Source: an uncultured Gemmatimonadales bacterium (lineage in GTDB: Bacteria > Gemmatimonadota > Gemmatimonadetes > Gemmatimonadales > Gemmatimonadaceae). Taken from it: DNA of 64,000 nt. The stretch is from positions 2,914,022 through 2,978,021 of the forward strand of contig CAVTUH010000001.1 in the NCBI GenBank assembly GCA_963737835.1. The letters are read 5' to 3'. Of the stretch, positions 1-64,000 are shown piece by piece (the first letter of the stretch is position 1; every line of letters begins with the position of its first letter). Under the pieces are notes generated by a model. The model searched no databases. It worked only from the letters and a program-made list of their open reading frames with translations, and had not been told where the DNA came from. The translations under genes and the position numbers were made by a program.

Positions 1-333
1 GTCCAGAGCGTGCGCTTGACCCCACGTTCCGTGATCTCGAGCGTGCGCGGTGCGTCGCTCCCCCTCGGCACCACCACAACCGTCCAACTGCGACCCGCCA
101 TCGCGAGCCCTCCGATCAACGGAATCCCCACCGGGCATGGAACGCCAAAAAAACCAAGCCGCGCTTGGCGAGCCGTGGCACGGTCGCCACGCCCCGCGGG
201 GATACGATGGGAGTCAGGCCCGCCGGCTCCCGTCTTGGTCCGAGACGGGATGGGTAGAAAGTGACGGTTATGACCAAAGGCGAAATGGCGGGGTCAGGGG
301 CCAGGTCTGGGAACGCCTATGATGCCTGAGGAC

Positions 334-368
334 CGGCGGGTAGGGGCGACGCAATGCGTCGCCCGCCG
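334..368. repeat. Copy of 38-bp palindromic REP-like element (right arm degenerate)
   Basis: ccggcgggtaggggcgacgcaatgcgtcgcccgccg matches the family consensus GGCGGGTAGGGGCGACGCA/TGCGTCGCCCCTACCCGCC seen in at least 9 places in the window. Confidence 0.7.
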
Positions 369-440
369 TTTGGCGCAACCGGGCATGGTTCCGCCGCGTG
401 GTGCCGGGGCCGCCGAATCGGGCGTCGTCCGCCGGACCGC

Positions 441-473
441 AGGGCGACGCATGGCGTCGCCCCTACCCGCCGG
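441..473. repeat. Partial copy of palindromic REP-like element
   Basis: agggcgacgcatggcgtcgcccctacccgccgg; lies in the intergenic region downstream of metG. Confidence 0.65.
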
Positions 474-504
474 ATGGCAAGTACCGTTGTAGTGCCCGGA
501 CCTC

Positions 505-2052
505 TCAAGCCGTCGTTTGGTCCTTCGGAAACAACGGCTCTCCTCTCACCACCTTCCACCCCGTGGGATCGAGGGGCGCGGCCAGCTCGCCCACGCGTTG
601 GTCGTGGACGGACCCGGGAGCGCCGAGCTGCCGCCAGACCTCCTCAGCGCGGTCGGGCATGAATGGCGCGAGGTGGATGGCCTGCCGCGCCAACTGTCGC
701 ACCAGCGTGGCCAGCACGGCGTCGAGCGCCGGCCGCTGCGCCGGATCCTTCGCCAACTTCCATGGCGCCTGGCGGTCGACGTACTCGTTGGCTCGCGCGA
801 CCGTGGTCCACACGTGTCGCAGCGCCTCGTGGAGCAGGTACCCGCGGCCACCGTCCATCGCTTGGCGATAGCGCTCATAGTCGGCGGAATCCGCTATATC
901 GACCTCATTTGGCCGGCCAGATCGGACAGTACCGCCACAGTATCGCTCTACCATCGCGACGGTCCTACTCAGCAGGTTGCCGAATGCATTGGCCAGGTCT
1001 GCCGTATATCGCTCGTCGAAACGCTCCCACGAGAATGCGCCGTCGGCGTCGAACGGGATCTCGCGCAGCATGAAGTAGCGGAACGCGTCCGGGCCGTGAC
1101 GATCGATGGCTTCCGCGAGCTCTACACGGACCCCCGCGGATTTGCTGAATCGCTCGCCGCTCGCCAGCGTCACGAAGCCATGGGCCCACACGCGCTCGGG
1201 CAGCGGCAGCTCGGCGGCGCGGAGCATCGCCGGCCAGATCACACAATGGAAACGGGTAATGTCCTTGCCGATCACGTGGAGCTGCGCCGGCCATCGCCTC
1301 TCGAAGCCCGCGTCGGGGAACCCGGTCGCGGTCAGATAGTTGGGGAGGGCGTCGAACCAGACATAGGTCGTTTGCGGCTCGCCGTCACCCGTAGGACGTG
1401 GGAAGGGGATGCCCCACCCAAGGCGTGCCCGGCTGGCTGAAATGTCCTCGAGCCCTCCATCGAGGAGAGCCAGAATCTCGTTGCGGCGGCTCTCAGGAGC
1501 CAGGAAGCTCGGATGCTCGGCGAAGTGCGTGCGGAGGAAGTCCGTGTAGCGACTGAGGCGGAAGAACCAGTTCCGCTCTTCGACCCACTCGAGCGTTCGG
1601 GTGGGGTGCAGCACGCAATGCCCGTCCGAGATCTCGGCCTCCGTCTTGAATGCCTCGCACCCAACGCAATACCACCCCGAGTAGGTCTTCTGATAGAAAT
1701 CGTCGGGCGATCGCTCAAAGATCCGCTCGATGAGCGACCGCACGCCCGCGCGGTGCTCGGCCGCCGTGGTCCGGATGAACTGATCGTTCGAGATGCGGAG
1801 TCGTTCCCACGTGGCGGAGAACACGTCGGCGACGCGGTCCGTGAGCGCCTGCGGCGAGAGCCCCTGGGCGGCGGCGGCCTGGGCCACCTTCTGCCCGTGC
1901 TCGTCCATGCCGATCAGGAAGTGCACGGCGTCGCCGCGGAGCCGGTGGTATCTCGCGATGGCGTCTGCGCCGATCTTCTCTATCGCATGACCGAGGTGCG
2001 GGTCGCCATTCGCATAATCGATCGCGGTGGTGATATAGAACGGTCGGTTCAC
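505..2052 (-). CDS. metG: Methionine--tRNA ligase
   Basis: 515-aa ORF. Class I aaRS HIGH motif (HLGH) near the N-terminus and a KMSKS-like RFSKSAG motif. Overall MetRS-like sequence. Confidence 0.93.
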   Translation of the reverse strand: MNRPFYITTAIDYANGDPHLGHAIEKIGADAIARYHRLRGDAVHFLIGMDEHGQKVAQAAAAQGLSPQALTDRVADVFSATWERLRISNDQFIRTTAAEHRAGVRSLIERIFERSPDDFYQKTYSGWYCVGCEAFKTEAEISDGHCVLHPTRTLEWVEERNWFFRLSRYTDFLRTHFAEHPSFLAPESRRNEILALLDGGLEDISASRARLGWGIPFPRPTGDGEPQTTYVWFDALPNYLTATGFPDAGFERRWPAQLHVIGKDITRFHCVIWPAMLRAAELPLPERVWAHGFVTLASGERFSKSAGVRVELAEAIDRHGPDAFRYFMLREIPFDADGAFSWERFDERYTADLANAFGNLLSRTVAMVERYCGGTVRSGRPNEVDIADSADYERYRQAMDGGRGYLLHEALRHVWTTVARANEYVDRQAPWKLAKDPAQRPALDAVLATLVRQLARQAIHLAPFMPDRAEEVWRQLGAPGSVHDQRVGELAAPLDPTGWKVVRGEPLFPKDQTTA

Positions 2053-3458
2053 GACGTGCCCGGCGGCGGCGACGGCGGTGGACCGCCAGACGTGCCAGGC
2101 GAGCCGTCCGGCTGGTTCTGACCGTCGGGCGCGGGCGAGGCATTGCCGTTCCCACCCCCCTTCCCACGCCCGCGACGACCGCCGCGACGTCCTCGCCGTC
2201 GGCGCGGGGCACTACCCGCCGCAGCTGGCTCGCCAGGTTGGCCGGATGTTTGCGCCGCCGACCCGGGCGAGGGCGCATCCGACGCCGCCGCTTGAGTGGC
2301 CGCTGGAGTGCGAGGATCGGGCGCCGCCGGCGTCTCGCGACTCTCGCCTCGACGATCGCCACGGGCGCGCGACCGCGGCGTCCAGTCACCGCGGCCGACG
2401 CCTTCGGGGCCAGCGGCCCGGGAGCTCGCGCGTTGCGGGCCCGTCTCGCCGGTTGCACGCCGATCAGCGACGGCGGTGTCTTCGACCTCGAGATCGAGGG
2501 TGTCGACGCTCTGGTATGACTCGGTCACCTCGCTGACGAGCTCCGATTCCAACTCACTCGACTCGACTGATGCCGCGGCCTGGTCGGCCGAATCCGCTGC
2601 TGATGTCTCGGTGCCGGCGAGTGGCTGTCCGGCAGCGCCGAGCTCGCGCCGCAGCTGGGCGAGGGGGATGACCCGGCTCTCTCCGTCCGCAGAGCGAAGG
2701 GTGACCCGTTCATTGAAAATCTCGTTGGCGACGACTTTTTCCTCGCCGCGGGCCGTGACCAGGGTCCTCCCCTCCTTGGGAAATCGCTTGCGACTCTCGA
2801 CGTAGAGCTCGTGCTCATAGCGCAGACAACACATGAGTCGCCCACAGGCGCCGGAGATCTGCGAGGGGTTGAGCGAGAGGTGCTGATCCTTGGCTACGCC
2901 GAGATTGACCGGGCGAAGCTCGGGGAGCCATGACGCAGAGCAAAACTGCCGGCCACAGCGTCCAACGCCGTCCAGTCGCTTCGCCTCATCTCGCACGCCG
3001 ATTTGCTTCAACTCGATCCGCGCGCGGAAAGTCGCGGCGAGGTCCCGGACCAGATCCCGGAAGTCGACGCGTTTGTCGGCGGTGAAGTAGAAGGTGAGCT
3101 TCTTGCGATCCCACTGCCATTCGGCGTCGGACAGCTTCATTACGAGGCCATGCGTCTTGACCAGCCCCGCGGCTTTTTGACGGGCGGTCTCGTCTTGCGC
3201 CCGGACCTCCCGATGCTGCCGGAGTTCGCGGGTCGACGCGACACGCAGCGCCTTACGGGTTGGCTCGCCCGAGCCCAGCCCGTGTGAGCACCCTACGCAG
3301 CGTTTTTGCGCGTGGTCGCCCACCGCGTGCACGACGCCCAGGTCTTCACCGCGGTCTGCTTCGACAATGATCGAGGCACGGACCGCCGGTGGCTCCTCGC
3401 CATCCCAGCCGTAGAACTCTTTGCGATTGCCTTTGAATGCGACTTCAATCAAATGCAT
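2049..3458 (-). CDS. PSP1 C-terminal domain protein (RicT/YaaT-like) with a long disordered acidic then R/G-rich C-terminal tail
   Basis: N-terminal ~275 aa match the PSP1/YaaT family (cysteine cluster CxxC...CC). The last ~190 aa are low complexity (S/E-rich, then RRRRGRRGGRRGRGKGGG). The stop overlaps the metG start by 4 nt. Confidence 0.8.
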   Translation of the reverse strand: MHLIEVAFKGNRKEFYGWDGEEPPAVRASIIVEADRGEDLGVVHAVGDHAQKRCVGCSHGLGSGEPTRKALRVASTRELRQHREVRAQDETARQKAAGLVKTHGLVMKLSDAEWQWDRKKLTFYFTADKRVDFRDLVRDLAATFRARIELKQIGVRDEAKRLDGVGRCGRQFCSASWLPELRPVNLGVAKDQHLSLNPSQISGACGRLMCCLRYEHELYVESRKRFPKEGRTLVTARGEEKVVANEIFNERVTLRSADGESRVIPLAQLRRELGAAGQPLAGTETSAADSADQAAASVESSELESELVSEVTESYQSVDTLDLEVEDTAVADRRATGETGPQRASSRAAGPEGVGRGDWTPRSRARGDRRGESRETPAAPDPRTPAATQAAASDAPSPGSAAQTSGQPGEPAAAGSAPRRRRGRRGGRRGRGKGGGNGNASPAPDGQNQPDGSPGTSGGPPPSPPPGTS

Positions 3459-3463
3459 AAAAG

Positions 3464-3581
3464 CCAGGGATCAGGGGTCGGGTGTCAGGGGTCAGGGAAC
3501 GAACCGCGACGGCCAGTGGTGGTAACGGGCGACTGGCCTCAGGTGCAGTTCCCTGATCCCTGACCCCTGATCCCTGATCCC
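3464..3581. repeat. Composite hairpin element: (GGGRTCA)n arm, GC-rich central stem-loop, (TGAYCCC)n arm
   Basis: Left arm ccagggatcaggggtcgggtgtcaggggtcagggaac. Central ggccagt...actggcc stem. Right arm gttccctgatccctgacccctgatccctgatccc. It fills the accA-stop to yaaT-start gap exactly. Confidence 0.8.
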
Positions 3582-3614
3582 GCCGTTAGGCCCTACTTAG
3601 AGGAGTTGCCCCAT

Positions 3615-4586
3615 CTATTCAGAAAATTGCCCCATTCTAAAATACTTCTCGCGGCGGCGGCGGACGAGTTTGTCGGGCTTGAGGTGTCTCAAGTCGTCCA
3701 GGTTCCGGATGAGCGCCTGTTGAAGCGTCTTGGACATGACCTCATGGTCGGCCTGGGCTCCGCCGGCGGGCTCGGGCACGATCTCATCGACCACCCGCAA
3801 CTCGAGCAAGTCCTGCGCGGTGATATGTAGGGCCGAGGCCGCCTTTTCGCGCATCTCAGGACTCTTGCCGTCCTTCCATAGAATGATCGCGCAGCCTTCG
3901 ACGGTGATGACGGAATAGACGGCGTTCTCGAGCATGAGCACCCGATCGCCGACGCCCAGCGCGAGGGCGCCGCCCGATCCGCCCTCGCCGATGACCGTCG
4001 CGATGATCGGCACCTCGAGCCGGCTCATCTCATACAGGTTGCGTGCAATCGCCTCTGACTGGCCTCGCTCTTCGGCGCCCAATCCGGCCCACGCCCCTTG
4101 CGTGTCAATGAAGGTGATCACGGGCACGTGGAACTTCTCGGCCATTTTCAGCAGGCGCAGCGCCTTCCGGTAGCCCTCCGGGTGGGGCATGCCGAAGTTG
4201 CGGTGCAGGTTCTCCTTGGCATCGCGGCCCCGCTGGTGCCCGATCACCATGACCGTCTCGCCGTCGAGACGCGCCCAGCCGCCGATGATAGCTGCGTCAT
4301 CGCGGAACGCGCGGTCGCCGTGCAGCTCGATGAAGTCGGTGAGAGCGAGGCGGATGTAGTCGAGCGTGAACGGTCGCCTGCTGCTTCGCGCGACCTGCAC
4401 ACGCTGGAATGGCGTCAGGTTACGGTAGATCTCGGATCGCAGCTCGGTGAGCTTGCGCTCCAGCGGTGCGATTTCGTCGCTCACGTGCAACTGCTGATCA
4501 CCGGCCATCTTCTTCAACTCGTCGATCTGTCGCTCCAGCTCGACGATGGGACGCTCAAATTCGAGGGTGTTGGCGGATGTAGCCAT
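3615..4586 (-). CDS. accA: Acetyl-CoA carboxylase carboxyltransferase alpha subunit
   Basis: 323 aa, full-length AccA-like sequence (…IGEGGSGGALALGVGDRVLMLENAVYSVI…). Confidence 0.93.
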   Translation of the reverse strand: MATSANTLEFERPIVELERQIDELKKMAGDQQLHVSDEIAPLERKLTELRSEIYRNLTPFQRVQVARSSRRPFTLDYIRLALTDFIELHGDRAFRDDAAIIGGWARLDGETVMVIGHQRGRDAKENLHRNFGMPHPEGYRKALRLLKMAEKFHVPVITFIDTQGAWAGLGAEERGQSEAIARNLYEMSRLEVPIIATVIGEGGSGGALALGVGDRVLMLENAVYSVITVEGCAIILWKDGKSPEMREKAASALHITAQDLLELRVVDEIVPEPAGGAQADHEVMSKTLQQALIRNLDDLRHLKPDKLVRRRREKYFRMGQFSE

Positions 4587-4671
4587 ATGGCCTGTCGTTC
4601 AGGACGCGCGAACGACGCGCAACCCGAAGGGCCGTGCGAACGTGGTTCGCCAACGGCGAACGCCAACCATT

Positions 4672-4701
4672 ACAAGTGGCAAATCGACAAGTGGCAAATC
4701 G
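4672..4701. promoter_or_regulatory. Perfect 15-nt tandem direct repeat (ACAAGTGGCAAATCG x2) in the accA upstream region
   Basis: Two exact adjacent copies between the dnaE stop (4711) and the accA start (4586). This is a candidate operator or regulator binding site. Confidence 0.3.
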
Positions 4702-4710
4702 CTCACGGCA

Positions 4711-7700
4711 TCAATTCGCACGCACGAGGCGTACGCGCTCGGAGCCCAGGAGCGCCCGGAGATCATTGAGGGCTGCCGGTGATGCGCTGACGGCTGCGGA
4801 ACTCGAACGGAATCGGACCCGCATCCCATTGCCATTGCTCCACCTCACCTCCAGCGGTGCGGAGCCAGGATAGGCTTCGGCGACCGCGCGAACATCGACC
4901 ATCACGTGCGGAGACAGCGCGGGACCGGTCATGGTCGGGTCGAGGTCAATGGCCACGACGACGCGACCGTTTGTGCGCAGCTCGGCCAGCTTCGTTATCG
5001 CTTCGACAATGAAAGTTGGATTGTCGCCTCCCTGATCGCGTCTCGAATACCCGCCCTCGAGCAGGACTGGTACCTCCGGCCGGACCCGATCGGACAGCGC
5101 CGCCCAGGCCTCCGGAAACACTAGTACCTCGGAAGATCCTGAAAAATCCTCTACTGTCAACCGGGCAAACTCAGCTCCTGACCGCTTGCTAACCTGGCGT
5201 TTGATCGCGGTTACGACCACTGCCAGCTTGAGAGGGCCGTTGACCCAGTTGCCGAGCTGGGCGACGGTGTGGGTCGCGAACAACTCGGCCTCCGTCCGGA
5301 AGGGCTCGAGGGGATGCCCGGACGCGTAGAATCCGAGGGCGTCCTTTTCCCTGGCCAGCCGCTCCGTTTCCGGCAGCGGGGCCATTGAGGGTAGGGTGGG
5401 AGCCGAGCGTTCAGCTGTTGAGCTCGCTTGGTCATCGGCGGGCGGGGCGCCAAACAGCGAACCTTGGCCCGTGGTCGCCTCATGCTGGCGGAGAGCAGCC
5501 TCTTGCAGGGCGTGCTCGAGGACGGCGAGATATTGCGCGCGGTGTCCACCGAGCGAGTCGAGGGCGCCGGCATGGACCAGGGCCTCAAAGACTCGTTTGT
5601 TGCACATGCGCAGGTCGACGCGCGCGCACAGGTCGAACAGTGAGGTGAACGGTGTGACCGTCCGGGCGGCGACGATCGATTCGATCGCGGCGCGCCCGAC
5701 GTTGCGAATCGCGCCGAGTCCGAAGCGCAACCGGCGCTCGCCAACGACGGTGAAGCGATAGCCCGACTCGTTGACGTCCGGTGGCAGGACCTCGAGTCCA
5801 ACCTCGCGGGCTTCATTGATGTACTTGACGACCGCGTCCGTGTCGCCGATCTGCGACGAGAGCAGCGCCGCCATGAAGTCGGCGGGATAGTGCGTCTTGA
5901 GCCACGCGGTCTGGTACGAAAGAATGGAGTACGCGACGCTGTGCGAGAGGTTGAAGCCATAGCGTCCGAACGTCTCGATCTGCGCCGCGATTTCCGTGAT
6001 GACGGGACGCGGATACCCTCGGCCGACGGCCTTCTCGACAAACTTGCCAAGCTCCAAGCGGATCAGCTCGGGATCCTTTTTACCGACCGCCTTGCGCAGG
6101 ACGTCGGCTTCCGCGAGAGAAATGCCGGCCAGGACCTGGGCGATTCGCATCACCTGTTCCTGATACGTGATCACGCCGAGCGTGCTCTCGAGGATGGGCC
6201 CGAGCTCCGGCAGCGGATACGAGACCGGCTCCTCTCCGCGCTTGCGGCGCACGAAGACCCGGTGCATGCCGGTATCGAGCGGACCTGGGCGCATGAGTGC
6301 GTTGGAGGCCACGAGGTCGTCGAACCGGTCGCATCGCATGCTGCGCAACAGATCGGTTGCAAGTGGCGACTCGAATTGGAAGACGCCTCCGGTCCGGCCG
6401 CTGCGGAGCATCCGGTATGTGGCGTCGTCGTCGAGTGGCAACCCGTCGAGATCGATGCGCGTGCCCGCACGCGCGTGAATCGATGCCACCGCGTCAGAGA
6501 GGACCGTCAGCGTCGTCAAGCCGAGGAAGTCCATCTTGAGCAGGCCCGCTTTCTCCAGCGCGTTCATATCGTACTGCGTCACGACGACCGTCTCGTCGTC
6601 GGACGACGCTGGCGCTGGCCGACCGGGCGACGCGCTCGTCGCCCCTACAAATCGCGGCGTAGTGCCGGCACCCTTGGTGGTCGTCGTGAAGACGGGCACG
6701 TAATCGTCGAGGGGGCCCGGCGCGATGACGATGCCAGCTGCGTGGACGCCCGAGTGGCGCGCCAGCCCCTCGAGCGCCATGGCGTAGTCGAGCAGCTGCC
6801 GGTACCGCTCATCGCCTTCGTACAGACGGCGGATCTCGGAGATCTGCTCGGTCGCCTCCCGGATCGTCAGCGAGTAATTGGGCTGATTGGGGACGAGCTT
6901 CGCGAGCGCGTCGGTCTCGGCTGGCGTAAAGCCCAGCGTCCGACCGACGTCCTTGATCACCGCGCGGGATTTGAGTGTCCCGAACGTGACGATCTGTCCC
7001 ACCGAATCGCGCCCGTACTTCTGCCGGACATACTCGATCACCTCACCGCGCCGCTCGAAGCAGAAGTCGACGTCGATGTCCGGCATCGAAATCCGTTCGG
7101 GATTGAGAAATCGCTCGAAGAGGAGCCCGAACTTGAGAGGACAGATATTGGTGATGCGAAGCGCATACGCGACGAGCGAACCGGCAGCCGATCCGCGGCC
7201 CGGCCCAACGGGGATCCCCTGGTCGCGCGCGGCCTTGATGAAGTCGGCGACAATCAGGAAGTAACCGGCGTAGCCCGTTTTGGTGATTACACCGAGTTCA
7301 TACTCCAGTCGCTCGCGGACCGCATCTGGCAGCGGATCTCCGTAGCGGTTTGTCGCGCCCTCGGTCGCCAGTTGCACGAGCAGCGCGTTCTCGGACTCGA
7401 CGCCGCTGGGCAGCGGGAAGGAGGGGACGCGGTAGGTTTTGGAGAAGGGGATGTCGACCCGGTCCGCGATCTCGAGGGTGTGCGAGAGGACCTCGGGATG
7501 GTCTGGGAAGTGGGCGGCGATCTCGCCGGCGCTCTTGAAGTACAGCCCGCGATCGTACCGCATGCGGTCCGCGTCGGCGCGATCCTTTCCGAGGCCGATG
7601 CACAGGAGGACGTCGTGGGCGTCGTGGTCCTCGCGGCGAAGGAAATGCGCGTCGTTCGTCGCGATGACGGGGAGCCCCAGCTCCGCGGCGAGGCGGAAGA

Positions 7701-8268
7701 CCTGTTCATTGAGCTCGCGTTGGCCCGGCGAGTCGTGTGCCTGGACCTCGAGGTAGTAGCGACCTGGAAATGCGTTGGCGTACCAGGCCGCCGCCTCCTG
7801 GGCGGCGTCGTACTCGCGCGCCAGCAGATGGACCGCGACCTCGCCGGCCATGCAGGCCGACGAGATGATGAGCCCCTCGCCGAACTTCGTGAGCAGTTCC
7901 CGGTCGACTCGTGGCCTGGTGTAGAAGCCCTCGAGGTACCCGAGCGATGAAAGCTTGACGAGGTTCTGGTAGCCGACGGCGTTTTGTGCCAGGACGACGA
8001 GATGGAAGTACGGCTTGGCGCCGGGAAGGGGCCGTTGGCGGGCCCGCCGGTCGCCAGGCGCCACGTACGCCTCCATCCCGATGATGGGCTTGAGCTTGGC
8101 CTTCTTGGCTCTTTCCTGGAACTCCCAGGCCGCGTGCATGTTACCGTGATCGGTGATCGCGAGCGCGGGCTGCTCGAACTCCAGAGCCCGCTCGATCAGG
8201 TCATCGATCCGGTTGGCGCCGTCGAGGAGGGAATACTCCGAGTGACAATGGAGATGGACGAATCCCAT
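4711..8268 (-). CDS. dnaE: DNA polymerase III alpha subunit
   Basis: 1185 aa. N-terminal PHP domain (HLHCHSEYSLLDG) and pol III alpha core. Single intact frame. Confidence 0.95.
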   Translation of the reverse strand: MGFVHLHCHSEYSLLDGANRIDDLIERALEFEQPALAITDHGNMHAAWEFQERAKKAKLKPIIGMEAYVAPGDRRARQRPLPGAKPYFHLVVLAQNAVGYQNLVKLSSLGYLEGFYTRPRVDRELLTKFGEGLIISSACMAGEVAVHLLAREYDAAQEAAAWYANAFPGRYYLEVQAHDSPGQRELNEQVFRLAAELGLPVIATNDAHFLRREDHDAHDVLLCIGLGKDRADADRMRYDRGLYFKSAGEIAAHFPDHPEVLSHTLEIADRVDIPFSKTYRVPSFPLPSGVESENALLVQLATEGATNRYGDPLPDAVRERLEYELGVITKTGYAGYFLIVADFIKAARDQGIPVGPGRGSAAGSLVAYALRITNICPLKFGLLFERFLNPERISMPDIDVDFCFERRGEVIEYVRQKYGRDSVGQIVTFGTLKSRAVIKDVGRTLGFTPAETDALAKLVPNQPNYSLTIREATEQISEIRRLYEGDERYRQLLDYAMALEGLARHSGVHAAGIVIAPGPLDDYVPVFTTTTKGAGTTPRFVGATSASPGRPAPASSDDETVVVTQYDMNALEKAGLLKMDFLGLTTLTVLSDAVASIHARAGTRIDLDGLPLDDDATYRMLRSGRTGGVFQFESPLATDLLRSMRCDRFDDLVASNALMRPGPLDTGMHRVFVRRKRGEEPVSYPLPELGPILESTLGVITYQEQVMRIAQVLAGISLAEADVLRKAVGKKDPELIRLELGKFVEKAVGRGYPRPVITEIAAQIETFGRYGFNLSHSVAYSILSYQTAWLKTHYPADFMAALLSSQIGDTDAVVKYINEAREVGLEVLPPDVNESGYRFTVVGERRLRFGLGAIRNVGRAAIESIVAARTVTPFTSLFDLCARVDLRMCNKRVFEALVHAGALDSLGGHRAQYLAVLEHALQEAALRQHEATTGQGSLFGAPPADDQASSTAERSAPTLPSMAPLPETERLAREKDALGFYASGHPLEPFRTEAELFATHTVAQLGNWVNGPLKLAVVVTAIKRQVSKRSGAEFARLTVEDFSGSSEVLVFPEAWAALSDRVRPEVPVLLEGGYSRRDQGGDNPTFIVEAITKLAELRTNGRVVVAIDLDPTMTGPALSPHVMVDVRAVAEAYPGSAPLEVRWSNGNGMRVRFRSSSAAVSASPAALNDLRALLGSERVRLVRAN

Positions 8269-8398
8269 GGGGAAAGCAAATTAGCTGCCGCAACACAGAA
8301 AGTAGAGAGTAGACGACAACCCGACCGTGCATCTTCGCCTACTTTTGACTCTCTCTGGTTCCCGTTTTTCGAACGTCCTTGCGCCCGCGGGGGCAGTC

Positions 8399-9475
8399 AT
8401 GGGAGGTGACGCTTCGCAACGGCCGAACAGACGCAGCGGTCTCCGCGGCTGTGCGATCAGCGCCTCGATCTTGTTTGCTGTCGTTGCTGCTTCAATGGTC
8501 AGCCAGACGGCGCGCTATCTGGTTCGCGCGGCGTGGGCGGAGGCGCGCATCCTCACACGTCGCCGTCCGATCGATGCTGTCATCGCCGATCCGCGCACGT
8601 CGCCACACGTGCGGGCGCAGCTCGAACTCGTGCGCGCTGCGCGTGCGTTCGCCGCGGATTCGATTGGGTTGCGTGTCAAGGGCAGCTTCAGCACCTACAC
8701 GAAGCTGGAGCACGACACCCTCGTGCTCGTGCTCTCGGGCGCGTACCGCGATCGGCTGCTCCCGGTCACGTGGTGGTTCCCCATCGTCGGCCGAGTCCCC
8801 TACAAAGGGTTCTTCGACTTCCAGGCCGCGGTTCGCGCGGCGACCGATCTGCATCGCCTTGGGTTCGATGCCTATGTGCGACCCTCACCCGCGTTCAGCA
8901 CCCTCGGTTGGTTCGACGATCCGGTCGTCTCGACATCGCTGGGCGACGATTCCATTGAGCTGGCGAACACGGTCATTCACGAGACGACGCACAACACGTT
9001 CTACGCCAGCGGCCAGACCGTCTTCAACGAGTCGTTCGCGAATTTCGTCGGTGCACGTGGTGCCGAGCAGTTCTTCCGATCCCGCGGCGACACCGCACTG
9101 GAGCGGCAGGCCGCGGCGCGGTGGGCCAATGAGAAGACTCTGGGCGCGTTCTGGCAGCGGGTGTTCGATCAGCTGGATTCCGCGTTTCGGGCTCACCCCG
9201 GCGAGGACAGTGCATCACGCGCCATTCGGCTGGCTGCGCGCGAGGCGATATTTCGCCAAGCGCGTGACTCGCTCACGACGAGTCTCCCGCAGCGCATTCG
9301 CACGATTCCCGTCGAGGCGCTCGCACGCGCGCGCCTCGACAACGCAGCCCTACTGGCTCGCCGGGTATACCTGACGGACCTGGACCGATTCGACGCTGTG
9401 TACCATGCGTCGAATGACGACCTGCGTGTCGCGGTGCAGCGGATCATTGGCGATCGCGCGACACGGACGAGATGA
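8399..9475 (+). CDS. Predicted zinc aminopeptidase (COG4324-like), probably membrane-anchored or secreted
   Basis: HETTHNTFY (HExxH) motif and …FNESFANFVG… typical of the predicted-aminopeptidase family. Hydrophobic N-terminus. Start chosen at the internal ATG 8399; the ORF track begins at 8327. Confidence 0.6.
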   Translation: MGGDASQRPNRRSGLRGCAISASILFAVVAASMVSQTARYLVRAAWAEARILTRRRPIDAVIADPRTSPHVRAQLELVRAARAFAADSIGLRVKGSFSTYTKLEHDTLVLVLSGAYRDRLLPVTWWFPIVGRVPYKGFFDFQAAVRAATDLHRLGFDAYVRPSPAFSTLGWFDDPVVSTSLGDDSIELANTVIHETTHNTFYASGQTVFNESFANFVGARGAEQFFRSRGDTALERQAAARWANEKTLGAFWQRVFDQLDSAFRAHPGEDSASRAIRLAAREAIFRQARDSLTTSLPQRIRTIPVEALARARLDNAALLARRVYLTDLDRFDAVYHASNDDLRVAVQRIIGDRATRTR

Positions 9476-9570
9476 TCCGTTTGCGTGGTCTGCGGGAATG
9501 GGTGGGGAGTAAAACCGGGCCGGACCTGCAGCGTCGGGTCGGTGTCAGGCGACTGCCACGATGCGTGAGA

Positions 9571-9606
9571 CCGGCGGGTAGGGGCGACGCATGCGTCGAC
9601 CCGCGC
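9571..9606. repeat. Copy of 38-bp palindromic REP-like element
   Basis: ccggcgggtaggggcgacgcatgcgtcgacccgcg, located between the aminopeptidase stop and the uvrD stop. Confidence 0.75.
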
Positions 9607-9607
9607 G

Positions 9608-11637
9608 TCATGCGGATGATGCGGGTCGTTGGCGTTCGCCGATCCCGAATCCCCAATCGCGATTCTGCATCACCGACCGTAGATCCAGCGGCCCGACCGG
9701 TGACGGCCCGGTGGGTTCGGAGTCCGGGCGACCGATCACGATGGATTCCATCGTGGCGCGGACACCGCGGTCGAGGAAGCGCGAGAGCTGGTCGATGGAG
9801 TAGTTGGCGCCTCGCCTGCTGCCGTACACCTGCAACGGGTAGACGACCGCCAGGTGGTGCCGCGCCCGCGTGAGCGCGACGTACATCAGCCGGCGCTCCT
9901 CCTCGAGCCCGGCGTCATCATTGAGCGCGCGCGAGGTGGGGAACCAGCCGTCGACGGCCCAGATCAGGAACACCGCGTCCCACTCCTTGCCCTTGGCCGA
10001 GTGCGCGGTGCTCAACACGAGGACGTCCTCCTCCTCGTGGTCGCCGACGGCGAGGTCATGGGTGTTGGACGGCGGCTCGAGCGCGATCGCCGCGAGGAAC
10101 GCCGACCGGTTGGGATAGCCACTCGCGACGCGCTCCAGCTGATCGAGATCGTTGAGCCGCGGCTCGACCTGATCGTAGCGCTCCCGCAGGATGTCGTCGT
10201 ACAGGCGGCGCACTCGCGCGATGTCCGCGCTCACCGACACCGCCTGTTCGCCCGTCCGCAAGCCGTCGAGCAGGGTGACGAGCGCGTGGTGCGCCGCCCG
10301 CGCACGCGGCAGGCGCGGGATAGCGCGCGAACGCGGCCGACTCCCACGCCGCCTGCGCCATCGCGGCGATCGCGGCGCGCGCGGTGCGGTCGCCGATGCC
10401 GGGTAACAGCAACAGGATCCGATACCAGCTCACCTCGTCGCGCGGATTCTCGAGCACGCGGAGAAATGCGAGCACGTCCTTGACGTGCGCCGCTTCGAGG
10501 AAGCGGAGGCCGCCCCACTTCTCGAACGGGATCTTGCGATTGGCGAGCTCGATCTCGATGGCCGCCGACATGTAGCCGGCGCGGAACAGCACCGCCATCT
10601 CGCGAAGCGGCGTGCCGGATTCGTAGAGCTCGAGGATGCGGTCGACCACGAAGTGCGTCTGCTCGTCCTCATCGCGCGCCGTGACCAGCCAGGGTCGATC
10701 GCCGCCCGTGCGCGTCGGTCCACAGCTCCTTGGTGTATCGCTCCCGGGCGCGCGCGATGAGGGTATTGGTCGTGTCGAGAATCGGCTGTACGGAGCGGTA
10801 GTTCTGCTCGAGCGTGACCTGATGGGCGCCGGGAAACTGCTGCGGGAAATCGAGGATGTTGCGGAAGCTCGCTCCGCGGAACGAGTAAATGCTCTGCGCA
10901 TCGTCGCCGACGACCGTGACGTTGCTGTGCGTCTTGCAGAGGCCGCGGAGGATGCGGGCCTGCAGGACGTTGGTGTCCTGATACTCGTCGACCAGCACGT
11001 GGTCGTAGAGCGCAGCGATCCGCGCGCCGATCGGCGCCTCGAGCACGAGCGCCCAGAACACGAGCAGGTCATCGTAGTCGACCAGATTGCGATCGCTCTT
11101 GCGCCGCGTGTAGTCGACGAAGATGCGCCCGAAATCGGTCACGTACTCCGCGAATGCCGGATACTCCTCGTTCAGGATCGTGGCGACCGGAATCTCGGTG
11201 TTGATGTGCCGCGAGTAGACGTGGTGCAGCGTCTCCTTCTTCGGGAACCGCTTCGTCTTGTCGCCGTACCCCAATTGGACACGCGAGAGATGCATGAGGT
11301 CCTGGGCATCTTCCTGGTCCATGATCGTGAAGTCGCCGGGCAACCCCGCGGCCGGGCCAAACCGGCGCAGCAGCCAATGCGCAGTCGCGTGGAACGTGCC
11401 GCCGTGTACACGTTGACTGGCCGATCCGACGATCCGCTCGACGCGGCCGAGCATCTCCTGCGCTGCACGCCGCGTGAACGTGAGCAGCAGGATGCGCTCG
11501 GGCGTCGCGCCCCGCTCGATCAGATGCGCGACGCGATGGACGAGCGTGCGCGTCTTCCCCGTGCCCGCGCCGGCAATGATCAGCAGCGGCCCATCGCCGT
11601 GTGTCGCAGCGGCCTGTTGAGCGGGGTTGAGCGTCAT
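9608..11637 (-). pseudogene. uvrD: UvrD/PcrA-family DNA helicase, split over three reading frames (two frameshifts at about 10.25 kb and 10.70 kb)
   Basis: N-terminal part (ORF 10669-11694) has the Walker A GAGTGKT, the UvrD motifs and DEYQDT. The middle part is in ORF 10056-11072 and the C-terminal part (…LVLSTAHSAKGKEWDAVFL…YVALTRARHHL) in ORF 9608-10261. Frames are contiguous, so either single-base sequencing indels or a real pseudogene. Confidence 0.75.
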
Positions 11638-11757
11638 AGGGGGAAGATACGCCGAAGGGACGGGTTCGGGGGTCTGGGGTTTGGGGTGGCACAAATCGCG
11701 GGGTTAGTCGTGGCGCGCAGCGGGTGGCGGCCGGTGGCAAAGTGGGCGGCATGAATG

Positions 11758-11890
11758 CCGCCCCTACATGTCGGCGAGGCGGTACGACGTCCGGAGTACC
11801 GTGCCCGCCTTTTGCGGCGCAGGTCGACGAATCCAGGTATAGCGCCGCGCGCAGCAACATGTAGGGGCGACCTTCAGGTCGCCCATCTAC
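11758..11890. repeat. Composite inverted repeat (gcccctacatgt … acatgtaggggc) related to the REP family, with an ~85-nt insert
   Basis: Arms at 11760-11772 and 11857-11869 are reverse complements. It lies between the uvrD start and the lipB stop. Confidence 0.5.
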
Positions 11891-11896
11891 GCGAAA

Positions 11897-12577
11897 TCAG
11901 AGGCCGATCGGCGAATCAAAATTGTGCGCGAACGGAATGAGCCCGAACCGGGTGGCGACGGCGTTGGCCACGACATCAGCAACACCGGGGGGCGCCTCGC
12001 CCAGTTCGCGGGCGATCGAGGTCATCTCGACGCCGGGGATGCCGCAGGGGACCATCAGGTCGAAGTAGGAGAGATCGGTCGTCACGTTCAGGGCGAAGCC
12101 GTGCCAGGTCACCCAGTCGCGGGCGTGGACCCCGATCGACGCGATCTTGCGATTGGTCGTCGTCGTCCACACGCCCGTCAGGCCGGTGCGGCGCGTGGCG
12201 CTGACGCCGAGCGTCGCCAGGGCGTCGATCAGCGCGCCCTCGATCTGTCGGAGGTACCAATGCAGGTCCCGCCGGTGGCGTTTGAGATCGATGATCGGAT
12301 AGCCGACGAGCTGACCCGGGCCGTGGAAGGTCACATCCCCTCCGCGTTCGACCTCGAACACCTCCACCCCGCGCGCTGCCAGGAGCGCGGCGGGCGCCGT
12401 CAGGTGGGTCGCCGACGTACTCGCGCGACCGAGCGTCACGACCGGCGGATGCTCCACGAGCAGCAGCACATCCTCCGGAATCACACCGCTGATGCGATCG
12501 CGCGCGACCGCACGCTGGAGCTCCAACGCCTCGCCGTACGGCACCTGGCCGAGGTCGGAGACCCAGAGCTCAGGCAT
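11897..12577 (-). CDS. lipB: Lipoyl(octanoyl) transferase
   Basis: LipB-like sequence (…PVVTLGRAS…FHGPGQLVGYPI…SIGVHARDWVTWHGFALNV…). Start set at the internal ATG 12577, whose ATG overlaps the lpdA stop (ATGCCTGA). The upstream extension of the ORF track (to 12874) is non-homologous. Confidence 0.85.
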   Translation of the reverse strand: MPELWVSDLGQVPYGEALELQRAVARDRISGVIPEDVLLLVEHPPVVTLGRASTSATHLTAPAALLAARGVEVFEVERGGDVTFHGPGQLVGYPIIDLKRHRRDLHWYLRQIEGALIDALATLGVSATRRTGLTGVWTTTTNRKIASIGVHARDWVTWHGFALNVTTDLSYFDLMVPCGIPGVEMTSIARELGEAPPGVADVVANAVATRFGLIPFAHNFDSPIGL

Positions 12578-13975
12578 GAACCATCCGCCCCATCGAGTCG
12601 AGCGTCGCCTCCGCGATCGCCTCGGAGAGCGTCGGGTGGGCGTGGATGGCGAGGTCGACCTCCTCGACCGTGAACTCGTTCTCCCGCGCGACGGCCAGCT
12701 CGTGGATGATCTCCGTCGCGTGGGAGCCGATGATGTGCGCGCCCAGGATCTCCCCGTACTTGGCGTCGGCGAATGATCTTGACGAATCCCTCGGTCTCGC
12801 CCGCCGTGCGCGCCCGTCCGTTCGCGGAGAACGGGAAGCGGCCCACCTTGTACGCGAGCTGTCGCTCCTTGCACTGCGCCTCGGTCAGTCCGATCAATGC
12901 GACCTCGGGATGGCAGTAGGTGGCATTGGGGATGTTGCCGTAGTTCACGAGGTGGGGATGCAGCCCAGCGAGCGTTTCGGCCACGACGACGCCTTCGCGC
13001 TGGCCCTTGTGTGCGAGCATCGGCGGGCCCGCGACGTCGCCAATGGCGTAGACGCCCGCGACCGACGTCTTCATATGGTCGTCGATCTGGATGAAGCCCC
13101 GGTCGGTCAGCTTCACGCCCAGCTTCTCCAGGCCGATCCCGTCGACATTGGGTGCGCGCCCCGCGGCGACGAGCACCTGCTCGACGGTGAGCGACTGCTC
13201 TTGTCCGCCCGCATCCACTTTCATCGACACGCCTTCCGGCCGGATCTGCACGTCACGCACCTTGGCATTGGTCAGGACGTCGATCTTGCGCTTCTTGAAC
13301 GAGCGCGCGAGCTCGGCGGCGACATCCCCGTCCTCGAGCGGCAGCATCGACGGTGCGATCTCGATCATGGTCACCTGGGTGCCGTAGGAGGCGAAGACAT
13401 CGCCGAACTCGCATCCGACGGCTCCGCACCCGACGACGGCCATTGATTTTGGCGCGCGCTCGAGCACGAGCACATCGTCCGAGGACAGCACGGTCTTGCG
13501 GTCGAGCGGCAGGCCGGCTGCGGGCAGACCCTTCACACGGGAGCCCGTCGAGATGACGATCCCGCGTTTGGCCTCGTGGGTCTCCTGTTTGCCGTCGGCA
13601 AGGGTCACCGAGACGGTGGTTGGCGAGACGAGTGTCCCCTGTCCCTTGATCCAAGTGATCTTGTTCTTCTTGAAGAGGAACTCGACGCCCTTGGAGTTCT
13701 GGGTGCTGATCGCGCGCGAGCGCTTCATCGCCGGCGCAAAGTCGAACGCGAGCGGACCCGTCGGTGATGCCGTGATCAGCCGCGTGGCGGACCTTGTTGG
13801 CCAGATAGGCGCTCTCGAGCAGCGCTTTGGCTGGGATGCATCCCCAGAGCACACAGGTCCCACCCAGACCTTCGCGCTCGACGACACCCACGGACAGCCC
13901 GAGCTGTGCCGCGCGAATGGCGCCCACATATCCTGCGGGGCCGCCGCCCAAGAAGATCACGTCGTAAGAGGCCAT
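12570..13975 (-). pseudogene. lpdA: Dihydrolipoyl dehydrogenase (E3), split over three frames (frameshifts near 13.74 kb and 12.78 kb)
   Basis: N-terminus [26 protein letters not shown]…[13 protein letters not shown] (ORF 13253-13975). Central domain in ORF 12481-13929. Deleting one base at ~12780 restores the C-terminus …IADAKYGEILGAHIIGSHATEIIHELAVARENEFTVEE…HAHPTLSEAIAEA. These are probably single-base sequencing indels. Confidence 0.8.
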
Positions 13976-14031
13976 GCGTATGCGGAGTCAGGTTGGTGAG
14001 GGCAGCATCGCCCGGGAGCACGAACGAGCAA

Positions 14032-15497
14032 TCAAAACACCATCATCAGCGGGTTCTCTACCAACTGCCGCAGCGTCTGCAGGAACCGCGCGCCCGTTGC
14101 GCCGTCGATGACGCGATGGTCGCAACTCATGGTGATGCGCATCCGCCGTCGCACCGTGATCGCGCCGTCGATCACGACGGGTCGCGGCTCCACGGTGCCG
14201 ACTGCGAGGATGGCGGTTTCCGGCGGATTGATGATAGCGGTGAATTCCTCGATCCCAAACATACCCAGATTCGAGACGGAGAATGGTCGCGCCGGTGTAC
14301 TCCTCGGGCGTCAACCGGCGCGCGCGCGCCCGGTCGGCCAGTGCACGCGCCTCATCGGCGATCTGGCGGAGTCCCTTGGTGTTGGCATCGAAGATCACGG
14401 GCGTGATGAGCCCATCCTCGACTGCCACGGCCACGCCGACGTGCACGCGATTGAAGTAGCGGACCCGATCGCCCAACCAGTGCGCGTTGACCTCGGGGTG
14501 CTGTGCGACCGCGGTCGCCACGATCTTGAGTAGGATATCGTTGACCGACACCTTGAAGGACTCGCCCTGTGCCGCCATCGCGGCGCGCATCTCTGCGATG
14601 CGCTCGACGTCGAGGTCGACGGTCAGATAGAACGTCGGCACCGGCCCAATCGACTCGGCCAGCCGCTTGGCGATCGTCTTGCGGATCTGGGTCAGCGCGA
14701 CATCATGGAAATCCCCTTCCGCCGGGACGACGCGCGGTCGGGGCAGGTCGTGGCGCGGGCGCGCTGCGGGCCGTCTCCACATCGCGCTTGACCACGCGGC
14801 CGTTGGGTCCCGTCCCCGCGATGGCTCGGAGATCGAGCCCTCGTTCCGACGCCAGTCGCCGAGCGAGCGGGGATGAGCGGATCCGACCGCCGTTTCCCGG
14901 AGCGGGGCGGTTGATCGCCGGGATGGTGGCGGCGCTGGCGGCGCTGGTCGCTCCAACCGCGGCCGGCGGCAGGGCCGTGCCGCCGCGCCGATCCACAACG
15001 GGCACCTGTTCCTGTGGCGGAGTCGACGCCTCGCCCTGTGACTGCCCAGGCGTCGTCGGTATGGGACTCGCGCCACGCACTCGACGATCTCCCGCGGGCT
15101 GCACCGGGGGCGACGCGGCCGGTCGCTCGGGCGGTGCGGTCGCGGGAGCCGGTGCGGCCGCGGGAGCTGGCGCGGCCGCTGCGACCGGCGCGGCGCTGCG
15201 TGCTTCTGCCGGCGCGGCGGCCGGTGGCGGCGCGCCAAGGAGGGCATCGATGTTCTCGTCCGGGCCCGCGATGATGCCCACCATCTGTCCGACCGGTGTT
15301 GTCGCTCCGTCCGGGATCAGGCGCTTGCGGAGCACGCCGTCCGCGCGCGCGACCAACTCCATGATCGCCTTGTCGGTCTCGACCTCCGCCAGGACGTCGC
15401 CTGCCTTGACCGGATCGCCCTCGGCCTTGTGCCAGCTCACGAGGCGCCCCTCTTCCATCGTGGGCGACAAGGCTTCCATCAGCACCTTGGTGGCCAT
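14032..15497 (-). pseudogene. pdhC: Pyruvate dehydrogenase E2 dihydrolipoamide acetyltransferase, split over three frames
   Basis: The lipoyl domain (…EVETDKAIMEL…) and E3-binding domain (SPLARRLASERGLDLRAIAGTGPNGRVVKRDVE) are in ORF 14703-15497. The catalytic core is in ORF 13988-15247. The C-terminal …SNLGMFGIEEFTAIINPP…DHRVIDGA… segment is in ORF 14032-14262. A one-base insertion is identifiable near 14285. Confidence 0.8.
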
Positions 15498-15508
15498 GGC
15501 GGGATCCG

Positions 15509-16492
15509 CTACGACGGGAGGTACATCACGCGCTTCACTGCGGCGATCGTCTTGGCGGCGTCCGGCTTCGCCGCGCGCTCCAGGTTCTTCGCGTACGGCA
15601 TGGGCGCATCGGCCTGGTGCACTCGAAGGACGGGCGCGTCGAGCTCATCGAAGCACTCGCGCTGAATGTAGTCGACGACCTGCGCGCCGATGCCGCACAC
15701 CTCCCATCCCTCCTCGAGCACGACTGCGCGATTCGTCTTGCGAACGGATTGCGTGATCGCCGCGACGTCCATTGGGCGGACCGTTCGCAGATCGAGCACT
15801 TCCGCTCGAATCCCTTCCTTCGCGAGCTCATCGGCCGCGCGTTGGGCGACGAGCACCATCTTTCCGTTCGTGATGATCGAGCAATGGTCGCCTTCGCGCT
15901 TGATGTCGGCCACACCGATGGGCACGAGATGCTCGCCCTCGGGGACGTCGCCCTTCGTGTTGTAGAGCATCTCGCCCTCCAACACGAGTACCGGGTTCCC
16001 ATCACGAATGGCGCTCTTGAGCAGGCCCTTGGCGTCCGCAGGTGTGCCAGGGGTCACGACCTTGAGTCCGGGAATGTGCATGAGCCAGGACTCCCATGCC
16101 TGGGAGTGTTGGGCGCCGAGCTGCAGCGCCGCGCCGTTGGGCCCACGAAACACGACGGGCATCGGGAACTGCCCACCGGACATGTACAACATCTTGGCCG
16201 CGGCGTTCACGACTTGATCGAGGGCGAGCACCGCAAAGTTCCACGTCATGAACTCGATGACGGGCCGCAACCCGGCCATGGCGGCGCCGACACCGACGCC
16301 CGCGAACCCGAGCTCCGTGATCGGCGTGTCGACGACCCGCTGCTCCCCGAATTCCTGCAGCAAGCCTTTCGAGATCTTGTACGCGCCCTGGTACACACCG
16401 ACTTCCTCACCCATGAGGAAGACACGATCGTCACGCTGCATCTCCTCGCGGAGTGCGTGATTGAGCGCGTCGCGATAGGTCAGGACGGGCAC
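15509..16492 (-). CDS. pdhB: Pyruvate dehydrogenase E1 component beta subunit
   Basis: 327 aa, transketolase-like pyrimidine-binding and C-terminal domains, intact. Confidence 0.93.
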   Translation of the reverse strand: MPVLTYRDALNHALREEMQRDDRVFLMGEEVGVYQGAYKISKGLLQEFGEQRVVDTPITELGFAGVGVGAAMAGLRPVIEFMTWNFAVLALDQVVNAAAKMLYMSGGQFPMPVVFRGPNGAALQLGAQHSQAWESWLMHIPGLKVVTPGTPADAKGLLKSAIRDGNPVLVLEGEMLYNTKGDVPEGEHLVPIGVADIKREGDHCSIITNGKMVLVAQRAADELAKEGIRAEVLDLRTVRPMDVAAITQSVRKTNRAVVLEEGWEVCGIGAQVVDYIQRECFDELDAPVLRVHQADAPMPYAKNLERAAKPDAAKTIAAVKRVMYLPS

Positions 16493-16495
16493 GGG

Positions 16496-17638
16496 TCAGC
16501 GAGCCGAGCCCGCGCCGTTCGAGTCGGGTCGTGACTCGACTACGACGTCCTCCAGCAGTGCCTCGGGCGCCGGCTCGGGCGACTGGTCGGCGAACTGCCA
16601 GGCATCTTCGACTACCGCGCGCACCTCAGTGTCGATTTGCGCGACCTCGTCGTCGGTCACTTCCCCGTGCGCGTGCATGTGGGCACGCAAGAGCATGATC
16701 GGGTCGCGCTTCAGATTTTCGTCCAGTTCCGCCTTGGTCCGATAGGTGCCGCTCACGGCGTCGGACATCGAATGTCCCATGAAGCGATAGGTCAGCGCTT
16801 CGATCATCGTCGGAGTCCGCGCGTGTCGCGCACGGTCCACCGCCGCGGCCACCGCCCGGCGCACGGCGAGCACATCCTGACCGTCGACGACCGCGTGCGC
16901 GATGCCGTACGAGCGGGCGCGCTCGGCGATATCCAGAACGGCGGATGCGCGCTCGACGGCGGTGCCCATGCCGTAGCGGTTGTTCTCGATGAGATAGACC
17001 ACCGGCAGCCGCCACAGACCAGCCATGTTGAGCGCTTCGTGGAACGCGCCCGAGTTGACCGCCGCTTCTCCGAAGAAGCAGAGACAGACCTGGTCGCCGC
17101 CCCGATACTTGATCGCGAAGCCGACCCCCGTCGCAATCGGGATATTGGCGCCGACGATCCCGTGCCCGCCCAGGAAGTTGTGTTCCCGACTGAAGAGGTG
17201 CATCGAGCCGCCCTTGCCGTGCGAGCAGCCCGTTGCCTTGCCGAACAGCTCGGCCATGACGGCGCGAGGGGAGATGCCGCGGGCGAGCGCTTGCGCGTGG
17301 TCTCGATAGGTCGTGATCACGTAGTCATCGTCCCGCAGCACGGAGATCGCGCCCGTGCCGGTCGCTTCCTGCCCGATGTACAAGTGGCAAAAGCCGCCGA
17401 TTTTGCCGAGTGCGTACGCCTCACCGGATCGCTCCTCGAAGCGGCGCTGCAGCAGCATCGTGCGGAGCAGCTGCCGGTGCAGCGTGCGGTCGCTCGTCTC
17501 CGCTTCCTGACCCACGCCGGTGGGTGCCGGTGCGGGAGCCGTGACGGGCGGCGCGGTAGCCGCGGGCGCAGTCGTACCGCGACTAGCGACCGGCGCGGGC
17601 TGCGCCGAAAAGGCGGATGCGGACGGCGGGGTGTTCAT
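16496..17638 (-). CDS. pdhA: Pyruvate dehydrogenase E1 component alpha subunit
   Basis: 380 aa, TPP-binding E1 alpha (…GQEA…YRDHA…GKGGSMH…). A/P-rich N-terminal extension. Confidence 0.92.
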   Translation of the reverse strand: MNTPPSASAFSAQPAPVASRGTTAPAATAPPVTAPAPAPTGVGQEAETSDRTLHRQLLRTMLLQRRFEERSGEAYALGKIGGFCHLYIGQEATGTGAISVLRDDDYVITTYRDHAQALARGISPRAVMAELFGKATGCSHGKGGSMHLFSREHNFLGGHGIVGANIPIATGVGFAIKYRGGDQVCLCFFGEAAVNSGAFHEALNMAGLWRLPVVYLIENNRYGMGTAVERASAVLDIAERARSYGIAHAVVDGQDVLAVRRAVAAAVDRARHARTPTMIEALTYRFMGHSMSDAVSGTYRTKAELDENLKRDPIMLLRAHMHAHGEVTDDEVAQIDTEVRAVVEDAWQFADQSPEPAPEALLEDVVVESRPDSNGAGSAR

Positions 17639-18558
17639 GCAGTGCGCGCCGCCGCCTTCACTTGTTCCCAGGCGTGGTAGCTCGAGCGGACCAGGGGACC
17701 ACTCTCCACGTGCCGGAATCCCATGGACATCCCGATCTCATACAACTCGCGGAATTCTGCGGGCGTGTAGTAGCGGTCGAGAGGGTGGTGGGCCGGCGAT
17801 GGCCGGAGATACTGGCCGAGCGTGAGGATGTCGACGTCGGCGGCGCGCAAATCGCGCATGACGGCGACGACCTCTTCCATCGTCTCGCCCATGCCGAGAA
17901 TGATGCCCGACTTGGTCGGAATCTCCGCCGCCAGTCGCTTGGCGAGTCGAAAGATCTCGAGCACCCGCGGGTATCGTCCGCCGGGCCGCACCCGCTTGTA
18001 CAGACGGGGCACGGTCTCAGTGTTGTGATTGTAGATCTGCGGTCCGGCCTCGAGCACAGCGCGGATCGATGTCTCGGTGCCCTGGAAGTCGGGCACGAGG
18101 ACCTCGACGGAGCACTGGGGGAGGCGCGCATGGATCTGGCGAACCGTCTCGGCGAAGATCGACGCGCCGAAGTCGGGCAGGTCGTCGCGATCGACCGATG
18201 TAATGACGGCGTGCTGCAGCCGCATTTCAGCAACGGCCGCGGCAACCCGGGCAGGCTCTTCGACGTCGTATGTCGGCGGCCGACCGTGCGTGACGGCACA
18301 ATACGCACAGTTACGGGTGCAGACGTCCCCCAGGATCATGAACGTGGCGGTGCCGTGCTCCCAGCACTCGCCGACGTTGGGGCAGTGCGCTTCCTCGCAG
18401 ACCGTGTGTAGATCCAGATCCCGGAGCAGCGACTTGAGCCGCACGTAGTTCGGCCCCCCCGGCGCCCGAACCTTGAGCCAGGACGGCTTCCGCTCGGGGA
18501 GCGGCTCGGCGCGGCGGCGCCCCATGATTTGGTAGAGGGTGTCTGTCATTTCGGACAC
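17635..18558 (-). CDS. lipA: Lipoyl synthase
   Basis: Radical-SAM CxxxCxxC (CTRNCAYC) plus the N-terminal auxiliary cluster cysteines (CEEAHCPNVGEC). 307 aa. The stop overlaps the pdhA start. Confidence 0.93.
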   Translation of the reverse strand: MSEMTDTLYQIMGRRRAEPLPERKPSWLKVRAPGGPNYVRLKSLLRDLDLHTVCEEAHCPNVGECWEHGTATFMILGDVCTRNCAYCAVTHGRPPTYDVEEPARVAAAVAEMRLQHAVITSVDRDDLPDFGASIFAETVRQIHARLPQCSVEVLVPDFQGTETSIRAVLEAGPQIYNHNTETVPRLYKRVRPGGRYPRVLEIFRLAKRLAAEIPTKSGIILGMGETMEEVVAVMRDLRAADVDILTLGQYLRPSPAHHPLDRYYTPAEFRELYEIGMSMGFRHVESGPLVRSSYHAWEQVKAAARTA

Positions 18559-18601
18559 GGCCTAAAGAAGCGAGAGCCTCGCAATATACCGGGCCACAGA
18601 C

Positions 18602-19744
18602 TCAGTCAGAAGACGACGACCCGCGGCTAAAGCGCACGGACGGGAGGGGGAAACGATCGACGCGGAACGGGCTTACGTCGACGGGGGGCGTGTCCCCCGC
18701 AACGATCGCAGCGACACAGTCGGCCGTAAGCGGAGCCATCAAAATGCCGTTGCGCGAGTGCCCGCAGGCGTACGTGAGCGCGGGATAGTCGGGGTCGGGT
18801 CCGATGATTGGCAAGAGGTCGGGTGTCGCGGGGCGAAGGCCGGCCCACGAGGAGAGCAGCGGGGCGTCCGCGAGGCCGGGGAGGATCTGGGCGCCGCCTG
18901 CGCGCAACGCGGCGAGTGCCGTCGGGTTCGTCGATGGATCGAATCCGACGCGCTCGAGCGTCGCGCCGACCAGGATCCGCTCGCCGCGGGGGACGATGTA
19001 GGCTTGCGGCCCATAGATGACGTGCTGCGGCCGCGCGCGGCCGGCGGCGGCGATTGCCAGCATCTGACCGCGCATCGGATCGATCGGCAAGGGGCGCGGC
19101 ACCCCCGGAATCCCGGCGGCCCAGGCGCCAGCCGCCAACACGGCGCGCGGCGTATGGTACGTCTCGTGAGCCGGCGCGGTCGTGCACGTGACCCCGTCGG
19201 CGTGCACCGAGATGCTCGCGACCAGCGCCTGAACGCGGGCGATTTGCGACGTGCAATCCGTTGCGTCCCGCAGGGCCCGGAGCATGGCCACATTGTCGAC
19301 CGCACCGTCCAGGTCATGAAACATTGCCCCGATCGCGTGTCCAACCGCGGGCTCGAGCGCCGCGAGGGCCGGCGCCTCTACCCATCGCCCGCTGGCCGAT
19401 CCGCGCAGGGCGTCCGCGGTCTCGGCGTCGAAGGCGACCTGCAGCACGCCGTTGCGATTGAAGGGAACCGACGCTCCGGAGCGCTCGACAAGATCGGGCA
19501 GATAGGTCACATAGCGATCGCGCGCGGCGATCGCGAAGTCGTACACCGCACCCGAGGTCCCCGGGCCATGAGTGTCCTCGAGCGACGCGCCCAGGATGCC
19601 GGCGGCCGCGGGCGATGCCTCGCCCGAGCGGCTCTCGCCGATCAGATAGACACTCAATCCTCGATCGGCGAGCGCCAGGGCCGTGCAGAGGCCGATGATG
19701 CCCGCGCCGACCACCGTTACGTCAGCCTCGCCCGATTGGGTCAC
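18602..19744 (-). CDS. FAD-dependent oxidoreductase (glycine oxidase ThiO / DAO family)
   Basis: N-terminal dinucleotide-binding VTVVGAGIIGLCTALALA motif and DAO-like layout. 380 aa. Confidence 0.75.
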   Translation of the reverse strand: MTQSGEADVTVVGAGIIGLCTALALADRGLSVYLIGESRSGEASPAAAGILGASLEDTHGPGTSGAVYDFAIAARDRYVTYLPDLVERSGASVPFNRNGVLQVAFDAETADALRGSASGRWVEAPALAALEPAVGHAIGAMFHDLDGAVDNVAMLRALRDATDCTSQIARVQALVASISVHADGVTCTTAPAHETYHTPRAVLAAGAWAAGIPGVPRPLPIDPMRGQMLAIAAAGRARPQHVIYGPQAYIVPRGERILVGATLERVGFDPSTNPTALAALRAGGAQILPGLADAPLLSSWAGLRPATPDLLPIIGPDPDYPALTYACGHSRNGILMAPLTADCVAAIVAGDTPPVDVSPFRVDRFPLPSVRFSRGSSSSD

Positions 19745-19792
19745 GGACGACCTCCCACCGTTGGGCGGGGACGGCGCAAGCCGGTGACGTAT

Positions 19793-19810
19793 GGGTCGCC
19801 CCTACCCGCC
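19793..19810. repeat. Half-site of the palindromic REP-like element
   Basis: gggtcgcccctacccgcc. Confidence 0.5.
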
Positions 19811-19941
19811 TTCGACGCGCCCGCGGCCGGGAGGGCCGCATCCGCGGGACCTAGGTGCGGGTGGACAAGTTCCCGGGACGCCTGAAACATTGTAGGGAGG
19901 TGGTTCGTAATGGTGGGTGAACCCGAACAGAGTGTCTGACG

Positions 19942-20166
19942 ATGATCCGTACCGTATTCATGATTGGCATTTTCGCCCTGCTGGGATTCTTCCTGCTCGG
20001 CACCGTTTTCAGCGTGTTCGGCACGGCGATGGCCTTGACGTTCTGGCTGGTCCGGCTGGCGGTCAAAGTCCTCTTGATCGGCGCCATCATCTACCTCGTC
20101 ATCCGCGTCGTCAGTCCCGAGACCGCACGGCGGCTTCGGTCGCGGTTCTCAGGGTCGTCGTTCTAA
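19942..20166 (+). CDS. Small two-helix membrane protein (74 aa), hypothetical
   Basis: Two clear hydrophobic helices. Strong GC3 codon bias typical of real genes in this genome. Preceded by a 9-codon uORF (19910-19939) carrying the only strong SD (agggagg). Lies on the strand opposite its neighbours. Confidence 0.5.
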   Translation: MIRTVFMIGIFALLGFFLLGTVFSVFGTAMALTFWLVRLAVKVLLIGAIIYLVIRVVSPETARRLRSRFSGSSF

Positions 20167-21115
20167 CGCGTCGACCACCGCCCATACGAGGAGCGGCACC
20201 ATGAGCTCATGGTGTCCTGTGATCTCGTAACCCTGTCCGCCATCCCGGGTCGGTCGATCGACGACATTGACGTGCGGGCGATAGTGTCGCTGCATGTCGA
20301 AGTCCGCCGTGACGAAGCCGGTGGGCCGACCCCCATTGAGATTCCGGCAGACGGTGAGCGCCTTGAGGAACACCTCCGGCATAATGACTGCGCTCCCGAT
20401 GTTGAGCACGGCGCCACCACCGTCCAAACCCTCGAGAGCCGCGGCGAGCCGTCGAAAGTCGCGGTGACTCGTCTCGCCGATGGCGGCCCCATCGGTCGCG
20501 GGGTGCTGGTGGATGATGTCCGCCCCGATCGCCGCGTGCACCGTCAGGGGGATCCCGAGCTGGCGTCCGGCGAGCAAGAGCGACAGCTCCGGGTGCGCGA
20601 GCGCGGTGGTGCGTTCGAGCGCCCGGGCCAACGACTCCCCCATACCCCAGCCCGACTGCATGCCGGCGCTGAACGCCTCATTCATCCCGCGGCCGGTCTC
20701 CTCCGCCATGCCGAACGTCCCATCGCGCAGGCCGCGGGCGACGTCCTCGGAGGTGGCTCCGAATCGCGCCATTCTCATAGTCGTGAATCGCGGCTGAGCC
20801 GTTCATCGCGACGTGGGTGATGACACCGCGCCGCATCAGATCGATGAGCAACGGGGTCAACCCGGTTTTGACGACGTGCCCGCCGACCATCACGATCACG
20901 GCACGCTCGGCGCGGTGTGCGTCGACGATGGCGGTCGTGACCGCTCGGAAATCGCGCGCGACCAGCACATTTGGCAGCGAGTCGATGAACGCACCAAAGG
21001 TCGCGTTGCCCGGCGGCGGTGGGTGCGCGACCTCGGTCGCCGACACCTTGGTGGGTCGTTGGGCGACGGCAATCGTGCGGACGGCGGAGAGATCGGCCTC
21101 GGGCACGCGGTCCAT
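20149..21115 (-). pseudogene. Deoxyhypusine-synthase-like (DHS-like NAD-binding fold) protein, split over two frames (frameshift ~20.7 kb)
   Basis: Two tandem halves resembling DHS (…VIVMVGGHVVKTGLTPLLIDLMRRGVITHVAMNGSAAIHD… and …LNIGSAVIMPEVFLKAL…). The N-terminal part is ORF 20678-21115 and the C-terminal part is ORF 20149-20778. Family assignment is tentative. Confidence 0.45.
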
Positions 21116-21132
21116 GGAGCGGTTGGACGGAC

Positions 21133-22068
21133 TCAGGGTTTGCTCGGCGCGTCGACCTGTCCGGGCTTCCCGGCATTCGCCGGGGGCGGAGGCTCTGGAG
21201 GAAGTACCGCACTATCGGGTGCGGCGCCAGTCGGAACGCTCGCGGCGGCTCCGCGCCCGGGTTGGAAAGATCGCAGGAACATGTCGAGCGAGCCGATACT
21301 CATTTTCGATTTCATTTGCAGTACGATGTGCAGCGAGTCATCGGAGAACCACACTTCCGCGCGGCCTTTGTCGCCAAAGATTCCCGACGTCTTGATGATC
21401 GGCTGGACGACGACGGCCTGAAACGTTCCCGCGGGCACCTGAATGCGTTCCTTCCGGATGACCTTGATCGTGACCGGATTTGCCTTGGGATTGAAGTAGC
21501 GGGGGAACGTATATGTCTCGCCGACGTTGAGCGGCAGCGTGCGAACGAAGAACAGGAACGAGCCATCGTCGAGCGGATCGGGAACCGACGGCTGCGGCGG
21601 CTTGCGGTTGAGCACGTAGAGCGAGCTGTCCGGAAAGATCTCATAGTTCCGGTTGCGAATCCTGCCGCCTTCGTCGAGACGCTGCAGAAATCGGAGCGAG
21701 GACAGCGTGCTGACGTCGAACCAGCTCTCCAGGGTATCGTTGACGTGATAGAATAGCGTTCCACCCTTGATATCGAACACAGTATGCCACACGTCGTGCC
21801 CGCGCAGCGTCTGCACGTTGGCGACGGTCATGACGCCAGTCCCGACGTGCAGGAAACCGAATTTCACATTGTACGTCGCACGCTCGCCGACCGAGAAAGG
21901 GACCTCGGGGCTCGGCGGCACACTCGTCGGCGCTGGCGGGTCGGCGCCGGCGCGTCCCGAGTCAACGGGCAGGCCGACAGGTGGCGTCGTGGCTTGCGCG
22001 CTGACCGACGCCGCCACCACCGCGGCGATCACCGCGCCCAGTGATGCATTCCGGCGCCGCCGTATCAC
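21133..22068 (-). CDS. Secreted DUF3108-like protein
   Basis: Signal peptide (AVIAAVVAASVSAQA) and a beta-rich body (ATYNVKFGFLHVGTG…) resembling DUF3108. Confidence 0.55.
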   Translation of the reverse strand: MIRRRRNASLGAVIAAVVAASVSAQATTPPVGLPVDSGRAGADPPAPTSVPPSPEVPFSVGERATYNVKFGFLHVGTGVMTVANVQTLRGHDVWHTVFDIKGGTLFYHVNDTLESWFDVSTLSSLRFLQRLDEGGRIRNRNYEIFPDSSLYVLNRKPPQPSVPDPLDDGSFLFFVRTLPLNVGETYTFPRYFNPKANPVTIKVIRKERIQVPAGTFQAVVVQPIIKTSGIFGDKGRAEVWFSDDSLHIVLQMKSKMSIGSLDMFLRSFQPGRGAAASVPTGAAPDSAVLPPEPPPPANAGKPGQVDAPSKP

Positions 22069-22832
22069 GTCGGCCGACCGGCAATGTGGGGCGATGGCTG
22101 AAGGGCCCGAGCGCCGCGGCCGAAGCGGTACAGCATGAGTGCGTCGGCCATCGGGCGCACGCGGCTCGGACGCTGACGCAGATCATACCGCGGGGCGAGC
22201 TGCACCGTCTCTACGCGCCGGGCGAGCGGAATGGTCCGCAGCAACAACTCCGCGTTTGCGGCCCAGCCATTGCATGTGACGAGGCGGGCGTCGGCGCCTC
22301 CAGCTGCCTTGAACGCGTCTCGCAGGACCGAGATGCGAAACAGGCGAAACGAGCTGAACGGATCTGCGATCCCCGGGATGCGCACGAAGGCGCGAAGCAG
22401 CCAGGGCGCAACCCACCGGAGCCGCCGCACGGGAGCTGGCCGTGCCGCGGTCGCCGGCGGTTCGGCCACGACGACATCCGCGCCGCCCTCGAACCGCTTG
22501 ATGAGCTCGGGGATGTGCTCAGGCTGATCCGTGAAGTCGCCCTGCATGATGATTAGCGCGTCACGCCGCGCATATCGCGTACGAGCGGCGGCCGCGCGAC
22601 AGAGTGCGTTCAGGGCTGCGCCATAGCCGACGTGGGTTGCGCCGCGAGTGATACCCAGGGGCAGCACTTCGGCGTAGGGGCGCATCACCTCCGCCGTAGC
22701 GTCCGTGCTCGCGTCGTCGTAGACCAGCAGCTCGTAGTCGCGCGGGAAGCTCTGAAACACTTGACGGATACGCCAGAGCTGGACGCCGATCGTTGGAGCT
22801 TCGTTGAAGACGGGGATCCCGATATAGATCAT
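22065..22832 (-). CDS. Family 2 glycosyltransferase (dolichyl/polyprenyl-phosphate sugar transferase-like)
   Basis: MIYIGIPVFNEAPTIG…YELLVYDDASTD…MQGDFTDQPEHIPEL: GT2 DXD and ED motifs. Start set at the internal ATG 22832; the 178-codon upstream extension is non-coding repeat DNA. Confidence 0.8.
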   Translation of the reverse strand: MIYIGIPVFNEAPTIGVQLWRIRQVFQSFPRDYELLVYDDASTDATAEVMRPYAEVLPLGITRGATHVGYGAALNALCRAAAARTRYARRDALIIMQGDFTDQPEHIPELIKRFEGGADVVVAEPPATAARPAPVRRLRWVAPWLLRAFVRIPGIADPFSSFRLFRISVLRDAFKAAGGADARLVTCNGWAANAELLLRTIPLARRVETVQLAPRYDLRQRPSRVRPMADALMLYRFGRGARALQPSPHIAGRPT

Positions 22833-22876
22833 TCTGCTGTAGTCTGACCTGCTCCGACGACTGGCGCTAGCGCGCG

Positions 22877-23000
22877 TCGTAGATAGGGGAAAGGAGAGAG
22901 GAGAAAGGAGACCAGGACAGATACCTGCGAATCGTCGCGGTCGTTCCGACTCGCGCTGCGCGCGTCGCAGAAAGGAGAAAGGAGAGAGGAGAGGGGAGAC
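22877..23000. repeat. Two purine-rich GGA-repeat tracts (gaaaggagagaggagaaaggagacc; gaaaggagaaaggagagaggagaggggagacc)
   Basis: Same motif class recurs at 30433-30471, 33733-33765 and 53961-53992. Confidence 0.6.
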
Positions 23001-23376
23001 CAAGGCAGACACCGGCGAATCTCGCCGGCGGTTTCTCGAGGAGTACAGGCGTGCCGCGGATGGGGGTCTCAGCCTCCACGGCGGGGAGCGCTCGTTCTGG
23101 CTCGGCGACCGGGTCCTGGCGACGCCGTGGTAGTCAGTGGTCGAGCGCGCGGGGAGCGGGCCGGACCACAGTCCTTCGCCTCCGCAGGGTGCGAGGTCGA
23201 CGCGACCGCGTAAGTGCGGCCGATCACCGACAGCATCCCATTTCCGCACAGGGGGGCAGCCGCTAGGGCGGGATCTGGCGCGCCCGCCCGAAGCAACGAA
23301 CGAGAGCGTGTGAGGCGCAGGTGAATCGTCGAGAGCTCGAAGCGACTGAAGTGCGTCGCTCGGCACAGGGGCACAC

Positions 23377-24219
23377 TCAATTCATTTCGATCGGGGCTTT
23401 CGTGTCGCCCGGCGCTTTCATCACCGGTGGCTCGCTGCTCTGCATCTCGTGAATGTGCTCGATCGCGTGGTTCCAAGCCGTCGGCGGTATGCCGATGTCG
23501 CTCCGGAACGGATACTGGAGCTCGAAAAGGAGCACGAGCATCGATGTGATGAGCACGACCACCGTCGAGGACATGAGCAGGTGGATGCGCATGTGGCGCA
23601 TGCCGATGAGGCACGCGAGGCCAGCGATCCAGACCGCGCCCTCGATCAGCACGAGCCATTGAAACCACGAGATGCCGTCGTCGTTGATCGCAACACGACG
23701 CTGGCGAGCGTCATGGATGATCGTGAGCTGCTGCATCGTGGCGTTCTGCGCGTTGGATTCGGCTTCGTTGGCTGGCACAACTGTTCCCACCGCGTCGATC
23801 GCATCCATTCCTACGATCCCTGCCTTCGCGTCGAACGAGCCGCGCTTCATCGTGGACCACTCGTGCCCCACCATGAGATTCGCATACTGGATCATGTCGG
23901 CGCGCACGCGCTGGCGCGCGGCCGGCGGCAGGCCGACCGCGGTATGCCAGGCATTGATGTCGGCATCCGACTCGGCGACAACGACATCACGGGCTTCTTG
24001 ATGGTGCTGCCACGCGACGACCGTCATGAAGCCCAGGATGGTGCCGTAGATGGTGCCGGCCACCGTGATGATGATGCCGCCCACCGCCGTATGTTGGCGG
24101 AACCGATGGCCGAAGCGATTGCGCAGGCAGAGCTGACTCCCGGCGAAGACCGCGACAGTGAAGCCGATCACCACGAGGAGCAAGACGGCGGAGGGAATCC
24201 GAGCCAGGAACCCCATCAC
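23377..24219 (-). CDS. Hypothetical membrane protein (2 N-terminal + 2 C-terminal TM helices)
   Basis: 280 aa, strongly hydrophobic termini and a soluble central region. No recognisable catalytic motif. Confidence 0.55.
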   Translation of the reverse strand: MMGFLARIPSAVLLLVVIGFTVAVFAGSQLCLRNRFGHRFRQHTAVGGIIITVAGTIYGTILGFMTVVAWQHHQEARDVVVAESDADINAWHTAVGLPPAARQRVRADMIQYANLMVGHEWSTMKRGSFDAKAGIVGMDAIDAVGTVVPANEAESNAQNATMQQLTIIHDARQRRVAINDDGISWFQWLVLIEGAVWIAGLACLIGMRHMRIHLLMSSTVVVLITSMLVLLFELQYPFRSDIGIPPTAWNHAIEHIHEMQSSEPPVMKAPGDTKAPIEMN

Positions 24220-24585
24220 TGAACCCTCCCGCGGCGCGGCCGCGTCTGTGTCGGTTCGCTTGTCATTGGATGGTAAACTCCTTCATCATCGCGTAGGCCG
24301 ATGTGCGGCTTGCCATTACGCGCGTCCTAGAGGTGATGAGTGTGGGTGTGGCCCACGCCTCCACTCTGTGGTTGATATGGGTAGGACGTCGCACGTGGCC
24401 GACGTGTGCGGCGAGCTCGACGATGGCGCGAGCGACGCAACTAGCCGTCGGCCATCGAGCGGCGTGCGAAGCCTGTCGAGAGAGGGGTGGCGCGAGCGCT
24501 GGGAATCGTCACGGCCCACAACCTAGGTGCGCCCGACACCGGCCGGCATTGATTGCTCGGTCAATCTTCGCCTACACCGACCGGC

Positions 24586-25215
24586 TTAGCTGAGGTGGAT
24601 TATCCCGCGCTGGAGGGCCACGGTCACGGCTTCAGTCCGGTCGTTCACCCCGAGTTTCTGCAGCACGTGCAGGACGTGGACTTTGACCGTTGCCTCGGTC
24701 CGGCCGATCCGGTTGGCGATGCCCTTGTTCGAGAGTCCCTTCGCAACGAGGTTGAGAACCTCGACCTCGCGCTCGCTCAGGTCGACCCGCGGCGTGAATG
24801 CAGCAAGTCGCTGGGCGACCCCATTGGGCAGCGCGCGCTCGCCGCAATGCACCGAGCGGATCGCGTCGGCCACCTCGTGGCGCAGTGAGTCCTTGAGGAG
24901 ATAGCCCTGGGCGCCTGCCTCGAGCGCGCGATGAATGTCGGCGTCGCCCTGGTACGTCGTGAGCGCGATGATCCGCGCGTCGGGGAACTCGCCGATGATC
25001 TTCTCGGTCGCCTCGGCGCCGCCCATGCGGGGCATGCTCAAGTCCATCAGCGTGACATCGGGCCGGTGGATCCGAAACAACTCGAGCGCTTCGACGCCAT
25101 CGCCCGCTTCGGCCACGAGCTCGAGGTCCGGGTGCAGCGCCAATAATGCGTTCACCCCATCCCGGTACAGCGGATGGTCATCGACCGTCATGACTCGAAT
25201 GGGTGAAGGGGCCAT
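24586..25215 (-). CDS. Two-component response regulator, NarL/FixJ family (REC + LuxR-type HTH)
   Basis: Receiver motifs (VMTVDDH…, DVTLMDLSMP, ALTTY…) and a C-terminal LuxR HTH (EREVEVLNLVAKGLSNKGIANRIGRTEATVKVHV). Confidence 0.9.
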   Translation of the reverse strand: MAPSPIRVMTVDDHPLYRDGVNALLALHPDLELVAEAGDGVEALELFRIHRPDVTLMDLSMPRMGGAEATEKIIGEFPDARIIALTTYQGDADIHRALEAGAQGYLLKDSLRHEVADAIRSVHCGERALPNGVAQRLAAFTPRVDLSEREVEVLNLVAKGLSNKGIANRIGRTEATVKVHVLHVLQKLGVNDRTEAVTVALQRGIIHLS

Positions 25216-25272
25216 CACCGTAGGGGTAGTGCGTGTCGGCAGACGGGACAATACGTCGACCGGTTAATTCTT

Positions 25273-28200
25273 TCAGCGATACGGCACATCGAGCGCCACT
25301 CTCGTGCCGGAGCCTGGCGCGCTCTCCACAGAGAGTCGTGCACCGATCCGGCTGGCGCGCTCGCGCATCCCCAGCAGCCCCCAGTGCCCCGCGCCGGTCC
25401 CGTCGCCGTCGAGCTCGAAGCCGCACCCGTTGTCGGCGATCGTCACGCGCAGGCGGCGCCACCCGTAGTTCAGCTCCACGCGCACATTGCTTGCCGCGGA
25501 GTGCTTGCGTGCGTTCGTGAGCGACTCTTCGACGATGCGGAGCGATTCCGTCTGCACCGCGCGCGAGAGGTGACGCGGCCGGCCGTGCGTCGTGACGTGT
25601 GCGCTCATCCGCGTGTCCGCGACGATCCGGCGCGCGGCGTCATCGCATTCCGTCGCGAGATCCGTCGTGGCGACACCCGGGAGGCGCATATCCCACACCA
25701 CCTCCCGCGCGTGCGACAGCGTCCGATCGATGAGCGAGAGCACGCGATCGAGCAGCGGCTGTTGTGATGACGAGAGCCCGAGGCGGGCCGAGGTGACATG
25801 CAGCTGCAAGGCGATCGCGCCGAATCCCTGAAGCAGCGAGTCGTGGATCTCGCGCGCAAGTCGCGAGCGCTCATCACGGATCGCCGCAGTACGCGTCGCG
25901 AGCAGCACGTAATACACGCTCCACAAGGTGAGCGCCGCGAGCGACGTCATGAGCACCACGAACCAGGCGCGCCGATAGAACGGAGCCTCGACGACAAGTG
26001 AGACGGTCGCTTCTGATGGACTCCACGCGCCGCCCGCCGCACGGCCGATGACGCGGAACCGGTAGTGGCCCGGCGCGAGTCGGGTGTATGCCGCGGCGCG
26101 CTGCGCGCCCGCGTTGGTCCAGCCGGTGTCGAAGCCGTCGAGGCGATACCCGAACCGCACGCCTGGCCCGTTGGCGAGATCGACGCCGGTGTAGCGGATC
26201 TCGACGCGCCGAATACCCGGCGCCAACGTGACCGTCGGCGCGAGTGGCGTGCGCGTGCCATCGAGGTAGACCTCCTCGATGTGCATGAGCGGCGGCTGCA
26301 CGTCGCGCTCGACCTGTTGGGTGGGGTCGACCGTCACGAGTCCGTGTCCCATCGCGAACCAGAGTTTGCCGGCCGCATCCTTGAATGACCACGGGTGCGG
26401 CCAGCCGGCGGGGTCGCCACCGGGCATGCCGTCCAGGGCTTCGAAGCTCGCCGCGGTGGTGAGCGCTGGTTTGCGTCCCTCGGCGACCGCTTCGAGATCC
26501 GCGACGCTCACGCGGGTCAATCCACGGAGCTGGCCGAGCCAGAGATTGCCGAGTCCGTCGAGTTCCGCGGCACCGACCCAGCTCTCGGGCAACCCTCGAC
26601 TCGCGGTCAGGAACACCGGGGGCCCCCCGGTCACGCGGGCGATCCCATCCGCTGTTCCGACCCACACACTGCCCGGTGGCGACTCGAACAACACCAGGGC
26701 GCGCTCGGCGCTGCCTGGCGGCATGGGCTGCGTCACGAAGCGATCGCTGTCATTCACGGCGCGGGCGAGCCCCTTCTGTGTGGCAACCCAGAGTGTGCCG
26801 TGCGCATCGCGGAACAACCGCTGGACTGCGTTGTCGGCGAGGCCATTCTGCGTGGTGAGCACCGTACGCCGCCCGTCCGCAACGCGAACGAGACCGTTCC
26901 ACGTGCCGACCCACAGCGTGCCATCCGCATCCTCGAGCAGCGCCGTCACTGGTGGCAGGCCGGCCAGCCGCTCGGTGGAGCGGGCGCCACCGAAGCGGGT
27001 GACCGTGCCACCCAGTCGGCCCGCCCAAATGGTCCCGCCCTGCCCCACCGCCAGCGCGTTGATGCGATCGGCATGGTTGACGGGCTCGACCGAGGTGAAC
27101 GCGGCGCGACCGCTCGTGACGCGGCCTTTGAACAACCCACCGGTCGGAGGCGCGAGCCATACCACCCCGGATGCATCCTGCACCATCCCTCCGGGCATCG
27201 CTGCAGGAAGTCCGGCGGATGCGGTGACCACGCCGAATGGCACGGGGCGTAATCGGTTGAGCCCATCGCGTGTCGCAACCCAGATATTGCCGGTGCGATC
27301 GACCAAGATGTCGGCGACGCGATCGTCCGAGAGGCCGTCGCAATGCGTGAAGGAAGTGAAGTTGCGTCCGTCGTACCGATAGAGTCCCGCGCCTCGCGTG
27401 CCGATCCAGAGTGCGCCGTCCGGGCTCATCGCGAAGCATGACACCGCGTCGAGCGCCTGCCCCGCAGGGAGTGGAATCCGGCGGAAGTGGCCGTGGCGCC
27501 ATTGCACGATCGCGTTGGGCATGCCGAGCCAAATGGAGCTGTCCGCGGTGGCATAGACACGCCGCACATCGGCGAGCCCGGCCTCGCCCGGGAACGCAAC
27601 CGCCGAGAGACTGTCATGGTGTACGCGGTAGACTTGCGACGCGCCGACGACGATCCAGATGTCGCCGACCGCGTCGACCGTGATGCCGCTGCCCGAGTAG
27701 CTGGTGCTGACGGCACGTCGGATCTCGGGTGACCCGCCGCGCGCCACGCGAAAAACGCGTCCACTGCGCGTCACGGCCCACACAGTCCCGGCGCCGTCGA
27801 CCGCCGCGACGTTGACCTGGTCGGTGCTGAAGGATGAATCGAGGGCGGTCGCGCGGAGCTGCGTGCCGTCGTACGCGAGCATGCCACCGTCAGTGCCGAT
27901 CCAGAGCCGACCCTCGCCATCCTCGAGCAGCGGATAGATCTGGAGATCCGGGTGTCCGCGCAGGAGCGGGAGCGTCGTGCCGTTGAACACCGTGAAGCGC
28001 ACACCGTCGAAGCGGGTGAGGCCCGATTGCGACGAGAGCCAGAGATAGCCGTCGCGCGTCTCGACCAGATTCGACGTGAACGCGAGGCGCAGGCTGTCTT
28101 GCTCATGCCAGACATCGAGATGGTAGTGGCCCGATGCCGTCGAGAGCTCCTGGCTAGCGAGTAGTGGTGGTACCGTGCTGATCGCGGCGACGAGTCGGCA

Positions 28201-28338
28201 CACGAGCGCCGTTGCGAGGCGCAGGCAGCGCCCGCCATCTCGCATCACCGATCGCGTCCTGCTCGGGCGGCGCACCGAGTCCATCGGTTGCGTCCTTTCG
28301 GCCCGCATCGCTCGCGCGAGACGCGCGATCGCCGTCAC
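25273..28338 (-). CDS. Sensor histidine kinase with periplasmic two-component-regulator propeller (Y_Y_Y) repeats, HisKA_3 and HATPase domains
   Basis: 1021 aa. Many WxG/…IW(V)GT… propeller repeats. TM helix ~aa 780. HisKA_3 H-box (EIHDSLLQGF) and ATPase G-boxes at the C-terminus. Forms an operon with the NarL-type regulator. Confidence 0.85.
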   Translation of the reverse strand: MTAIARLARAMRAERTQPMDSVRRPSRTRSVMRDGGRCLRLATALVCRLVAAISTVPPLLASQELSTASGHYHLDVWHEQDSLRLAFTSNLVETRDGYLWLSSQSGLTRFDGVRFTVFNGTTLPLLRGHPDLQIYPLLEDGEGRLWIGTDGGMLAYDGTQLRATALDSSFSTDQVNVAAVDGAGTVWAVTRSGRVFRVARGGSPEIRRAVSTSYSGSGITVDAVGDIWIVVGASQVYRVHHDSLSAVAFPGEAGLADVRRVYATADSSIWLGMPNAIVQWRHGHFRRIPLPAGQALDAVSCFAMSPDGALWIGTRGAGLYRYDGRNFTSFTHCDGLSDDRVADILVDRTGNIWVATRDGLNRLRPVPFGVVTASAGLPAAMPGGMVQDASGVVWLAPPTGGLFKGRVTSGRAAFTSVEPVNHADRINALAVGQGGTIWAGRLGGTVTRFGGARSTERLAGLPPVTALLEDADGTLWVGTWNGLVRVADGRRTVLTTQNGLADNAVQRLFRDAHGTLWVATQKGLARAVNDSDRFVTQPMPPGSAERALVLFESPPGSVWVGTADGIARVTGGPPVFLTASRGLPESWVGAAELDGLGNLWLGQLRGLTRVSVADLEAVAEGRKPALTTAASFEALDGMPGGDPAGWPHPWSFKDAAGKLWFAMGHGLVTVDPTQQVERDVQPPLMHIEEVYLDGTRTPLAPTVTLAPGIRRVEIRYTGVDLANGPGVRFGYRLDGFDTGWTNAGAQRAAAYTRLAPGHYRFRVIGRAAGGAWSPSEATVSLVVEAPFYRRAWFVVLMTSLAALTLWSVYYVLLATRTAAIRDERSRLAREIHDSLLQGFGAIALQLHVTSARLGLSSSQQPLLDRVLSLIDRTLSHAREVVWDMRLPGVATTDLATECDDAARRIVADTRMSAHVTTHGRPRHLSRAVQTESLRIVEESLTNARKHSAASNVRVELNYGWRRLRVTIADNGCGFELDGDGTGAGHWGLLGMRERASRIGARLSVESAPGSGTRVALDVPYR

Positions 28339-28829
28339 CAGCGTGCTGCACAGTGAGCGACACGATCACGTGCGGTCGAGGCCGGTTGTCGAGAGGAAGG
28401 CATCGCGAGCGACACCGATCGCAAACGCAGAATCTGGTGTGCATCCCAACGGATTGTCAAAGGCGCCCGCGACGGCTGGCAGATCTTTGTGCGCTTTTCA
28501 CGGAGGTGTGACAATGGACCCACGAAGGCGATGCCATTCTCACAGCCAGCCACCCCGAAAGCCGGCGCACCGCAAACCAGTGGTGAGGTACGTTGAGCGA
28601 CGAGTGATCCCAGATTAGGCTGGTGCGGCAGGTCTCGATCATCAACGCGACCGGACCCTGGTCGACCCCGAAGTGATATAGGGCGTCACCCACCAGCCGC
28701 TTGCACTGTCCGGCACGGTGTGCGTCTGATTGAACGACGGCTTGAAGCCGTAGAGCTTGGCCGTGCGGACGTGTTGGCGGGGGCGTCCACGGGGCGTTGC
28801 CGGGGTGGCGGGTCGCCAGTCGAATAGTG

Positions 28830-30416
28830 ATGGGACGGATTCAGTCGCTTGTCGGCGCGATGTGGGTGGCCGGTGTGGTCGCGTGCAGCAGCCCGCCGGT
28901 CATCACGTCGCATGCGCCGCTCAATGCGCCCGATCCCTTGCCCCCGGGCGCCGCGGAGTTGCGCCGCGACCTGTTGGTGCTGGCCTCGGATTCGTTTCGC
29001 GGGCGTGAGGCCGGGACGGCGGACGAAGTGCGTGTCGCCGCGTTTCTTGCCGCTCGAGCCGCAGCCCTGGGGCTGACGCCCGCAGGTGACAGCGGCTACG
29101 TCCAGCGCATCCCGCTCATCCGGACGGCCATCGGAAGTGGAACGCAATTCATCGTCCATCCGGCGCATGGCGAAGGGCGGGCGCTCGACGGGCTGCGACC
29201 ACTCATGGAGCTCGGGCCCGGCTACCCTCCGATACGGCGCGAGGCGGAGGGACCGCTCGTCTTCGTGGGGTATGGTCTCGAGCACGCGGATCACGGCGAC
29301 GATCTCGCACACGTGCCCATCGCCGGCCACATCGTCGTCGTTGTCAACGGCGCGCCGCCCACAGCGGACGCATCGCGGCGGGCCGAGCTCGAGTCACCGC
29401 CGGCGATCGCCATTCGCCTGCAGCGGATTCTGTCGCGGCATCCTGCGGGTGTCATCGTGCTGCTCGCGGGCGCGTCCGCCGACCTGTACGACGCGACGAG
29501 CCGCGCGCTCCGGCGGGGGACGCTGAGCGCCGTGGATGCGGCGTCGGGTGTGGACCGCACGGTGGATCTTCCGCACGCGTCGCCGAGTGAGGGCGAGACG
29601 ACGCCCATGATCCTACTGGGCTTGCCCGCGCACGGATCACCCTTGCTTCCCGAGCGGTGGCCGCGCGACGACCGGCCGCAGGGCTTGCACGGGCGATTCA
29701 CCGGCACGGTGGAGGTCAGGCACACGGCCATCCAGTCGTACAACGTGCTGGCTGCGATTCCGGGACGTGACACCGCGCGGCGCAACACGTGGGTTGCCCT
29801 CGGCGCGCACTACGACCATCTCGGCATCCTGCCGGCGTCGCGCGGCGACTCGGTCGCGCACGGGGCCGACGACGATGGTTCCGGATGCGTCGCGCTGCTC
29901 GCAGCGGCGCGCACGCTCATGCAGGGCCCGCGGCCCAGCCGATCCGTGCTCTTCATCTGGCACACCGGTGAGGAGAAGGGGCTCCTCGGGTCCGGGTACT
30001 TTACATCGCATCCGACGATGCCCATCGACTCGCTCGTCGCCTTCATCGATGCGGACATGGTCGGCCGAAACGCGCCCGACTCGCTGTACGTGGTCGGTCC
30101 GGACGTGATGCCTGGAGGTCGCAGTCGCGCGCTCGGGCTGCTCGTCGACTCCGTGAACGCGGCGCTCCCATTGCCGTTCACCTTCAATCGCTCGTGGGAC
30201 GTCGCGACCGATCCGCAACGGATCTACTATCGCGCGGACTCGTATCCCTATGGTGAGCACGGCGTGCCCGTCGTGTTGTTCACCAGCGGCCCACACGCCG
30301 ACTACCACCAGGTCACGGACGTCGCGTCGCGGATCGACTACATGAAACTGGCGCGCGTGTCGCGATTGCTCGTCGGGATCGCGGACGCAGTGGCGGAGCG
30401 ACGGACGAGGCCCTAG
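28830..30416 (+). CDS. M28-family zinc peptidase (PA-domain aminopeptidase), lipoprotein/secreted
   Basis: HYDHLG…DDDGSG…EEKGLLGS…DMVG…H…D metal ligands. Signal/lipobox (VAGVVACSS). Start chosen at the internal ATG 28830. Confidence 0.8.
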   Translation: MGRIQSLVGAMWVAGVVACSSPPVITSHAPLNAPDPLPPGAAELRRDLLVLASDSFRGREAGTADEVRVAAFLAARAAALGLTPAGDSGYVQRIPLIRTAIGSGTQFIVHPAHGEGRALDGLRPLMELGPGYPPIRREAEGPLVFVGYGLEHADHGDDLAHVPIAGHIVVVVNGAPPTADASRRAELESPPAIAIRLQRILSRHPAGVIVLLAGASADLYDATSRALRRGTLSAVDAASGVDRTVDLPHASPSEGETTPMILLGLPAHGSPLLPERWPRDDRPQGLHGRFTGTVEVRHTAIQSYNVLAAIPGRDTARRNTWVALGAHYDHLGILPASRGDSVAHGADDDGSGCVALLAAARTLMQGPRPSRSVLFIWHTGEEKGLLGSGYFTSHPTMPIDSLVAFIDADMVGRNAPDSLYVVGPDVMPGGRSRALGLLVDSVNAALPLPFTFNRSWDVATDPQRIYYRADSYPYGEHGVPVVLFTSGPHADYHQVTDVASRIDYMKLARVSRLLVGIADAVAERRTRP

Positions 30417-30432
30417 CGGACGCTTCGCGCCC

Positions 30433-30471
30433 GAGAAAGGAGAAGCGCAGAAAGGAGAGAGGAGAAAACGG
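30433..30471. repeat. Purine-rich GGA-repeat tract
   Basis: gagaaaggagaagcgcagaaaggagagaggagaaaacgg immediately after the M28 peptidase stop. Confidence 0.55.
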
Positions 30472-30478
30472 CGGGACT

Positions 30479-30503
30479 GGGCGACGCGATGCGTCGCCTT
30501 TTG
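30479..30503 (+). terminator. Rho-independent terminator (REP-derived hairpin + TTTTG)
   Basis: gggcgacgcgatgcgtcgcc stem-loop followed by ttttg, 60 nt after the peptidase stop. Confidence 0.6.
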
Positions 30504-30687
30504 ATTGCAGAACCAATTGTTCGAGACGTCCGTCAGCACTCATCTCCAACGAGTGCTACACAAAGCGTGACACGCTGTTTCGCGCTCGCTTTGCGATCGT
30601 CGCCTACTAAATCGCCCGCGTGTCGAGCAGGCGTGGCACGTTCGGTGTATAAGCGCAGTAGTCGGTACGGCGACGAACGGAGAGACC

Positions 30688-31419
30688 ATGATCCTGGCGA
30701 ACGTCCGACGCACGTTGCAACGCGACGATGCGCAATTAGCCCTTCGGTTGATCGGACACGAGTCGCAGGCGGCATACGATCGCGCGGAGGCGACGCTGCG
30801 CGACCAGGGACTCGATGAGCTGCTCGACGACCCGCGCCTGCTGGCCGGTCTGCTGGAGCGTCGCCCGGGCGTGTGCGCGTCGTATCCGCTGTTCTCCTAC
30901 GTCATCGTGCGGCACGCGCTGTGTGACGTGGGAGAGCGCGATCGCGTGATGGCGGATTTTGTCGCGTCGATCATCATGCACTTCGGTCTGCGGGACCGCG
31001 CGAGCAAGGTGACGGACATCAATGACGAGCAATACGACACGCTCGTGGGCCTCACGGGAGCGACGAGTGGCCCGGATGTGCGCCGCGCATTCCTCGTGCA
31101 GGCACACATGGGCAACTATGCGCTCTGGTTGAGTGGCATGTTCCCCGACTACATCGAGGCACGCCGCTCCCGGCGCGGCGCACCGCCACTCGACTACTAC
31201 GAGGAGATGGGTCGCCGCGGCTACGAGCTCGCCGCGTCGCACCGACTCGCAGCAGAACACGGACTCGCGACACTCTTCACCACGGCGGCGCGTCGTTTCG
31301 GCACGCTTCGGATCGCGCTCAATCGCGTCAGCGACGCGTACTTGTTTCCGAACGCGCATAGTCCGGAGCGTCTCATGCGTCAGGTGCAGGACGAAGCACG
31401 GTGGCGGATGGTGAGTTGA
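30688..31419 (+). CDS. Hypothetical cytoplasmic protein (243 aa)
   Basis: Intact ORF with genome-typical codon bias. No family recognised. Confidence 0.5.
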   Translation: MILANVRRTLQRDDAQLALRLIGHESQAAYDRAEATLRDQGLDELLDDPRLLAGLLERRPGVCASYPLFSYVIVRHALCDVGERDRVMADFVASIIMHFGLRDRASKVTDINDEQYDTLVGLTGATSGPDVRRAFLVQAHMGNYALWLSGMFPDYIEARRSRRGAPPLDYYEEMGRRGYELAASHRLAAEHGLATLFTTAARRFGTLRIALNRVSDAYLFPNAHSPERLMRQVQDEARWRMVS

Positions 31420-31420
31420 C

Positions 31421-31534
31421 GGCAGGGGTCAGGGGTCAGGGGTCAGGGGTCAGGGAACAAACGACGAAGGCCGGTCGCTGTGCGATGCGACCGGCCTTCC
31501 GATTTGTTCCCTGACCCCTGACCCCCGACCCCCG
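31421..31534. repeat. Composite hairpin element: (GGGGTCA)4 G-quadruplex-type arm, 12-bp central stem, (TGACCCC)n arm
   Basis: ggcaggggtcaggggtcaggggtcaggggtcagggaac / gaaggccggtcg-ctgtgcgatg-cgaccggccttc / ttccctgacccctgacccccgacccccg. It occupies the whole gap between two convergent stop codons (31419 and 31538). Confidence 0.85.
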
Positions 31535-31537
31535 TGG

Positions 31538-32464
31538 TTACGGCTTCGGCAGTTGTATCATCGGCATCGCGCTGCCGGAGACTTGCGGCATCTGGCCGTT
31601 CCACTTCTTGGCCATCTCGTATGAGACGAGATTGGGTGTGATGCTCTCGGACAGCAAGCGGTTCGCCTTTGCCTGCGCCTCGGCTTCGCCGAGGATGGCC
31701 TTGGCGTGGCCGGCGGCTTCTATGGAGTCGCCGGTCGCCTGGAACTGTTTCTTCTGGAGCTCGTTCTGTGACGTCAACGCGGCCTGCTGCATCACGTTCT
31801 TCGCGTTGATCGCGTCGATCACGGACTGCGGCGCCCGAATCTCGTTGATGGTGAATTGCTTCACCAGGAAACCGTAGGGCCTCAGGTTCTTCTCCAGCAT
31901 GTCCTGCGTGCGCGTGACCACCTCTGCCTTTTTCGGCCCCAGGATGTCGGCGATCGCTTCGCTGCCGACGACCGTTTGCAAGGCCTGGCGGATGGTCTGC
32001 TTCACGTAGTTGTGCTGGATCGTCTCGATGTTATTGCGGAAGGTCTTGTACAGCTCGGGCACCTGCGCGGCGTCGAGCTCGAAGGACATCGCTACGTCCA
32101 GAGAAACGGGCTGTCCCTCAACGCTATTGACGTTGATTTCCTCGTTGTCGGGCGATCCCTCGGACGGATTTTTCGCGAGCACGAGGGTCTGCATGTAGAT
32201 CGGGTACTCCTCGATGCCGGTCGTCAGCGGATTCCGCGTGTGCAATCCCGCAGTGAGCGGCGTTGCCTCGACACCGCCGCCCGTGCGGCTGATGACAATG
32301 CCCACGTGACCCGGGTGGATGTATGTCACGGTCGTCGGGAGCAGCAGCAGCATGACGACGATGCCCACGACGATCCCAGCGAGTCGGAGCGTGGTGTGGC
32401 CAACACCGCCATCGCCGCCGGCGGATCGCATTTGTGAAAATCGACTTGTGAAGGTGCTAGTCAT
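31538..32464 (-). CDS. SPFH/Band-7 (stomatin/HflK-like) membrane protein
   Basis: N-terminal TM helix followed by an SPFH domain and coiled-coil. Start chosen at ATG 32464. Confidence 0.8.
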   Translation of the reverse strand: MTSTFTSRFSQMRSAGGDGGVGHTTLRLAGIVVGIVVMLLLLPTTVTYIHPGHVGIVISRTGGGVEATPLTAGLHTRNPLTTGIEEYPIYMQTLVLAKNPSEGSPDNEEINVNSVEGQPVSLDVAMSFELDAAQVPELYKTFRNNIETIQHNYVKQTIRQALQTVVGSEAIADILGPKKAEVVTRTQDMLEKNLRPYGFLVKQFTINEIRAPQSVIDAINAKNVMQQAALTSQNELQKKQFQATGDSIEAAGHAKAILGEAEAQAKANRLLSESITPNLVSYEMAKKWNGQMPQVSGSAMPMIQLPKP

Positions 32465-32720
32465 GTACGACCTCCTTAAAGCACTCGGGGCAAATGCGCT
32501 CCCCGCTTGGGAGCAGCACCATGTCAGTGGCGGCGTGAGGCCCGTGCACCGGGCACGTGCGCTCCGCCGCCTGCTCAATGAGGATGCGGTTGCGGGCCTG
32601 CCGCACTCGCAGCCCGAGTGGCGTGAATTGGAGGAGGGCGAAGACCGCGACAACCACTATTGTCGCGACGAGCCCTATAAAGAGTACGCCCTCAAGAACG
32701 ATCTCGACCATAGATAACAA
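32457..32720 (-). CDS. Small membrane protein with C-terminal zinc-ribbon (CPVHG…CPEC), SPFH-operon partner
   Basis: 87 aa, one TM helix. Overlaps the SPFH gene start by 8 nt. Plays an NfeD-like positional role. Confidence 0.55.
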   Translation of the reverse strand: MLSMVEIVLEGVLFIGLVATIVVVAVFALLQFTPLGLRVRQARNRILIEQAAERTCPVHGPHAATDMVLLPSGERICPECFKEVVHD

Positions 32721-32759
32721 TACTGGTGGGGCCGGATTTCGGGGTTTGTGCGGGGGAAT

Positions 32760-32874
32760 GGGACGTTAGACGTTGGACGTTAGACGTTGGAGAACAAACC
32801 GCGAGGGCCGGCTTGCTTCACCGTGGCTGGACTCGAGGTTGTCTTCTAACGTCTAACGTCCAACGTCCAACGTC
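32760..32874. repeat. Composite hairpin element, (GACGTTR)n-arm variant
   Basis: gggacgttagacgttggacgttagacgttggagaacaaacc…central…ggttgtcttctaacgtctaacgtccaacgtccaacgtc. The right arm encodes the last 8 codons and the stop of the C26 peptidase gene. Confidence 0.8.
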
Positions 32875-33644
32875 TGCCGTGTCACTATCGCCTCGGCCAG
32901 CGCGGCGAAGAGCCCGTGGTCGGGGGCCTGGTCGTCGCGCACGAACTCCTCGGGATGCCACTGCACGCCCGTGAGCCACCAGCGGTCGTCATCGGCGCCT
33001 TCCACGGCTTCGACAATGCCGTCGGGCGCGGTCGCCGTCAGGACGAGCCCCGGCGCGAGACGGTCGATCGCCTGGTGGTGGACCGAGTTGACCTGCAGCG
33101 TAGTCGCGCCGAGCGCTCGCGCCACCCGCGAACCCTCGACCACTCGAACTGCGTGCGTGCGCGCGTTGCGCGGGGCATCAGGATCGTGTCCAAGCGCGTG
33201 CGGCCGCTCGCTCGGGATATCCTGAATCAGTGTGCCGCCGAGCGCCACGTTGAGCACCTGAATGCCACGGCAAATGGCGAGCGTCGGGAGTCCTCGCTGC
33301 GACGCCGCAAGGACCGCGGCGATCTCCGTTGCGTCACGCGCGGCGTTGGTTGGGCCCAGGTGCGGACTGGGCGAGGCACCATAGCGGGCAGGGTCCACGT
33401 CCTCTCCGCCGGTCAACACGAGCGCGTCGACCGCATCGAGCACGCGGCCGACCGCCGCCGCCACCGCCGATGCTGTCCCGTTGAACGGCGGAAGGACGAT
33501 GGGCACGAGCCGGGCGCGTTCCAGGATCGCGAGGTAGGCCGCCGGCAATCGCACCCGCGGAACACCGTCGTCGTCCGCGCGGATCGTCGCGGTCACCGCA
33601 ACGATCGGATGCTCGCTGTCCTGCTCGGTGAGGTGTCGAGGCAT
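32853..33644 (-). CDS. Class I glutamine amidotransferase-like / peptidase C26 (gamma-glutamyl hydrolase PuuD-like)
   Basis: Catalytic triad context …LAICRGIQVLN… and …HHQAI… typical of C26/GATase1. Confidence 0.8.
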   Translation of the reverse strand: MPRHLTEQDSEHPIVAVTATIRADDDGVPRVRLPAAYLAILERARLVPIVLPPFNGTASAVAAAVGRVLDAVDALVLTGGEDVDPARYGASPSPHLGPTNAARDATEIAAVLAASQRGLPTLAICRGIQVLNVALGGTLIQDIPSERPHALGHDPDAPRNARTHAVRVVEGSRVARALGATTLQVNSVHHQAIDRLAPGLVLTATAPDGIVEAVEGADDDRWWLTGVQWHPEEFVRDDQAPDHGLFAALAEAIVTRQTLDVGR

Positions 33645-33673
33645 GGCACTGACAATATACGAACGGCGACTGC

Positions 33674-33765
33674 GGGATCAGGGATCACGGGTCGGGGGTC
33701 GGGGGTCAGGGGACGGCGGCTAGCGCCGCCGTAGAAAGGAGAAAGGAGAGAGGAGAGAGGAGACA
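33674..33765. repeat. G-rich heptamer arm (gggatcagggatcacgggtcgggggtcgggggtcagggg), small hairpin, then purine-rich GGA tract
   Basis: In the divergent region between the C26 peptidase and the outer-membrane protein genes. The tract is gaaaggagaaaggagagaggagagaggagac. Confidence 0.6.
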
Positions 33766-33893
33766 AGACGGCACATTGAGGGAACGACTGCTGATCCTGC
33801 GCGGTCGGCCTTGTGTGACGGCGGCTGCGGTGTAACGTGGCGTTACGGCTAGGGCTGGTTGGAACGCGCTCTGGGTCAGGGACTTAGCTCCGG

Positions 33894-35705
33894 TTGGTCA
33901 TGGAGGCTGCTGGCCGAGGGCGCAGGGAGGAACGCACGCGCGAACGAGGATATCCCGTCGCCCTCTGGTGCACGGGAGCGTTGCCGATTGCCATGAGCAT
34001 GGGTCTGACTGTGCCGGGGGGCCTGCTGGCGGCGCAGGACACCTCGCGCGTGGTGAGTCCGTGCGATGGCCGCGTCGTGAGCGCCATCGACATCCAGTCC
34101 CGCGCCCCCTACTACGCTGGATTCGGAGGCGCGTGGCGTCAGCTGGCGCGCGGGCTGACAGCGATACACGCGGTGACGCGGCCGCAAGTAATCCGCAATT
34201 TTCTCGCGCTTCATGTCGGCGAGGCTTGCACGGAGCTTCGGCGGGAGGAGTCGGAGCGCATCCTGCGCGCGCAGCCGTTTCTGGCCGAGGTCCGCGTGAC
34301 GCCGTACGACGACGGTCAAGGCGGAGTACGCGTCGCCGTCGTCACGGCTGACGAAATCTCGCTCCAGGGCGGACTCGCCGTTCGCAGCCAGGCGCCGCAC
34401 TTCACCGCGGCGACACTTGGTGAAGGAAACCTGAGCGGGCAGGGCGTCAGCGTCCTCGGCGCGTGGGCCGACGGCCTGGGACTTCGCGATCGATACTCGG
34501 GGCGCATCACGCAGTACACCGTGTTCGGCAAGCCCTGGGAGTTGTCGCTGCAAGGCACGCGCGACGTCCTGGGCGGATACTGGACCGGCACCTTCGTCCA
34601 TCCGTTCTTCACGGACCTGCAACGCTTCGGATGGATCGCTCAAGCGGGTGAGCGGCGCACATACGTCGGATTCCTCAATGCCGCAACGCCGCTTGCCCCG
34701 TATCTCGACATGCGCCGCCGGTTCGCGCAGGTGGGCGGCGTGGGTCGCGTCCAGGGTGGTCCCGGCCACCTGGCGCTCTTCGGCATGTCGGTCTCCGATG
34801 AGCGTGAAGCGCCTGGGTCGCAGCCGGTGCTGTTGCCGCCCGGGGCTGGCACCCGCCCGGACACCAATCCCGGGCTCGTCGCACGCTACTCGGAGTTCAA
34901 CGCGACCCGGATCAATGTCATCGGCGGGGTCCGAGATGTCCGCTTCCTGCGTGTGCGCGGGTTCGATGCGTTGAGCGGTGAACAGGACATCATGTTGGGG
35001 ACAGAGATCGGCGTGGTGGGTGGACGCAGCGTACACCTGCTCGGTTCGTCGACGAACGACGTGTTCCTGGGCTCGGGCGGGTATGCGGGGATTGGCTCAT
35101 CGCGCTTCTTGTTGGCTGCACAAGCGAGTGGGGAAGCGCGCGACGATCTCGGCTCGGGCGACTGGGATGACATCTTCGTCTCGGGTCGTGGTGCCCTGTA
35201 CTGGAAGCCGGTACCCGTCCACACGGTGGTACTCAGCGAAGAGTACTCGCTCGGTTTCGACTCGCACGTCCCGTTCGCACTCACGTTCGCAGATCCGCGA
35301 GGCGGCGTCCGGGGGTTCACAGGATCGCTGGTCGCCGGCGGCCAGCGCAGTGTGACGAGATTCGAGGAGCGATGGCTCCTCGGCCCCATCAAGTCGATCG
35401 GCGAGATTGGCGTGGCGGGCTTCGCCGACGTCGGACGCATTTGGGCGGAAGGGGTCCCGTACGGTGTGAATTCGCCCACTGCGGTCGGCGTCGGGTTCAG
35501 CGTGCTTGCCGCCATACCGGTCCACTCGAAACGTCTGTGGCGGGTCGACTTCGCGTTTCCCGTCACCTCCGATCCCAACGCCCGATTCAGCGTGCGTTTC
35601 ACGAGCACCAATGGCTCCGAGCGATTCTACATCGAGCCGCGCGACATCGCGCTCGCGCGCACGCAATCGGTGCCGACGCAGATATTCGAGTACCCCGCGC
35701 AATAG
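33894..35705 (+). CDS. Outer-membrane beta-barrel protein, possibly Omp85/FhaC-like
   Basis: Signal-like N-terminus, long Gly/aromatic-rich beta-strand pattern, C-terminal aromatic residue region. Family uncertain and start uncertain (33894 to ~34000). Confidence 0.45.
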   Translation: MVMEAAGRGRREERTRERGYPVALWCTGALPIAMSMGLTVPGGLLAAQDTSRVVSPCDGRVVSAIDIQSRAPYYAGFGGAWRQLARGLTAIHAVTRPQVIRNFLALHVGEACTELRREESERILRAQPFLAEVRVTPYDDGQGGVRVAVVTADEISLQGGLAVRSQAPHFTAATLGEGNLSGQGVSVLGAWADGLGLRDRYSGRITQYTVFGKPWELSLQGTRDVLGGYWTGTFVHPFFTDLQRFGWIAQAGERRTYVGFLNAATPLAPYLDMRRRFAQVGGVGRVQGGPGHLALFGMSVSDEREAPGSQPVLLPPGAGTRPDTNPGLVARYSEFNATRINVIGGVRDVRFLRVRGFDALSGEQDIMLGTEIGVVGGRSVHLLGSSTNDVFLGSGGYAGIGSSRFLLAAQASGEARDDLGSGDWDDIFVSGRGALYWKPVPVHTVVLSEEYSLGFDSHVPFALTFADPRGGVRGFTGSLVAGGQRSVTRFEERWLLGPIKSIGEIGVAGFADVGRIWAEGVPYGVNSPTAVGVGFSVLAAIPVHSKRLWRVDFAFPVTSDPNARFSVRFTSTNGSERFYIEPRDIALARTQSVPTQIFEYPAQ

Positions 35706-35707
35706 GC

Positions 35708-35869
35708 TGGACGTTAGACGTTGAACGTTAGACGTTGGAAAACAACCCTCGAGGGCTAGCGGGATGCGCCGTGGCTGGCCTTCGAAATTTGTTTCCATCG
35801 TCTAACGTCCCAACGTCCCAACGTCCCAACGTCTAATGGCGGGCGACGCATTGCGTCGCCCCTACCCGC
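35708..35869. repeat. Composite hairpin element ((GACGTTR)n-arm variant) immediately followed by a palindromic REP-like copy
   Basis: ggacgttagacgttgaacgttagacgttggaaaac…tttccatcgtctaacgtcccaacgtcccaacgtcccaacgtc, then ggcgggcgacgcattgcgtcgcccctacccgc. Confidence 0.8.
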
Positions 35870-35921
35870 TGGGTAGCAAGCGCCGTGGTCGTTCCCCTAA
35901 CCCCTACGTCCCGACCTTCAG

Positions 35922-37565
35922 TCAGGCCGCGACCTGGGCGACCGACCGGGTTTGCGCGACCGAATTCAAGAACGCCTGATACACCTCGTGCCGCCACCAG
36001 GCACGACTGGCGTGCATCTCGGCCAGTGCGGCGTCGTGCGGGAAGGCGGCTCGGTAGGTGCGATGGGTTGTGAGCGCGTCGTAGACATCGGCAATGCAGA
36101 TGACCTGGGCGGCGAGTGGAATCTCGTCTCCGCGCAGCCGGTCGGGGTAGCCACTCCCGTCCACTTTCTCGTGATGCGATCGGATGATTGTCTTGACATC
36201 CCAGGGGAACTCGACCGATCCCAGCATCTCGAGCCCGTACAATGGGTGCATTTCCATGATCTCCCGCTCCTCGCGCGTGAGCGGGCCAGGCTTGTTCAAG
36301 ATCTCATGCGGCACGCGGACCTTGCCGAGGTCGTGGAGATACGCGCCCAGTCGCACCGTGGTGCGGTCATACTCATCCCAGCCGAGCGCCTCTGAAATCG
36401 CGTCAGCGTATTGGGCGACCCGCTCGGAATGGCCAAAGGTGTATGCGTCAGCCGATTCGATCGATCGGCCCCACCCGGCCACAAGGTCCAGATCAATGCG
36501 CTCCAACGCCGCCATCTTGCCGCCAACGTCCTGCGCATCGGCCCGGGCTCCCCATCTCGTGAAGAGACGGTGGGCGGAATTGAGCATCCGCAGGGCTTCC
36601 TGGTTGCGATCGAGGCGCTGGTACAGGATCGCGAGCTCACGAGTTGCCTCTGCTTCATCGAGGACCGCGCCGCTTTCCGTCGCCATGGCGATCGCTGACT
36701 GCAGGCGGGCTTCGGCGAGGGGGGACGCGCCGGTATCGCGGTAGATCATGCCGAGAAACTTGTACGCTTCGGATCGACCACGCCGTACGCCCAGCTCGTC
36801 GAACAGCTGCAAGGCCTCTTCCGCGCTTCGTCGCGCGTCCTCGTAGCGCTGCAACGCAATATGGACCTCGCTGCGATTGATCAATACAAGGCCGCGCAGT
36901 TGTCGATCGCCCAGTGCGTTGGCGATCTCGAGACTCGCTTCGAAGTAGCGGTCGGCAGCGGCCCATTGTTCCTGATCGGCGTTGATCATGCCGAGGTTGT
37001 GGTACGCCGTGGCGCACATCCGCCTGTCCCCCGCCAATCGGAACGCCTCGAGCGATTGCTCGTAGCACGCGAGCGCCGCTGTAAAATCGCCACGAATGTT
37101 CGCGACGATGCCGAGGTTCTGCTGGATTCGCCCGCGCAGATCCGGCCGGTGTCCGCCGAGTGCCAAGGCCTGCTCGAGCGTCGCTTGTGCCGCGACCGTG
37201 TCGCCGCGCTCGAATTGGATGGCGCCCAAACCGTTCATCGCTTCGGCCGTCAGCTCGATGTCGGGGACGGCCGCTGCGACAGCGCAGCTTTCGCGACAGA
37301 GCTCGAGGGCGGCATCGAAATCCTGCCGCCGGCGCTTGATGGATGCGTGACGACGGAGAGCCTCCGCCTTCGCGGCGAGGTCCCAGGGAGCCGCCGACGC
37401 GCTGGCCGCCGCAGCCGCGTAGGCGCGCGCCGCGTCATCGAGACAACCACGCTGCTCGTGCTCTTTGCCAGATGTGAGTGCCGATTCGGCGGCGCTCAGT
37501 CCTTCCCGGCGGGCTCCTCGCGGCGGGGACGGGACCACAGTCGACCCGTCCGCCTTACTCGGCAA
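35922..37565 (-). CDS. HD-GYP domain phosphodiesterase with N-terminal TPR repeats
   Basis: HD…HDLGK…HHEKVDGSGYP (GYP motif) in the C-terminal half. Multiple TPR-like repeats in the N-terminal 350 aa. Confidence 0.8.
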   Translation of the reverse strand: MPSKADGSTVVPSPPRGARREGLSAAESALTSGKEHEQRGCLDDAARAYAAAAASASAAPWDLAAKAEALRRHASIKRRRQDFDAALELCRESCAVAAAVPDIELTAEAMNGLGAIQFERGDTVAAQATLEQALALGGHRPDLRGRIQQNLGIVANIRGDFTAALACYEQSLEAFRLAGDRRMCATAYHNLGMINADQEQWAAADRYFEASLEIANALGDRQLRGLVLINRSEVHIALQRYEDARRSAEEALQLFDELGVRRGRSEAYKFLGMIYRDTGASPLAEARLQSAIAMATESGAVLDEAEATRELAILYQRLDRNQEALRMLNSAHRLFTRWGARADAQDVGGKMAALERIDLDLVAGWGRSIESADAYTFGHSERVAQYADAISEALGWDEYDRTTVRLGAYLHDLGKVRVPHEILNKPGPLTREEREIMEMHPLYGLEMLGSVEFPWDVKTIIRSHHEKVDGSGYPDRLRGDEIPLAAQVICIADVYDALTTHRTYRAAFPHDAALAEMHASRAWWRHEVYQAFLNSVAQTRSVAQVAA

Positions 37566-38106
37566 CAGCGTACATCGAGAAGTGCGTGATGAGCCCGATG
37601 ACCTTATGCTGAGTCGGGTTCAGGATCGACTCGATGAGACCGAGCAATTTGGTCAACGGGTCGTTCACGTACACGATCGAGAGCGTGCCGGTGGGTTGCG
37701 GATTGCACTGCGCGTAGCTGAGCTGCAATGTCGCCGGCAGCAAGAAGTGCGTGCCTTGCGGCTCGAACTGAACGGCAATCGTATCGCTGGCGAGGGTGTG
37801 CGCCCTGATCGTGGTCGGGGCGAGCAACGCACCCGGTGGCACGTCCAGCTCGTGGGGACCAAATGTCAGCCGCCCCCCGAGCGGGCCAATCACGGCGGAG
37901 CCGCTATCGGGCGTGTTGCCGTTGCAAACGAAGAACGACAGCGAGTCGCCGAGGCCACCTCGCTGACCCACCGCTGCCGATGGTCCTGCGGACGAGACGC
38001 TCGTGGATTGTGGGGCGAGCGGCTGACGGTCGGCGACGCAGGCCACGAGACCAGCGGCAAACACCGCGACAACCGCCGCGACCAGTTGAGAAGTCCTGCG
38101 ACGCAT
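37555..38106 (-). CDS. Hypothetical lipoprotein
   Basis: Signal peptide with lipobox (AAGLVAC). Start overlaps the HD-GYP stop (operon). Start chosen at ATG 38106. Confidence 0.5.
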   Translation of the reverse strand: MRRRTSQLVAAVVAVFAAGLVACVADRQPLAPQSTSVSSAGPSAAVGQRGGLGDSLSFFVCNGNTPDSGSAVIGPLGGRLTFGPHELDVPPGALLAPTTIRAHTLASDTIAVQFEPQGTHFLLPATLQLSYAQCNPQPTGTLSIVYVNDPLTKLLGLIESILNPTQHKVIGLITHFSMYAVAE

Positions 38107-38370
38107 AAGAGATCCCCACCGCTGGTGACGTCGTTCCATACAGCCACCGGCACTCGCCGGGCGACTCGGTAACCCAGACCCATTTGGCAAGGTCGGTGCT
38201 CAACCGAGCTGGACTATAAATCGTTTCCGGCTAACGACCTAGTTGGCGGCTGTCGCGAGGCTTCGACACCGGGGGACCGTGCAAAACGCCAGAAAGTCAG
38301 GCGTTTTGCACGGGGCCAAATCAGGCGACTGTCGGAAGGTGGAAGCGGGGGCGACGGGTTCTTGCTGCCC

Positions 38371-39825
38371 TCAGTCGGCGCCGGCCGTCAGTCGTTTCAG
38401 CGCGGGGATGCACAGCACCAGGAGCACCGCGGCGGCGAACGACATCGCGAGGAGAATCGAGAAGAACACCGTTTGTGGCAGGTGTGAGCCAAGCGCGGCC
38501 AACCAGCCCGCGATCTTGTTTGCGCTGGCGTTGGTCAGGAACCAGGCACCCATGAGAAACGCCATGTAGCGGGCCGGGGCGACCTTGGTGACATACGACA
38601 GGCCGACCGGCGACACGCAGAGCTCACCCAACACGCTGAACAGGTAGAAGAGTGTGAGCCATGCGGGGCTCAAAACGGCGCACGACGCGGCGTGTTGGCC
38701 GAGGCACGTGTCGACTGCACGCCCGGCGATCAGGAGGAAAATGCAGGCAAAACCAATGAGACCGAGGCCGATCGCCATCTTCAAACGCGTCGACGGCTCA
38801 CGATTCACGTCGCGGAGGCGCCGCCACAGATACGCGAAGACCGGCGCGAGGACGATGACGAACAGGGGCTGCGCGGACTGGAACCAACTCGAGGGAATGG
38901 TGGAGGTTCCGACGCGGAGGTCGAGGTACCGTTCCGCGAAGAGATTCAATGAGCTTCCGGCTTGCTCGTACACGGCCCAGAAGAACACGACGAAGACAAA
39001 CATGATGAGGAGCGCGAGCACGCGGCGCTTCTCGTCGGGCGTCAGCTCCGCGGGTCGCGCGCTCGCCCTCGTCCCGGTCGGGAGGTTTGTCGTGGCGGTC
39101 GCCGATTGTGCCGTGGCCTGATGCAAGCCGATGCCGGGCAGGTACCTGTCGCGGTACCAGAGGTAGAGGGCGAGGCCACACAGCATCCCGACACCTGCTG
39201 AGGCGAATCCGAAGCTCCAGCTGCGGGTCGGATCGATGCCGGCGCGCGTCAACACGTCACGCATCGTCTCGCTCTGCGCGAACCATCCCGTGACGAGGGG
39301 TGCGAGAAACGCCCCGAGATTGATCCCCATATAAAAGATCGTGAACCCTGCGTCGCGTCGGCCATCACCGGGCCGGTAGATCTGTCCCACCATCGTCGAG
39401 ACGTTCGGCTTGAAAAAACCGGTGCCGATGACCACGAGCGCCAGGCCGAGCCAGAACGTCGGCACGGTCTGGAACGCGAGCGTGAACTGTCCCGCCGCAA
39501 TGATCAGCGCGCCGATGACCAGTGAGCGTCGTGTCCCGATGAGTCGATCCGCCAGGTATCCGCCACCCAGCGGTGTGAGGAACGCGAGCATCGTGTACCA
39601 GCCGTAGAGATTGTCGGCGTCCGCGTCGTGCCATTTGAGCACATGCACGAGGTACAGGACGAGCAGCGCTCGCATGCCGTAGTACGAAAACCGCTCCCAC
39701 ATCTCGACGAGGAAGAGCAGGCCCAGCCCGCGCGGATGTCCAAGCAGTGCGGTGTCGTCCAGCGCGGGCGGTCGATCGGCAACGGTTGCCACGACGTCGG
39801 CATCGGTGGAGGTCGATATCGCCAT
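38371..39825 (-). CDS. Proton-dependent oligopeptide transporter (POT/PTR2 family MFS)
   Basis: PTR2 signature region …FSYYGMRALLVLYL…, 12 or more TM segments, 484 aa. Confidence 0.85.
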   Translation of the reverse strand: MAISTSTDADVVATVADRPPALDDTALLGHPRGLGLLFLVEMWERFSYYGMRALLVLYLVHVLKWHDADADNLYGWYTMLAFLTPLGGGYLADRLIGTRRSLVIGALIIAAGQFTLAFQTVPTFWLGLALVVIGTGFFKPNVSTMVGQIYRPGDGRRDAGFTIFYMGINLGAFLAPLVTGWFAQSETMRDVLTRAGIDPTRSWSFGFASAGVGMLCGLALYLWYRDRYLPGIGLHQATAQSATATTNLPTGTRASARPAELTPDEKRRVLALLIMFVFVVFFWAVYEQAGSSLNLFAERYLDLRVGTSTIPSSWFQSAQPLFVIVLAPVFAYLWRRLRDVNREPSTRLKMAIGLGLIGFACIFLLIAGRAVDTCLGQHAASCAVLSPAWLTLFYLFSVLGELCVSPVGLSYVTKVAPARYMAFLMGAWFLTNASANKIAGWLAALGSHLPQTVFFSILLAMSFAAAVLLVLCIPALKRLTAGAD

Positions 39826-39889
39826 TGGCCTGCTCTTCTAATGATGGAGAAAACGAGACGTCGAAAGCGGCGGGCGGGACGAGGGTTTG

Positions 39890-40864
39890 TCAATGCGGAG
39901 GTTCTTTGATGCAGGCGGCCCAGTGGCCCGGCGCTTTCTCCTCGAGGGCGGGGCGCGTCTGCGTGCACGCAGTGTCCTTGGCGGGGTGCGGGCAGCGAGG
40001 GTACAACGGACAGCCGGCCGGCAGATCCGCGGGGGACACCGGCTCTCCGGCCAGGACGATGGGCATGCGCCGAGCCGCGGGATCCGGGATAGGCGCGGCG
40101 GCCAGGAGCGCACGTGTGTAGGGCATGCGCGGCCGGCGGTAAACATCGCCGGCAGGACCCAGCTCGACGATCCGACCGAGGTACATAACCGCGACGCGCG
40201 TCGCCATGTGCGCGACGACCGCGAGGTCGTGGGCGATGAGCAGATAGGTGAGGCCACGGTCGCGCTGGAGGTCCTGCAACAGGTTGAGCACCTGTGCCTG
40301 CACCGATACATCGAGAGCCGACACCGGCTCGTCGCAGACCAGGAACTCGGGCTGCACCGCGAGCGCGCGCGCGATTCCGATCCGCTGTCGCTGTCCGCCT
40401 GAGAATTGGCGTGGGTAGCAGCGCGCATCGTCGGGCCGCAGCCCTACTTCGGCGAGCAGCTGGCCCACCCGGGCATCGGCGGCCGCGCCCTCCGCGAGCC
40501 GGTGAATCGTCAGCCCCTCGCGAATGCTCGCCCCGACGGTGAGGCGCGGGTTGAGCGACGCATACGGATCCTGAAACACCAGCTGCATCCGCCGGCGCAT
40601 GTGGCGAAGCGATGCGGCACTGAGCGCCAGGAGGTCCACCCCGTCGAACGATACGGTGCCGGACGTCGGTTCGATGAGGCGCAGCACCGCGCGCCCGGTG
40701 GTCGTCTTGCCGCAGCCCGACTCGCCGACGAGGGCAAGCGTCTCACCGCGCGCGATGTCGAACGATACACCATCGACGGCGCGGATCACTCGAGCTCCGC
40801 GCCGACCGTTTGCCGCGAACGGGTACACCTTGCACAGCTCTCGCACCGCCACGAGCGGCGTCAT
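39890..40864 (-). CDS. Oligopeptide/dipeptide ABC transporter ATP-binding protein (OppF/DppF-type)
   Basis: Walker [10 protein letters not shown], signature LSGGQRQR, Walker B, C-terminal oligopeptide-type extension. Confidence 0.9.
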
Positions 40865-41970
40865 CCCCGACCCTTAGCCCCGCTGTTGGTATCTGCCAGG
40901 TGACATCGCGAGACATGACCGGCGCCAATCTGATACAGCGGTGGCAACTCGGTCGCGCAACGTTCCCATGCAAACGCGCATCGGTCGCGGAATCGGCACC
41001 CCGCGGGCCACGCCGTCGCTGGTGGCACGGTGCCGGGGATCGTGGCGAGTCGCGCGTTCGGCGCGTCCGTGACATCGAGCCGCGGCACAGCGCGCAGCAA
41101 CCCGATTGTATATGGGTGCTGGGGTGCCGTGAACAGTGCTGCGACCGGTGCTTCTTCCACGACGAGGCCCGCATACATCACGATCACCCGGGTCGCGATC
41201 GCGGCGACCACGCCAAGGTCGTGACTGATCAACACCATGGCCATGCCGAGTCGACGCCGCAACTCGACGAGGAGCGCAAGAATCTGTGCCTGGATCGTCA
41301 CGTCGAGCGCAGAGGTCGGCTCATCCGCGATCAGCAGCGCCGGGTGCTGCACGAGCGCCATCGCGATCATGACTCGTTGGCGTGTGCCGCCAGACAACTG
41401 ATGGGGGTAGTGGTGAGCCCGTTCCTCCGGCGCTGGCACGCCCACCTCTCGCAGCGTCTCCACGGCGCGCGCCCAGGCCTCGCCTCGACGGGCGCGCGTG
41501 TGGACACGCACGACTTCGGCGATCTGCCAACCGACGGAGTACACCGGATTGAGGGCGCTCGCCGGCTCCTGAAATACCATCCCGATCCGATTCCCTCGAA
41601 TTGCGCGCAGGTCACGTGGCTCGAGGCGCATCATGTCCGTCCCCTCGAACTCCACGACGCTCCGGGAGTCAATTTCGCCCGGCGGACGAATCAGGCGCAG
41701 AATGGACAGCGCGGTGGCGGATTTGCCACAGCCCGATTCACCGACCACGCCGACGGTTTCGCCCTGAGCCACATCGATCGACACGCCGTCGACTGCTCGC
41801 GCTGGCGGCCCGTCCGTTTGGAAGGTGACGCGCAGGTCACGGATCGAGAGCAGCGGACCGCTCATGCCGCGCTGGCCAGGCTCGCGGCTTCGCGCAATCC
41901 GTCGGCCACGGCGTTGACGGCCATCACCGTGCTGACAATGGCGACGCCGGGGAAGATGGACAGCCACCAC
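40861..41970 (-). CDS. Oligopeptide/dipeptide ABC transporter ATP-binding protein (OppD/DppD-type)
   Basis: Walker [17 protein letters not shown] signature. 4-nt overlap with the downstream ATPase gene. Confidence 0.9.
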
Positions 41971-42791
41971 AGGCTTTGGATCTGGTCAGCGCCATCGAGC
42001 ATGATGTTGCCCCAGCTGGGATACGGCGGCTGCACGCCAAGACCGAGGAACGACAGCCCGGCCTCGAGCAGAATTACCTGACCGACGCCGAGCGCGGCGC
42101 CCACAATGATCGGCGACGTCGCGTTGGGGAGAGCGTGCCGAAAGAGGATCCGTGGAGCGCTCGCCCCGAGCGCGCGAGCGGCCACCACCCATTCACGCTC
42201 GCGCAACGCGAGCACCTCGGCGCGAACGATGCGACTCATCCCGAACCAGCCGGTCAGCCCGAGCGTCAGGATGAGCGCACCGAGCGACAGTCGATTCCAC
42301 AGCGTGACGATGACCAGCAACAGCAGCACGCGCGGCATCGAGAGACACGCGTCGGTAATGCGCATCATCAATTCGTCGACGCCGCCTCCCGCGTAGCCGG
42401 AGATCGCGCCGTACAGCGTGCCGACCGTGGTGGCCATGAGCGTCGAGAGCACCGCGACGGACAGCGAGACGCGACTCGCATACAGGACGCGACTCAGCAC
42501 GTCGCGACTCAGCGGATCGGTGCCGAAGGGGTGTGTCCACGAGGGGGCCTGGCTTTTGAGCGCGATCAGATCGAGCGGCGTGTTTGGCGGGAACGGCGCG
42601 AGCGCTGGCGCGAGCAGTGCGACCCCGATCACGCCGATGATGACCACGAGCCCGACGACCGCTCCCCGATCGCGGCGAAAGCGCTGCCAGACGGCGCGCC
42701 ACGGTGCGGCGAGCGGCACCGATGCGACCGGCAGCAGGGAGTCGAGCCCGGCCCGAGGCGTGGGGCGTGTAGTCGAGGAGCCGGCGATCAT
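41862..42791 (-). CDS. Oligopeptide/dipeptide ABC transporter permease (OppC/DppC-type)
   Basis: BPD-transporter permease. Start set at the internal ATG 42791, which overlaps the DppB stop; the ORF-track N-terminal extension is spurious. Confidence 0.8.
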   Translation of the reverse strand: MIAGSSTTRPTPRAGLDSLLPVASVPLAAPWRAVWQRFRRDRGAVVGLVVIIGVIGVALLAPALAPFPPNTPLDLIALKSQAPSWTHPFGTDPLSRDVLSRVLYASRVSLSVAVLSTLMATTVGTLYGAISGYAGGGVDELMMRITDACLSMPRVLLLLVIVTLWNRLSLGALILTLGLTGWFGMSRIVRAEVLALREREWVVAARALGASAPRILFRHALPNATSPIIVGAALGVGQVILLEAGLSFLGLGVQPPYPSWGNIMLDGADQIQSLWWLSIFPGVAIVSTVMAVNAVADGLREAASLASAA

Positions 42792-43783
42792 GCGGCGGCA
42801 GAGACGGTCGTCACGGACGCGTGGCGGAGACGAGGATCCGCGACGGTGTAGAGAACGTCCGCCACGAAACTGCCGACCACGACGGCAATGCTCGCGATCA
42901 ACGCGCAGCCAATGACGAGTGGGTAGTCGCGCGCCGCGACGGCGTCGACCGCGAGCGCACCGACGCCCGGCCATGAGAAGACCTTCTCGATGAACACCGT
43001 GCCGGTCACAAAGCTTGGCAGCGAGAGGCCGAGCAACGAAATGATCGGGATGGCCGCGTTCCGCAGCGCGTGCCGGACGATCACCGCCCACTCCGGCACG
43101 CCCTTCGCCCGCGCCGTGCGGAGATAGTCGTCGGCTGCCACATCGAGAAGGGCGGCTCGCTGAAAGCGCGCGACGAACGCGGTCGTGAGCGCGGCGAGTG
43201 TCAGCGCCGGCAATACGAGATGATGTACGCGGTCCACGATTGCGGGCCACGTGCTGAGGTACCGGTGCATGACGGGGTCGACGACTCCGCTCGCCGGAAA
43301 GAGCGGCAACCAGTACGCGAAGACGAGGAGCGCCACCTGCGCCAGCCAGAAGTCGGGCGTGCAGTAGAGCGCCAGGGAGACGCCGCCGAGCAACCGGTCG
43401 GCGAGCGACCCGCGGCGTGCGACCTGAATGAGCGCGATGAGCACGCCGAGGCCGAAACTCAGCGCGAGCCCGGAACCCGCGAGCAGCAGGGTATTGGGGA
43501 GCGCGCGTGCGAGCACCGTGCTCACCGGCTCGTTGTAGCTGATCGAGTATCCGAGCCGGCCCCGCGCGACACTGGCGATGAACTTCACGTATTGGACTCC
43601 GAGGGGCTGGTCGAGGCCGTACGCGTGACGCCAGAACTCTCGCGTGGCCTCGGACATTCGCCCATTGGCAGGATCGCCCAGGGGATCGCCCGGCGCCAGG
43701 TGAATGAGGAAGAACGTCAAGGTCGCCACGGCGACGACCACAATGCCGGCTTGGAGCGAGCGGCGGACAAGCAAGGCGCGCAT
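42788..43783 (-). CDS. Oligopeptide/dipeptide ABC transporter permease (OppB/DppB-type)
   Basis: 331 aa, 6 TM, EAA-like loop. Confidence 0.85.
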   Translation of the reverse strand: MRALLVRRSLQAGIVVVAVATLTFFLIHLAPGDPLGDPANGRMSEATREFWRHAYGLDQPLGVQYVKFIASVARGRLGYSISYNEPVSTVLARALPNTLLLAGSGLALSFGLGVLIALIQVARRGSLADRLLGGVSLALYCTPDFWLAQVALLVFAYWLPLFPASGVVDPVMHRYLSTWPAIVDRVHHLVLPALTLAALTTAFVARFQRAALLDVAADDYLRTARAKGVPEWAVIVRHALRNAAIPIISLLGLSLPSFVTGTVFIEKVFSWPGVGALAVDAVAARDYPLVIGCALIASIAVVVGSFVADVLYTVADPRLRHASVTTVSAAA

Positions 43784-43815
43784 GCGTCGGCGCAGCTGTC
43801 AGCCGGGGGACGGCA

Positions 43816-45510
43816 TCACCGTGGCGCGGCAGCCAGCCCGATATTGTCCCGCGGCAGTCTCAATGCGGCGGGTACATACCAATCCGCGAGGTTCGCGTAC
43901 CACTCATCGAGGCGCATGGGGGCGGTGTGCACGCGACGGTGCACGGCGCTCACCTCCCGTGGCTGAAAGAGCCAGACGGCGGGGACATCAGCGTTGATGA
44001 CGGTGTAGGCGCGATGCAGCAGGTCGTGCACCTGGGCAGGGTCGGTGCCGACGAGTGCGCTGTCGACCAGGGCATCGAACCTGGCGTTCTCGTACGACGT
44101 CCAGTTGAGACCATCGTGCTCGGCAGATGTCGTCCACGACTGCTTGATGTCGTTCATGGCGCCGTCGGTGCGGAACACGTTCAGGGTCGCGTCGAAATCG
44201 CGGGCGCGCAACTGGCTAATGAGCGCACGGATTTCAATCGGATCGACGGTCACCTTTGCGCCGACTCGCATCAGCTGATCCTGGATCAGCAGGGCGATCT
44301 GCTGGCGAGGCTTGCTCGATGTCGGCACGACCAAGGAAAACGACAATGGCCGGCCGGCCTTCACACGAATGCCATCTGTCCCACGGTGCCAGCCCGCGGA
44401 ATCGAGCAATCGATTCGCGCGGGCCGTGTCATAGGGGAGCGCCGTTGCCGTCGGGTCCGCGCTGGCCGTGCCCAGGGCAAATGGTCCATTGACTACCGTG
44501 GCCAGCGTGTCAAACACATTGCGCACGATCCGTTCACGATCCAACGCCATCGCGAACGCTTGCCGTACCGCGCGGTCGCCGAAGATGGGGTGCGGCCGCG
44601 ACGCCGCGCCAGCGTGCAGGTTGAACCACAAGAACCCATACGAAGGGTCCTTGTGAATCAGCGGGGCGAGCTCGGGGTGCTGCGCAAGGTCAGCCACGCT
44701 CGCCGGTGGAACGTACTGCAGGAAGTCGGCGTCCCCAGCCAGGAGCCGGGTCATCGCTGCGCCCGAACTCGGGGTCGCGGAGATGATCAGGCGATCCAGC
44801 TTCGCTCGACCGCGGTAGTTCCCGGTATCGGCAACGAACTCGATCGTCGAGGGTGCGGGGGATCCGTTGAAGCGGAACCGGCTGTCACCCACGGGATGAT
44901 GCGCAAAGTCCGATGTCCGCAGATCGGCGGGTGGAATGCTGCGCAGGAGATGCTCCGGGCAGACGAACATCTGATATGTCGCGTCGAAAAACTGCTCTGG
45001 ATAGCGGTGCTTGAACCAGAAGACTGCCGTGACCGAGTCAGGCGCGGTGACCGAATCGATCGCCGTGAGTTGAGAGCCGTTGTCGATTCCAGCCGCCGGG
45101 TTTGTGTACAGGCGGTATGTGAACACCACGTCGTTGGAGCGGACGGGGACTCCGTCGTGCCACCGGGCTCGTGGGTCGAGATGAAAGACGACGGCGAGCG
45201 AATCGTGCGTCCACTCCCACCGGTCAGCCAGGCGGGGCACGAAGCCGCGATCGCCGAATGTGTTCAGCGAATCACCCGGCTCGGCCAGGCGATCAAACAA
45301 CGATGCGACCGCCATTGCCTCCTGGGTCGAAATCGCGTAGGGAGGCAACAGCGTCGCGACATCCGCTGGGGTGGCCACGACGAGCGTGCCGCCGACATCC
45401 GCGGCGCCGCCGCTGGATCCCGCGGCGAAGCGGGAATCGCCGTGCCCGCAGCCAAGCGCGATTGCGCTCGCGAGCACGGTGGCAATGGTCACGAGCGGTT
45501 GGTGGCTCAT
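43816..45510 (-). CDS. Peptide ABC transporter substrate-binding protein (SBP family 5)
   Basis: ~560 aa with a lipoprotein-type signal (ASAIALGCG). Start chosen at ~45510. Confidence 0.8.
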   Translation of the reverse strand: MSHQPLVTIATVLASAIALGCGHGDSRFAAGSSGGAADVGGTLVVATPADVATLLPPYAISTQEAMAVASLFDRLAEPGDSLNTFGDRGFVPRLADRWEWTHDSLAVVFHLDPRARWHDGVPVRSNDVVFTYRLYTNPAAGIDNGSQLTAIDSVTAPDSVTAVFWFKHRYPEQFFDATYQMFVCPEHLLRSIPPADLRTSDFAHHPVGDSRFRFNGSPAPSTIEFVADTGNYRGRAKLDRLIISATPSSGAAMTRLLAGDADFLQYVPPASVADLAQHPELAPLIHKDPSYGFLWFNLHAGAASRPHPIFGDRAVRQAFAMALDRERIVRNVFDTLATVVNGPFALGTASADPTATALPYDTARANRLLDSAGWHRGTDGIRVKAGRPLSFSLVVPTSSKPRQQIALLIQDQLMRVGAKVTVDPIEIRALISQLRARDFDATLNVFRTDGAMNDIKQSWTTSAEHDGLNWTSYENARFDALVDSALVGTDPAQVHDLLHRAYTVINADVPAVWLFQPREVSAVHRRVHTAPMRLDEWYANLADWYVPAALRLPRDNIGLAAAPR

Positions 45511-45669
45511 AGGGCGTCGGAGCATGGCGGGCAGGTATGGGGAGCGTCGTGGGCGACAAACGACGGCGCGCGAGCTGATCCCGTCACGCTCAGCATACAC
45601 GCGTCTCACGTGATGGCCCTAGGATGGGGCGAGGCGCGGGGGCAGGGCAAGGCGCGGACGACGAAAAGC

Positions 45670-46490
45670 TCACAGACGCCACGTCCATCTAGGGTCGGCG
45701 TAATGCGTGAGGAGCGCCGGGTACTCGCCTCGTACGGCATCGGGATCGAGTGGCGACGAGGGTGGCTGCGCGGCTCGCTCCAACGTGCTGTCCAATGCCT
45801 GTCGCAGTGTCGTGCCTACTTCGTCGAGCGTCGGCCGGCGACCGAGCACGTCGTGAAGCGTCGCAACGCGAGCCGGGACTGAACTCGGCGCGAACTGCGC
45901 GAGCAGGTACTGGTCGTCGTCGATGAGGATCGAGCCGTGCTGCAGCACGGCGTTCCCTTCGCGCCATTGTGCGCTGCCCACCAGCTTCCGGCCGTCTGCC
46001 ACGAGCTCGCCCGTCGTCGCGTCGTTGAAGCATGGGGAGCCGACGCCGGGGGCCAGCGCCCGGATGCCGTTGCCAGCGAGGCCAACCCGGGCGCCCAGGC
46101 TGTGCAGCGCGTCGACGAGCAATTGGTTCACGGCGGCGTAGACGTCGCGGACCCTGCGGCGCGGGGCGCGGGTCGCGACGTTCAGCAACGGAGCGGCGAT
46201 ACTGTACGTGATCTCGCGGTGGTGCAGGACCGCGCGCCCGCCAGTCGGCCTTCGGACGACGTCGACCCCGAGGGACTCGATTCGGCGCGTGTCGTAGATG
46301 CTGCGAGCTGGCTGATGCCGGCCGAATGAAAGCGTCGGCGCGGACCAACCATACACTCGGAGGACCGCCTCACCCGTTTCAGCTGCGCGCCGCATGAGGG
46401 CGTGATCGAGCGCCATGTTGTGCGCGCCCGACGCGGGTGACGTCGTCAGTACTCGCCAGCGCTCGAAGCTGGCGAGCAGTGTCTCAGTGG
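45670..46490 (-). CDS. lplA: Lipoate-protein ligase / octanoyltransferase family protein (BPL_LplA_LipB domain)
   Basis: …WRVL…NMALDHALM…GRAVLHHREITYS… and a conserved K-containing region. The true start lies just downstream of the gcvH stop (non-ATG start likely). The ORF-track N-terminus overlaps gcvH. Confidence 0.65.
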
Positions 46491-46495
46491 CCCGG

Positions 46496-46882
46496 CTAGG
46501 CGCCGACGTGCGTGGCGTACTCCGCGGGCGAGAGGAGTCCATCACGCGCAGCCGGATTGGCTGGTCGGAGACGGAGCATCCACCCGTCGCCGTAGGGGTC
46601 CGTGTTGACGAGCGCTGGCTCTTTGTCGAGGCGCTCATTGATCGCCACGACCTCGCCCGCGATGGGGCTGAACAGCTCCGACACGGCTTTCACCGCCTCG
46701 ACGGTGCCGAACACGTCATGGGCGGAAAACTTGGCCCCGGCCTTTGGCAACTCGAGGTAGACAATGTCGCCGAGCTCCCCCTGCGCGTAGTCGGTGATGC
46801 CGACTTCCGCCAGTCCGTCGGGGCGGACGCGGACGTATTCGTGCTCCTGCGTGTACAGCAAATCGCTCGGTATGTTGGCCAT
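46496..46882 (-). CDS. gcvH: Glycine cleavage system protein H
   Basis: 128 aa. Lipoyl-lysine motif …TVEAVKAVSELFSP…. Confidence 0.92.
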   Translation of the reverse strand: MANIPSDLLYTQEHEYVRVRPDGLAEVGITDYAQGELGDIVYLELPKAGAKFSAHDVFGTVEAVKAVSELFSPIAGEVVAINERLDKEPALVNTDPYGDGWMLRLRPANPAARDGLLSPAEYATHVGA

Positions 46883-46911
46883 GCGACAGGATGGGCCCGA
46901 CCGCGAGACGG

Positions 46912-47541
46912 TCAGGCGGTGAGAGAAGGCGCGAGGGCTTCGGCTTCGCGCGTCAACTCTGCCCAGACCTCCGCGACGCGGGCATCCAGCGCTTCGAGCG
47001 AGCTGGTATTGTCGATCACGAAGTCCGCGCGTGCGCGTTTGAGTTCGGCGGGCATCTGCGCAGTGATCATGTCGAGGGCTTCAGTCTCATGCAACCCCCG
47101 CTCGCGAACCAGGCGCTCGAGCCGAAGGGGGCGCGGCGCGTCGATGAGTACGATCCGGTCAAACTCGTCGGCCAGCCGTCGCTCGAACAGAAGGGGGATA
47201 TCACAGACGATCACGCGCTCTCCGCGCGCGCGCGCCTGGGCGACCTGTTCGTTCCGCAGCCGGGTGACGGCTGGGTGGACGATGCGGTTCAACTCCTCGA
47301 GCTCGTCCTGATCGTGAAACACTCGCCGGCGGAGAGCGGCGCGGTTGAGGACGCCGTCCGCCGAGATCACCTCGGCACCCCAGCGTTCGGCGATCCGCTG
47401 GAGGGCGGGTGTACCTGAATCCACGGCCCTGCGGGCGAGCTCGTCGGCGTCGATGACCGTCGCCCCCAGTTCCCGGAGGCGGCGGGCAACGGTGGACTTG
47501 CCGCTGGCAATGTTGCCTGTCAAGCCGACGACGAGGGCCAT
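46912..47541 (-). CDS. coaE: Dephospho-CoA kinase
   Basis: Walker A GLTGNIASGKST and CoaE layout. 209 aa. Confidence 0.9.
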   Translation of the reverse strand: MALVVGLTGNIASGKSTVARRLRELGATVIDADELARRAVDSGTPALQRIAERWGAEVISADGVLNRAALRRRVFHDQDELEELNRIVHPAVTRLRNEQVAQARARGERVIVCDIPLLFERRLADEFDRIVLIDAPRPLRLERLVRERGLHETEALDMITAQMPAELKRARADFVIDNTSSLEALDARVAEVWAELTREAEALAPSLTA

Positions 47542-47546
47542 CAGGA

Positions 47547-47570
47547 CAGGGGTCAGGGTTTGGGGTTAGG
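47547..47570. repeat. G-quadruplex-type heptamer arm abutting the coaE start codon
   Basis: caggggtcagggtttggggttagg begins 6 nt from the coaE ATG. Confidence 0.5.
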
Positions 47571-47755
47571 AGTCAGCAACCACAGGCTCGGGCGGGAACG
47601 ACTCGCCGCGTTGGCCCCCGGGCCCATCGCCCTCAAACAGGGGAGGACCGGGTACCCATCATCGCGGCTAATCTAAGGCAAATACGCGGTTCTTGCCTGA
47701 TTTGCTGAGAACGCATGGTTTACGCGGGCGATAAACAAATGGCGGTCTTAAACCG

Positions 47756-47930
47756 CGAGGGCGACGCATTGCGTCGCCCCTACCCGCCGAACCCTCGACC
47801 TCGTGCGGTCGGTGCCCAAGACGACGAAGGGCGACGCAGGCGTCGCCCCTGCCTGTGATCCGCGGCCTCGTGCGGTTGGTGCGAACCGACGAAGGGCGAC
47901 GCAGGCCCCTACGCCGTCGAACCGGTGGGG
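47756..47930. repeat. Tandem array of three ~65-bp units, each containing a palindromic REP-like core (gaagggcgacgca…gtcgcccct) plus a conserved cctcgtgcggtYggtgc spacer
   Basis: Units start at 47756, 47827 and 47891. The spacers are mutually similar, so this is not a CRISPR array. The third unit overlaps the 3' end of the AraC-type ORF. Confidence 0.7.
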
Positions 47931-48820
47931 TCGGTATCGGGCGGACGAATGGCGGCGACCTGGGCCGGAGTCAATCGGGCGGGGCGGCCGTTCGAGGTGC
48001 CCGTCGGAGAGGACCCATCGGGGTTTGATGCCGGAGGTCTCGAGATGACGACGTCGGGTGCCCCGGCCTCCTTCATAAAGACGCCGATGACGTAGGTGGC
48101 GCCGCCGCGCTCGCGCATCTGTTGCGGCGTCACATGGAGATAGCGCTGGCAGGTATTCCGGAATGCGCTGCCGGAGGGGAAGTCCAGCACCTGGGCGACG
48201 CTATCGGCGCTTCGATGGACGTCCTCGAGCATGTGCGCTGCCACGATCAGTCGACCCCAGGTGAGCAGCCGGTGGGGCGCGGGGAAGCCGGCCTCGGTAA
48301 GGCGACGTGTGAGTAGCCGGCGGGGGACGGCCAGCAGGCGGGCGAACGCTTCCGGGGTCAGTCGTTCGTGGGCTCGCGTGACCGCTGCGAGCACCGCATC
48401 GCGCACGGTCGGCTTCAGATTCGCGATGACTGGGCGCAGCACGCTCGCCACACTGCGGGCTTCCGCCTTCTCGACGTGCATGAGCATGGTCGCCGGCGCG
48501 TCGTCCAGATCGGCCACGATGAGCCCGTCGAGACCGCACCGTCCGGCGTCGAACATGTCGCGGGCGCGCTCGGTCGTAATGCTGACGTAGGCGACGAGGG
48601 CGACGCGCGGGAACCTGAGCTTGAGAACGCGGACGCGCTCGAAGTTCGCCGGGCCGTCTGCGTACAAGTCGAGCACGGCCAGGTGGACGGGCTCCGTTTC
48701 ACACACCCGAGTGAGGGTGCTCCAATCCTCGCACGTGACCAGCGTGTGTCGCTCGCGAATGGCTGCACGCAAGCGCTGGAGGCGCCCCGGCTGGGGCAAC
48801 AGAGTCACGATCACGCCCAT
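47909..48820 (-). CDS. AraC-type HTH transcriptional regulator with N-terminal receiver-like domain
   Basis: C-terminal AraC HTH (…AFRNTCQRYLHVTPQQMR…). N-terminal ~120 aa are receiver-like (VHLAVLDLYADG). The last ~60 codons may be read-through into repeat DNA. Confidence 0.65.
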   Translation of the reverse strand: MGVIVTLLPQPGRLQRLRAAIRERHTLVTCEDWSTLTRVCETEPVHLAVLDLYADGPANFERVRVLKLRFPRVALVAYVSITTERARDMFDAGRCGLDGLIVADLDDAPATMLMHVEKAEARSVASVLRPVIANLKPTVRDAVLAAVTRAHERLTPEAFARLLAVPRRLLTRRLTEAGFPAPHRLLTWGRLIVAAHMLEDVHRSADSVAQVLDFPSGSAFRNTCQRYLHVTPQQMRERGGATYVIGVFMKEAGAPDVVISRPPASNPDGSSPTGTSNGRPARLTPAQVAAIRPPDTDPTGSTA

Positions 48821-49030
48821 GCTCAGTGGACGCGAGGGATAGCGCGCCCGTCACGCGCAATGTCCACTGTCGTAGGTCGTGACAGTGTCGCGGCGGGCTT
48901 GTGACGGCTAACCGACTCAAGCCGAGTACATTGGACGCCTGACCGGTAATTCGGTCCGCTTACACAAACTGCGCGGGATGACTGTGCTCGCAATGCCTGA
49001 CGGCACGTGGGACACAGTCTGTACCGGCCC

Positions 49031-50494
49031 CTATCGTGGATTCCGCGGTAGGGGTCTGGCGTTTGGCGGCCGTCGCGACTCGCGGTCCCCTTGACCGCGC
49101 GGGGGCGGGGCGGATTGGTCGTTCGGGCGGGGGCGAAACTCTCTGCGTTCGCCCCCAGCAGGCGCTCGGTCGGTCGCTGGTGGTCGTCGGCCTCCGGGTC
49201 CGCCCCGCGCGTCGCGCGGGCCCTGGTCACGCCTGGATCGCTCTCGGTCGTGGCTCCGCGGACGTTCCTGTCGCGTCGCCTCTCGGGGCGGTTGGGGGGC
49301 GGGTGGTGCGGCTTCGACGCGCGAGCGTTTGGTCCGTTCATGCTCGAGGAGGCGCAGCGCGGCGGCGGCCAGCGCGGCCCCATCGAATTCTGCGAGCATT
49401 GGCTCGAGGGTCAGGAGCTCGCGGGCGGGCGTTCCGGCCGCTAACTCGCGCCGGAGGTCGGCACGGAGCTGAGCCTCGGACGCCCGTGCCGCGTCGAAAG
49501 GCGCGGAGAAGGTGAGGGGCACGATCGAGCCCGCCAGCGTGCGGAGCTGTCCCAACAATCGGGGCGGTCCAAGGGCCACGACGCGCGCAGGTTGGCTCGC
49601 GGTGGCGGCACGCCATTCGGCTGGCGTGTGCGGCAGATCGAACAGGACGACGAGCGCGGTGTGCTCGGTGACCTCGCCCCGGGTCAGGCGGACAGCATGG
49701 TGCCCATCGTACCCCAGCGCGCGGAGTGTATCGGCCACCTCGCGCTCTCCGTCAATCGATCGCACATAGATGAGCGCCGATGGTGGATCGAGCTCGTCGA
49801 GGACTGTTTGAAGCGCGCCCACTCGCGCCGACGCCGAGCACGTCACGTACGCGACCGACGACACCGCGACCGGCGGCTCTGCGGCAGCGGGTGACGGCGG
49901 GGTCACCCCTGTGCGTGCTTCGGTCCCTTCCGCGAGCGGCACCGGCCCCGTGTGCGAGAGCTGCAGCACGGGGGTCCGGCGCGCGTGGCGCTCGACAAAA
50001 TCCTTCGCGAGCGCATCCCACTGCGCAGTCATGATGAGCCGGGCTGCGCTCTTGGGCACCTCTGCGATAACCGCCTCCAGATCCTCGCCTCGTCCACTGG
50101 CGAGAATGTCTTCCAGCCACGCGACGGCGAGCACGCGGACCGCGTCGAGCTTGAGCGCCGACATACGCAGGAGCGCCAACAGCTGCTCTGGCGCCCCAAC
50201 GACAATGGGCGCGGCGCCTGCTCTCAGCACACGCGCGACTCGAGATGCGCCTGTTGCCGCAATGGCGCGCGGCATCGTCTGTCCGCGCACCGCGGTGATG
50301 GCCTGGGTGATCGCGACCGCCGCATCTGCACCGGCGACGACGACGAGCAACTGCGTCGCCGGCATATCGGCATCGATCCGATCGAAGGCGGTGGCCAGTG
50401 CGCCCGGCGCGGCCGACCAATGGGCTGGAACGAGGTAGACGGCGTTGGCGTTGCGTGCGACGCCTGGCCCGCCGCCCGACGGCTGTTGTTCCAC
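49031..50494 (-). CDS. DEAD-box helicase-like protein with degenerate catalytic motifs and RG-rich C-terminal tail
   Basis: Collinear with the DEAD-box core: …IVVGAPEQLLALL…VRVLAVAWLEDIL…LIMTAQ… correspond to PTRELA/TPGRL/DEAD/SAT. The Walker A GKT is absent, DEAD is replaced by WLED, and SAT by TAQ. The C-terminal 100 aa are RGG/RD-rich. Confidence 0.55.
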   Translation of the reverse strand: MEQQPSGGGPGVARNANAVYLVPAHWSAAPGALATAFDRIDADMPATQLLVVVAGADAAVAITQAITAVRGQTMPRAIAATGASRVARVLRAGAAPIVVGAPEQLLALLRMSALKLDAVRVLAVAWLEDILASGRGEDLEAVIAEVPKSAARLIMTAQWDALAKDFVERHARRTPVLQLSHTGPVPLAEGTEARTGVTPPSPAAAEPPVAVSSVAYVTCSASARVGALQTVLDELDPPSALIYVRSIDGEREVADTLRALGYDGHHAVRLTRGEVTEHTALVVLFDLPHTPAEWRAATASQPARVVALGPPRLLGQLRTLAGSIVPLTFSAPFDAARASEAQLRADLRRELAAGTPARELLTLEPMLAEFDGAALAAAALRLLEHERTKRSRVEAAPPAPQPPREATRQERPRSHDRERSRRDQGPRDARGGPGGRRPPATDRAPAGGERREFRPRPNDQSAPPPRGQGDRESRRPPNARPLPRNPR

Positions 50495-50520
50495 CTGGCC
50501 CCGCGGGCGCGTTCGCGCCC

Positions 50521-50560
50521 GAGAAAGTAGAAATACGGAAAGTAGAAAGTAGACTTAAGA
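50521..50560. promoter_or_regulatory. AT/purine-rich divergent promoter region with three GAAAGTAGAAA direct repeats
   Basis: gagaaagtagaaatacggaaagtagaaagtagac sits in the 124-bp gap between divergent genes (50494 and 50619). It is the lowest-GC stretch in the window. Confidence 0.4.
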
Positions 50561-50618
50561 ACTTGGATAGTAGAAGATTCTGAACCTCGAAGATACCCCT
50601 ACTGGATAAGCTGCTCTC

Positions 50619-51803
50619 ATGACTGCTACAGCACCGCCTGCCTCGTTTACCCCCTCAGCGAACGTCGCTCAGCTCAAGGAATCGGCGACCATCGCCGTGT
50701 CCGCACGGGCGCGTGCGCTCCGGGCGGCTGGGCGCAGGATCCTCGACCTCGGGGCCGGCGAGCCCGATTTTGCGACCCCGCGCTTCATTTGCGACGCTGC
50801 GGAGCGGGCTGTGGCGGCGGGTGCGACGCGATACACCGCGACGGAAGGGATTCAGCCGTTGCGCGAGGCGATAGCCGCCGAGGCCAACGCGCTCTACCGC
50901 GGGCCGGATCCAGTTACCGCGGCGGACGCGGTCGTGTCGAATGGGTCGAAGCAGGCGCTATTCAACGCGTGCTTCGTGCTCTTTGGAGAGGGCGACGAGG
51001 TCCTCATCCCCACGCCGGCCTGGACGAGCTACTACGAGATCGTCTCGCTGGCGAGGGCCAAAGCGGTACCGGTGTTCGGCGACGGGTCGCGCGGACTGAA
51101 AGCGACCGCCGCACAGTTGGTTGCGGCGGCGACTCCGCGGACGCGCGGCCTCATCCTCAACTCACCGTGCAATCCCACCGGCGCGGTCTACACCGAGCAG
51201 GAGCTACGCGACATCGCGTCGGTCGCCGCCGAGCGCGGATGGTGGATCATCTCGGACGAGATCTATCGCCGAATTGCGTACGAGGATCCGGCCTCGTCCG
51301 TCCTCGATGTGGTCAACGAACGCGACCGGGTCGTCTATGTGAACGGCGTCGCGAAGGCGTACGCGATGACGGGTTGGCGCATTGGCTGGGCGGTCGCGCC
51401 GCGGGCGGTGGCGCAGGCCATGGGCGCGCTCCAATCGCATACAACGTCGAACGCGGCCAGCATGTCGCAGCACGCGGCCCTCGCGGCTTTGACCGACACG
51501 GCCGCAGCAGAGCCGGCGATCGCTGCCATGGTCGAGCAATTCCGAGCGCGCCGCGACGCCGCGCTCGCCTTGCTCGACGCGGCGCGGGTGCAGTACGTGC
51601 GGCCGGGCGGCGCGTTCTATCTCTACATCAACGTGGGTCGTGACGGCGGTGCATTTGCCACGGAGCTGATGGACGCGCACGGAGTGGCGGTCGTGCCAGG
51701 TGCGGCTTTTCTCACGCCGAACTGGGTCCGTGCATCTTACGCCGCGCCCATGGAGACGGTGTTGGAGGGCGTGAAGCGGGTGGTGGAACTCATTGGGACG
51801 TAG
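50619..51803 (+). CDS. Aspartate/aromatic aminotransferase (class I PLP-dependent)
   Basis: 394 aa. PLP-lysine region …YVNGVAKAYAMTGWRIGW… and typical AspC fold motifs. Confidence 0.9.
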   Translation: MTATAPPASFTPSANVAQLKESATIAVSARARALRAAGRRILDLGAGEPDFATPRFICDAAERAVAAGATRYTATEGIQPLREAIAAEANALYRGPDPVTAADAVVSNGSKQALFNACFVLFGEGDEVLIPTPAWTSYYEIVSLARAKAVPVFGDGSRGLKATAAQLVAAATPRTRGLILNSPCNPTGAVYTEQELRDIASVAAERGWWIISDEIYRRIAYEDPASSVLDVVNERDRVVYVNGVAKAYAMTGWRIGWAVAPRAVAQAMGALQSHTTSNAASMSQHAALAALTDTAAAEPAIAAMVEQFRARRDAALALLDAARVQYVRPGGAFYLYINVGRDGGAFATELMDAHGVAVVPGAAFLTPNWVRASYAAPMETVLEGVKRVVELIGT

Positions 51804-51830
51804 GGCGTCGCATGCGTCGCCCCTACCCGA
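51801..51830. repeat. Palindromic REP-like element overlapping the aspC stop codon
   Basis: tagggcgtcgcatgcgtcgcccctacccga. Confidence 0.65.
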
Positions 51831-51916
51831 CCATCAGCGGGAACGCGCGGGCGGCGGTTCTTGCGTCCCGATTTCGAGGTCTTCCTTTCCAACGTCCAAC
51901 GTCTCACGTCCAGCCT

Positions 51917-52936
51917 CTATTGCCCCGTCCCCTGTTCTAGGCACCAGTTGGTCGTGCCCCTGAAGATCTCGACCCAGCGGCCGTCCTTGTAGCGCATGAT
52001 CATCGGATAGGTATCGCCGCCGTACTGCCAGCCTTCGAGCACGATGGCGTCGACGCCGTTGCCGTCGATATCGATGTGGTCCACGTACCGCCGGTAGAGT
52101 GCCTTCCCGGCGGACCCGTTGACGGTCGCGCTGAAGGTAGGGGTATAGTCGCCGCCGATCTTGTCGGCGATCGCGAAGAGGTACGACGTCTTGTCGCCGT
52201 GGGCTGCGGCTTCCTCGGCGTTCGGGTCGATGTACGACACGACGAGCGTCGGGTCCGCGGTTGCGCCGGTGTTGACGGCCAGCGCGCGAAAATCGAGCGA
52301 GTCGAGTCGGGTGCGCGGGATGTGCGCCTTTTCGGCGACTTTGGCCCCGACGTCCCGAGCGAGCGTGACGACCTCGCTGGTCGCCATCGGGCTGCTCTCA
52401 TGGGCCGGCGGCAGATCCACGCTCGTCGCCAGGAACTCGACCGTGATGCCGGCTTTGACGTTGGCGTCGATGCTGACCGCTGCGAGTGGAATGAGGCTCT
52501 GACAATTGGGCAGGGTGTAGAGCGGCGCTTCAGGGCGGGACCACATCCCTTGCTTCACCGTCGCCTGGCCCACGGGGCGCCCGTCCTGATACACGGTGTA
52601 GGCGGCGCCGGGACGGTGGTAGAGGCGGTCGAACGTCCGCCACCCGCCGGGTGACAGACGAATGGGTCGCAATTTCCCATTGTCCAACGAGGCGAGCGGC
52701 ACCATCCGAGGATCATCACGCTCGCCGAACACCTCGAAGAGGATCGGCGGATGCTTGCGCAGGTCCAATTCCTGGCCGGCCGGGATCGACGGGGCAGTGT
52801 CACCCGCACTCGCCTTGTTGCATCCTGCGGCGAGGGTTACCGTTAGCCACATCGCGGCGGCGACGGCCGAGCGGGCCGCCGTTTGCGAGAACACCGCGCG
52901 CCGGCTCAACCCGGCGTCTCCGTATCCTGTTGTCAC
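51917..52936 (-). CDS. Hypothetical lipoprotein
   Basis: Signal peptide with lipobox (TLAAGC). 339 aa. No family recognised. Confidence 0.5.
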   Translation of the reverse strand: MTTGYGDAGLSRRAVFSQTAARSAVAAAMWLTVTLAAGCNKASAGDTAPSIPAGQELDLRKHPPILFEVFGERDDPRMVPLASLDNGKLRPIRLSPGGWRTFDRLYHRPGAAYTVYQDGRPVGQATVKQGMWSRPEAPLYTLPNCQSLIPLAAVSIDANVKAGITVEFLATSVDLPPAHESSPMATSEVVTLARDVGAKVAEKAHIPRTRLDSLDFRALAVNTGATADPTLVVSYIDPNAEEAAAHGDKTSYLFAIADKIGGDYTPTFSATVNGSAGKALYRRYVDHIDIDGNGVDAIVLEGWQYGGDTYPMIMRYKDGRWVEIFRGTTNWCLEQGTGQ

Positions 52937-52952
52937 GCGTCGTGTAGGGTCA

Positions 52953-53936
52953 ATGGACGCAAGCCTCCGCAGTGTGCAGCGCTTGCTCGGTCAGTGGGCG
53001 CCACACCTCCGAGGGACGGATCGCGGCGGTCCCACCTTGGAGACGCTTCCCGCGGCAACCGAGTCACCACGGCTGGCAGTTGCCGTCGTGATCGAGGGCG
53101 ACGAGTTCGAAGCACGGGAGGTACCCGGCCCGCCAACCGAGATGTTTGGTGGGTTTCTCGACGGCGCCCAGACGAGCCGGGTGTTGATGTACGACCGTGG
53201 CGTGCCGATCGTCCATGGCGTTGCCGCGGCGGTGATTCGCGCGCGCCGAGACCGACGTCTCGTCACGTGGCGGCGAGGCGTTCGCAAGCACGAGGCGGTC
53301 TACGCACCCACCGTGCTGGCGCCTGCGTTGTGTCAGCGGCTGGTCGATGACGGCGTGCAGGTGATCGACACGAGCACTCGCCTCGCGGAGGCCGATCAGG
53401 GTGTGTCGGCCGAAGGCGCGCACCCGGCGGTGCTGATCGATCGCGCACGCCGGTGCGTGGAGGCGCGCCGCGAGCGGCTGGAACGTGCGTTGGCGGAGGA
53501 GTGGTGCGACTCCGAGGACGCTCCGCTGTACATCGACGGTGCCATCGCGGGCAAGGAGCACGTCGCCACGTCGGGCAAGAGCGTCGGTGTCGTGCAGCGG
53601 CATCATGTGCTGTACGGGGGTGGTGAGGCGGTGCCGCGGCTTGCCGCGCTCCGACAAGGGGAGCGCACGACGGTCTTCCTGGTCTCGTCAGGCCGCTGGA
53701 CGCCGGTGTGGAGCTGGTATTTGCGCCTGCGCAACGCCGCGCGCCACGAGCCGATGTGGGGGCTCGTGCGGATCGAATGCGCCGCCGGAAGGTCGGACAC
53801 CGCGAGCGATCGCGCGAACGAGATTTCGCGGTGGGTCTTGGCCGAGCGGGTGCCGATCGCGCTCCCCGACCCGCAGTGGCACGCTTTGGCGTACGGTATC
53901 CGGGATTGCAAGGAGATGCTGCGGGCCACGATGTAA
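52953..53936 (+). CDS. nurA: NurA-like 5'-3' nuclease (RNase H-like fold), HerA partner
   Basis: ~328 aa. Candidate catalytic motif FGGFLDGAQTS (DGS-like) and a second …LYIDGAIAG…. Located immediately upstream of a HerA-like ATPase, as in archaeal and Deinococcus nurA-herA pairs. Start chosen at ATG 52953. The assignment rests mainly on context. Confidence 0.5.
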   Translation: MDASLRSVQRLLGQWAPHLRGTDRGGPTLETLPAATESPRLAVAVVIEGDEFEAREVPGPPTEMFGGFLDGAQTSRVLMYDRGVPIVHGVAAAVIRARRDRRLVTWRRGVRKHEAVYAPTVLAPALCQRLVDDGVQVIDTSTRLAEADQGVSAEGAHPAVLIDRARRCVEARRERLERALAEEWCDSEDAPLYIDGAIAGKEHVATSGKSVGVVQRHHVLYGGGEAVPRLAALRQGERTTVFLVSSGRWTPVWSWYLRLRNAARHEPMWGLVRIECAAGRSDTASDRANEISRWVLAERVPIALPDPQWHALAYGIRDCKEMLRATM

Positions 53937-53992
53937 CGCCGCGCGCACACGCGCGGCGTAGGAAGGCGAGAGGAGAAAGGAGAGAGGAGAGT
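53937..53992 (+). promoter_or_regulatory. 9-bp GC hairpin directly after the nurA stop, followed by a purine-rich GGA-repeat tract ending at the herA start
   Basis: cgccgcgcg-caca-cgcgcggcg, then aggaaggcgagaggagaaaggagagaggagag. Possible attenuator or translational control region. Confidence 0.35.
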
Positions 53993-56039
53993 GGACGGAA
54001 TCAACAACGAGGGGCGCGTGGTGACCGGCGAGGTCGAGGGTGACGAGGGGACAGGAGAGGCGCGAGAGGCACTGGGTTCGTCAGACCACCCGCTCGAGCC
54101 GCTCGGTCGCGTTGTCGCGACGGAGCGACGACCCAGCACGCCGCACGAGTTTCATTTTTGGACGGCGCTCAATGCAGCGGTGGGGATCGGGACGATCGTG
54201 CGGGTGGAAGGCGGACCAACGGTCAATGGGGTCGTGCCGCGAGTCTATGGCGTCGTGGTCGAGGCGATCGGCTACACGGACCTCCAGTCGCCGCTGCACG
54301 ATGTGATGGGGTTCGACGGGTCCCCGGCGCACGCGCCGCTGGCAACGACGGAGCGAACGGAGATCCGTCTGTATACCGCCGCGGTACTGCGCCAGATACC
54401 GGAAGAGCCGATGCAACCGGTTCCGATGGGGATGGTCTTTCTGGCCGACGATGATGACGTCGCGTGTGCGCTCCGTATGGATGGGTACATCGCGGCGGGA
54501 TCACGCAACGCGATCCCCATCGGGGTCTACCACGGCGGGGGGATCGACGCGCCAGTCTATCTGGACGCGGACTTTCTGTTGGGTCCCGAAGCGGCGCATC
54601 TCACCGTGACGGGCGTCTCGGGTCTCGCGACCAAGACGAGTGCGGTCGAGTGGCTGCTGGCATCGATTTTCGCCCACTTTCCGGCCGACAAATCGGTCGC
54701 GGCCGTCTGCTTCAACGTGAAGGGGCCAGACCTCTGCTTTCTCGACCAGCCTGCGACGGATCTGGCAGACGCCGATCGCGCGTTGTACGAGAAGCTCGGC
54801 GTACCGCCCACGCCGTTCCGCGACGTGCAGTACTTCGCGCCGTATCGGGCCGAAGGGTACACCCTCAACACCTTGCGATCGAACGAGGCCCTCGAGCACA
54901 ACGTGACGCCGCTCGCGTGGGGGCTGCGCGAAGTCATGGAGTACGCCGACGTCCTGCTGAATCGCGAGGACGTCAATGCGAAGGCGGATGCGTTGATCGA
55001 CTTCATTCGCGAGCGAGTCGTGGGTCGCCAGTTCACCGACCCGGTGCTGAAGGACACCTACTCCGTGCAGTCGTTCAGCGATCTCGAACAGTGGTTTCGC
55101 GACCTGCTGGAGCAGCTCGAGCAGCGCAATCACGAGAGCTGGCGCACGCATCATGTGGCGACGCTCCGGAAAATTCGGAACCGGCTGATCAACATTGCCC
55201 AGCGGTGCGCGGGGCTGGTGACTTCGGCAGGCGATGCGAGCGACCTGCCGTGGGGGCACTTTCGCGATCGAACGGTGTACGTGATCGACGTCGCCAATCT
55301 CGAGCAGGACGCGCAGGATCTGATCTTTGCGCGCGTGGTGTCGCAGTTACGCACCTACCTCGAGCGGCGAGACCTTGGCGTGAAGCACCTCGTGGTCTTT
55401 GTCGACGAGCTCAACCGCTACGCGCCAACCGATGGACCCGAGACGTATGTCCGGAAGATGTTGCTCGACCTGGCAGAGCGGGGGCGGTACCTGGGCCTCG
55501 TCTTGTTCGGGGCGCAGCAATTTCGGTCACAGGTGCATCGCCGAGTGGTCGGGAACGCGGGTACGCAGGTCTTCGGGCGCATGGATGCCGACGAGCTCGC
55601 GTCGCCGGGATACGCGGTGCTGAGTCCGGCGATCCGGACGAAGCTCGCAACGCTTGAGAAAGGGCAATTGATGGTACGTCATCCGCATTTCACGCAGCCA
55701 ATTTTCGTTCGGTTCCCGCGACCGCCGGTCCTGTCGGGCCGTGAGGGGGTCGAGCGGTTCCCGGCGGCGGAGCCTGTGCCGCCTGCGGTGGCGGTGACGC
55801 GCCGCTTGCGCCGGCTCGATTCCACGATCACGCTCGAATGGGTCAAGCAGCACACGGAACTGTACGAGCCCGAGGAGGTCTTGCACGCGTGTCAGCTGGC
55901 GGAGCTCAGGAAGCCCAACGACGTGCGCGCGTTCATTCAGCACCAACTCCGACGCATCGTGCCGACGCGCCCCGCTGCGCAGCCGGAGTTCCTCGTGCCG
56001 TTGCACGCGCTGCCTAGCGCCAATCCGTACGGCGTTTGA
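53991..56039 (+). CDS. herA: HerA-like hexameric ATPase/helicase (HAS-barrel + RecA-like ATPase)
   Basis: N-terminal HAS-barrel-like segment (HEFHFW…GTIVRV…VYGVVVEAIGY). P-loop-like GVSGLATKTS. Walker B VVFVDELNRY. ATQRP-like …LFGAQQFRSQ…. 682 aa. Confidence 0.6.
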   Translation: MDGINNEGRVVTGEVEGDEGTGEAREALGSSDHPLEPLGRVVATERRPSTPHEFHFWTALNAAVGIGTIVRVEGGPTVNGVVPRVYGVVVEAIGYTDLQSPLHDVMGFDGSPAHAPLATTERTEIRLYTAAVLRQIPEEPMQPVPMGMVFLADDDDVACALRMDGYIAAGSRNAIPIGVYHGGGIDAPVYLDADFLLGPEAAHLTVTGVSGLATKTSAVEWLLASIFAHFPADKSVAAVCFNVKGPDLCFLDQPATDLADADRALYEKLGVPPTPFRDVQYFAPYRAEGYTLNTLRSNEALEHNVTPLAWGLREVMEYADVLLNREDVNAKADALIDFIRERVVGRQFTDPVLKDTYSVQSFSDLEQWFRDLLEQLEQRNHESWRTHHVATLRKIRNRLINIAQRCAGLVTSAGDASDLPWGHFRDRTVYVIDVANLEQDAQDLIFARVVSQLRTYLERRDLGVKHLVVFVDELNRYAPTDGPETYVRKMLLDLAERGRYLGLVLFGAQQFRSQVHRRVVGNAGTQVFGRMDADELASPGYAVLSPAIRTKLATLEKGQLMVRHPHFTQPIFVRFPRPPVLSGREGVERFPAAEPVPPAVAVTRRLRRLDSTITLEWVKQHTELYEPEEVLHACQLAELRKPNDVRAFIQHQLRRIVPTRPAAQPEFLVPLHALPSANPYGV

Positions 56040-56923
56040 GGGGCGACGCCGTGCGCCGTTCCAGGCCTCTGAGTCTCACTCGATACGCGCGTAGCCCCTG
56101 GGTGCGCGCGGTGCTCATCCCGTTGATGCTCGCGGGGGCCGCGTCGAGATCGCACGCACAGCAGGTCCTCCTGCAATTGCGCCCGCACGCGGGCGACACG
56201 CTGCACATGCGCCTCGACCAGGAAATGAACATCATGCGGACGGGCCAGGCCGCTCTGGGAGACGCCGCGACTGCCGTGACGACGACGTGGGTCGTGCTCC
56301 AGCGCATGATCGTCGAGCGCGCGGACAGCTCCGGTACGGAGGTCATGCAGGTGACGGATTCGGTCTCGACGGAGCGCATCGATGATCGTGGACCGGAGCC
56401 CGCGCCGCGGCGAAACCGGCCGGTCGATGGCAGTCACGTGCTGCTGCATGTGGCGCCCGACGGTGCGGTGACACTCCTCGACAGCACCAACAGCGTGAGC
56501 TCGGCCCTGCGGGAGGTGCTGAGGGACCTGCCCGTGACCTTCCCGCGAGACCCGGTCAAGGTCGGGCAGAGCTGGGTCCGGGCCATGAAGCTTCCGGCCG
56601 GCGCGGGCTACGGGCAGGGGGGTGAGATCAAGCTGGAGTTCCGGCTGGACTCCGTTGCGGATGGGTCTGATCTGGCGTACGTCTCGGTCCATGGACCGCT
56701 CGGTGGGGCTCGCGTGAATGCCGCCGTCGGCGGGGCGACGGTGACGACGCGGGGGACTCTGGCGGGCACGATGGTGATCGACCGCCGCCGGGGGTGGCTC
56801 ACCGATTGGCACGCGACCATCGACGTGCAGTACGACATGCAGCCGCCGACGGGCTCGAACCAGTCCCCTGGGCGCATGCGGATGACGGCCACACAGTGGT
56901 TGCGGGCTATCGATCGGCCCTAG
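56036..56923 (+). CDS. Hypothetical secreted protein (signal peptide) embedded in the nurA-herA-sbcDC cluster
   Basis: Start overlaps the herA stop. Hydrophobic signal with an AXA-type site (AGAASRSHA-QQ). 295 aa. No family recognised. Confidence 0.5.
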   Translation: MRGDAVRRSRPLSLTRYARSPWVRAVLIPLMLAGAASRSHAQQVLLQLRPHAGDTLHMRLDQEMNIMRTGQAALGDAATAVTTTWVVLQRMIVERADSSGTEVMQVTDSVSTERIDDRGPEPAPRRNRPVDGSHVLLHVAPDGAVTLLDSTNSVSSALREVLRDLPVTFPRDPVKVGQSWVRAMKLPAGAGYGQGGEIKLEFRLDSVADGSDLAYVSVHGPLGGARVNAAVGGATVTTRGTLAGTMVIDRRRGWLTDWHATIDVQYDMQPPTGSNQSPGRMRMTATQWLRAIDRP

Positions 56924-56935
56924 ATTGCGGTACGC

Positions 56936-58135
56936 ATGCGGCTGGTCCATCTCTCCGATCTCCACCTGGGCTATCGGCAGTACCAGCGCCTTACGCCCAG
57001 CGGAATCAACCAACGCGAGGCAGATGTTGCACTCGCGTGTAAGCGGGCGATCAATGCGACCATCGGTCTCAAGCCCGAGTTCGTGCTATTCGCCGGCGAC
57101 ATCTTTCACACGGTGCGGCCGACGAATCCGGCCATCCTGCACGCGTTCGAGCAGTTTGCCCGACTTCGCGCGGCGCTCCCGGAGTCAACGATCGTCATGG
57201 TCGCCGGGAACCACGACACCCCCCGCGCGGCGGAAACGGGTTGCATCCTCCGCTTGTTCACTCCGCTCGGCATTCACGTCGTGGATTCGACGGCCGCCCG
57301 GCTCACGTTTCCCGACCGCGGTGTCTCGATCCTCGCCGTCCCCAATGTCCTCGGAGACCGACCGGCACTGACTCCGGACCCCAATGCCCGGTACAACGTG
57401 CTGCTGCTCCACGGCGAGGTCGAGGGCATGTTTCCGGGCGCAGCGGCGGCGACCGATCGATCGGCGATGGAAGTCACGAAGGAAGAACTGGCTGCCGAGC
57501 GATGGAGTTATGTCGCGCTCGGCCACTTCCATGTCTACCGCAGCATCGCCCCCAACGCGTTCTATTCCGGATCGCTGGACTACACGAGCGCGAACCCGTG
57601 GGGTGAGCTGATCGAGGAACGGGCGACCGGTGTGGCTGGCAAGGGGTTCATCGAGTACAACCTGGAGACTCGCCGGCATCGTTTTCACCCGATTGCGCTC
57701 GCACGGCCGCTCGTCGACCTGAGCGCGATATCGGCGCGTGGCCTCACCGCGGCCGACGTCGACGCACAGATTGCCGACGCGGTCAATCGGTGTGACGGAG
57801 GGATCGAGGGCAAGATCGTGCGACTGGTCGTGCGCGACATTCCCCGTCACATCGTTCGCGAGCTCGACCACCGACTCCTGCGAGAGTACCGGCGGCGGGC
57901 GCTGCATTTTCAGCTCGATGCACGACGCCCGGAAGTGATTCGACTGCATGGGCAGGGTGCCCCCGGGCGCCGACCGTCGCTGGCCGACATCGTCCGCGAC
58001 AAGCTGCAGAGCCGTCTGCTCGAAGCCGATATCGACCGATCGGCGCTGGTCGATCTGGGACTCCGATATCTCGCGGAAGCCGAGGCGGTGAGTGTCGCCG
58101 CCGTGGCGCCCGAAGCGGGGGACGCGGAGGCGTGA
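56936..58135 (+). CDS. sbcD: DNA repair exonuclease SbcD/Mre11 (calcineurin-like phosphoesterase)
   Basis: Phosphoesterase motifs HLSDLHLG, GDIFH, GNHD, GHFH. 399 aa. Confidence 0.9.
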   Translation: MRLVHLSDLHLGYRQYQRLTPSGINQREADVALACKRAINATIGLKPEFVLFAGDIFHTVRPTNPAILHAFEQFARLRAALPESTIVMVAGNHDTPRAAETGCILRLFTPLGIHVVDSTAARLTFPDRGVSILAVPNVLGDRPALTPDPNARYNVLLLHGEVEGMFPGAAAATDRSAMEVTKEELAAERWSYVALGHFHVYRSIAPNAFYSGSLDYTSANPWGELIEERATGVAGKGFIEYNLETRRHRFHPIALARPLVDLSAISARGLTAADVDAQIADAVNRCDGGIEGKIVRLVVRDIPRHIVRELDHRLLREYRRRALHFQLDARRPEVIRLHGQGAPGRRPSLADIVRDKLQSRLLEADIDRSALVDLGLRYLAEAEAVSVAAVAPEAGDAEA

Positions 58136-60615
58136 GGCTCAACAGCCTGCACCTCGTCAACTTCCGCCAACACGCGGATAGCCGGATCAGCTTCGATTCG
58201 GGGCTGACCGGGATCATCGGCCCCAACGGGTCTGGGAAGACGACGATTCTCGAGGCGGTCGCGTGGGCGCTCTACGGCAACAGTGCAGCCCGGGGCACAC
58301 GAGAGTCGTTGCGCTACAATCGGGCGGCGTCGCGGGCCACGGTGCGTGTCGAGCTCGACTTCGATCTGGCAGGGCACCGCTATCGAGTCGTGCGCGGGCT
58401 GACGAACGCGGAGCTGTATCTGGATGGCGCCGGGCAGCCGATCGCGAATTCCATCACCGGCGTGACGGATTTGCTGCAGCGGCGCCTGGGCATGACGCGC
58501 GCCGAGTTCTTCAACACGTACTTTACGGCGCAGAAAGAGCTGAACGTCATGGCCGCGATGGGCCCGTCGGACCGGGCCAAGTTTCTGTCGCGGGTGCTCG
58601 GGTACGAGAAGCTCCGTACGGCGCAGGACCTGGTCCGGGACCAGCGCAAGCTGATCACCGCGGAGACGGCCGGACTGCGTGCGGGCATGCCGGATCGCGA
58701 GACGATCGAGCGAATCGAGGCGGAGGCCGCGGCTCGGTGGACGGCGGCCAACCGGCGGCTCGCCGAAGCGGACGAGCGGGAGCGCGCAGCGGAACTCTCC
58801 TTGTCGGCGGTCACGCCCGAGTGGGAGCACTTGCAGCGCGAGCGCGACCGGCTGCAGGAGCTGTTGACCGATCTCAAGATTGCGGAGCGGGACGAAGAAG
58901 TCCTGGTGCGTGATGGGGAGCGGATCACGGGCGAGCTGGCGGACGTCGCGACCGCGCGGGCGGAGCTCGAGCCGTTGCGCCGCGAGCTGGCCGGGTACGC
59001 GGGACTGGTGGCGGAGTTGCAGCGGGCGGACGAGTCCTACCGAGAGGAAGGACGGCGTCAGACGCTGATCGAGACCGAGCGAGCAGTCGATGAAGAGCTG
59101 GCGCGTTTGCGCGAGCGGCGCGTCACGCTGGAGCCCGCGCCGGCGCTCGAGGAGGAAGTGACGCTTGCCCTCGAGGCGCGGCGCGGCGAGCTCGAGGAGA
59201 CACAGGGGCAGCTAGAGGCGCGGCGGACCGAGTGGGTGCGCGACCGCCAGGAGGCGGAAACGAAGCTCCAGGCGCTGCGTGTCCAGTACGTCGACATGCG
59301 CCAGCAACGCGAGCGGCTCGTGTCCGCGGGTGAGGAAGGCCAGTGCCCGACGTGTGCGCGACCACTGGGCGGCCATCTGCGCAGCGTGCTCGAGCTGCTC
59401 GAGGATCAAGCCGAGACCATGCAGGTGGACGGCGCGTACTTCCGGGCGCGTCTCGAGCAGCTCGAGCAGATGCCGACAGAGGTTCGCGCGCTCGACGAGC
59501 TGCGCAAAGCGATGACGCACGACGTCGGCGGGCTCGAGCGCAAGCTGGCGAAGACGCAGCTCGCCGTGCAGGAGTTGCAGCAGGTCGGGCGCGACGCGAC
59601 GAGCAAGGAACAGCGCAAGGCGGCGTTGGCGCGGGACATCGCGGCGATCCCCGCGGGGTACAACGCGGCCAGGCACACCTATCTCAAGAACGAGGTCGAG
59701 CGACTCGCGCCGCTGGACGCGCGCGCGGCCCGACTCGGTGCGCTGGTCGAGCGCGAGCCGCAGCTCGCGCGCGAGCGGGCGCGGGTCGAGGCGGCAGCCG
59801 CCGGCGTGTTCGACCGATTGAAGGAAATGCGCACGCGGCGGGACAGCATCCGGTTCTCGGAGACGGCCTACCAGGCGGTGCGGGCGCAGCACGAACGCGC
59901 GGCGGCGGAAGCGCGTGGTGCCGAAATCGCGGCGGCGACGGCGCGCTCCGAGGTGGCGGCGGCGCGCACCGCGGTCGAAAACGCCGAAGCCGGTCGGCGC
60001 TCGCTGGACAGGTTGCAGAGCAAACTCGATGCGCTGCAGCGAGACAAGCGCTTGCACGATGAGCTGGACCGCGCGTACTCCGACCTTCGCACGGATCTCA
60101 ACTTCGCGCTACGCCCGGAGATCTCGGAGCTGGCCAGCAGCTTCCTCAGCGACCTCACCGAGGGGCGATATGCGGAGCTGGAGCTCGACGACCAGTACAA
60201 CGTCATCGTGCTCGAGGACGGAGTGCCGAAACCTGTCATTTCTGGGGGCGAAGAGGATCTCGCACACCTCGTGCTCAGACTGGCGATCTCGCAAATGATC
60301 GCGGAGCGAGCGGGACAGTCCTTCTCGCTGCTCATCCTGGACGAGGTGTTCGGCTCTCTGGACGACGTGCGACGGCACAATGTGATAGAGCTCTTGCATC
60401 GACTGCGCGATCGATTTGAGCAAGTGATTCTGATCACGCACATCGACTACGTGCGCGAAGGGCTCGACCGTGTGGTCACGGTGCGCTACGATGAGGATCG
60501 CGGATGTTCGGTTGTCGAGCAGGAGGATCGGGAACAACTGCCGGTGGGCCTGCCTCCGGACGCGGCGCCGATGGGCGGTGGGTCGGAGGCGGCGATGACG
60601 AGCTCGGCAGCGTAG
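58132..60615 (+). CDS. sbcC: DNA repair ATPase SbcC/Rad50
   Basis: Walker A GPNGSGKTT. Long coiled-coils with a central CxxC zinc hook (CPTCARPL). Signature/D-loop …GGEEDLAHLVLRLAIS…LILDEVFGSLD. The start overlaps the sbcD stop. Confidence 0.92.
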   Translation: MRLNSLHLVNFRQHADSRISFDSGLTGIIGPNGSGKTTILEAVAWALYGNSAARGTRESLRYNRAASRATVRVELDFDLAGHRYRVVRGLTNAELYLDGAGQPIANSITGVTDLLQRRLGMTRAEFFNTYFTAQKELNVMAAMGPSDRAKFLSRVLGYEKLRTAQDLVRDQRKLITAETAGLRAGMPDRETIERIEAEAAARWTAANRRLAEADERERAAELSLSAVTPEWEHLQRERDRLQELLTDLKIAERDEEVLVRDGERITGELADVATARAELEPLRRELAGYAGLVAELQRADESYREEGRRQTLIETERAVDEELARLRERRVTLEPAPALEEEVTLALEARRGELEETQGQLEARRTEWVRDRQEAETKLQALRVQYVDMRQQRERLVSAGEEGQCPTCARPLGGHLRSVLELLEDQAETMQVDGAYFRARLEQLEQMPTEVRALDELRKAMTHDVGGLERKLAKTQLAVQELQQVGRDATSKEQRKAALARDIAAIPAGYNAARHTYLKNEVERLAPLDARAARLGALVEREPQLARERARVEAAAAGVFDRLKEMRTRRDSIRFSETAYQAVRAQHERAAAEARGAEIAAATARSEVAAARTAVENAEAGRRSLDRLQSKLDALQRDKRLHDELDRAYSDLRTDLNFALRPEISELASSFLSDLTEGRYAELELDDQYNVIVLEDGVPKPVISGGEEDLAHLVLRLAISQMIAERAGQSFSLLILDEVFGSLDDVRRHNVIELLHRLRDRFEQVILITHIDYVREGLDRVVTVRYDEDRGCSVVEQEDREQLPVGLPPDAAPMGGGSEAAMTSSAA

Positions 60616-60626
60616 GAGGTACCTGC

Positions 60627-60657
60627 GGGTTTGGGGTCTGGGGTTTGGGGTCTGGGA
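60627..60657. repeat. G-quadruplex-type heptamer arm (gggtttggggtctggggtttggggtctggg)
   Basis: Lies between the sbcC stop and the GNAT start. Four or more G-runs of 3-4 separated by 3 nt. Confidence 0.6.
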
Positions 60658-60699
60658 ACGACGACGGCAACTACGTCTGGTGGCGAAGGGAGAGCGGTG

Positions 60700-61674
60700 A
60701 TGGCGATTGCGCGAAGCTGGAAGACCGTGCGACATCTCGACGGGCCATATCAGGCCGGGCGCGATGACATCCCTGCTCTGAATCAGGTATTCAGCGACGC
60801 GTTTACCGAGCGGTATCGCCGCGATGGCATGATGGGCGTGCGCGTGCCGTATCTGAATCCGGCGATCTGGCGCTATGCGCTCGACGACGCCGGTGAGGGC
60901 GCGATGTGCTGGCGGGGCGAGCGCGATGAGATCGCCGCATTCAACATGACGCATCGATCGGGGGCCGAGGGCTGGATGGGTCCCCTCGCAGTCCGTCCCG
61001 ACGCACAGGGCAGCGGGGTCGGCAAGGAGGTCGTGCGGTCCGGTATCGAGTGGTTGCGACGAGGGGAGGCGCACGTGATCGGCCTCGAGACGATGCCGAG
61101 GACGATGGACAACATCGGGTTTTACTCGGCGCTCGGGCTCGTGCCCGGCCGGTTGACGCTGACACTCACCTTCGATGCCGCGGCGGGTGACCGTGCGGCG
61201 CCGCTGCTGGGGCGGTTGCCGCAGACCGATCGGGACGACGTGGTAGCGGCGAGTCGCGTCCTCGTGCATCGGCTCATGCCCGGCTACGACTTCACGCGCG
61301 AGATCGTGTTGACTGACGAGCTCGCGCTCGGCGATACCGTCTTACACTACTCCGGCGGCGACCTCACGGGCTTTGCGCTGTGCCACACGGCGCCCCTCGT
61401 CGAAGGACGCGCGCGTGAGGAGCTGCGTGTGCTCAAGCTCGCGCTCGCGCGCGAGGTCGATCTGGACCCGATGGTGCGTGCGCTGGCCGACTACGCCCGC
61501 CGTTGCGGTGCCCGCCGCGTCGCGCTTCGCGTACAGAGCGAGTACACGACGGCGTACGCGCGACTCATCGCGCTTGGGGCGCGCGTGCGATGGACCGATC
61601 TCCGCATGACCCTCGCGACGGCACCGGAGCGGCGTGCGGAACAGGGAATTGTGTGGTCGAACTGGGAGGTCTAG
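60700..61674 (+). CDS. GNAT-family N-acetyltransferase
   Basis: Acetyl-CoA binding motif …LAVRPDAQGSGVGKEVV…. Start chosen at ATG 60700. Confidence 0.7.
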   Translation: MAIARSWKTVRHLDGPYQAGRDDIPALNQVFSDAFTERYRRDGMMGVRVPYLNPAIWRYALDDAGEGAMCWRGERDEIAAFNMTHRSGAEGWMGPLAVRPDAQGSGVGKEVVRSGIEWLRRGEAHVIGLETMPRTMDNIGFYSALGLVPGRLTLTLTFDAAAGDRAAPLLGRLPQTDRDDVVAASRVLVHRLMPGYDFTREIVLTDELALGDTVLHYSGGDLTGFALCHTAPLVEGRAREELRVLKLALAREVDLDPMVRALADYARRCGARRVALRVQSEYTTAYARLIALGARVRWTDLRMTLATAPERRAEQGIVWSNWEV

Positions 61675-61986
61675 CGGCGTAGGTAACTTTAGCGACAGGC
61701 GCTTCCGATTCTGCGTATACTCCATCATTTCACGCGTCATAGCGAGTAACTCCGCAGTCGACGCATGGCTTGAAGGGCGTTGCTCCTCCGCGCGACCGTT
61801 CGCTTCGGCGCTGTACGTCGCGGTGGCTCTCTTGTCGCAATGCCGTGGCAGGGCTACAGCAACGCATTCAACGGTCAGCGCGTCGTGCGATCGGCGCGCC
61901 GACGAGGCCGACGCCGCCACGGCACCGGCACGTCGACTCATTCCGAATCTTGAGGGCGAACGAATACCAGGCTGCAGTCGCGATAT

Positions 61987-62760
61987 GTGCTTCACCCAGT
62001 ATCGAATCGTGGACGCGTGCGTCCTTGCCTTTCTGAAACCGGCCCTGGAGTGAGAACCACAGCTCAGCGGATAGCGTGGGCGTGTGGAGGCGCTCTCGTC
62101 GCGAGCATCATTGGCTGGGGCCTGTGGTTCGTCCTCGCGTGGTGGAGCTATGGCCAGGCGTCGCGCCGCGGCGTTTCCGATGCCCTGGTCGACCAGTTCA
62201 TGCCGCGCTACGAGGTCGTGGAGCAGCACGCAATCGATGTTGCTGCGCCAGCCGCGGTGACTTTCGAAGCCGCGCGGAGCACCGATCTCGAGCGCTCAGA
62301 CGTCGTGCACGCCGTCTTTGCGCTTCGACGTGCGTTCTTCGCCCAGATGGATTCGGCGACGCCGCACCTCACGCTCGAGAGCCTCCAGGCGATCGGTTGG
62401 GGACTTCTCGCCGCGGTGCCTGCGCGCGAGCTCGTGTTCGGCGCGATCACAAAGCCATGGCGGGGCGACGTGCATTTCCGGGCGCTCTCACCCTCAACGT
62501 TCGCCGAGTTCGACAGCGCCGGATATGCCAAAATTGTGTGGACGCTGGCGGTCGACTCGCTCGCGCCAGGCCGCTCGCGCTTTCGCACTGAGACGCGAGT
62601 CCTGACGACCGACGACGAGTCGCGAGTGCGCTTCCGGCGCTACTGGGCTCTCATGTCACCAGGCATCGTACTCATTCGCTGGCAGGTCCTCCGACTCGTC
62701 GACGCCGATGCCGAGCGGCGGGCTCGCATGCCCCGCGACGCGACCGCTGGGCGCTCATGA
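61987..62760 (+). CDS. Hypothetical membrane-anchored protein
   Basis: One N-terminal TM helix (ALVASIIGWGLWFVLAWW). 257 aa. The stop overlaps the next gene's start. Confidence 0.5.
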   Translation: MLHPVSNRGRVRPCLSETGPGVRTTAQRIAWACGGALVASIIGWGLWFVLAWWSYGQASRRGVSDALVDQFMPRYEVVEQHAIDVAAPAAVTFEAARSTDLERSDVVHAVFALRRAFFAQMDSATPHLTLESLQAIGWGLLAAVPARELVFGAITKPWRGDVHFRALSPSTFAEFDSAGYAKIVWTLAVDSLAPGRSRFRTETRVLTTDDESRVRFRRYWALMSPGIVLIRWQVLRLVDADAERRARMPRDATAGRS

Positions 62761-63626
62761 TGTACATCCCCCGCCAGTGGCGAACGGCATTCCCGATCAC
62801 GCTCGTGGCCTGCATCGGCCTGGGAGTCGCGCTCGTGCTGGCTCTCCAACGCGGCCAGCTCTCAGTCGCAGTTGTCTGCGGCGGCGCGATCACCGGGCTA
62901 CTGTCGGCGATTGCCTGGACGTTGAGGCATTTCGCTCCCCGGGGTTCAGCGGCGCTCGTCGGGCCCGCCGCAGTGCCGGCGATCCTCCTCTGGCTCATGA
63001 GCCCAAGCGCGGGGGTAGCCAGCGTCGGCGTGGCGGCCGGCCTCTTCGCGACCTGGTTCATTATCTACGACTTGGGTATCACTGCCAGAGCCAATCGGGA
63101 GGTCGTGTCTCGCATCGTGTCGGTCGGCTCTGCCGCCGGTCGCCCGCGGGTGCTGATCGTCTACCACTCCACCCATGGCCAGTTTCAGCCGATGCTGCAG
63201 CGGGCGCTGGCCGAGGGGCTCCAGTCGCAGGGATGGGCGATCGACATGACGACGGCGAGCCGGGCGACGCCGCGCGACTTATCCGCCTACGATCTCTTGG
63301 TGCTTGGCGCGCCCTCCTACAACTGGCAGCCGGCCAGACCGACGCTCAGCTACCTGGATCGGCTCGGCGATCTCAACGGGATGCCCGTCGCCGTAGTGGT
63401 CTCCGGCGGCGGCATGACGGATCGCGCGGCGAAGATCTTATCGGAGCGCGTCACGCGGGCGCGCGGGCGCCTCGTCGAAGCGCTCGAGGTGTGGAGCACA
63501 CGATCGAACGTCGAGCACTCGGGCCTCAGTGATCCCCAGGAGATCATGCGACGCGCAGGTGCGCGCCTGGCGCAATCTCTCGGAAAATGTCGCACGAGCC
63601 TACGGGGATCAGGGGTTAGGGACTAG
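62757..63626 (+). CDS. Membrane protein with C-terminal flavodoxin-like domain
   Basis: Four predicted TM helices followed by …RVLIVYHSTHGQ… and …LLVLGAPSYNW… flavodoxin-fold motifs. Confidence 0.6.
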   Translation: MMYIPRQWRTAFPITLVACIGLGVALVLALQRGQLSVAVVCGGAITGLLSAIAWTLRHFAPRGSAALVGPAAVPAILLWLMSPSAGVASVGVAAGLFATWFIIYDLGITARANREVVSRIVSVGSAAGRPRVLIVYHSTHGQFQPMLQRALAEGLQSQGWAIDMTTASRATPRDLSAYDLLVLGAPSYNWQPARPTLSYLDRLGDLNGMPVAVVVSGGGMTDRAAKILSERVTRARGRLVEALEVWSTRSNVEHSGLSDPQEIMRRAGARLAQSLGKCRTSLRGSGVRD

Positions 63627-63760
63627 GTGTTCGGGAGGGATTTGACGTCCAGCGCGAAGCGCGATGGACGTCTTCGGCTCGGTTGCTAACCTCGGATCCC
63701 ACGATTGCGGCGGGCTCATCCGTACCCGATATTGGCGGCTTTACGGCCCCTGGGGGGGAT

Positions 63761-64000
63761 GTGGCCTCGAACACGCGGCGTTTCAGGCGACTCCGACGCT
63801 TCGCTCAGAAGCCACGCTTGTTTTGCCTCCTGCTGGCTGCGGCTAGTGCGTGCAGCGGCGGCAATACCGGGCCAAAGGTGACGATCGACAGCCCCATTGG
63901 CGTGACGTTCGATCAGTCGCAGGTCGCTCAGGGCGACACGCTGTCGTGGGTCGTGACGCTCCCGGCCCCGGAAGCTGCGGTCGCTGGCGACGAGCTTGTG
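63761..64000 (+). CDS. Partial (5' end only) lipoprotein gene running off the window
   Basis: Frame with an R-rich n-region, hydrophobic core and lipobox (LLLAAASAC|SGG). Candidate GTG start at 63761. The ORF-track frame 63664-63846 is rejected. Confidence 0.4.
   Translation, partial: MASNTRRFRRLRRFAQKPRLFCLLLAAASACSGGNTGPKVTIDSPIGVTFDQSQVAQGDTLSWVVTLPAPEAAVAGDELV

What the first reader, a model, noticed from the sequence alone, without database searches (positions are those of the whole stretch)
3464..3500. Arms of the elements are textbook G-quadruplex motifs, and isolated arms abut start/stop codons
(GGGGTCA)4GGG at 31421-31457, GGGTTTGGGGTCTGGGGTTTGGGGTCTGGG at 60627-60657, and similar runs at 3464-3500, 11657-11688, 33674-33712, 47547-47570 and 63603-63623 each have four or more G3-4 tracts with 3-nt loops. 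The complementary strands are i-motif-type C-runs. Isolated arms sit 0-6 nt from the yaaT and coaE start codons and run through the stop of the flavodoxin-like gene at 63624. In a 68% GC genome G-runs are common, but the strict heptamer periodicity and the positioning argue for selection. DNA or RNA G4 formation could modulate transcription termination or translation initiation of the neighbouring genes.
Basis: partly seen in the sequence, partly recalled or inferred. Interest (0 to 1): 0.55.

Follow-up and report, generated by a model that had tools for sequence, protein, structure and literature searches.

The report
Heptamer-repeat arms of intergenic hairpin elements
The G-rich runs are real, but they are one flavour of the seven-base tandem repeats that flank terminator-like hairpins between genes in this Gemmatimonadaceae genome; pairing of the two arms, not G-quadruplex formation, is what is kept, and G-rich heptamer repeats of this kind have been described in other bacteria.

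Summary
The G-runs exist at the stated coordinates. Canonical G4 motifs are enriched in intergenic DNA (8 observed, 0.97 expected), and 7 of those 8 are heptamer arrays.

The heptamer period is not specific to G-rich sequence. The window has 15 period-7 arrays against 0.3 expected, in three unit families: GGGGTCA, GACGTTR and AGAAAGG.

Four complete elements share one plan: arm, conserved A-tract/GC-hairpin/T-tract core, complementary arm. They fold into roughly 41-46-bp hairpins (-66 to -102 kcal/mol), and G4 never enters the predicted structure.

After the orthologous Band_7 stop codon, related genomes carry elements with entirely different units (CGGGTTC, CAGCGAT, AGAAAGG, TGGTGAT and others). 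The arms are complementary in nearly every one.

The arms next to the yaaT, coaE and uvrD start codons are C-rich in the mRNA, so an RNA G4 cannot form there. They are absent at the same sites in close relatives.

G-rich heptamer repeats with G4 formation in vitro, inverted pairs and the same orientation bias were published for Xanthomonas and Nostoc (Rehm 2015).

Verdict: a new member of a known kind. G4 potential is probably incidental. The likeliest role is a long 3'-end or terminator hairpin on a dispersed, fast-evolving repeat.

The parts
3465..3500 (+). Element A, left arm: about 4.7 heptamers (GGGATCA/GGGGTCA) plus the GGGAAC junction. This is the finding's own coordinates.
3501..3547 (.). 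Element A core hairpin (GGCCAGTGG...CGACTGGCC).
3548..3581 (+). Element A, right arm: GTTCCC plus (TGAYCCC)n, 88% complementary to the left arm. The element lies between the accA stop (3615) and the yaaT start (3458), both on the minus strand.
11657..11687 (+). Isolated G-family arm, a right-half remnant with a cgatttgtGCC junction when read on the minus strand. It lies 19 nt upstream of the uvrD (-) ATG and is C-rich in that mRNA.
31423..31455 (+). Element E, left arm: (CAGGGGT)4.7.
31456..31508 (.). Element E core: A-tract, 13-bp GC hairpin (31466-31499), T-tract. Flagged terminator-like on both strands.
31509..31534 (+). Element E, right arm: (CCCTGAC)3.4. The element sits between convergent stop codons at 31419 and 31538.
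32761..32875 (.). Element F: the same plan with non-G4 arms, (GACGTTA/GACGTTG)4 - core - (TAACGTC/CAACGTC)4. The right arm supplies the stop codon of the Peptidase_C26 gene (32853).
33674..33712 (+). Isolated G-family arm, 29 nt upstream of the Peptidase_C26 (-) ATG and C-rich in that mRNA.
33713..33763 (+). GC hairpin (ACGGCGGC-TA-GCGCCGCCGT) followed by an (AGAAAGG/AGAGAGG)4.4 array.
35710..35833 (.). Element H: (GACGTTA/G)4 - core - right arm of an 8-mer (AACGTCCC)3.8, between convergent stops at 35705 and 35922.
47542..47576 (+). Degenerate G-family arm abutting the coaE (-) ATG at 47541. It has only 3 G3+ tracts and is C-rich in the mRNA.
51888..51912 (+). Isolated right-type arm of the GACGTT family (TCCAACG)3.6, between convergent stops.
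60627..60659 (+). Isolated G-family arm (GGGTTTG/GGGTCTG)4.3 plus GGGAAC, 11 nt after the sbcC stop and 40 nt before the GNAT ATG (60700). It is the only arm that is G-rich in a sense transcript and also predicted to form an RNA G4.
63603..63623 (+). Three heptamers (GGGGATC AGGGGTT AGGGACT) forming the last codons and the TAG of the flavodoxin-like gene. Not a canonical G4 motif.
22881..22999 (+). Two AG-family arrays, each preceded by a GC hairpin, inside an 88-bp tandem duplication (22858-23025).
30433..30467 (+). AG-family array 17 nt after the M28 peptidase stop, followed by a REP-like hairpin with a T-tract (30479-30499).
50522..50553 (+). AG-family variant (AGAAAGT) after the GC hairpin CGGGCGCG-TT-CGCGCCCG.
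53963..53995 (+). AG-family array after the GC hairpin ACGCCGCGCG-CACA-CGCGCGGCGT.

Best explanation
The G-runs are the G-rich arms of a family of dispersed intergenic palindromic elements (about 110-125 bp) in a Gemmatimonadaceae genome.

Anatomy. Each complete element has a conserved core: an A-tract, a 10-13-bp GC hairpin and a T-tract (GGGAAC-AAAC-CGA-RGGCCRG...CYGGCCY-TCG-TTTGTTCCC). The core looks like a bidirectional intrinsic terminator. It is flanked by 3-5 tandem heptamers on one side and their reverse complement on the other.

What is shown. The heptamer unit changes between copies and between genomes. The 7-nt period, the copy number, the arm complementarity and the position just after stop codons are kept.

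What is inferred.
- The working unit is the long hairpin, most plausibly in RNA, acting as a transcription terminator or 3'-end protecting stem between transcription units.
- The arms grow and are homogenised by replication slippage.
- The arms are kept complementary by selection on the stem, by intrastrand template switching, or by both.
- Isolated arms are decayed half-elements.
- G-quadruplex potential is a by-product of one unit family, not the selected property.

The confidence of 0.55 covers the whole statement. The anatomy and the claim that G4 is not the conserved feature would rate about 0.85. The terminator or 3'-end role would rate about 0.4.
For: Period and families. Period-7 arrays: 15 observed against 0.3 expected, in three unit families, essentially all intergenic.

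Complete elements. Four share one plan. They fold into hairpins of roughly 41-46 bp, MFE -66 to -102 kcal/mol on both strands, with or without G4 allowed in the model.

Core. Cores from the window and from other Gemmatimonadales genomes align to one consensus. The hairpin has 12 pairs, 7 of them with compensatory changes. The core of element E is flagged terminator-like on both strands.

Position. All four complete elements follow a stop codon: two lie between convergent genes and two between co-directional genes. Element F lies upstream of a conserved promoter-like motif of the next gene.

Orthologous site after the Band_7 stop.
- The window has GGGGTCA/TGACCCC.
- L179 (93% identical protein, homologous core) has CGGGTTC/GAACCCG.
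- L117 has CAGCGAT; L119 and L120 have AGAAAGG; L126 and L128 have TGGTGAT. These loci, and L129, L130 and L133, have complementary arms.
- L124 (GGCGATT) has a weaker right arm, and L127 (GACGGTT) shows no clear complementary array.
- Fold z-scores range from -3 to -15.
- Some relatives instead have a plain GC hairpin with a T-tract there.

Dispersal and slippage. The copy at 31423-31532 is 89% identical to a copy in another genome with no flanking synteny. Copy number is polymorphic between near-identical contigs, (GCTACCC)5 against 4.
Against: - There are no expression data, so termination or RNA stabilisation is inferred from anatomy and position only.
- The T-tracts are weak, and only one of the four cores passed the simple terminator scan.
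- Element A ends about 6 nt before the yaaT ATG inside the conserved dnaE-accA-yaaT gene order. A strong terminator or a 40-bp stem there should be polar or should block initiation.
- Arm complementarity could be maintained purely mechanistically, with no selection.
- Nothing here explains why the period is 7.
- The AG-family arrays in this window have no complementary partner.
Confidence: 0.55

Rival explanations
1. First reader's view. The arms are selected because they fold into G-quadruplexes (or i-motifs) in DNA or RNA, and these modulate termination or translation initiation of the neighbouring genes.
For: - Canonical G4 motifs are about 8-fold enriched in intergenic DNA.
- G4Hunter scores reach 1.9-2.5 on the arms.
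- With G4 allowed, the model puts a G4 in the MFE of the isolated arms at 11657, 33674 and 60627 when the G-rich strand is folded.
- Related repeats (GGGAATC, GGGGAYT) form G4 in K+ by CD, and show the same orientation bias and a preference for 4 units (PMC4692102).
- In every complete G-family element the G-rich arm is 5' on both strands. A transcript that ends at the core would therefore carry an unpaired G-arm.
Against: - The same architecture, period and 4-5 copies occur with non-G4 units.
- Units are replaced at the orthologous site with pairing mostly kept.
- G3 units are not over-represented.
- The arms at the yaaT, coaE, uvrD and C26-peptidase starts are C-rich in the mRNA.
- 47547-47570 and 63603-63623 are not canonical G4 motifs.
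- The hairpin out-competes G4 in complete elements.
- The arms are absent at the same starts in close relatives.
- Rehm et al. found no regulatory role.
Confidence: 0.1
2. Purely selfish or neutral DNA. A REP- or MITE-like mobile palindrome, or a slippage-prone hotspot, that spreads and turns over with no host function. Positions after stop codons would simply be where insertions are tolerated.
For: - Copies are dispersed with 79-89% identity and no synteny.
- The conserved core is combined with different arms.
- Termini AACGGCG...CGCCGTT recur outside the arms in several copies.
- Presence and absence differ between close relatives at the accA-yaaT, C26-Band_7 and coaE sites.
- Each genome reuses its own unit at several loci.
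- Genuine REP-like sequences are nested in, or lie next to, the elements.
Against: - No target-site duplication was seen and no transposase was linked.
- An element is found at the same Band_7 3' site in many relatives, where element-free relatives have an ordinary terminator-like hairpin. This suggests the site needs a hairpin.
- This explanation and the best one are not mutually exclusive, as with REP elements.
Confidence: 0.25
3. The heptamer arrays are binding sites for a multimeric nucleic-acid-binding protein with a 7-nt footprint per subunit (cold-shock-domain or S1-type proteins, or a global regulator). The period would reflect the protein rather than the DNA polymerase.
For: - The period is strictly 7 nt and arms have about 4-5 units whatever the sequence.
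- Units are genome-specific and reused at many loci.
- Precedent proposals exist: TAACTGA repeats as Csp/S1/CsrA sites (PMC4679880), and Geobacter paired heptamer and octamer sites annotated as putative global-regulator sites (PMC2700814).
Against: - Several unrelated units coexist in one genome, which would need several specificities or none.
- Arms are predicted to be double-stranded in complete elements.
- No candidate protein is linked.
- Not testable with these tools.
Confidence: 0.08

Closest known systems
G-rich heptameric simple sequence repeats of Xanthomonas (GGGAATC) and Nostoc (GGGGA(C/T)T), Rehm et al. 2015, PLoS One (PMC4692102)
   Same: Tandem heptamers with a G3-4 tract; intergenic; about 4 units preferred; frequent convergent inverted pairs (70-75 in Xanthomonas). 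The G-rich strand is antisense upstream of ORFs and sense after stop codons. Length and sequence vary between close relatives. Function unknown.
   Different: The unit here is GGGGTCA/GGGATCA/GGGTTTG and the phylum is Gemmatimonadota. The arms flank a conserved terminator-like core. They coexist with non-G families of the same design, and orthologous sites show the unit being replaced. That argues against G4 as the selected feature.
Heptanucleotide repeats in other bacteria: cyanobacterial STRR (own knowledge, Mazel 1990), TAACTGA repeats of Beggiatoaceae and cyanobacteria (PMC4679880), Geobacter metallireducens 4x GGGACCG and paired 5x MTYCTGA sites (PMC2700814). Heptamers are the commonest long SSR class in prokaryotes (Mrazek 2007, as cited in PMC4679880).
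   Same: 7-nt period, 2-6 or more copies, intergenic, close to start or stop codons, genome-specific units, sometimes in inverted pairs, function unresolved.
   Different: Those reports treat arrays mainly as direct repeats or as regulator sites. Here both arms are tied to a shared core hairpin, and they co-vary.
REP/REPIN elements
   Same: Short dispersed intergenic palindromes, often at 3' ends of genes, forming long hairpins. In enterobacteria they act as mRNA stabilisers or terminators (own knowledge).
   Different: The elements have no GTAG head and their arms are tandem heptamers. Separate REP-like sequences (GTAGGGGCGACGC-loop-GCGTCGCCC) are present in the window and are nested in some copies elsewhere.
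Bidirectional intrinsic (Rho-independent) terminators
   Same: The core is an A-tract, a GC-rich stem-loop and a T-tract, located between convergent or co-directional genes.
   Different: The stem is extended to roughly 41-46 bp by repeat arms, so the T-tract is itself paired in the full fold. Activity is untested.

Membership tests
G4-forming heptameric SSRs (Rehm 2015 class) | Tandem heptamers giving at least 4 G3+ tracts with short loops | tested here: met
   Met for 5 of the 7 listed runs and for 2 C-strand arms. Not met for 47547-47570 and 63603-63623.
G4-forming heptameric SSRs (Rehm 2015 class) | Over-representation in non-coding DNA | tested here: met
   Intergenic: 8 observed against 0.97 expected. 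Coding: 4 against 1.96.
G4-forming heptameric SSRs (Rehm 2015 class) | G-rich strand antisense upstream of ORFs and sense downstream of stops; inverted pairs occur | tested here: met
   4 of 4 start-proximal arms are antisense, 2 of 2 stop-proximal arms are sense, and there are 2 G-family inverted pairs. Caveat: every isolated G-arm is also on the G-skewed plus strand.
G4-forming heptameric SSRs (Rehm 2015 class) | G4 folding of the oligonucleotide in K+ (CD or melting) | not testable with these tools
   Only a thermodynamic prediction is available. G4 enters the MFE for isolated arms at 11657, 33674 and 60627, and never for complete elements.
Bidirectional intrinsic terminator | GC-rich stem-loop followed by a T-tract on both strands | tested here: inconclusive
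   Element E passes on both strands. The core consensus has an A-tract and a TTnCGnTTTGTT tail. Elements A, F and H were not flagged, because their loops are longer than 8 nt or their T-tracts are weak.
Bidirectional intrinsic terminator | Located downstream of stop codon(s), at the end of a transcription unit | tested here: met
   All 4 complete elements qualify: 2 convergent, 2 co-directional, none between divergent genes.
Bidirectional intrinsic terminator | Termination activity | not testable with these tools
   Needs Term-seq or reporter assays.
REP/REPIN | Conserved GTAG head followed by an imperfect palindrome | tested here: not met
   The heptamer elements lack it. Separate REP-like sequences with GTAGGGG occur at 11743-11885, 35841-35870, 47758-47906 and 51800-51826.
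REP/REPIN | Cognate RAYT transposase in the genome | not tested
   Only 64 kb is available and no search was made.
MITE | Terminal inverted repeats with target-site duplications | tested here: inconclusive
   Termini AACGGCG...CGCCGTT recur in several copies. No target-site duplication was seen on inspection of the flanks.
Rfam RNA families | Match at gathering score | tested here: not met
   0 matches in the whole window.

The most novel reading that the evidence does not exclude
Heptamer-armed palindromes may be a distinct class of intergenic element found across many phyla. In this reading the repeat unit is rewritten concertedly on both arms, within a genome and at orthologous sites, by a dedicated or strongly biased process such as templated arm-to-arm copying. 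The 7-nt period would then reflect that machinery rather than chance slippage. The exact 19-mer GGGTCAGGGGTCAGGGAAC occurs in Gemmatimonadota, Acidobacteriota, Planctomycetota, Nitrospirota, Pseudomonadota, Chloroflexota and Cyanobacteria.
Probability: 0.2. Interest if true: 0.7.

Novelty: new member of a known kind. Interest (0 to 1): 0.35.

Why it matters
Bacterial heptanucleotide repeats have been recorded in cyanobacteria, Geobacter, Xanthomonas and Beggiatoaceae in the literature found here, and no function or mechanism is established in it.

This window and its relatives offer a natural experiment. At one orthologous position the unit sequence is replaced many times, while the period, the copy number and the arm complementarity mostly persist. 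That separates "the hairpin is what matters" from "the G4 is what matters". It also makes the question directly testable, using arm-swap reporters and 3'-end mapping.

For the finding as submitted, the practical message is caution. G4 motif counts in GC-rich bacterial intergenic DNA can be driven entirely by one family of a more general repeat class.

Tried and rejected
- Rfam at gathering thresholds on the whole window gave no match.
- Conservation of the yaaT-proximal arm: the orthologous accA-PSP1 spacers in L112, L114 and L115 lack it.
- Conservation of the coaE-proximal arm: L192, L193 and L194 lack it. P0133 returned no DNA.
- Source contig of the window: only a 2.9-kb Logan contig that breaks at the element was readable.
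- I considered a strict rule that the G-rich arm is always 5'. It holds for the G-family and for most pairs, but L146 and L151 have slightly C-rich left arms and L117 is neutral. It is reported as a tendency only.
- I considered AG-rich arrays acting as Shine-Dalgarno sites and rejected it. They lie 66-130 nt from the nearest start, or follow a stop codon.
- An exact-string literature search for the GGGGTCA repeat found nothing relevant.
- A first run of the composition test failed on a formatting error and was repeated.

Full report
**What is in the sequence**

The window is 66.5% GC. AccA and CoaE homologues 82-98% identical to the window's proteins are named Gemmatimonadaceae by their sources.

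The G-runs are at the stated coordinates. Five are canonical G4 motifs: 3467-3497, 11657-11686, 31425-31455, 33674-33712 and 60627-60656. Their partners at 3551-3581 and 31509-31533 are the C-rich equivalents. Two listed runs, 47547-47570 and 63603-63623, have only three G3+ tracts.

The gene labels are correct:
- PSP1/yaaT, 2049-3458(-)
- AccA, 3615-4586(-)
- UvrD N-terminal part, 10669-11637(-)
- CoaE, 46912-47541(-)
- SbcC, 58132-60615(+)
- GNAT, 60700-61674(+)
- Flavodoxin_5, 62757-63626(+)

**Is it more than chance?**

Yes. Using a rough GC3-based gene map, intergenic DNA (8.5 kb) holds 8 G4 motifs against 0.97 +/- 0.95 expected from Markov-2 shuffles. Coding DNA holds 4 against 1.96.

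Seven of the eight intergenic motifs are heptamer arrays, and the heptamer signal is the more general one. There are 15 period-7 arrays against 0.3 expected, while periods 4-6, 8-13 are at background.

The arrays fall into three unit families:
- GGGGTCA and its variants
- GACGTTA/GACGTTG
- AGAAAGG/AGAGAGG

Only the first can form G4. Every family has about 4-5 units per arm, so "four units" is not a G4 signature here.

**Anatomy**

Four complete elements share one plan:
- A, 3465-3581
- E, 31423-31534
- F, 32761-32875
- H, 35710-35833

The plan is: left arm, a GGGAAC-type junction, an A-rich linker, a GC hairpin, a T-rich linker, GTTCCC, then a right arm complementary to the left.

Cores from the window, from L179 and from the Gemmatimonadales MAG CAWKMU01 align to one consensus. 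The predicted hairpin has 12 pairs, 7 of them with compensatory changes. The same core type occurs with different arms: F and H have GACGTT arms, while L077 has GGGRTCA arms. The core of E is flagged terminator-like on both strands.

All four elements fold into hairpins of roughly 41-46 bp, with MFE -66 to -102 kcal/mol on either strand. Allowing G-quadruplexes in the model does not change any of these structures.

The isolated arms look like half-elements. The arm at 11657-11687 keeps the cgatttgt junction, and the arm at 60627-60659 keeps GGGAAC.

**Position and strand**

All four complete elements follow a stop codon. E and H lie between convergent genes. A and F lie between co-directional genes. 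F precedes a conserved promoter-like motif of the Band_7 gene.

The arms that "abut start codons" (yaaT, coaE, uvrD and the C26 peptidase) all belong to minus-strand genes, while the G-run is on the plus strand. Those mRNA leaders therefore carry the C-rich strand, and no RNA G4 can form there.

Only the arm after sbcC (60627-60656) is G-rich in a sense transcript and also predicted to form a G4. The run at the flavodoxin stop is on the sense strand but is not predicted to fold.

This orientation pattern is the one Rehm et al. reported. A caveat applies. GC skew is positive across the whole window, and all isolated G-rich or purine-rich arrays have that strand on the plus strand. A replication-linked bias would explain the pattern equally well.

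**Comparative evidence**

The exact 19-mer GGGTCAGGGGTCAGGGAAC occurs in more than 110 loci from many phyla, often mixed with other heptamers and often in inverted pairs. The copy at 31423-31532 is 89% identical to a copy in CAWKMU01 with no flanking synteny.

A metagenome scan with the Band_7 protein gave 76 orthologous loci. Directly after the Band_7 stop codon, facing the conserved convergent gene, the arms differ from genome to genome:
- the window has GGGGTCA/TGACCCC
- L179 (93% identical protein, homologous core) has CGGGTTC/GAACCCG
- L117 has CAGCGAT
- L119 and L120 have AGAAAGG/CCTTTCT
- L124 has GGCGATT
- L126 and L128 have TGGTGAT/ATCACCA
- L127 has GACGGTT
- L129, L130 and L133 have further variants

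In most of these the two arms are complementary. L124's right arm is only loosely complementary, and L127 shows no clear complementary array. Fold z-scores range from -3 to -15. Some relatives have only a plain GC hairpin with a T-tract at this site, or almost no spacer.

In 406 kb of these loci there are 27 period-7 arrays. Sixteen have a complementary partner within 250 nt, 5 are canonical G4 motifs, and 7 have a G3 or C3 unit. Base composition alone predicts 33% with such a unit.

Each genome reuses its own unit at several loci. Near-identical contigs differ by one unit, (GCTACCC)5 against 4.

The arms next to the yaaT and coaE starts are absent from relatives whose flanking proteins are 84-93% identical.

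**Interpretation**

What persists is a long palindrome with 7-nt periodic arms at the ends of transcription units. G-richness does not persist.

I therefore read the elements as REP-like dispersed palindromes built on a bidirectional terminator-type core. Their arms are fast-evolving heptamer simple sequence repeats. The functional unit, if there is one, is the hairpin. G4 potential is incidental.

The following steps are inferred, not shown:
- termination or 3'-end protection
- growth of the arms by slippage
- the way complementarity is maintained (selection, template switching, or both)

The 7-nt period remains unexplained. The only published idea I found is a polymerase-footprint slippage hypothesis, cited in PMC4679880 and PMC4692102.

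**Comparison with what is known**

G-rich heptamer repeats have been published for Xanthomonas and Nostoc, with in-vitro G4 and i-motif formation, inverted pairs, a four-unit preference and the same strand bias; no function was found (PMC4692102). Heptamer arrays are also described in Beggiatoaceae and cyanobacteria (PMC4679880). Geobacter metallireducens has 49 copies of 4x GGGACCG and paired sites of 5x MTYCTGA (PMC2700814).

The finding is therefore a new member of a known kind. The element fails the REP definition (no GTAG head), is inconclusive as a MITE, and has no Rfam match. The replacement of units at an orthologous site is the one aspect I did not find in the literature I could search.

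Noticed in passing
window 11743-11885, 30479-30499, 35841-35870, 47758-47906, 51800-51826: REP-like hairpins (GTAGGGGCGACGC-loop-GCGTCGCCC, read on one strand or the other). They occur as an inverted pair at 11743-11885 and as a 65-67-bp tandem array at 47751-47906. The same sequence is nested inside heptamer elements of the Gemmatimonadales MAG CAWKMU01 (for example L004, L069, L094).
   Followed up: partly
window 22860-22999, 30420-30467, 33713-33763, 50500-50553, 53940-53995: Every purine-rich AGAAAGG-type array is immediately preceded by a short GC hairpin, and all six have the purine strand on the plus strand. In relatives L119 and L120 the same unit forms complete palindromes with CCTTTCT arms.
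   Followed up: partly
window 22858-23025: An 88-bp tandem duplication (1.9 copies, 85% identical) of a hairpin plus AG-array unit, inside an 820-nt stretch where my rough gene map calls no gene.
   Followed up: no
window 32655-32700 and loci L116-L125 upstream of Band_7: A conserved motif, CCGAAAC-N(~17-20)-CGTATTGTT, ends about 7 nt before the Band_7 ATG across relatives. It looks like a promoter giving a leaderless or near-leaderless mRNA. A similar conserved CTTAGATTAG lies about 135-180 nt upstream of coaE in the window, L192 and L193.
   Followed up: no
window 32845-32874 and 63603-63626: Heptamer arrays supply the stop codon and the last few codons of the Peptidase_C26 and flavodoxin-like genes. 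Because 7 mod 3 = 1, a unit containing a stop triplet (TGACCCC, GACGTTA|G) closes all three reading frames within three units.
   Followed up: partly
whole window: GC skew is positive throughout, yet most genes from 0 to 50 kb are on the minus strand, which would be head-on to replication if the plus strand is the leading strand. All isolated G-rich or purine-rich arrays have that strand on the plus strand.
   Followed up: partly
window 4672-4701 (also in L111): A perfect 15-bp direct repeat (ACAAGTGGCAAATCG x2) in the dnaE-accA spacer.
   Followed up: no
window 9608-11637: The UvrD helicase N-terminal domain ends at a 322-aa ORF (10669-11637, minus strand). The rest of the helicase may lie in a separate ORF downstream, which would mean a frameshift or a split gene.
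   Followed up: no
loci L121, L127, L120: Some relatives carry very long arrays at the Band_7 3' site: (TGGACTA)15 or more running off the contig end, (GACGGTT)8, and an 85-nt CCTTTCT-type arm. Contigs often break at these arrays, so assemblies probably under-represent them.
   Followed up: no

What the first reader, a model, noticed from the sequence alone, without database searches (positions are those of the whole stretch)
31421..31534. Family of ~115-bp composite hairpin elements with tandem short-repeat arms packed exactly between stop/start codons
Four full copies (3464-3581, 31421-31534, 32760-32874, 35708-35835) share one architecture. A left arm of 4-5 tandem 6-7-nt repeats is followed by a semi-conserved core (GGRAACAAACC-CGA-GGCCGG … GC-rich stem-loop … CCGGCC-TTYG-A-TTTGTTYCC) and a right arm that is the reverse complement of the left. 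Arm sequence comes in two flavours, (GGGGTCA)n or (GACGTTR)n, while the core is related. Every full copy fills the 3' intergenic gap of a gene almost to the base; the gaps are convergent-gene gaps at 31.4 and 35.7 kb and co-directional gaps at 3.5 and 32.8 kb. No U-tract follows the hairpins. This does not look like a classical intrinsic terminator, CRISPR or IS, and I do not recognise it as a described repeat family.
Basis: seen in the sequence. Interest (0 to 1): 0.7.

Follow-up and report, generated by a model that had tools for sequence, protein, structure and literature searches.

The report
Heptamer-repeat-armed terminator-like hairpins between genes
Four ~115-nt DNA palindromes in a soil Gemmatimonadales genome are real: each is a terminator-like stem-loop lengthened by tandem 7-nt repeats on both sides, a little-studied repeat type whose arms stay complementary between related species while their sequence changes.

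Summary
All four elements exist where stated and each folds as one hairpin of -65 to -102 kcal/mol (z -7 to -14). They are not one sharply defined family. They are a local subset of a wider phenomenon: intergenic heptanucleotide tandem arrays. In 207 kb of Gemmatimonadales DNA there are 39 period-7 arrays against at most 4 for any other period. Such arrays, singly or as inverted pairs, were described in Xanthomonas and Nostoc (Rehm 2015) with unknown function.

Three points go beyond that description:
- The core is a GC stem-loop with an A-rich 5' and a T-rich 3' junction, which is the layout of a bidirectional intrinsic terminator.
- At the orthologous convergent-gene gap, six of seven syntenic relatives carry a heptamer-armed hairpin, but with a different heptamer (GGGGTCA, GACGTTC, GGCGATT, GGTGGCR, AGAAAGG).
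- Orthologous copies show the same base change in all units of both arms (GACGTT versus GACGCT).

Copies are gained, lost or replaced between close relatives, and no target-site duplication is visible.

Best reading: terminator or 3'-end barrier hairpins whose stems are built and renewed by 7-nt slippage. The function is inferred, not shown. I rate it a new variant of a known kind, of moderate interest.

The parts
3464..3581 (.). Copy A (G-rich flavour). Left arm 3465-3497 (CAGGGGT-type x4.7), core 3495-3553, right arm 3550-3581 (TCCCTGA x4.6). Lies between the accA stop (3615, - strand) and the PSP1/YaaT start (3458, - strand).
   Evidence: (MFE -91.9 on + and -76.4 on -)
31421..31534 (.). 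Copy B (G-rich flavour). Left arm 31423-31455 (GGGGTCA x4.7, 100% matches), core 31453-31511, right arm 31509-31532. Fills the convergent gap between the 243-aa ORF stop (31419) and the Band_7 gene stop (31538).
   Evidence: (MFE -96 / -102.3)
31466..31499 (.). Inner GC stem-loop of copy B (13 bp, 10 of them GC, loop 8). It is followed by CGATTTGTTC on + and GTCGTTTGTT on -, so it is terminator-like on both strands.
   Evidence: the two best terminator-like hits in window 22000-41999
32760..32874 (.). Copy C (GACGTTR flavour). Left arm 32761-32791, core 32789-32846, right arm 32845-32875. The right arm contains the stop codon (32853-32855) and the last ~6 codons of the peptidase_C26 gene. The 84-aa ORF start (32720) lies 39 nt to the left.
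   Evidence: MFE -71.7 / -68.3; gene models of relatives
35708..35835 (.). Copy D (GACGTTR flavour). Left arm 35710-35737 (7-mers), core 35737-35796, right arm 35804-35833 made of 8-mers (AACGTCCC x3.8, 100% matches). Starts 2 nt after the stop of the 603-aa ORF, in a convergent gap.
   Evidence: (MFE -67.4 / -65.2)
51860..51916 (.). Possible degenerate half copy. Junction-like CGATTTCGAGGTCTTCC plus a right arm TTTCCAACGTCCAACGTCTCACGTCCAGCC without a left arm. Sits in a convergent gap next to a REP. Not detected by the core profile.
60627..60663 (+). [quoted passage not shown] No inverted partner.
33674..33712 (+). Single G-rich array (GGGRTCR x5.6), 30 nt upstream of the peptidase_C26 start on the non-coding strand. 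Followed by a GC hairpin and an (AGAAAGG)n array. Absent from the 94%-identical relative.
47542..47580 (+). Single mixed G-rich heptamer array (CAGGGGT CAGGGTT TGGGGTT AGGAGTC) directly upstream of a - strand gene start.
11669..11687 (+). Short G-rich array (GGGGTCT x2.7) upstream of a - strand gene.

Best explanation
Each element is an extragenic palindrome made of two layers.

The inner layer is a GC-rich stem-loop bracketed by an A-rich 5' junction (GGRAACAAAC) and a T-rich 3' junction (GTTTGTTYCC). Read on either strand this gives 'hairpin then U-rich tract', the layout of a bidirectional intrinsic terminator.

The outer layer is 3-5 tandem heptanucleotide units on the left and their reverse complements on the right. 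They lengthen the stem to 45-50 bp.

Inferred function: the elements act on transcripts at gene 3' ends. They would stop or pause RNA polymerase and block 3' exonucleases from both directions in convergent gaps (B, D). In co-directional gaps (A, C) they would act as leaky barriers or processing sites, because the downstream genes start 5 and 39 nt behind them and must be read through.

Inferred origin: the arms are simple-sequence repeats that grow, shrink and homogenise by 7-nt replication slippage. Because the two arms start as complements, expansion on either side lengthens the stem. Complementarity is then kept either by selection for pairing or by hairpin-templated repair.

Shown: the anatomy, the heptamer excess, the positions, conservation of the architecture with sequence turnover, and concerted change across arms. 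Inferred: termination or barrier activity and the slippage mechanism.
For: - Stability and anatomy.
- Terminator-like core: the two top terminator-scan hits in 20 kb are the core of B on both strands. The junctions are 53% A and 52% T against 16.7% background over 11 cores, some of them found by synteny rather than by motif.
- Position: all four abut a stop codon, and B and D sit in convergent gaps. In relatives the hairpins again fill convergent gaps to the base: L126 3691-3819 and 7928-8097, L129 7910-8024, L130 7928-8008.
- Architecture conserved while sequence turns over: at orthologous site B the window, L004, L126, L127/128, L129, L130 and L131 all have a heptamer-armed hairpin (MFE -39 to -102) with five different heptamers. 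L132, also syntenic, has only a degenerate CT-rich array plus a small hairpin.
- Array-level covariation: at site C the window has RGACGTT in all units of both arms, and orthologous L126 has RGACGCT in all units of both arms, with cores 78% identical.
- Slippage within one arm: D's right arm is an 8-mer variant copied 3.8 times at 100% identity. L126 site B has an unmatched (CAGCGCCTAACGTC)x3 block in one arm.
- Heptamer-specific process: 39 period-7 arrays against at most 4 for any other period in 207 kb, and about 1 per shuffled set.
- Xanthomonas precedent: transcripts start or stop in such repeats more often than in controls (PMC4692102).
Against: - No transcript data exist, so termination or barrier activity is untested.
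- The U-rich tracts are short and interrupted (UUUGUU). Terminator-like sites as a class are not enriched in the region (12 found against 9.1 +/- 3.2 expected).
- A and C sit directly in front of co-directional genes with no room for a promoter, so a strong terminator there would silence them.
- No strand bias in folding energy or G-U use points to an RNA-level role.
- The junction statistic is partly circular, because the family was recognised by that motif.
- The same heptamers (CAGGGNN) recur at unrelated loci and in other phyla, mostly as single arrays. Slippage from a local stem does not explain this by itself.
- At sites B and C, arms and core differ completely between close relatives. 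That looks like replacement rather than in-place drift.
Confidence: 0.5

Rival explanations
1. They are non-autonomous mobile elements (MITE- or REPIN-like). In this view a hairpin-shaped unit (arms plus core) is copied to new intergenic sites, preferentially gene ends or existing hairpins, by a transposase or HUH nuclease encoded elsewhere in the genome.
For: - The family is dispersed with related cores: within-flavour core identity is 70-77% against 57% for shuffled sequences, and arms and core co-vary.
- A profile built from the cores found an untrained member, L005 2237-2355.
- Copy A is present only in the window lineage. Relatives have a 27-nt empty gap or unrelated hairpins.
- A different element sits at site C in a 94%-identical relative.
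- Site B cores of the window and L126 are at shuffled-null identity (61%), while sites C and D of the same genome pair are 78-83% identical.
- REPIN-like doublets of a GTAG-REP exist in the same window, so a RAYT-type system is probably present in the genome.
Against: - No target-site duplication at any of the four copies or at the filled-versus-empty comparison.
- Copies within one genome are old and diverged (61-73% for the G-rich flavour), not near-identical bursts.
- The arms vary by unit number and unit length in ways typical of slippage.
- Sites C and D are inherited vertically between the window and L126.
- Heptamer-armed hairpins in other taxa have unrelated cores.
- No transposase was seen next to any copy.
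Confidence: 0.2
2. They have no function. In this view they are neutral by-products of a strong heptamer-specific slippage bias of the replication machinery, accumulating where they are tolerated (intergenic DNA next to stable hairpins). Arm complementarity would simply be inherited from the pre-existing inverted repeat.
For: - The heptamer excess is genome-wide and includes many single arrays of several flavours.
- 20 of 39 arrays lie within 40 nt of a GC hairpin, against 24% of random positions.
- Arms can be asymmetric: the 8-mers in D and the 14-mers in L126 B.
- Elements are lost without obvious replacement at site C in L129-L131 and at site A in L137.
- Mrazek's polymerase-footprint idea, as cited in PMC4692102.
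Against: - A heptamer-armed hairpin persists at site B in six of seven syntenic relatives. L132 keeps only a degenerate array.
- The concerted change on both arms at site C keeps pairing.
- Placement is tight against stop and start codons, with a consistent strand rule (PMC4692102).
Confidence: 0.2
3. They are G-quadruplex regulatory elements, as proposed for the GGGAATC and GGGGAYT repeats. The G-rich arm would fold into a G4 in DNA or RNA and modulate transcription or translation.
For: The arms of A and B, (GGGGTCA)4-5, fit the G3+N1-7 x4 rule with about four units, as in Xanthomonas (PMC4692102).
Against: - Copies C and D (GACGTTR) have no G-runs, nor do the orthologous site-B hairpins with GGCGATT, AGAAAGG or GACGTTC arms. 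Yet they share the architecture and position.
- In the paired form the G-arm is predicted to be fully base-paired.
Confidence: 0.05
4. The heptamer arrays are binding sites for a sequence-specific protein, for example a regulator that reads heptameric direct repeats or an RNA-binding protein. The hairpin would be incidental.
For: Heptameric direct repeats are known protein-binding sites in other systems (SARP regulators). Translational regulators were proposed for TAACTGA repeats (PMC4679880).
Against: The heptamer sequence differs completely between orthologous sites in close relatives while the architecture stays. Several unrelated flavours coexist in one 64-kb window.
Confidence: 0.05

Closest known systems
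G-rich heptameric simple-sequence repeats of Xanthomonas (GGGAATC)n and Nostoc (GGGGAYT)n, including inverted pairs (Rehm et al. 2015, PMC4692102)
   Same: 7-nt units, usually about 4 copies. Intergenic and under-represented in coding DNA. Within 0-50 bp of a stop codon (G-rich on the coding strand) or of a start codon (G-rich on the non-coding strand), some overlapping the stop. 70-75 of about 185 arrays per Xanthomonas genome are convergent inverted pairs able to form stem-loops. Unit number and sequence vary between close relatives while the site and the type (single or pair) are kept. Function unknown.
   Different: - A different phylum (Gemmatimonadota, and probably Acidobacteriota for many of the ~60% GC metagenome hits).
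- Several flavours in one genome, including non-G-rich ones that cannot form G4.
- A related terminator-like core between the arms.
- Complete change of the heptamer at an orthologous site.
- Concerted base change on both arms.
None of these is reported in that paper.
Bidirectional intrinsic (Rho-independent) terminators
   Same: A GC-rich stem-loop flanked by an A-rich tract 5' and a T-rich tract 3', placed between convergent genes or after stop codons.
   Different: The U-tracts are short and interrupted by G. The stem is prolonged by 25-35 bp of repeat arms, so the U-rich tract lies inside a larger helix. Activity is untested.
REP / BIME / REPIN elements (repetitive extragenic palindromes, mobilised by RAYT/TnpA-REP)
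   Same: Dispersed extragenic palindromes at gene 3' ends. REPINs are about 100-nt long hairpins made of two inverted repeats around a less conserved spacer. Attributed roles are termination and mRNA 3'-end protection. Genuine GTAG-REPs and REPIN-like doublets occur in this same window.
   Different: The arms are tandem heptamers, not a single 20-40-nt palindrome. The G-rich flavour has no GTAG or CGTC tag. Copies are diverged rather than near-identical. No RAYT link could be tested.
Intergenic TAACTGA heptamer direct repeats of Beggiatoaceae, cyanobacteria and Bacteroidetes (MacGregor 2015, PMC4679880), and cyanobacterial STRR heptamers (Mazel et al. 1990, from my own knowledge)
   Same: Tandem heptamers, 2-6 (up to 43) copies, intergenic, often a few nucleotides from a start codon. 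Patchy phylogenetic distribution and no known mechanism.
   Different: Those are almost always direct arrays (169 direct sets against 1 indirect) of one fixed heptamer. No paired hairpin architecture or terminator-like core is described.
MITEs (miniature inverted-repeat transposable elements)
   Same: About 100-nt non-coding elements with inverted ends, intergenic, with presence/absence polymorphism.
   Different: No target-site duplication, no cognate IS, and the ends are variable-length simple-sequence repeats.

Membership tests
Heptameric intergenic SSR arrays / inverted pairs (Rehm 2015 type) | Tandem units of exactly 7 nt, at least 2 units, mode about 4 | tested here: met
   TRF reports period 7 with 3.4-4.7 copies on 7 of the 8 arms; D's right arm has period 8. 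There are 39 period-7 arrays against at most 4 of any other period in 207 kb.
Heptameric intergenic SSR arrays / inverted pairs (Rehm 2015 type) | G-rich unit (GGGNNNN) able to form a G-quadruplex | tested here: not met
   Met by sequence for A and B (GGGGTCA). Not met for C and D (GACGTTR), nor for relatives with GGCGATT, GACGTTC or AGAAAGG arms. G4 folding itself cannot be tested here.
Heptameric intergenic SSR arrays / inverted pairs (Rehm 2015 type) | Intergenic, within about 50 bp of a stop or start codon, sometimes overlapping the stop | tested here: met
   A is 5 nt from a start and 33 nt from a stop. B is 1 and 3 nt from two stops. C overlaps a stop. D is 2 nt from a stop.
Heptameric intergenic SSR arrays / inverted pairs (Rehm 2015 type) | Two arrays in convergent orientation close together (inverted pair) | tested here: met
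   Arms are 88-97% complementary and 41-47 nt apart.
Bidirectional intrinsic terminator | GC-rich stem-loop of 5-20 bp with a short loop | tested here: met
   Core stems such as GAAGGCCGGTCGC/GCGACCGGCCTTC (13 bp, 10 of them GC). All 11 cores fold, at -23 to -47 kcal/mol.
Bidirectional intrinsic terminator | U-tract directly 3' of the stem on both strands (A-tract 5') | tested here: inconclusive
   There are 5 T in 8 nt on both strands of B. The junctions are 53% A and 52% T against 16.7% background. But the runs are at most 3-4 T and interrupted by G, and A's tract is weak.
Bidirectional intrinsic terminator | Transcripts end at the element | not testable with these tools
   No transcriptome is available for this uncultured lineage.
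REP / REPIN | 20-40-nt imperfect palindrome with a conserved GTAG or CGTC tag at one end | tested here: not met
   A and B have no such tag. C and D contain CGTC only as part of every heptamer. The true GTAG-REP of this genome (GGTAGGGGCGACGCAnnGCGTCGCCC) is a separate family.
REP / REPIN | High copy number of near-identical copies | tested here: not met
   Core identity is 61-83%. The genome-wide copy number is unknown.
REP / REPIN | Associated RAYT (TnpA-REP) gene | not testable with these tools
None was seen in the neighbourhoods examined.
MITE | Target-site duplication flanking terminal inverted repeats | tested here: not met
   The flanks of A-D share no direct repeat. The filled-versus-empty comparison at site A shows none.
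MITE | Cognate autonomous IS with the same ends | not tested
   It would need the whole genome.
CRISPR array | Regularly spaced identical direct repeats of 24-48 nt separated by unique spacers | tested here: not met
   Units are 7 nt and contiguous, the second array is inverted, and there is no Rfam CRISPR hit above threshold.

The most novel reading that the evidence does not exclude
Heptamer-armed hairpins are made and renewed by a dedicated, still unknown DNA-level process shared by several phyla (Gemmatimonadota, probably Acidobacteriota, Xanthomonas, cyanobacteria). One example would be an enzyme or selfish system that targets terminator or REP-type hairpins and lays down complementary 7-nt arrays on both sides. 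That would account for four things together: the strict 7-nt unit, the recurrence of the same heptamers at unrelated loci, wholesale flavour replacement at orthologous sites within about 6% sequence divergence, and concerted change on both arms.
Probability: 0.12. Interest if true: 0.85.

Novelty: new variant of a known kind. Interest (0 to 1): 0.55.

Why it matters
Heptanucleotide repeats have been known to be strangely over-represented in some bacteria since 1990 (STRR) and 2007 (Mrazek), yet they have neither a mechanism nor a function. This locus offers a clean comparative handle. The same convergent-gene gap keeps a heptamer-armed hairpin in six of seven syntenic relatives while the heptamer itself is swapped, and orthologous copies change the same base in every unit of both arms. 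That amounts to covariation at the level of whole arrays. It argues that the long helix, or the process that makes it, matters rather than the sequence.

If the elements are terminators or insulators, gene-dense, high-GC soil bacteria would be building strong bidirectional transcript barriers from self-renewing simple repeats. This bears on terminator prediction and operon annotation in uncultured phyla.

If they are instead mobile or enzyme-made, they would represent a new kind of small repeat dynamics.

There is also a practical point. These arrays can supply stop codons and the last few codons of genes, and so alter protein C-termini between close relatives.

Tried and rejected
- Rfam: no family at gathering score. 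In E-value mode there were only sub-threshold matches to eukaryotic and viral miRNA hairpin models, which is generic long-hairpin similarity.
The accepted pattern was fitted to the four copies, so it found only 4 loci and says little about copy number.
- A partner search on 117 (GGGGTCA)nGGGAAC sites showed most are single arrays. 'GGGAAC' is therefore not a family-specific core.
- RNAalifold on the MAFFT alignment of 11 cores gave no consensus structure, because indels put the pairs out of register. I did not build a covariance model. A sequence profile (nhmmer) recovered the training set plus one new member and nothing in the non-Gemmatimonadales loci.
- MITE reading: I looked for target-site duplications at the four copies and at a filled-versus-empty site and found none.
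- CRISPR and IS readings were rejected on anatomy.
- G4-only reading was rejected because half of the copies and most orthologous variants lack G-runs.
- Strand asymmetry of folding (G-U pairs) as a clue to the transcribed strand showed no consistent bias.
- Literature searches for Gemmatimonas/Gemmatimonadetes repeats and for the literal repeat found nothing specific.
- My crude GC3-based gene calls mislabel some coding stretches as intergenic. I used them only near the elements, where the gene models of relatives agree.

Full report
**1. Source and setting**

The window is 66% GC. Its closest public relative is an uncultured Gemmatimonadales MAG (MFD00731.bin.2.174, contig CAWKMU010000003.1). 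That MAG aligns to window 31350-33700 at 94% mean column identity. Flanking proteins have their best named homologues in Gemmatimonadaceae and Gemmatimonadales MAGs.

The genes around the elements are ordinary housekeeping genes: accA, PSP1/YaaT, a Band_7/HflC-type gene, peptidase_C26 and an HD-TPR protein.

Yes. The four sequences are as described.
- The repeat finder gives arms of 30-36 nt at 88-97% complementarity, separated by 41-47 nt, for A, B and C.
- TRF gives period-7 arrays of 3.4-4.7 units on each side.
- Every copy folds into one continuous hairpin on either strand. MFE is -65 to -102 kcal/mol, z is -7.4 to -13.9, and none of 200 shuffles reaches it.

Details needing correction:
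- The unit is 7 nt, except in D's right arm, which is a perfect 8-mer array.
- Only B fills its gap to the base.
- C overlaps the stop codon of the peptidase_C26 gene, so the last ~6 residues (..TLDVGR*) are encoded by the arm.
- A ends 5 nt before the PSP1 start codon. That start is credible because the N-terminus MHLIEVAFKG resembles that of YaaT (my recollection of the B. subtilis sequence).
- D is followed by a separate REP hairpin.

**3. The wider phenomenon**

The window contains many more heptamer arrays than the four pairs:
- (AGAAAGG)n at six places
- (GGGGTCT/GGGTTTG)n at two places
- a further (GGGRTCR)n array
- a TCCAACG half copy

In 207 kb of Gemmatimonadales DNA (the window plus 11 loci) TRF finds 39 arrays of period 7 with at least 2.8 copies. 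Any other period from 3 to 15 has at most 4, and shuffled sequence gives about one period-7 array per set.

- The motif there is part of mixed arrays of CAGGGNN units. 'GGGAAC' is simply another unit, (CAGGGAA)n.
- Only about 9 of 110 sites are long heptamer-armed hairpins, and their central parts are unrelated to the Gemmatimonadales core.
- Single arrays start a few nucleotides after a stop codon with the G-rich strand coding, or just upstream of a start codon with the G-rich strand non-coding. The window's single arrays follow the same rule: 60627, 33674, 47542, 11669.

These are the properties reported for (GGGAATC)n in Xanthomonas and (GGGGAYT)n in Nostoc. In Xanthomonas 70-75 arrays per genome are convergent inverted pairs. 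The function was left open (PMC4692102). A related case is the TAACTGA heptamer of Beggiatoaceae and cyanobacteria (PMC4679880).

**4. What is special about the four copies: the core**

The terminator scan of window 22000-41999 ranks the inner stem-loop of copy B first on both strands. It is a 13-bp stem with 10 GC pairs, followed by CGATTTGTTC on + and GTCGTTTGTT on -.

Across 11 cores the 5' junction is 53% A and the 3' junction 52% T, against 16.7% genome background. The 11 are the window's A-D plus seven from relatives, several of them found by synteny rather than by motif.

The cores are related above background. Identity is 70% within the G-rich flavour, 77% within the GACGTTR flavour and 67% between flavours, against 57 +/- 4% (maximum 69%) for shuffles.

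A sequence profile of the cores found one member it was not trained on (L005 2237-2355, GACGTT/CAGCGTC arms). It found nothing else in the window or in the non-Gemmatimonadales loci.

**5. Comparative evidence**

I fetched syntenic loci through Band_7 homologues: L126 (89% aa), L127/128 (87%), L129 (84%), L130 and L131 (82%), L132 (79%), plus L004 at 94% nt.

*Site B* is the convergent gap between Band_7 and the 243-aa gene.

| Locus | Arm heptamer |
|---|---|
| window, L004 | GGGGTCA |
| L126 | GACGTTC, plus an unmatched (CAGCGCCTAACGTC)x3 block in one arm |
| L127/128 | GGCGATT |
| L129 | GGTGGCR |
| L130 | AGAAAGG |
| L131 | CGAAAGG/AGAAAGG |
| L132 | only a degenerate array and a small hairpin |

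Every locus except L132 carries a hairpin with heptamer arms, and MFE ranges from -39 to -102 kcal/mol.

*Site C*:
- The window has GACGTTR arms.
- The 94%-identical relative L004 has a different element, with GGGGYCR arms and a REP inserted in the core. It again supplies the stop codon of the C26 gene.
- L126 has GACGCTR arms.
- L129-L131 have no element; the L129 gap is 43 nt.

*Site D* is conserved in L126.

*Site A*: relatives at 93% and 86% AccA identity have 326- and 275-nt gaps with unrelated hairpins. One at 85% has a 27-nt empty gap.

Core identities separate vertical descent from replacement:
- window D versus L126 D: 83%
- window C versus L126 C: 78%
- window B versus L126 B: 61%, the shuffled level. 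L126 B resembles the window's C and D cores instead (68-76%).

**6. Concerted evolution of the arms**

Laid out unit by unit:
- Window C has RGACGTT in all four units of both arms.
- Orthologous L126 C has RGACGCT in three to five units of both arms.
- L126 D has RGACGCT on one arm and a mix on the other.

Together with D's 8-mer arm and the 14-mer block in L126 B, this shows two things. Arrays homogenise within an arm, as expected from slippage. A unit change can also come to occupy both arms while pairing is kept.

I cannot tell whether pairing is kept by selection or by hairpin-templated repair.

**7. Interpretation**

The best-supported reading is a terminator-like, bidirectional 3'-end hairpin whose stem is extended by inverted heptamer simple-sequence repeats.
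- Shown: the position, the core layout, and persistence of the architecture with sequence turnover.
- Inferred: termination or barrier activity.

At A and C the element must be read through, because the next gene starts 5 and 39 nt behind it. There the element would act as a leaky barrier, a processing site or a stabiliser, as classically proposed for REP elements (established knowledge).

Rivals:
- Mobile MITE/REPIN-like element. For: gain at A, replacement at B and C, and co-variation of arm and core. Against: no target-site duplication, diverged copies and slippage-type variation.
- Neutral slippage by-product.
- G4 element. This fails for the non-G-rich flavours.
- Protein-binding arrays. 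These are unlikely given the flavour turnover.

**8. Novelty**

The class is known but unexplained: intergenic heptamer arrays, single or in inverted pairs, hugging stop and start codons.

I could not find the following described anywhere:
- its occurrence in Gemmatimonadales
- the multiple, partly non-G-rich flavours
- the terminator-like related core
- the swap of heptamers at an orthologous site
- array-level covariation

The library searched does not cover subscription journals fully.

Verdict: a real feature and a new variant of a known kind. Its function is inferred only, and its interest is moderate.

Noticed in passing
window 333-473, 11743-11885; single copies near 9580-9607, 19783-19812, 30479-30499, 35838-35866, 47758-47906 (three copies in a 65-67-nt tandem), 51800-51826; also L126 1086-1233: A second repeat family: a GTAG-tagged REP (GGTAGGGGCGACGCAnnGCGTCGCCC). 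It occurs singly, as a tandem of three, and as inverted doublets 77-85 nt apart, which is the REPIN architecture. A RAYT-type system is therefore probably present in this genome. One REP is inserted inside the core of the site-C hairpin of the close relative L004.
   Followed up: partly
window 22858-23025 (88-nt unit x1.9), 30417-30467, 33713-33763, 50504-50553, 53939-53995; L004 5220-5276; L126 10637-10744: A third recurrent composite: a short GC hairpin, often with a GCTAGC centre (e.g. CGACGCGCGCTAGCGCGCGTCG), directly followed by a purine-rich heptamer array (AGAAAGG/AGAGAGG)n full of GGAG motifs. Its orientation relative to genes is not consistent and its function is unknown. The same heptamer forms hairpin arms at site B in L130 and L131.
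   Followed up: partly
window 33674-33763: A hairpin flanked by two non-complementary heptamer arrays: (GGGRTCR)x5.6, then GACGGCGGCTAGCGCCGCCGT, then (AGAAAGG)x4.4. The G-rich array is absent from the 94%-identical relative. This suggests arrays are added next to hairpins independently on each side.
   Followed up: partly
window 32853-32875 and L004 (orthologous site): The peptidase_C26 gene ends inside the repeat arm in both genomes, but in different elements. Its C-terminus therefore differs (..AIVTRQTLDVGR* versus ..AIQTSGVRG*). Heptamers containing TGA, TAA or TAG put a stop in all three frames within three units, because 7 is not a multiple of 3.
   Followed up: partly
window 35804-35833: The right arm of copy D is a perfect 8-mer array (AACGTCCC x3.8) facing 7-mers on the left arm. 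A one-base insertion variant has spread through one arm only.
   Followed up: yes
window 4672-4701: A perfect 15-nt direct repeat (ACAAGTGGCAAATCG x2) in the gap between the dnaE-like gene and accA.
   Followed up: no
L129 1482-1554: A long (CCGATCA)x10.4 heptamer array between two ABC-transporter ATPase genes. It runs into the called start of the downstream gene.
   Followed up: no
window 38270-38315: A plain bidirectional terminator-like hairpin without heptamer arms (GTGCAAAACGCC..GGCGTTTTGCAC). Canonical A/U-flanked hairpins therefore also exist unadorned in this genome.
   Followed up: no

What the first reader, a model, noticed from the sequence alone, without database searches (positions are those of the whole stretch)
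52953..60615. Archaeal-style DNA end-resection module in a bacterium: nurA-herA-(secreted ORF)-sbcD(mre11)-sbcC(rad50) as one tightly coupled cluster
Five co-directional genes with overlapping or near-abutting stop and start codons. herA-to-ORF and sbcD-to-sbcC share ATGA/TTGA-type overlaps, and nurA to herA is separated by 54 nt. The NurA-like nuclease and HerA-like HAS-barrel ATPase sit directly upstream of Mre11/SbcD and Rad50/SbcC. This four-component arrangement is the hallmark of archaeal double-strand-break resection operons. In bacteria nurA-herA pairs are sporadic (Deinococcus-Thermus, defence islands) and, to my knowledge, are not normally fused into an operon with sbcCD. The combination suggests either a complete horizontally acquired resection machine or a nuclease-helicase defence-type module recruited to SbcCD.
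Basis: partly seen in the sequence, partly recalled or inferred. Interest (0 to 1): 0.75.

Follow-up and report, generated by a model that had tools for sequence, protein, structure and literature searches.

The report
NurA-HerA-Mre11-Rad50 repair operon, Gemmatimonadales
A soil bacterium of the Gemmatimonadales group carries, as one tightly packed gene cluster, the same four DNA-break-processing proteins (NurA, HerA, Mre11, Rad50) that thermophilic archaea keep in one operon; the cluster is real and is kept across the sampled close relatives of this bacterium, but the same layout has been noted in another bacterium and I found it in several other phyla, so it is a new example rather than a new kind of system.

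Summary
Five co-directional ORFs lie at the stated coordinates, with a 54-nt gap, a 12-nt gap and two 4-nt stop/start overlaps.

- **ORF2** is a bacterial-type HerA (E 1.8e-44 to Deinococcus HerA, Walker A and B intact).
- **ORF4 and ORF5** are Mre11 and a short Rad50 with a CPTC zinc hook. Their best matches are archaeal and Thermotoga proteins.
- **ORF3** is an exported DUF6263 beta-barrel protein, missing in 5 of 30 related loci, and is probably a passenger.

The cluster is not a recent import or a defence island. In 85 related loci, every contig long enough carries nurA-herA-mre11-rad50 followed by a GNAT gene. GC content is ordinary and the flanks are often shared.

The layout is not unique in bacteria. 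It was noted in Oceanithermus profundus (PMC5448004). I also found NurA-like + HerA + SbcD + SbcC clusters in Cyanobacteriota, Chloroflexota and Actinomycetota.

Most likely function: Mre11-Rad50 opens DNA ends and a HerA-NurA complex resects them.

Verdict: new member of a known kind, moderate interest.

The parts
51917..52936 (-). Divergent upstream neighbour: a predicted Tat/lipobox lipoprotein of unknown function (SRRAVF ... LAAGC). It is not part of the module but marks its left edge. Its start codon lies 16 nt from the nurA start.
   Evidence: translation; no Pfam or NCBIfam hit; conserved next to nurA in 28 related loci.
52953..53936 (+). nurA: a bacterial-type NurA nuclease of 327 aa with an RNase H/PIWI-like fold. 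The proposed metal-binding residues are D70 (FLDG), E177, D195 (IDG) and D318.
53936..53959 (+). GC-rich hairpin with a 10-bp stem just after the nurA stop and no U tract. It is followed by the purine-rich Shine-Dalgarno run of herA. It is probably incidental.
   Evidence: -23.9 kcal/mol, z -2.9. It is not conserved in related loci.
53991..56039 (+). herA: a bacterial-type HerA hexameric translocase/ATPase of 682 aa. It has Walker A GVSGLATKTS (208-217) and Walker B VDELN (471-475). The N-terminal ~35 residues are variable and low in complexity.
   Evidence: phmmer against D. radiodurans HerA 7f6d_B gives E 1.8e-44 over residues 36-316 and 359-588. Motifs. It is the most conserved gene of the cluster, with median 70% identity in relatives.
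56051..56923 (+). DUF6263 protein, exported: an N-terminal hydrophobic helix followed by an all-beta open barrel. It is a probable passenger gene. The mechanical ORF starts at 56036.
   Evidence: Pfam DUF6263 29.3 bits. AF2 model pLDDT 84. The nearest folds are the ApoB, MTP and lipovitellin beta-barrels and M. smegmatis LmcA. Hydrophobic peak at residues 22-37. Present in 25 of 30 related loci and absent from L005, L007, L010, L011, L076 and L098.
56936..58135 (+). mre11/sbcD: Mre11-type phosphoesterase nuclease of 399 aa. All five motifs are present (DLHLG, GDIFH, GNHD, LLHG, GHFH).
   Evidence: Pfam Metallophos. NCBIfam best hits are Mre11_Sulfo 65.8 bits and sbcd 58.6 bits. The best PDB hits are M. 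jannaschii and P. furiosus Mre11. Motifs.
58132..60615 (+). rad50/sbcC: a short-coiled-coil Rad50 ATPase of 827 aa. It has Walker A at 30, a CPTC zinc hook at 405, signature SGGE at 704, Walker B at 736 and an H-loop at 769.
   Evidence: Pfam SMC_N, AAA_23 and SbcC_Walker_B. NCBIfam archaeal Rad50 PRK03918 scores 201 bits against 90.6 for sbcc. The best PDB hits are M. jannaschii, P. furiosus and T. maritima Rad50. Motifs.
60631..61674 (+). GNAT-family acetyltransferase of 347 aa, 15 nt downstream of rad50 with its own GGAGG. It is a conserved neighbour and may be co-transcribed. Its role is unknown.
   Evidence: Pfam Acetyltransf_1. No PDB sequence relative. It follows rad50 in 22 of 22 related loci but is absent from the more distant four-gene locus L098.

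Best explanation
This is a chromosomal, apparently vertically inherited double-strand-break end-processing operon of a Gemmatimonadales-like bacterium. It encodes NurA, HerA, Mre11 and Rad50, with a DUF6263 passenger gene between herA and mre11 and a GNAT gene after rad50.

Proposed mechanism, inferred from the characterised Deinococcus and archaeal proteins:
1. The Mre11-Rad50 complex recognises DNA ends and clips blocked or hairpinned ones.
2. A HerA hexamer carrying a NurA dimer on its HAS-barrel face then loads on the end.
3. HerA uses ATP to push duplex DNA into the NurA dimer.
4. NurA separates the strands and digests the 5' strand, possibly both strands.
5. This leaves a 3' tail for RecA.

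Shown here: the folds and families of the four proteins, intact catalytic and ATPase motifs, tight gene packing, and strict conservation of the four-gene order in the sampled relatives. Inferred: the physical HerA-NurA complex, cooperation with Mre11-Rad50, co-transcription, and a role in recombinational repair.
For: **Protein identities**
- NurA fold and invariant D70/E177/D195/D318.
- HerA at E 1.8e-44 to DrHerA, with Walker A and B aligned to the residues that PMC9960219 names K175/T176 and D487/E488.
- Mre11 motifs I-V and the full Rad50 motif set, including the zinc hook.

**Packing**
- Gaps of 54, about 11 and 12 nt, a GTGA overlap and a further 15-nt gap.
- No sigma-70-like promoter match on the + strand inside the cluster. 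The single terminator-like match lies within rad50 and is no more than chance.

**Conservation in relatives**
- herA follows nurA in 56 of 56 loci.
- mre11 is present in 30 of 30 and rad50 in 28 of 28.

**Core-genome character**
- The flanking aminotransferase, lipoprotein and GNAT genes are shared across relatives.
- GC is 0.65-0.70 against a window range of 0.64-0.70.

**Recurrent linkage elsewhere, which argues for a functional tie**
- Locus L098 has orthologous Mre11 and Rad50 but different flanks.
- In cyanobacterial, chloroflexal and actinobacterial records the NurA-HerA pair sits next to long SbcC proteins of 1000-1100 aa. These are only remotely similar to this Rad50 (E 1e-6 to 4e-17).
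- The layout is published for Oceanithermus.

**Published biochemistry**
- D. radiodurans NurA-HerA resects DNA ends (PMC9960219).
Against: - No experimental data exist for this lineage.
- In D. radiodurans, NurA-HerA contributes little to radiation resistance (PMC4663267).
- A 2026 study of Thermococcus HerA-NurA found that it degrades both strands. That study questions a resection role and suggests antiviral activity instead (PMC12977600).
- Four of the six closest HerA relatives outside the core set have no Mre11-Rad50 gene nearby, so the pair can work without an adjacent Mre11-Rad50.
- An exported protein gene sits in the middle of the cluster in most relatives. That is odd for a pure repair operon.
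- Conserved flanks show that gene order in this lineage is generally stable. Part of the synteny signal is therefore inheritance rather than selection.
Confidence: 0.7

Rival explanations
1. The module is mainly an anti-plasmid or anti-phage nuclease machine. HerA-NurA, helped by Mre11-Rad50, would load on the free ends of incoming linear DNA and destroy both strands, much as RecBCD does before it meets Chi. Recombinational repair would be secondary.
For: - Related NurA-HerA-SbcD-SbcC clusters lie on plasmids or next to ImmA/IrrE, TIR, HEPN and Wadjet-like genes.
- Another branch of the same HerA-NurA family sits between a type IIG restriction-methylase and a second methyltransferase in 3 of 4 sampled contigs; the fourth lacks the second methyltransferase.
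- HerA partners with Sir2 and DUF4297 effectors in known defence systems, and Thermococcus HerA-NurA degrades both strands.
Against: - In this lineage the cluster sits at a fixed chromosomal locus among housekeeping-type genes. No modification gene, regulator of the ImmA/IrrE type, integrase or transposase lies nearby.
- It is present in every related contig long enough to show it, unlike the patchy distribution usual for defence systems.
- GC content is not deviant.
- The PADLOC hits are generic P-loop and SMC-head matches only.
Confidence: 0.15
2. These are two independent systems that merely sit side by side. NurA-HerA would do something unrelated to Mre11-Rad50, such as replication-fork or chromosome-segregation work or modulation of RecJ as in Deinococcus. 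The adjacency would be inherited gene order without functional coupling.
For: - The DUF6263 gene separates the two pairs in 25 of 30 relatives.
- The flanking aminotransferase and GNAT genes are conserved as well, which shows generally stable synteny.
- Many NurA-HerA pairs stand alone (Thermus and Deinococcus).
Against: - NurA-HerA is linked to Mre11-Rad50 or SbcCD in at least four bacterial phyla. The SbcC/Rad50 proteins involved are only remotely related to one another, and the gene order differs between groups.
- The same linkage defines the thermophilic archaeal operon, where HerA-Mre11 interaction has been reported.
- Where DUF6263 is absent, herA and mre11 are about 70-290 nt apart by tblastn coordinates.
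Confidence: 0.1
3. A complete archaeal resection machine was acquired by horizontal transfer.
For: - Rad50 and Mre11 score better against archaeal models and structures than against SbcC/SbcD models.
- Rad50 has the short archaeal-like length of 827 aa.
Against: - HerA and NurA are clearly of the bacterial type. The best solved relatives are Deinococcus and Thermotoga proteins, and no archaeal HerA chain appeared up to E = 1.
- The gene order nurA-herA-mre11-rad50 differs from herA-mre11-rad50-nurA, which I recall from my own knowledge as the Sulfolobus order.
- Short Rad50 also occurs in Thermotoga.
- There is no compositional anomaly, and the cluster is present throughout the sampled lineage.
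- An ancient transfer of the Mre11-Rad50 pair cannot be excluded.
Confidence: 0.05

Closest known systems
Oceanithermus profundus nurA-hepA(herA)-sbcD-sbcC cluster (Blesa et al. 2017, PMC5448004)
   Same: It is a bacterium with a bacterial-type NurA-HerA pair followed directly by SbcD/Mre11 and SbcC/Rad50 genes. The authors already read it as an architecture and function similar to the archaeal double-strand-break repair system.
   Different: It belongs to a different phylum (Deinococcota, a thermophile). No DUF6263 insert or GNAT gene was reported. It was mentioned in passing only and has no functional data. I could not compare the sequences directly.
Deinococcus radiodurans NurA-HerA (DR_0836/DR_0837; PDB 7F6D)
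   Different: The published nurA-herA unit is a two-gene operon with no sbcCD in it. Whether HerA-NurA works with SbcCD there is stated to be unknown (PMC4663267). NurA sequence identity to this protein is only about 15-17%.
Thermophilic archaeal herA-mre11-rad50-nurA operon (Sulfolobus, Pyrococcus)
   Same: The same four activities are encoded in one tight co-directional cluster. The Mre11 and Rad50 here score best against archaeal models and structures.
NurA-like/HerA/SbcD/SbcC clusters in Cyanobacteriota, Chloroflexota and Actinomycetota. Four are on plasmids (Sphaerospermopsis, Aulosira, Ca. Chlorohelix, Streptomyces). The fifth, Nonomuraea, is an 11.85-Mb record filed as a plasmid.
   Same: The same four protein families lie adjacent and co-directional. 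HerA scores E 1e-46 to 1e-53 against this HerA, and the NurA-like proteins hit this family's profile at E 4e-15 to 1e-7.
   Different: They carry long SbcC proteins of about 1000-1100 aa that are only remotely related to this Rad50. Most are plasmid-borne, often next to ImmA/IrrE and defence genes. In the actinobacterial records the order is herA-sbcD-sbcC-nurA. They are annotated only as 'hypothetical protein' or 'ATP-binding protein', and as far as I could find they are undescribed.
HerA-partnered defence systems (Sir2-HerA, DUF4297-HerA, TdpAB)
   Different: Those systems have no Mre11-Rad50 partner. Here there is no Sir2, DUF4297 or modification gene, and the context is not a defence island.

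Membership tests
NurA nuclease family | RNase H/PIWI-like NurA fold | tested here: met
NurA nuclease family | Metal-binding acidic residues: Asp on strand 1, Glu on the long helix, Asp on strand 4, and His/Asp/Glu on a C-terminal helix (PfNurA D51/E105/D126/H411; TmNurA D49/E140/D157/E280, per PMC3300031) | tested here: met
   D70 (FLDG, start of strand 67-81), E177 (helix 158-187), D195 (IDG, strand 192-195) and D318 (helix 314-326) are invariant in 64 homologues. FLDG aligns to the FVDG of TM1739. The placement rests on secondary-structure position. No 3D superposition of side chains was possible.
NurA nuclease family | Match to the curated sequence model (Pfam PF09376 NurA) at its threshold | tested here: not met
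   There is no Pfam hit at E <= 0.01. The family profile reaches DrNurA only at E 1.6e-4. A related cyanobacterial protein scores 18.5 bits against a cut-off of 21. The bacterial branch is too divergent for the model, which explains the 'hypothetical protein' annotations.
NurA nuclease family | Encoded next to a herA gene | tested here: met
   herA follows after 54 nt here. It follows nurA in 56 of 56 related loci and in all more distant contexts examined except L096.
NurA nuclease family | Dimeric Mn2+-dependent 5'-3' exo/endonuclease activity stimulated by HerA | not testable with these tools
   This needs biochemistry.
HerA (FtsK-HerA superfamily) translocase | Full-length sequence homology to a characterised HerA, covering the HAS-barrel, RecA-like and helix-bundle parts | tested here: met
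   phmmer against D. radiodurans HerA 7f6d_B gives E 1.8e-44, aligning query 36-316 and 359-588 to chain 13-299 and 369-602. It is the only PDB hit up to E = 1, so the protein is not VirB4/TraG-like.
HerA (FtsK-HerA superfamily) translocase | Walker A (GxxGxxxKT/S) and Walker B (hhhhDE) motifs | tested here: met
   GVSGLATKTS at 208-217 and VFVDELN at 469-475. These align to DrHerA GISGVATKTS and VLDELN, which carry K175/T176 and D487/E488.
HerA (FtsK-HerA superfamily) translocase | Match to curated models (Pfam DUF87/HerA; NCBIfam HerA_Thermprot) at threshold | tested here: not met
   No Pfam hit. NF040937 scores 15.7 bits against a cut-off of 800. That model is an equivalog for Thermoproteota, so failure shows the protein is not the archaeal orthologue, not that it is not a HerA.
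Mre11/SbcD nuclease | Calcineurin-like phosphoesterase domain with the five Mre11 motifs | tested here: met
   Pfam Metallophos scores 38.1 bits against a cut-off of 21.5. Motifs DLHLG (8-12), GDIFH (54), GNHD (91), LLHG (157) and GHFH (196) are all present. The best PDB hits are M. jannaschii and P. furiosus Mre11.
Mre11/SbcD nuclease | Reaches an NCBIfam family cut-off (sbcd TIGR00619 or an archaeal Mre11 equivalog) | tested here: not met
   sbcd scores 58.6 bits against a cut-off of 77.65, and Mre11_Sulfo 65.8 against 500. It is a divergent member with only the N-terminal half well matched.
Rad50/SbcC ATPase | Split ABC-type head (Walker A, signature, Walker B, H-loop) separated by a coiled coil with a CxxC zinc hook | tested here: met
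   GPNGSGKT at 30, CPTC at 405 (mid-protein), SGGE at 704, LLILDE at 733-738 and THI at 769. Pfam SMC_N scores 76.3 bits (cut-off 40) and SbcC_Walker_B 34.6 (cut-off 27). The best PDB hits are archaeal and Thermotoga Rad50 heads.
Archaeal-type four-gene end-resection operon (herA, mre11, rad50, nurA) | All four genes adjacent and co-directional | tested here: met
   The arrangement is conserved in relatives.
Archaeal-type four-gene end-resection operon (herA, mre11, rad50, nurA) | Single polycistronic transcript, inducible by DNA damage | not testable with these tools
   Only indirect evidence is available: short or overlapping junctions and no promoter or terminator consensus inside the cluster.
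Archaeal-type four-gene end-resection operon (herA, mre11, rad50, nurA) | HerA and NurA of the archaeal type | tested here: not met
   The closest solved relatives are the bacterial proteins. No archaeal HerA chain appeared up to E = 1, and archaeal NurAs rank below bacterial ones.
Known anti-phage defence systems (PADLOC models) | Specific match of the components to a defence-system model, and a defence-island or mobile context | tested here: not met
   NurA and DUF6263 have no hit. HerA hits only mad8 at 1.9e-9. Rad50 hits LmuB, mad3 and PbeC through the generic SMC head. The neighbours are an aminotransferase, a lipoprotein, a GNAT, an AraC-type HTH protein and a flavodoxin-like protein.

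The most novel reading that the evidence does not exclude
Gemmatimonadota would be a bacterial phylum whose main long-range end-resection machine is the archaeal-logic NurA-HerA plus Mre11-Rad50 set, encoded as one operon, rather than RecBCD, AddAB or AdnAB. The repeated joining of NurA-HerA to remotely related SbcCD/Rad50 pairs in other phyla would then reflect a general and so far unrecognised physical partnership between bacterial HerA-NurA and Mre11-Rad50. A further possibility is that the conserved DUF6263 and GNAT genes are functional accessories, for example acetylation control of the machine.
Probability: 0.2. Interest if true: 0.6.

Novelty: new member of a known kind. Interest (0 to 1): 0.4.

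Why it matters
Reviews still describe bacterial NurA-HerA as limited to a few bacteria, mainly Deinococcus-Thermus. The Deinococcus literature states that its relation to SbcCD is unknown.

This locus shows an abundant group of soil bacteria in which the four genes appear locked together. The same linkage recurs in four or more phyla, with SbcC/Rad50 proteins that are only remotely related to one another. That is comparative evidence that bacterial HerA-NurA cooperates with Mre11-Rad50. It also points to a cultivable relative, Gemmatimonas, in which the question could be tested genetically.

There is a practical annotation point as well. Bacterial NurA and HerA fall below the Pfam and NCBIfam thresholds, so such modules are labelled 'hypothetical protein' and 'ATP-binding protein' and go unnoticed.

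Tried and rejected
- **Pfam, NCBIfam and PADLOC on ORF1.** No hits. Identification needed a structure model.
- **phmmer of the long ORF1 form (52662-53936) against PDB.** Only noise. The upstream extension overlaps the divergent lipoprotein gene and is not supported by homologue lengths.
- **Genome-contig scan with the single NurA protein.** It returned only three close relatives.
- **Hairpin after the nurA stop as an attenuator or terminator.** It is stable but has no U tract and is not conserved in relatives, so I rejected it as a conserved element.
- **Promoter and terminator consensus scan.** Counts were at chance level. It is uninformative for this phylum.
- **MADS defence-system relationship suggested by PADLOC mad3 and mad8 hits.** mad8 also hits the Rad50 head, so the matches are generic P-loop similarity. 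Rejected.
- **ORF3 as a DNA-repair accessory.** The fold is a lipid-binding-type exported beta-barrel, and the gene is absent in several relatives. I treat it as a passenger.
- **Iyer et al. 2004 and Cheng et al. 2015.** These could contain earlier remarks on bacterial contexts, but neither is held in the library.

Full report
**1. Observation**

The window has about 66% GC throughout. Its closest public relatives are Gemmatimonadales metagenome-assembled genomes, at 95%, 85% and 66% NurA identity. One ORF3 homologue is named by NCBI as a Gemmatimonadaceae protein.

The junctions, read from the sequence, are:

| Junction | What the sequence shows |
|---|---|
| nurA to herA | nurA stop ends at 53936 and herA GTG starts at 53991, a 54-nt spacer ending in a purine-rich ribosome-binding run |
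| herA to ORF3 | herA TGA overlaps a TTG at 56036; a GTG at 56051 preceded by GAGGGG is the more credible ORF3 start |
| ORF3 to mre11 | 12 nt |
| mre11 to rad50 | the stop and start overlap as GTGA, preceded by GGAGG |
| rad50 to GNAT | the GNAT gene (60631-61674) follows after 15 nt with its own GGAGG |

The description is therefore confirmed, with three corrections. The second overlap is GTGA. The TTGA overlap is probably not the real start. The cluster may extend one gene further to the right.

**2. What the genes are**

*ORF1 (327 aa).*
- It has no Pfam, NCBIfam or PADLOC match and no PDB sequence match as a single sequence.
- It belongs to a well-populated family: 321 clusters at E <= 0.001 among the 8000 candidates scored. 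None carries a Pfam domain and all are labelled hypothetical.
- An AlphaFold2 model built on 64 homologues has mean pLDDT 86.4.
- The top four Foldseek hits in the PDB are all NurA chains: D. radiodurans NurA at 3.6e-13, both chains of T. maritima TM1739, and S. solfataricus NurA. Argonaute PIWI domains follow far behind.
- The family profile also reaches DrNurA by sequence at E 1.6e-4.
- Four acidic residues are invariant in all 64 homologues: D70 in FLDG, E177, D195 in IDG, and D318. They sit on the secondary-structure elements that carry the PfNurA and TmNurA metal ligands.

*ORF2 (682 aa).*
- It hits a single PDB sequence, D. radiodurans HerA, at E 1.8e-44 over nearly its full length.
- Walker A (GVSGLATKTS) and Walker B (VDELN) align to the functional residues of DrHerA.
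- It is not a VirB4/TraG-type ATPase, so the second refutation test also fails.
- Pfam DUF87/HerA does not detect it.

*ORF4.* It carries all five Mre11 phosphoesterase motifs.

*ORF5.* It is an 827-aa Rad50 with a complete ABC head and a mid-protein CPTC zinc hook.

*Affinity of ORF4 and ORF5.* Both match archaeal proteins best, with Thermotoga next.
- NCBIfam archaeal Rad50 PRK03918 scores 201 bits against 90.6 for sbcc.
- The best PDB hits are the M. jannaschii and P. furiosus proteins, followed by T. maritima.
- The module is therefore mixed: bacterial-type NurA-HerA with a short, Rad50-like rather than E. coli SbcC-like, Mre11-Rad50 pair.

*ORF3.*
- It is a DUF6263 protein.
- Its model (pLDDT 84) has an N-terminal hydrophobic helix followed by an all-beta open barrel.
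- The nearest folds are the lipid-binding barrels of ApoB, MTP and lipovitellin and the mycobacterial periplasmic lipoglycan-binding protein LmcA.
- Nothing links it to DNA.

**3. Surroundings and relatives**

A metagenome scan with the NurA family alignment returned 80 loci with NurA identity of 42-63%. Five genome and contig loci were added to these. In this set of 85 loci:

| Gene | Present where the contig is long enough |
|---|---|
| herA after nurA | 56 of 56 |
| mre11 | 30 of 30 |
| rad50 | 28 of 28 |
| GNAT after rad50 | 22 of 22 |
| DUF6263 | 25 of 30 |

- The upstream aminotransferase and divergent lipoprotein are also often retained.
- HerA is the most conserved protein (median 70% identity) and NurA the least (46%).
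- GC content of the cluster is unremarkable.
- The neighbours are ordinary genes: an aminotransferase, an AraC-type regulator, a GNAT and a flavodoxin-like protein.
- This is the signature of an apparently vertically inherited core locus. It is not the signature of a recent import or a defence island.

**4. Is the four-gene linkage unusual in bacteria?**

*Literature.*
- Blesa et al. 2017 noted that in Oceanithermus profundus sbcD and sbcC lie downstream of nurA-hepA. They interpreted this as an archaeal-like double-strand-break repair architecture (PMC5448004).
- Otherwise, reviews up to 2026 describe bacterial NurA-HerA as rare and mostly confined to Deinococcus-Thermus. They leave the SbcCD connection open.

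*Annotated records.*
- A tblastn search of this HerA against PLSDB found six records.
- In the five I examined, the HerA homologue sits beside an SbcD, a long SbcC or SMC ATPase, and a roughly 330-350-aa hypothetical protein. That protein hits this NurA family profile at E 4e-15 to 1e-7.
- The five records are Sphaerospermopsis, Aulosira, Ca. Chlorohelix, Streptomyces and Nonomuraea.
- Those SbcC proteins are only remotely similar to this Rad50 (E 1e-6 to 4e-17).
- The actinobacterial order is herA-sbcD-sbcC-nurA. The linkage may therefore have arisen more than once, though the proposed phylogenies would be needed to show it.

*Closest HerA representatives outside the core set (42-55% identity).*
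- Two have Mre11-Rad50 adjacent. L098 has orthologous Mre11-Rad50, different flanks, and no DUF6263 or GNAT. The other is the P0142 contig.
- Four do not.

*Family size.* The bacterial-type HerA family is very large. At least 7926 clusters at 90% identity score E <= 1e-20, with members named from many phyla.

**5. Mechanism**

- The best-supported model is recombinational end processing. Mre11-Rad50 recognises and opens ends. HerA6-NurA2 then translocates on duplex DNA and degrades the 5' strand, or both strands, as shown in vitro for the Deinococcus complex (PMC9960219).
- Established here: folds, motifs, gene packing and conservation.
- Inferred: complex formation, cooperation with Mre11-Rad50, and co-transcription.
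- The main rival is a defence role. It gains plausibility from the plasmid-borne and defence-island contexts of related modules, from the structural kinship to TdpB, and from the 2026 Thermococcus study. It fits this fixed housekeeping locus poorly.
- Mere adjacency without coupling is made unlikely by the recurrent linkage to remotely related SbcCD/Rad50 pairs.
- Wholesale transfer from archaea is contradicted by the bacterial-type NurA-HerA and by the lineage-wide presence. An ancient archaeal origin of the Mre11-Rad50 pair remains open.

**6. Comparison and novelty**

- All four proteins pass the structural and motif tests of their families.
- They fail the curated sequence-model thresholds for NurA, HerA and sbcD. 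This explains why the cluster is invisible in automated annotation.
- As a system it matches the four-gene archaeal operon in content but not in the type of HerA and NurA or in gene order.
- It matches the published Oceanithermus arrangement in kind, so I file it as a new member of a known kind.
- New here:
  - the strict conservation across the sampled Gemmatimonadales-like loci;
  - the mixed make-up of the module;
  - the DUF6263 insertion and the GNAT companion;
  - the evidence that the NurA-HerA and Mre11-Rad50 linkage recurs widely in bacteria.
- Interest is moderate (0.4). The finding gives comparative support and a possible experimental host for an open question in bacterial NurA-HerA biology, but it does not reveal a new type of system.

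Noticed in passing
L091:302-7666, L092:2508-8683, L093:2602-10023, L094:1921-10101: A different branch of the bacterial NurA-HerA family has its own recurring layout in all four contigs sampled (Planctomycetota, Bipolaricaulota, Bacillota, Fimbriimonadales). The order is a type IIG restriction-methyltransferase (about 1100-1300 aa; for L093, PADLOC REase_MTase_IIG 1184 bits), then a NurA-like protein (about 375 aa), then HerA (about 570 aa). In L091 and L093 an N6/N4 methyltransferase follows (L093: PADLOC MTase_II 214 bits); L094 has a 451-aa protein with no Pfam hit in that position and L092 has nothing. I found no paper linking NurA-HerA with methyltransferases. It may be an undescribed restriction-modification-coupled defence module, analogous in logic to TdpABC.
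   Followed up: partly
L087:4835-14149, L088:6706-13706, L090:4660-13972, L089:5775-15081, L086:7575-14273: Cyanobacterial, chloroflexal and actinobacterial records carry NurA-like + HerA + SbcD + long SbcC clusters annotated only as hypothetical or ATP-binding proteins. Four are plasmids; the Nonomuraea record is 11.85 Mb and filed as a plasmid. In Chlorohelix and Streptomyces the cluster lies next to an ImmA/IrrE metalloprotease, with a sigma factor as well in Chlorohelix. TIR, HEPN and Wadjet-like genes are nearby. This hints at a mobile, regulated version of the module.
   Followed up: partly
window 60631-61674: A 347-aa GNAT acetyltransferase with an uncharacterised C-terminal half follows rad50 in 22 of 22 related loci. 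It has no solved sequence relative. It is not present after the four-gene cluster in the more distant locus L098.
   Followed up: partly
window 53991-54095; L001:10984-11226; L010-L013 just after nurA: The region between nurA and the conserved core of HerA is hypervariable. In several relatives it is made of short tandem repeats, for example GACGCTAGACGTTG-like units in L001 and CAGACAAACGGCC units in L010-L013. These encode or precede a low-complexity HerA N-terminus.
   Followed up: no
L096:5821-8471: In one lineage a HerA 45% identical to this one has no adjacent nurA and is followed by an ssb gene.
   Followed up: no
window 51917-52936 (- strand): The divergent neighbour is a 339-aa predicted Tat-signal lipoprotein (SRRAVF ... 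LAAGC) with no family match. Its start codon is only 16 nt from the nurA start, so the two genes must share a very short divergent control region.
   Followed up: no
L001, L002 (whole cluster): tblastn matches to several genes in these two assemblies are split into pieces in different frames, for example rad50 in L001 and nurA in L002. This suggests frameshift errors in those assemblies rather than pseudogenes.
   Followed up: no
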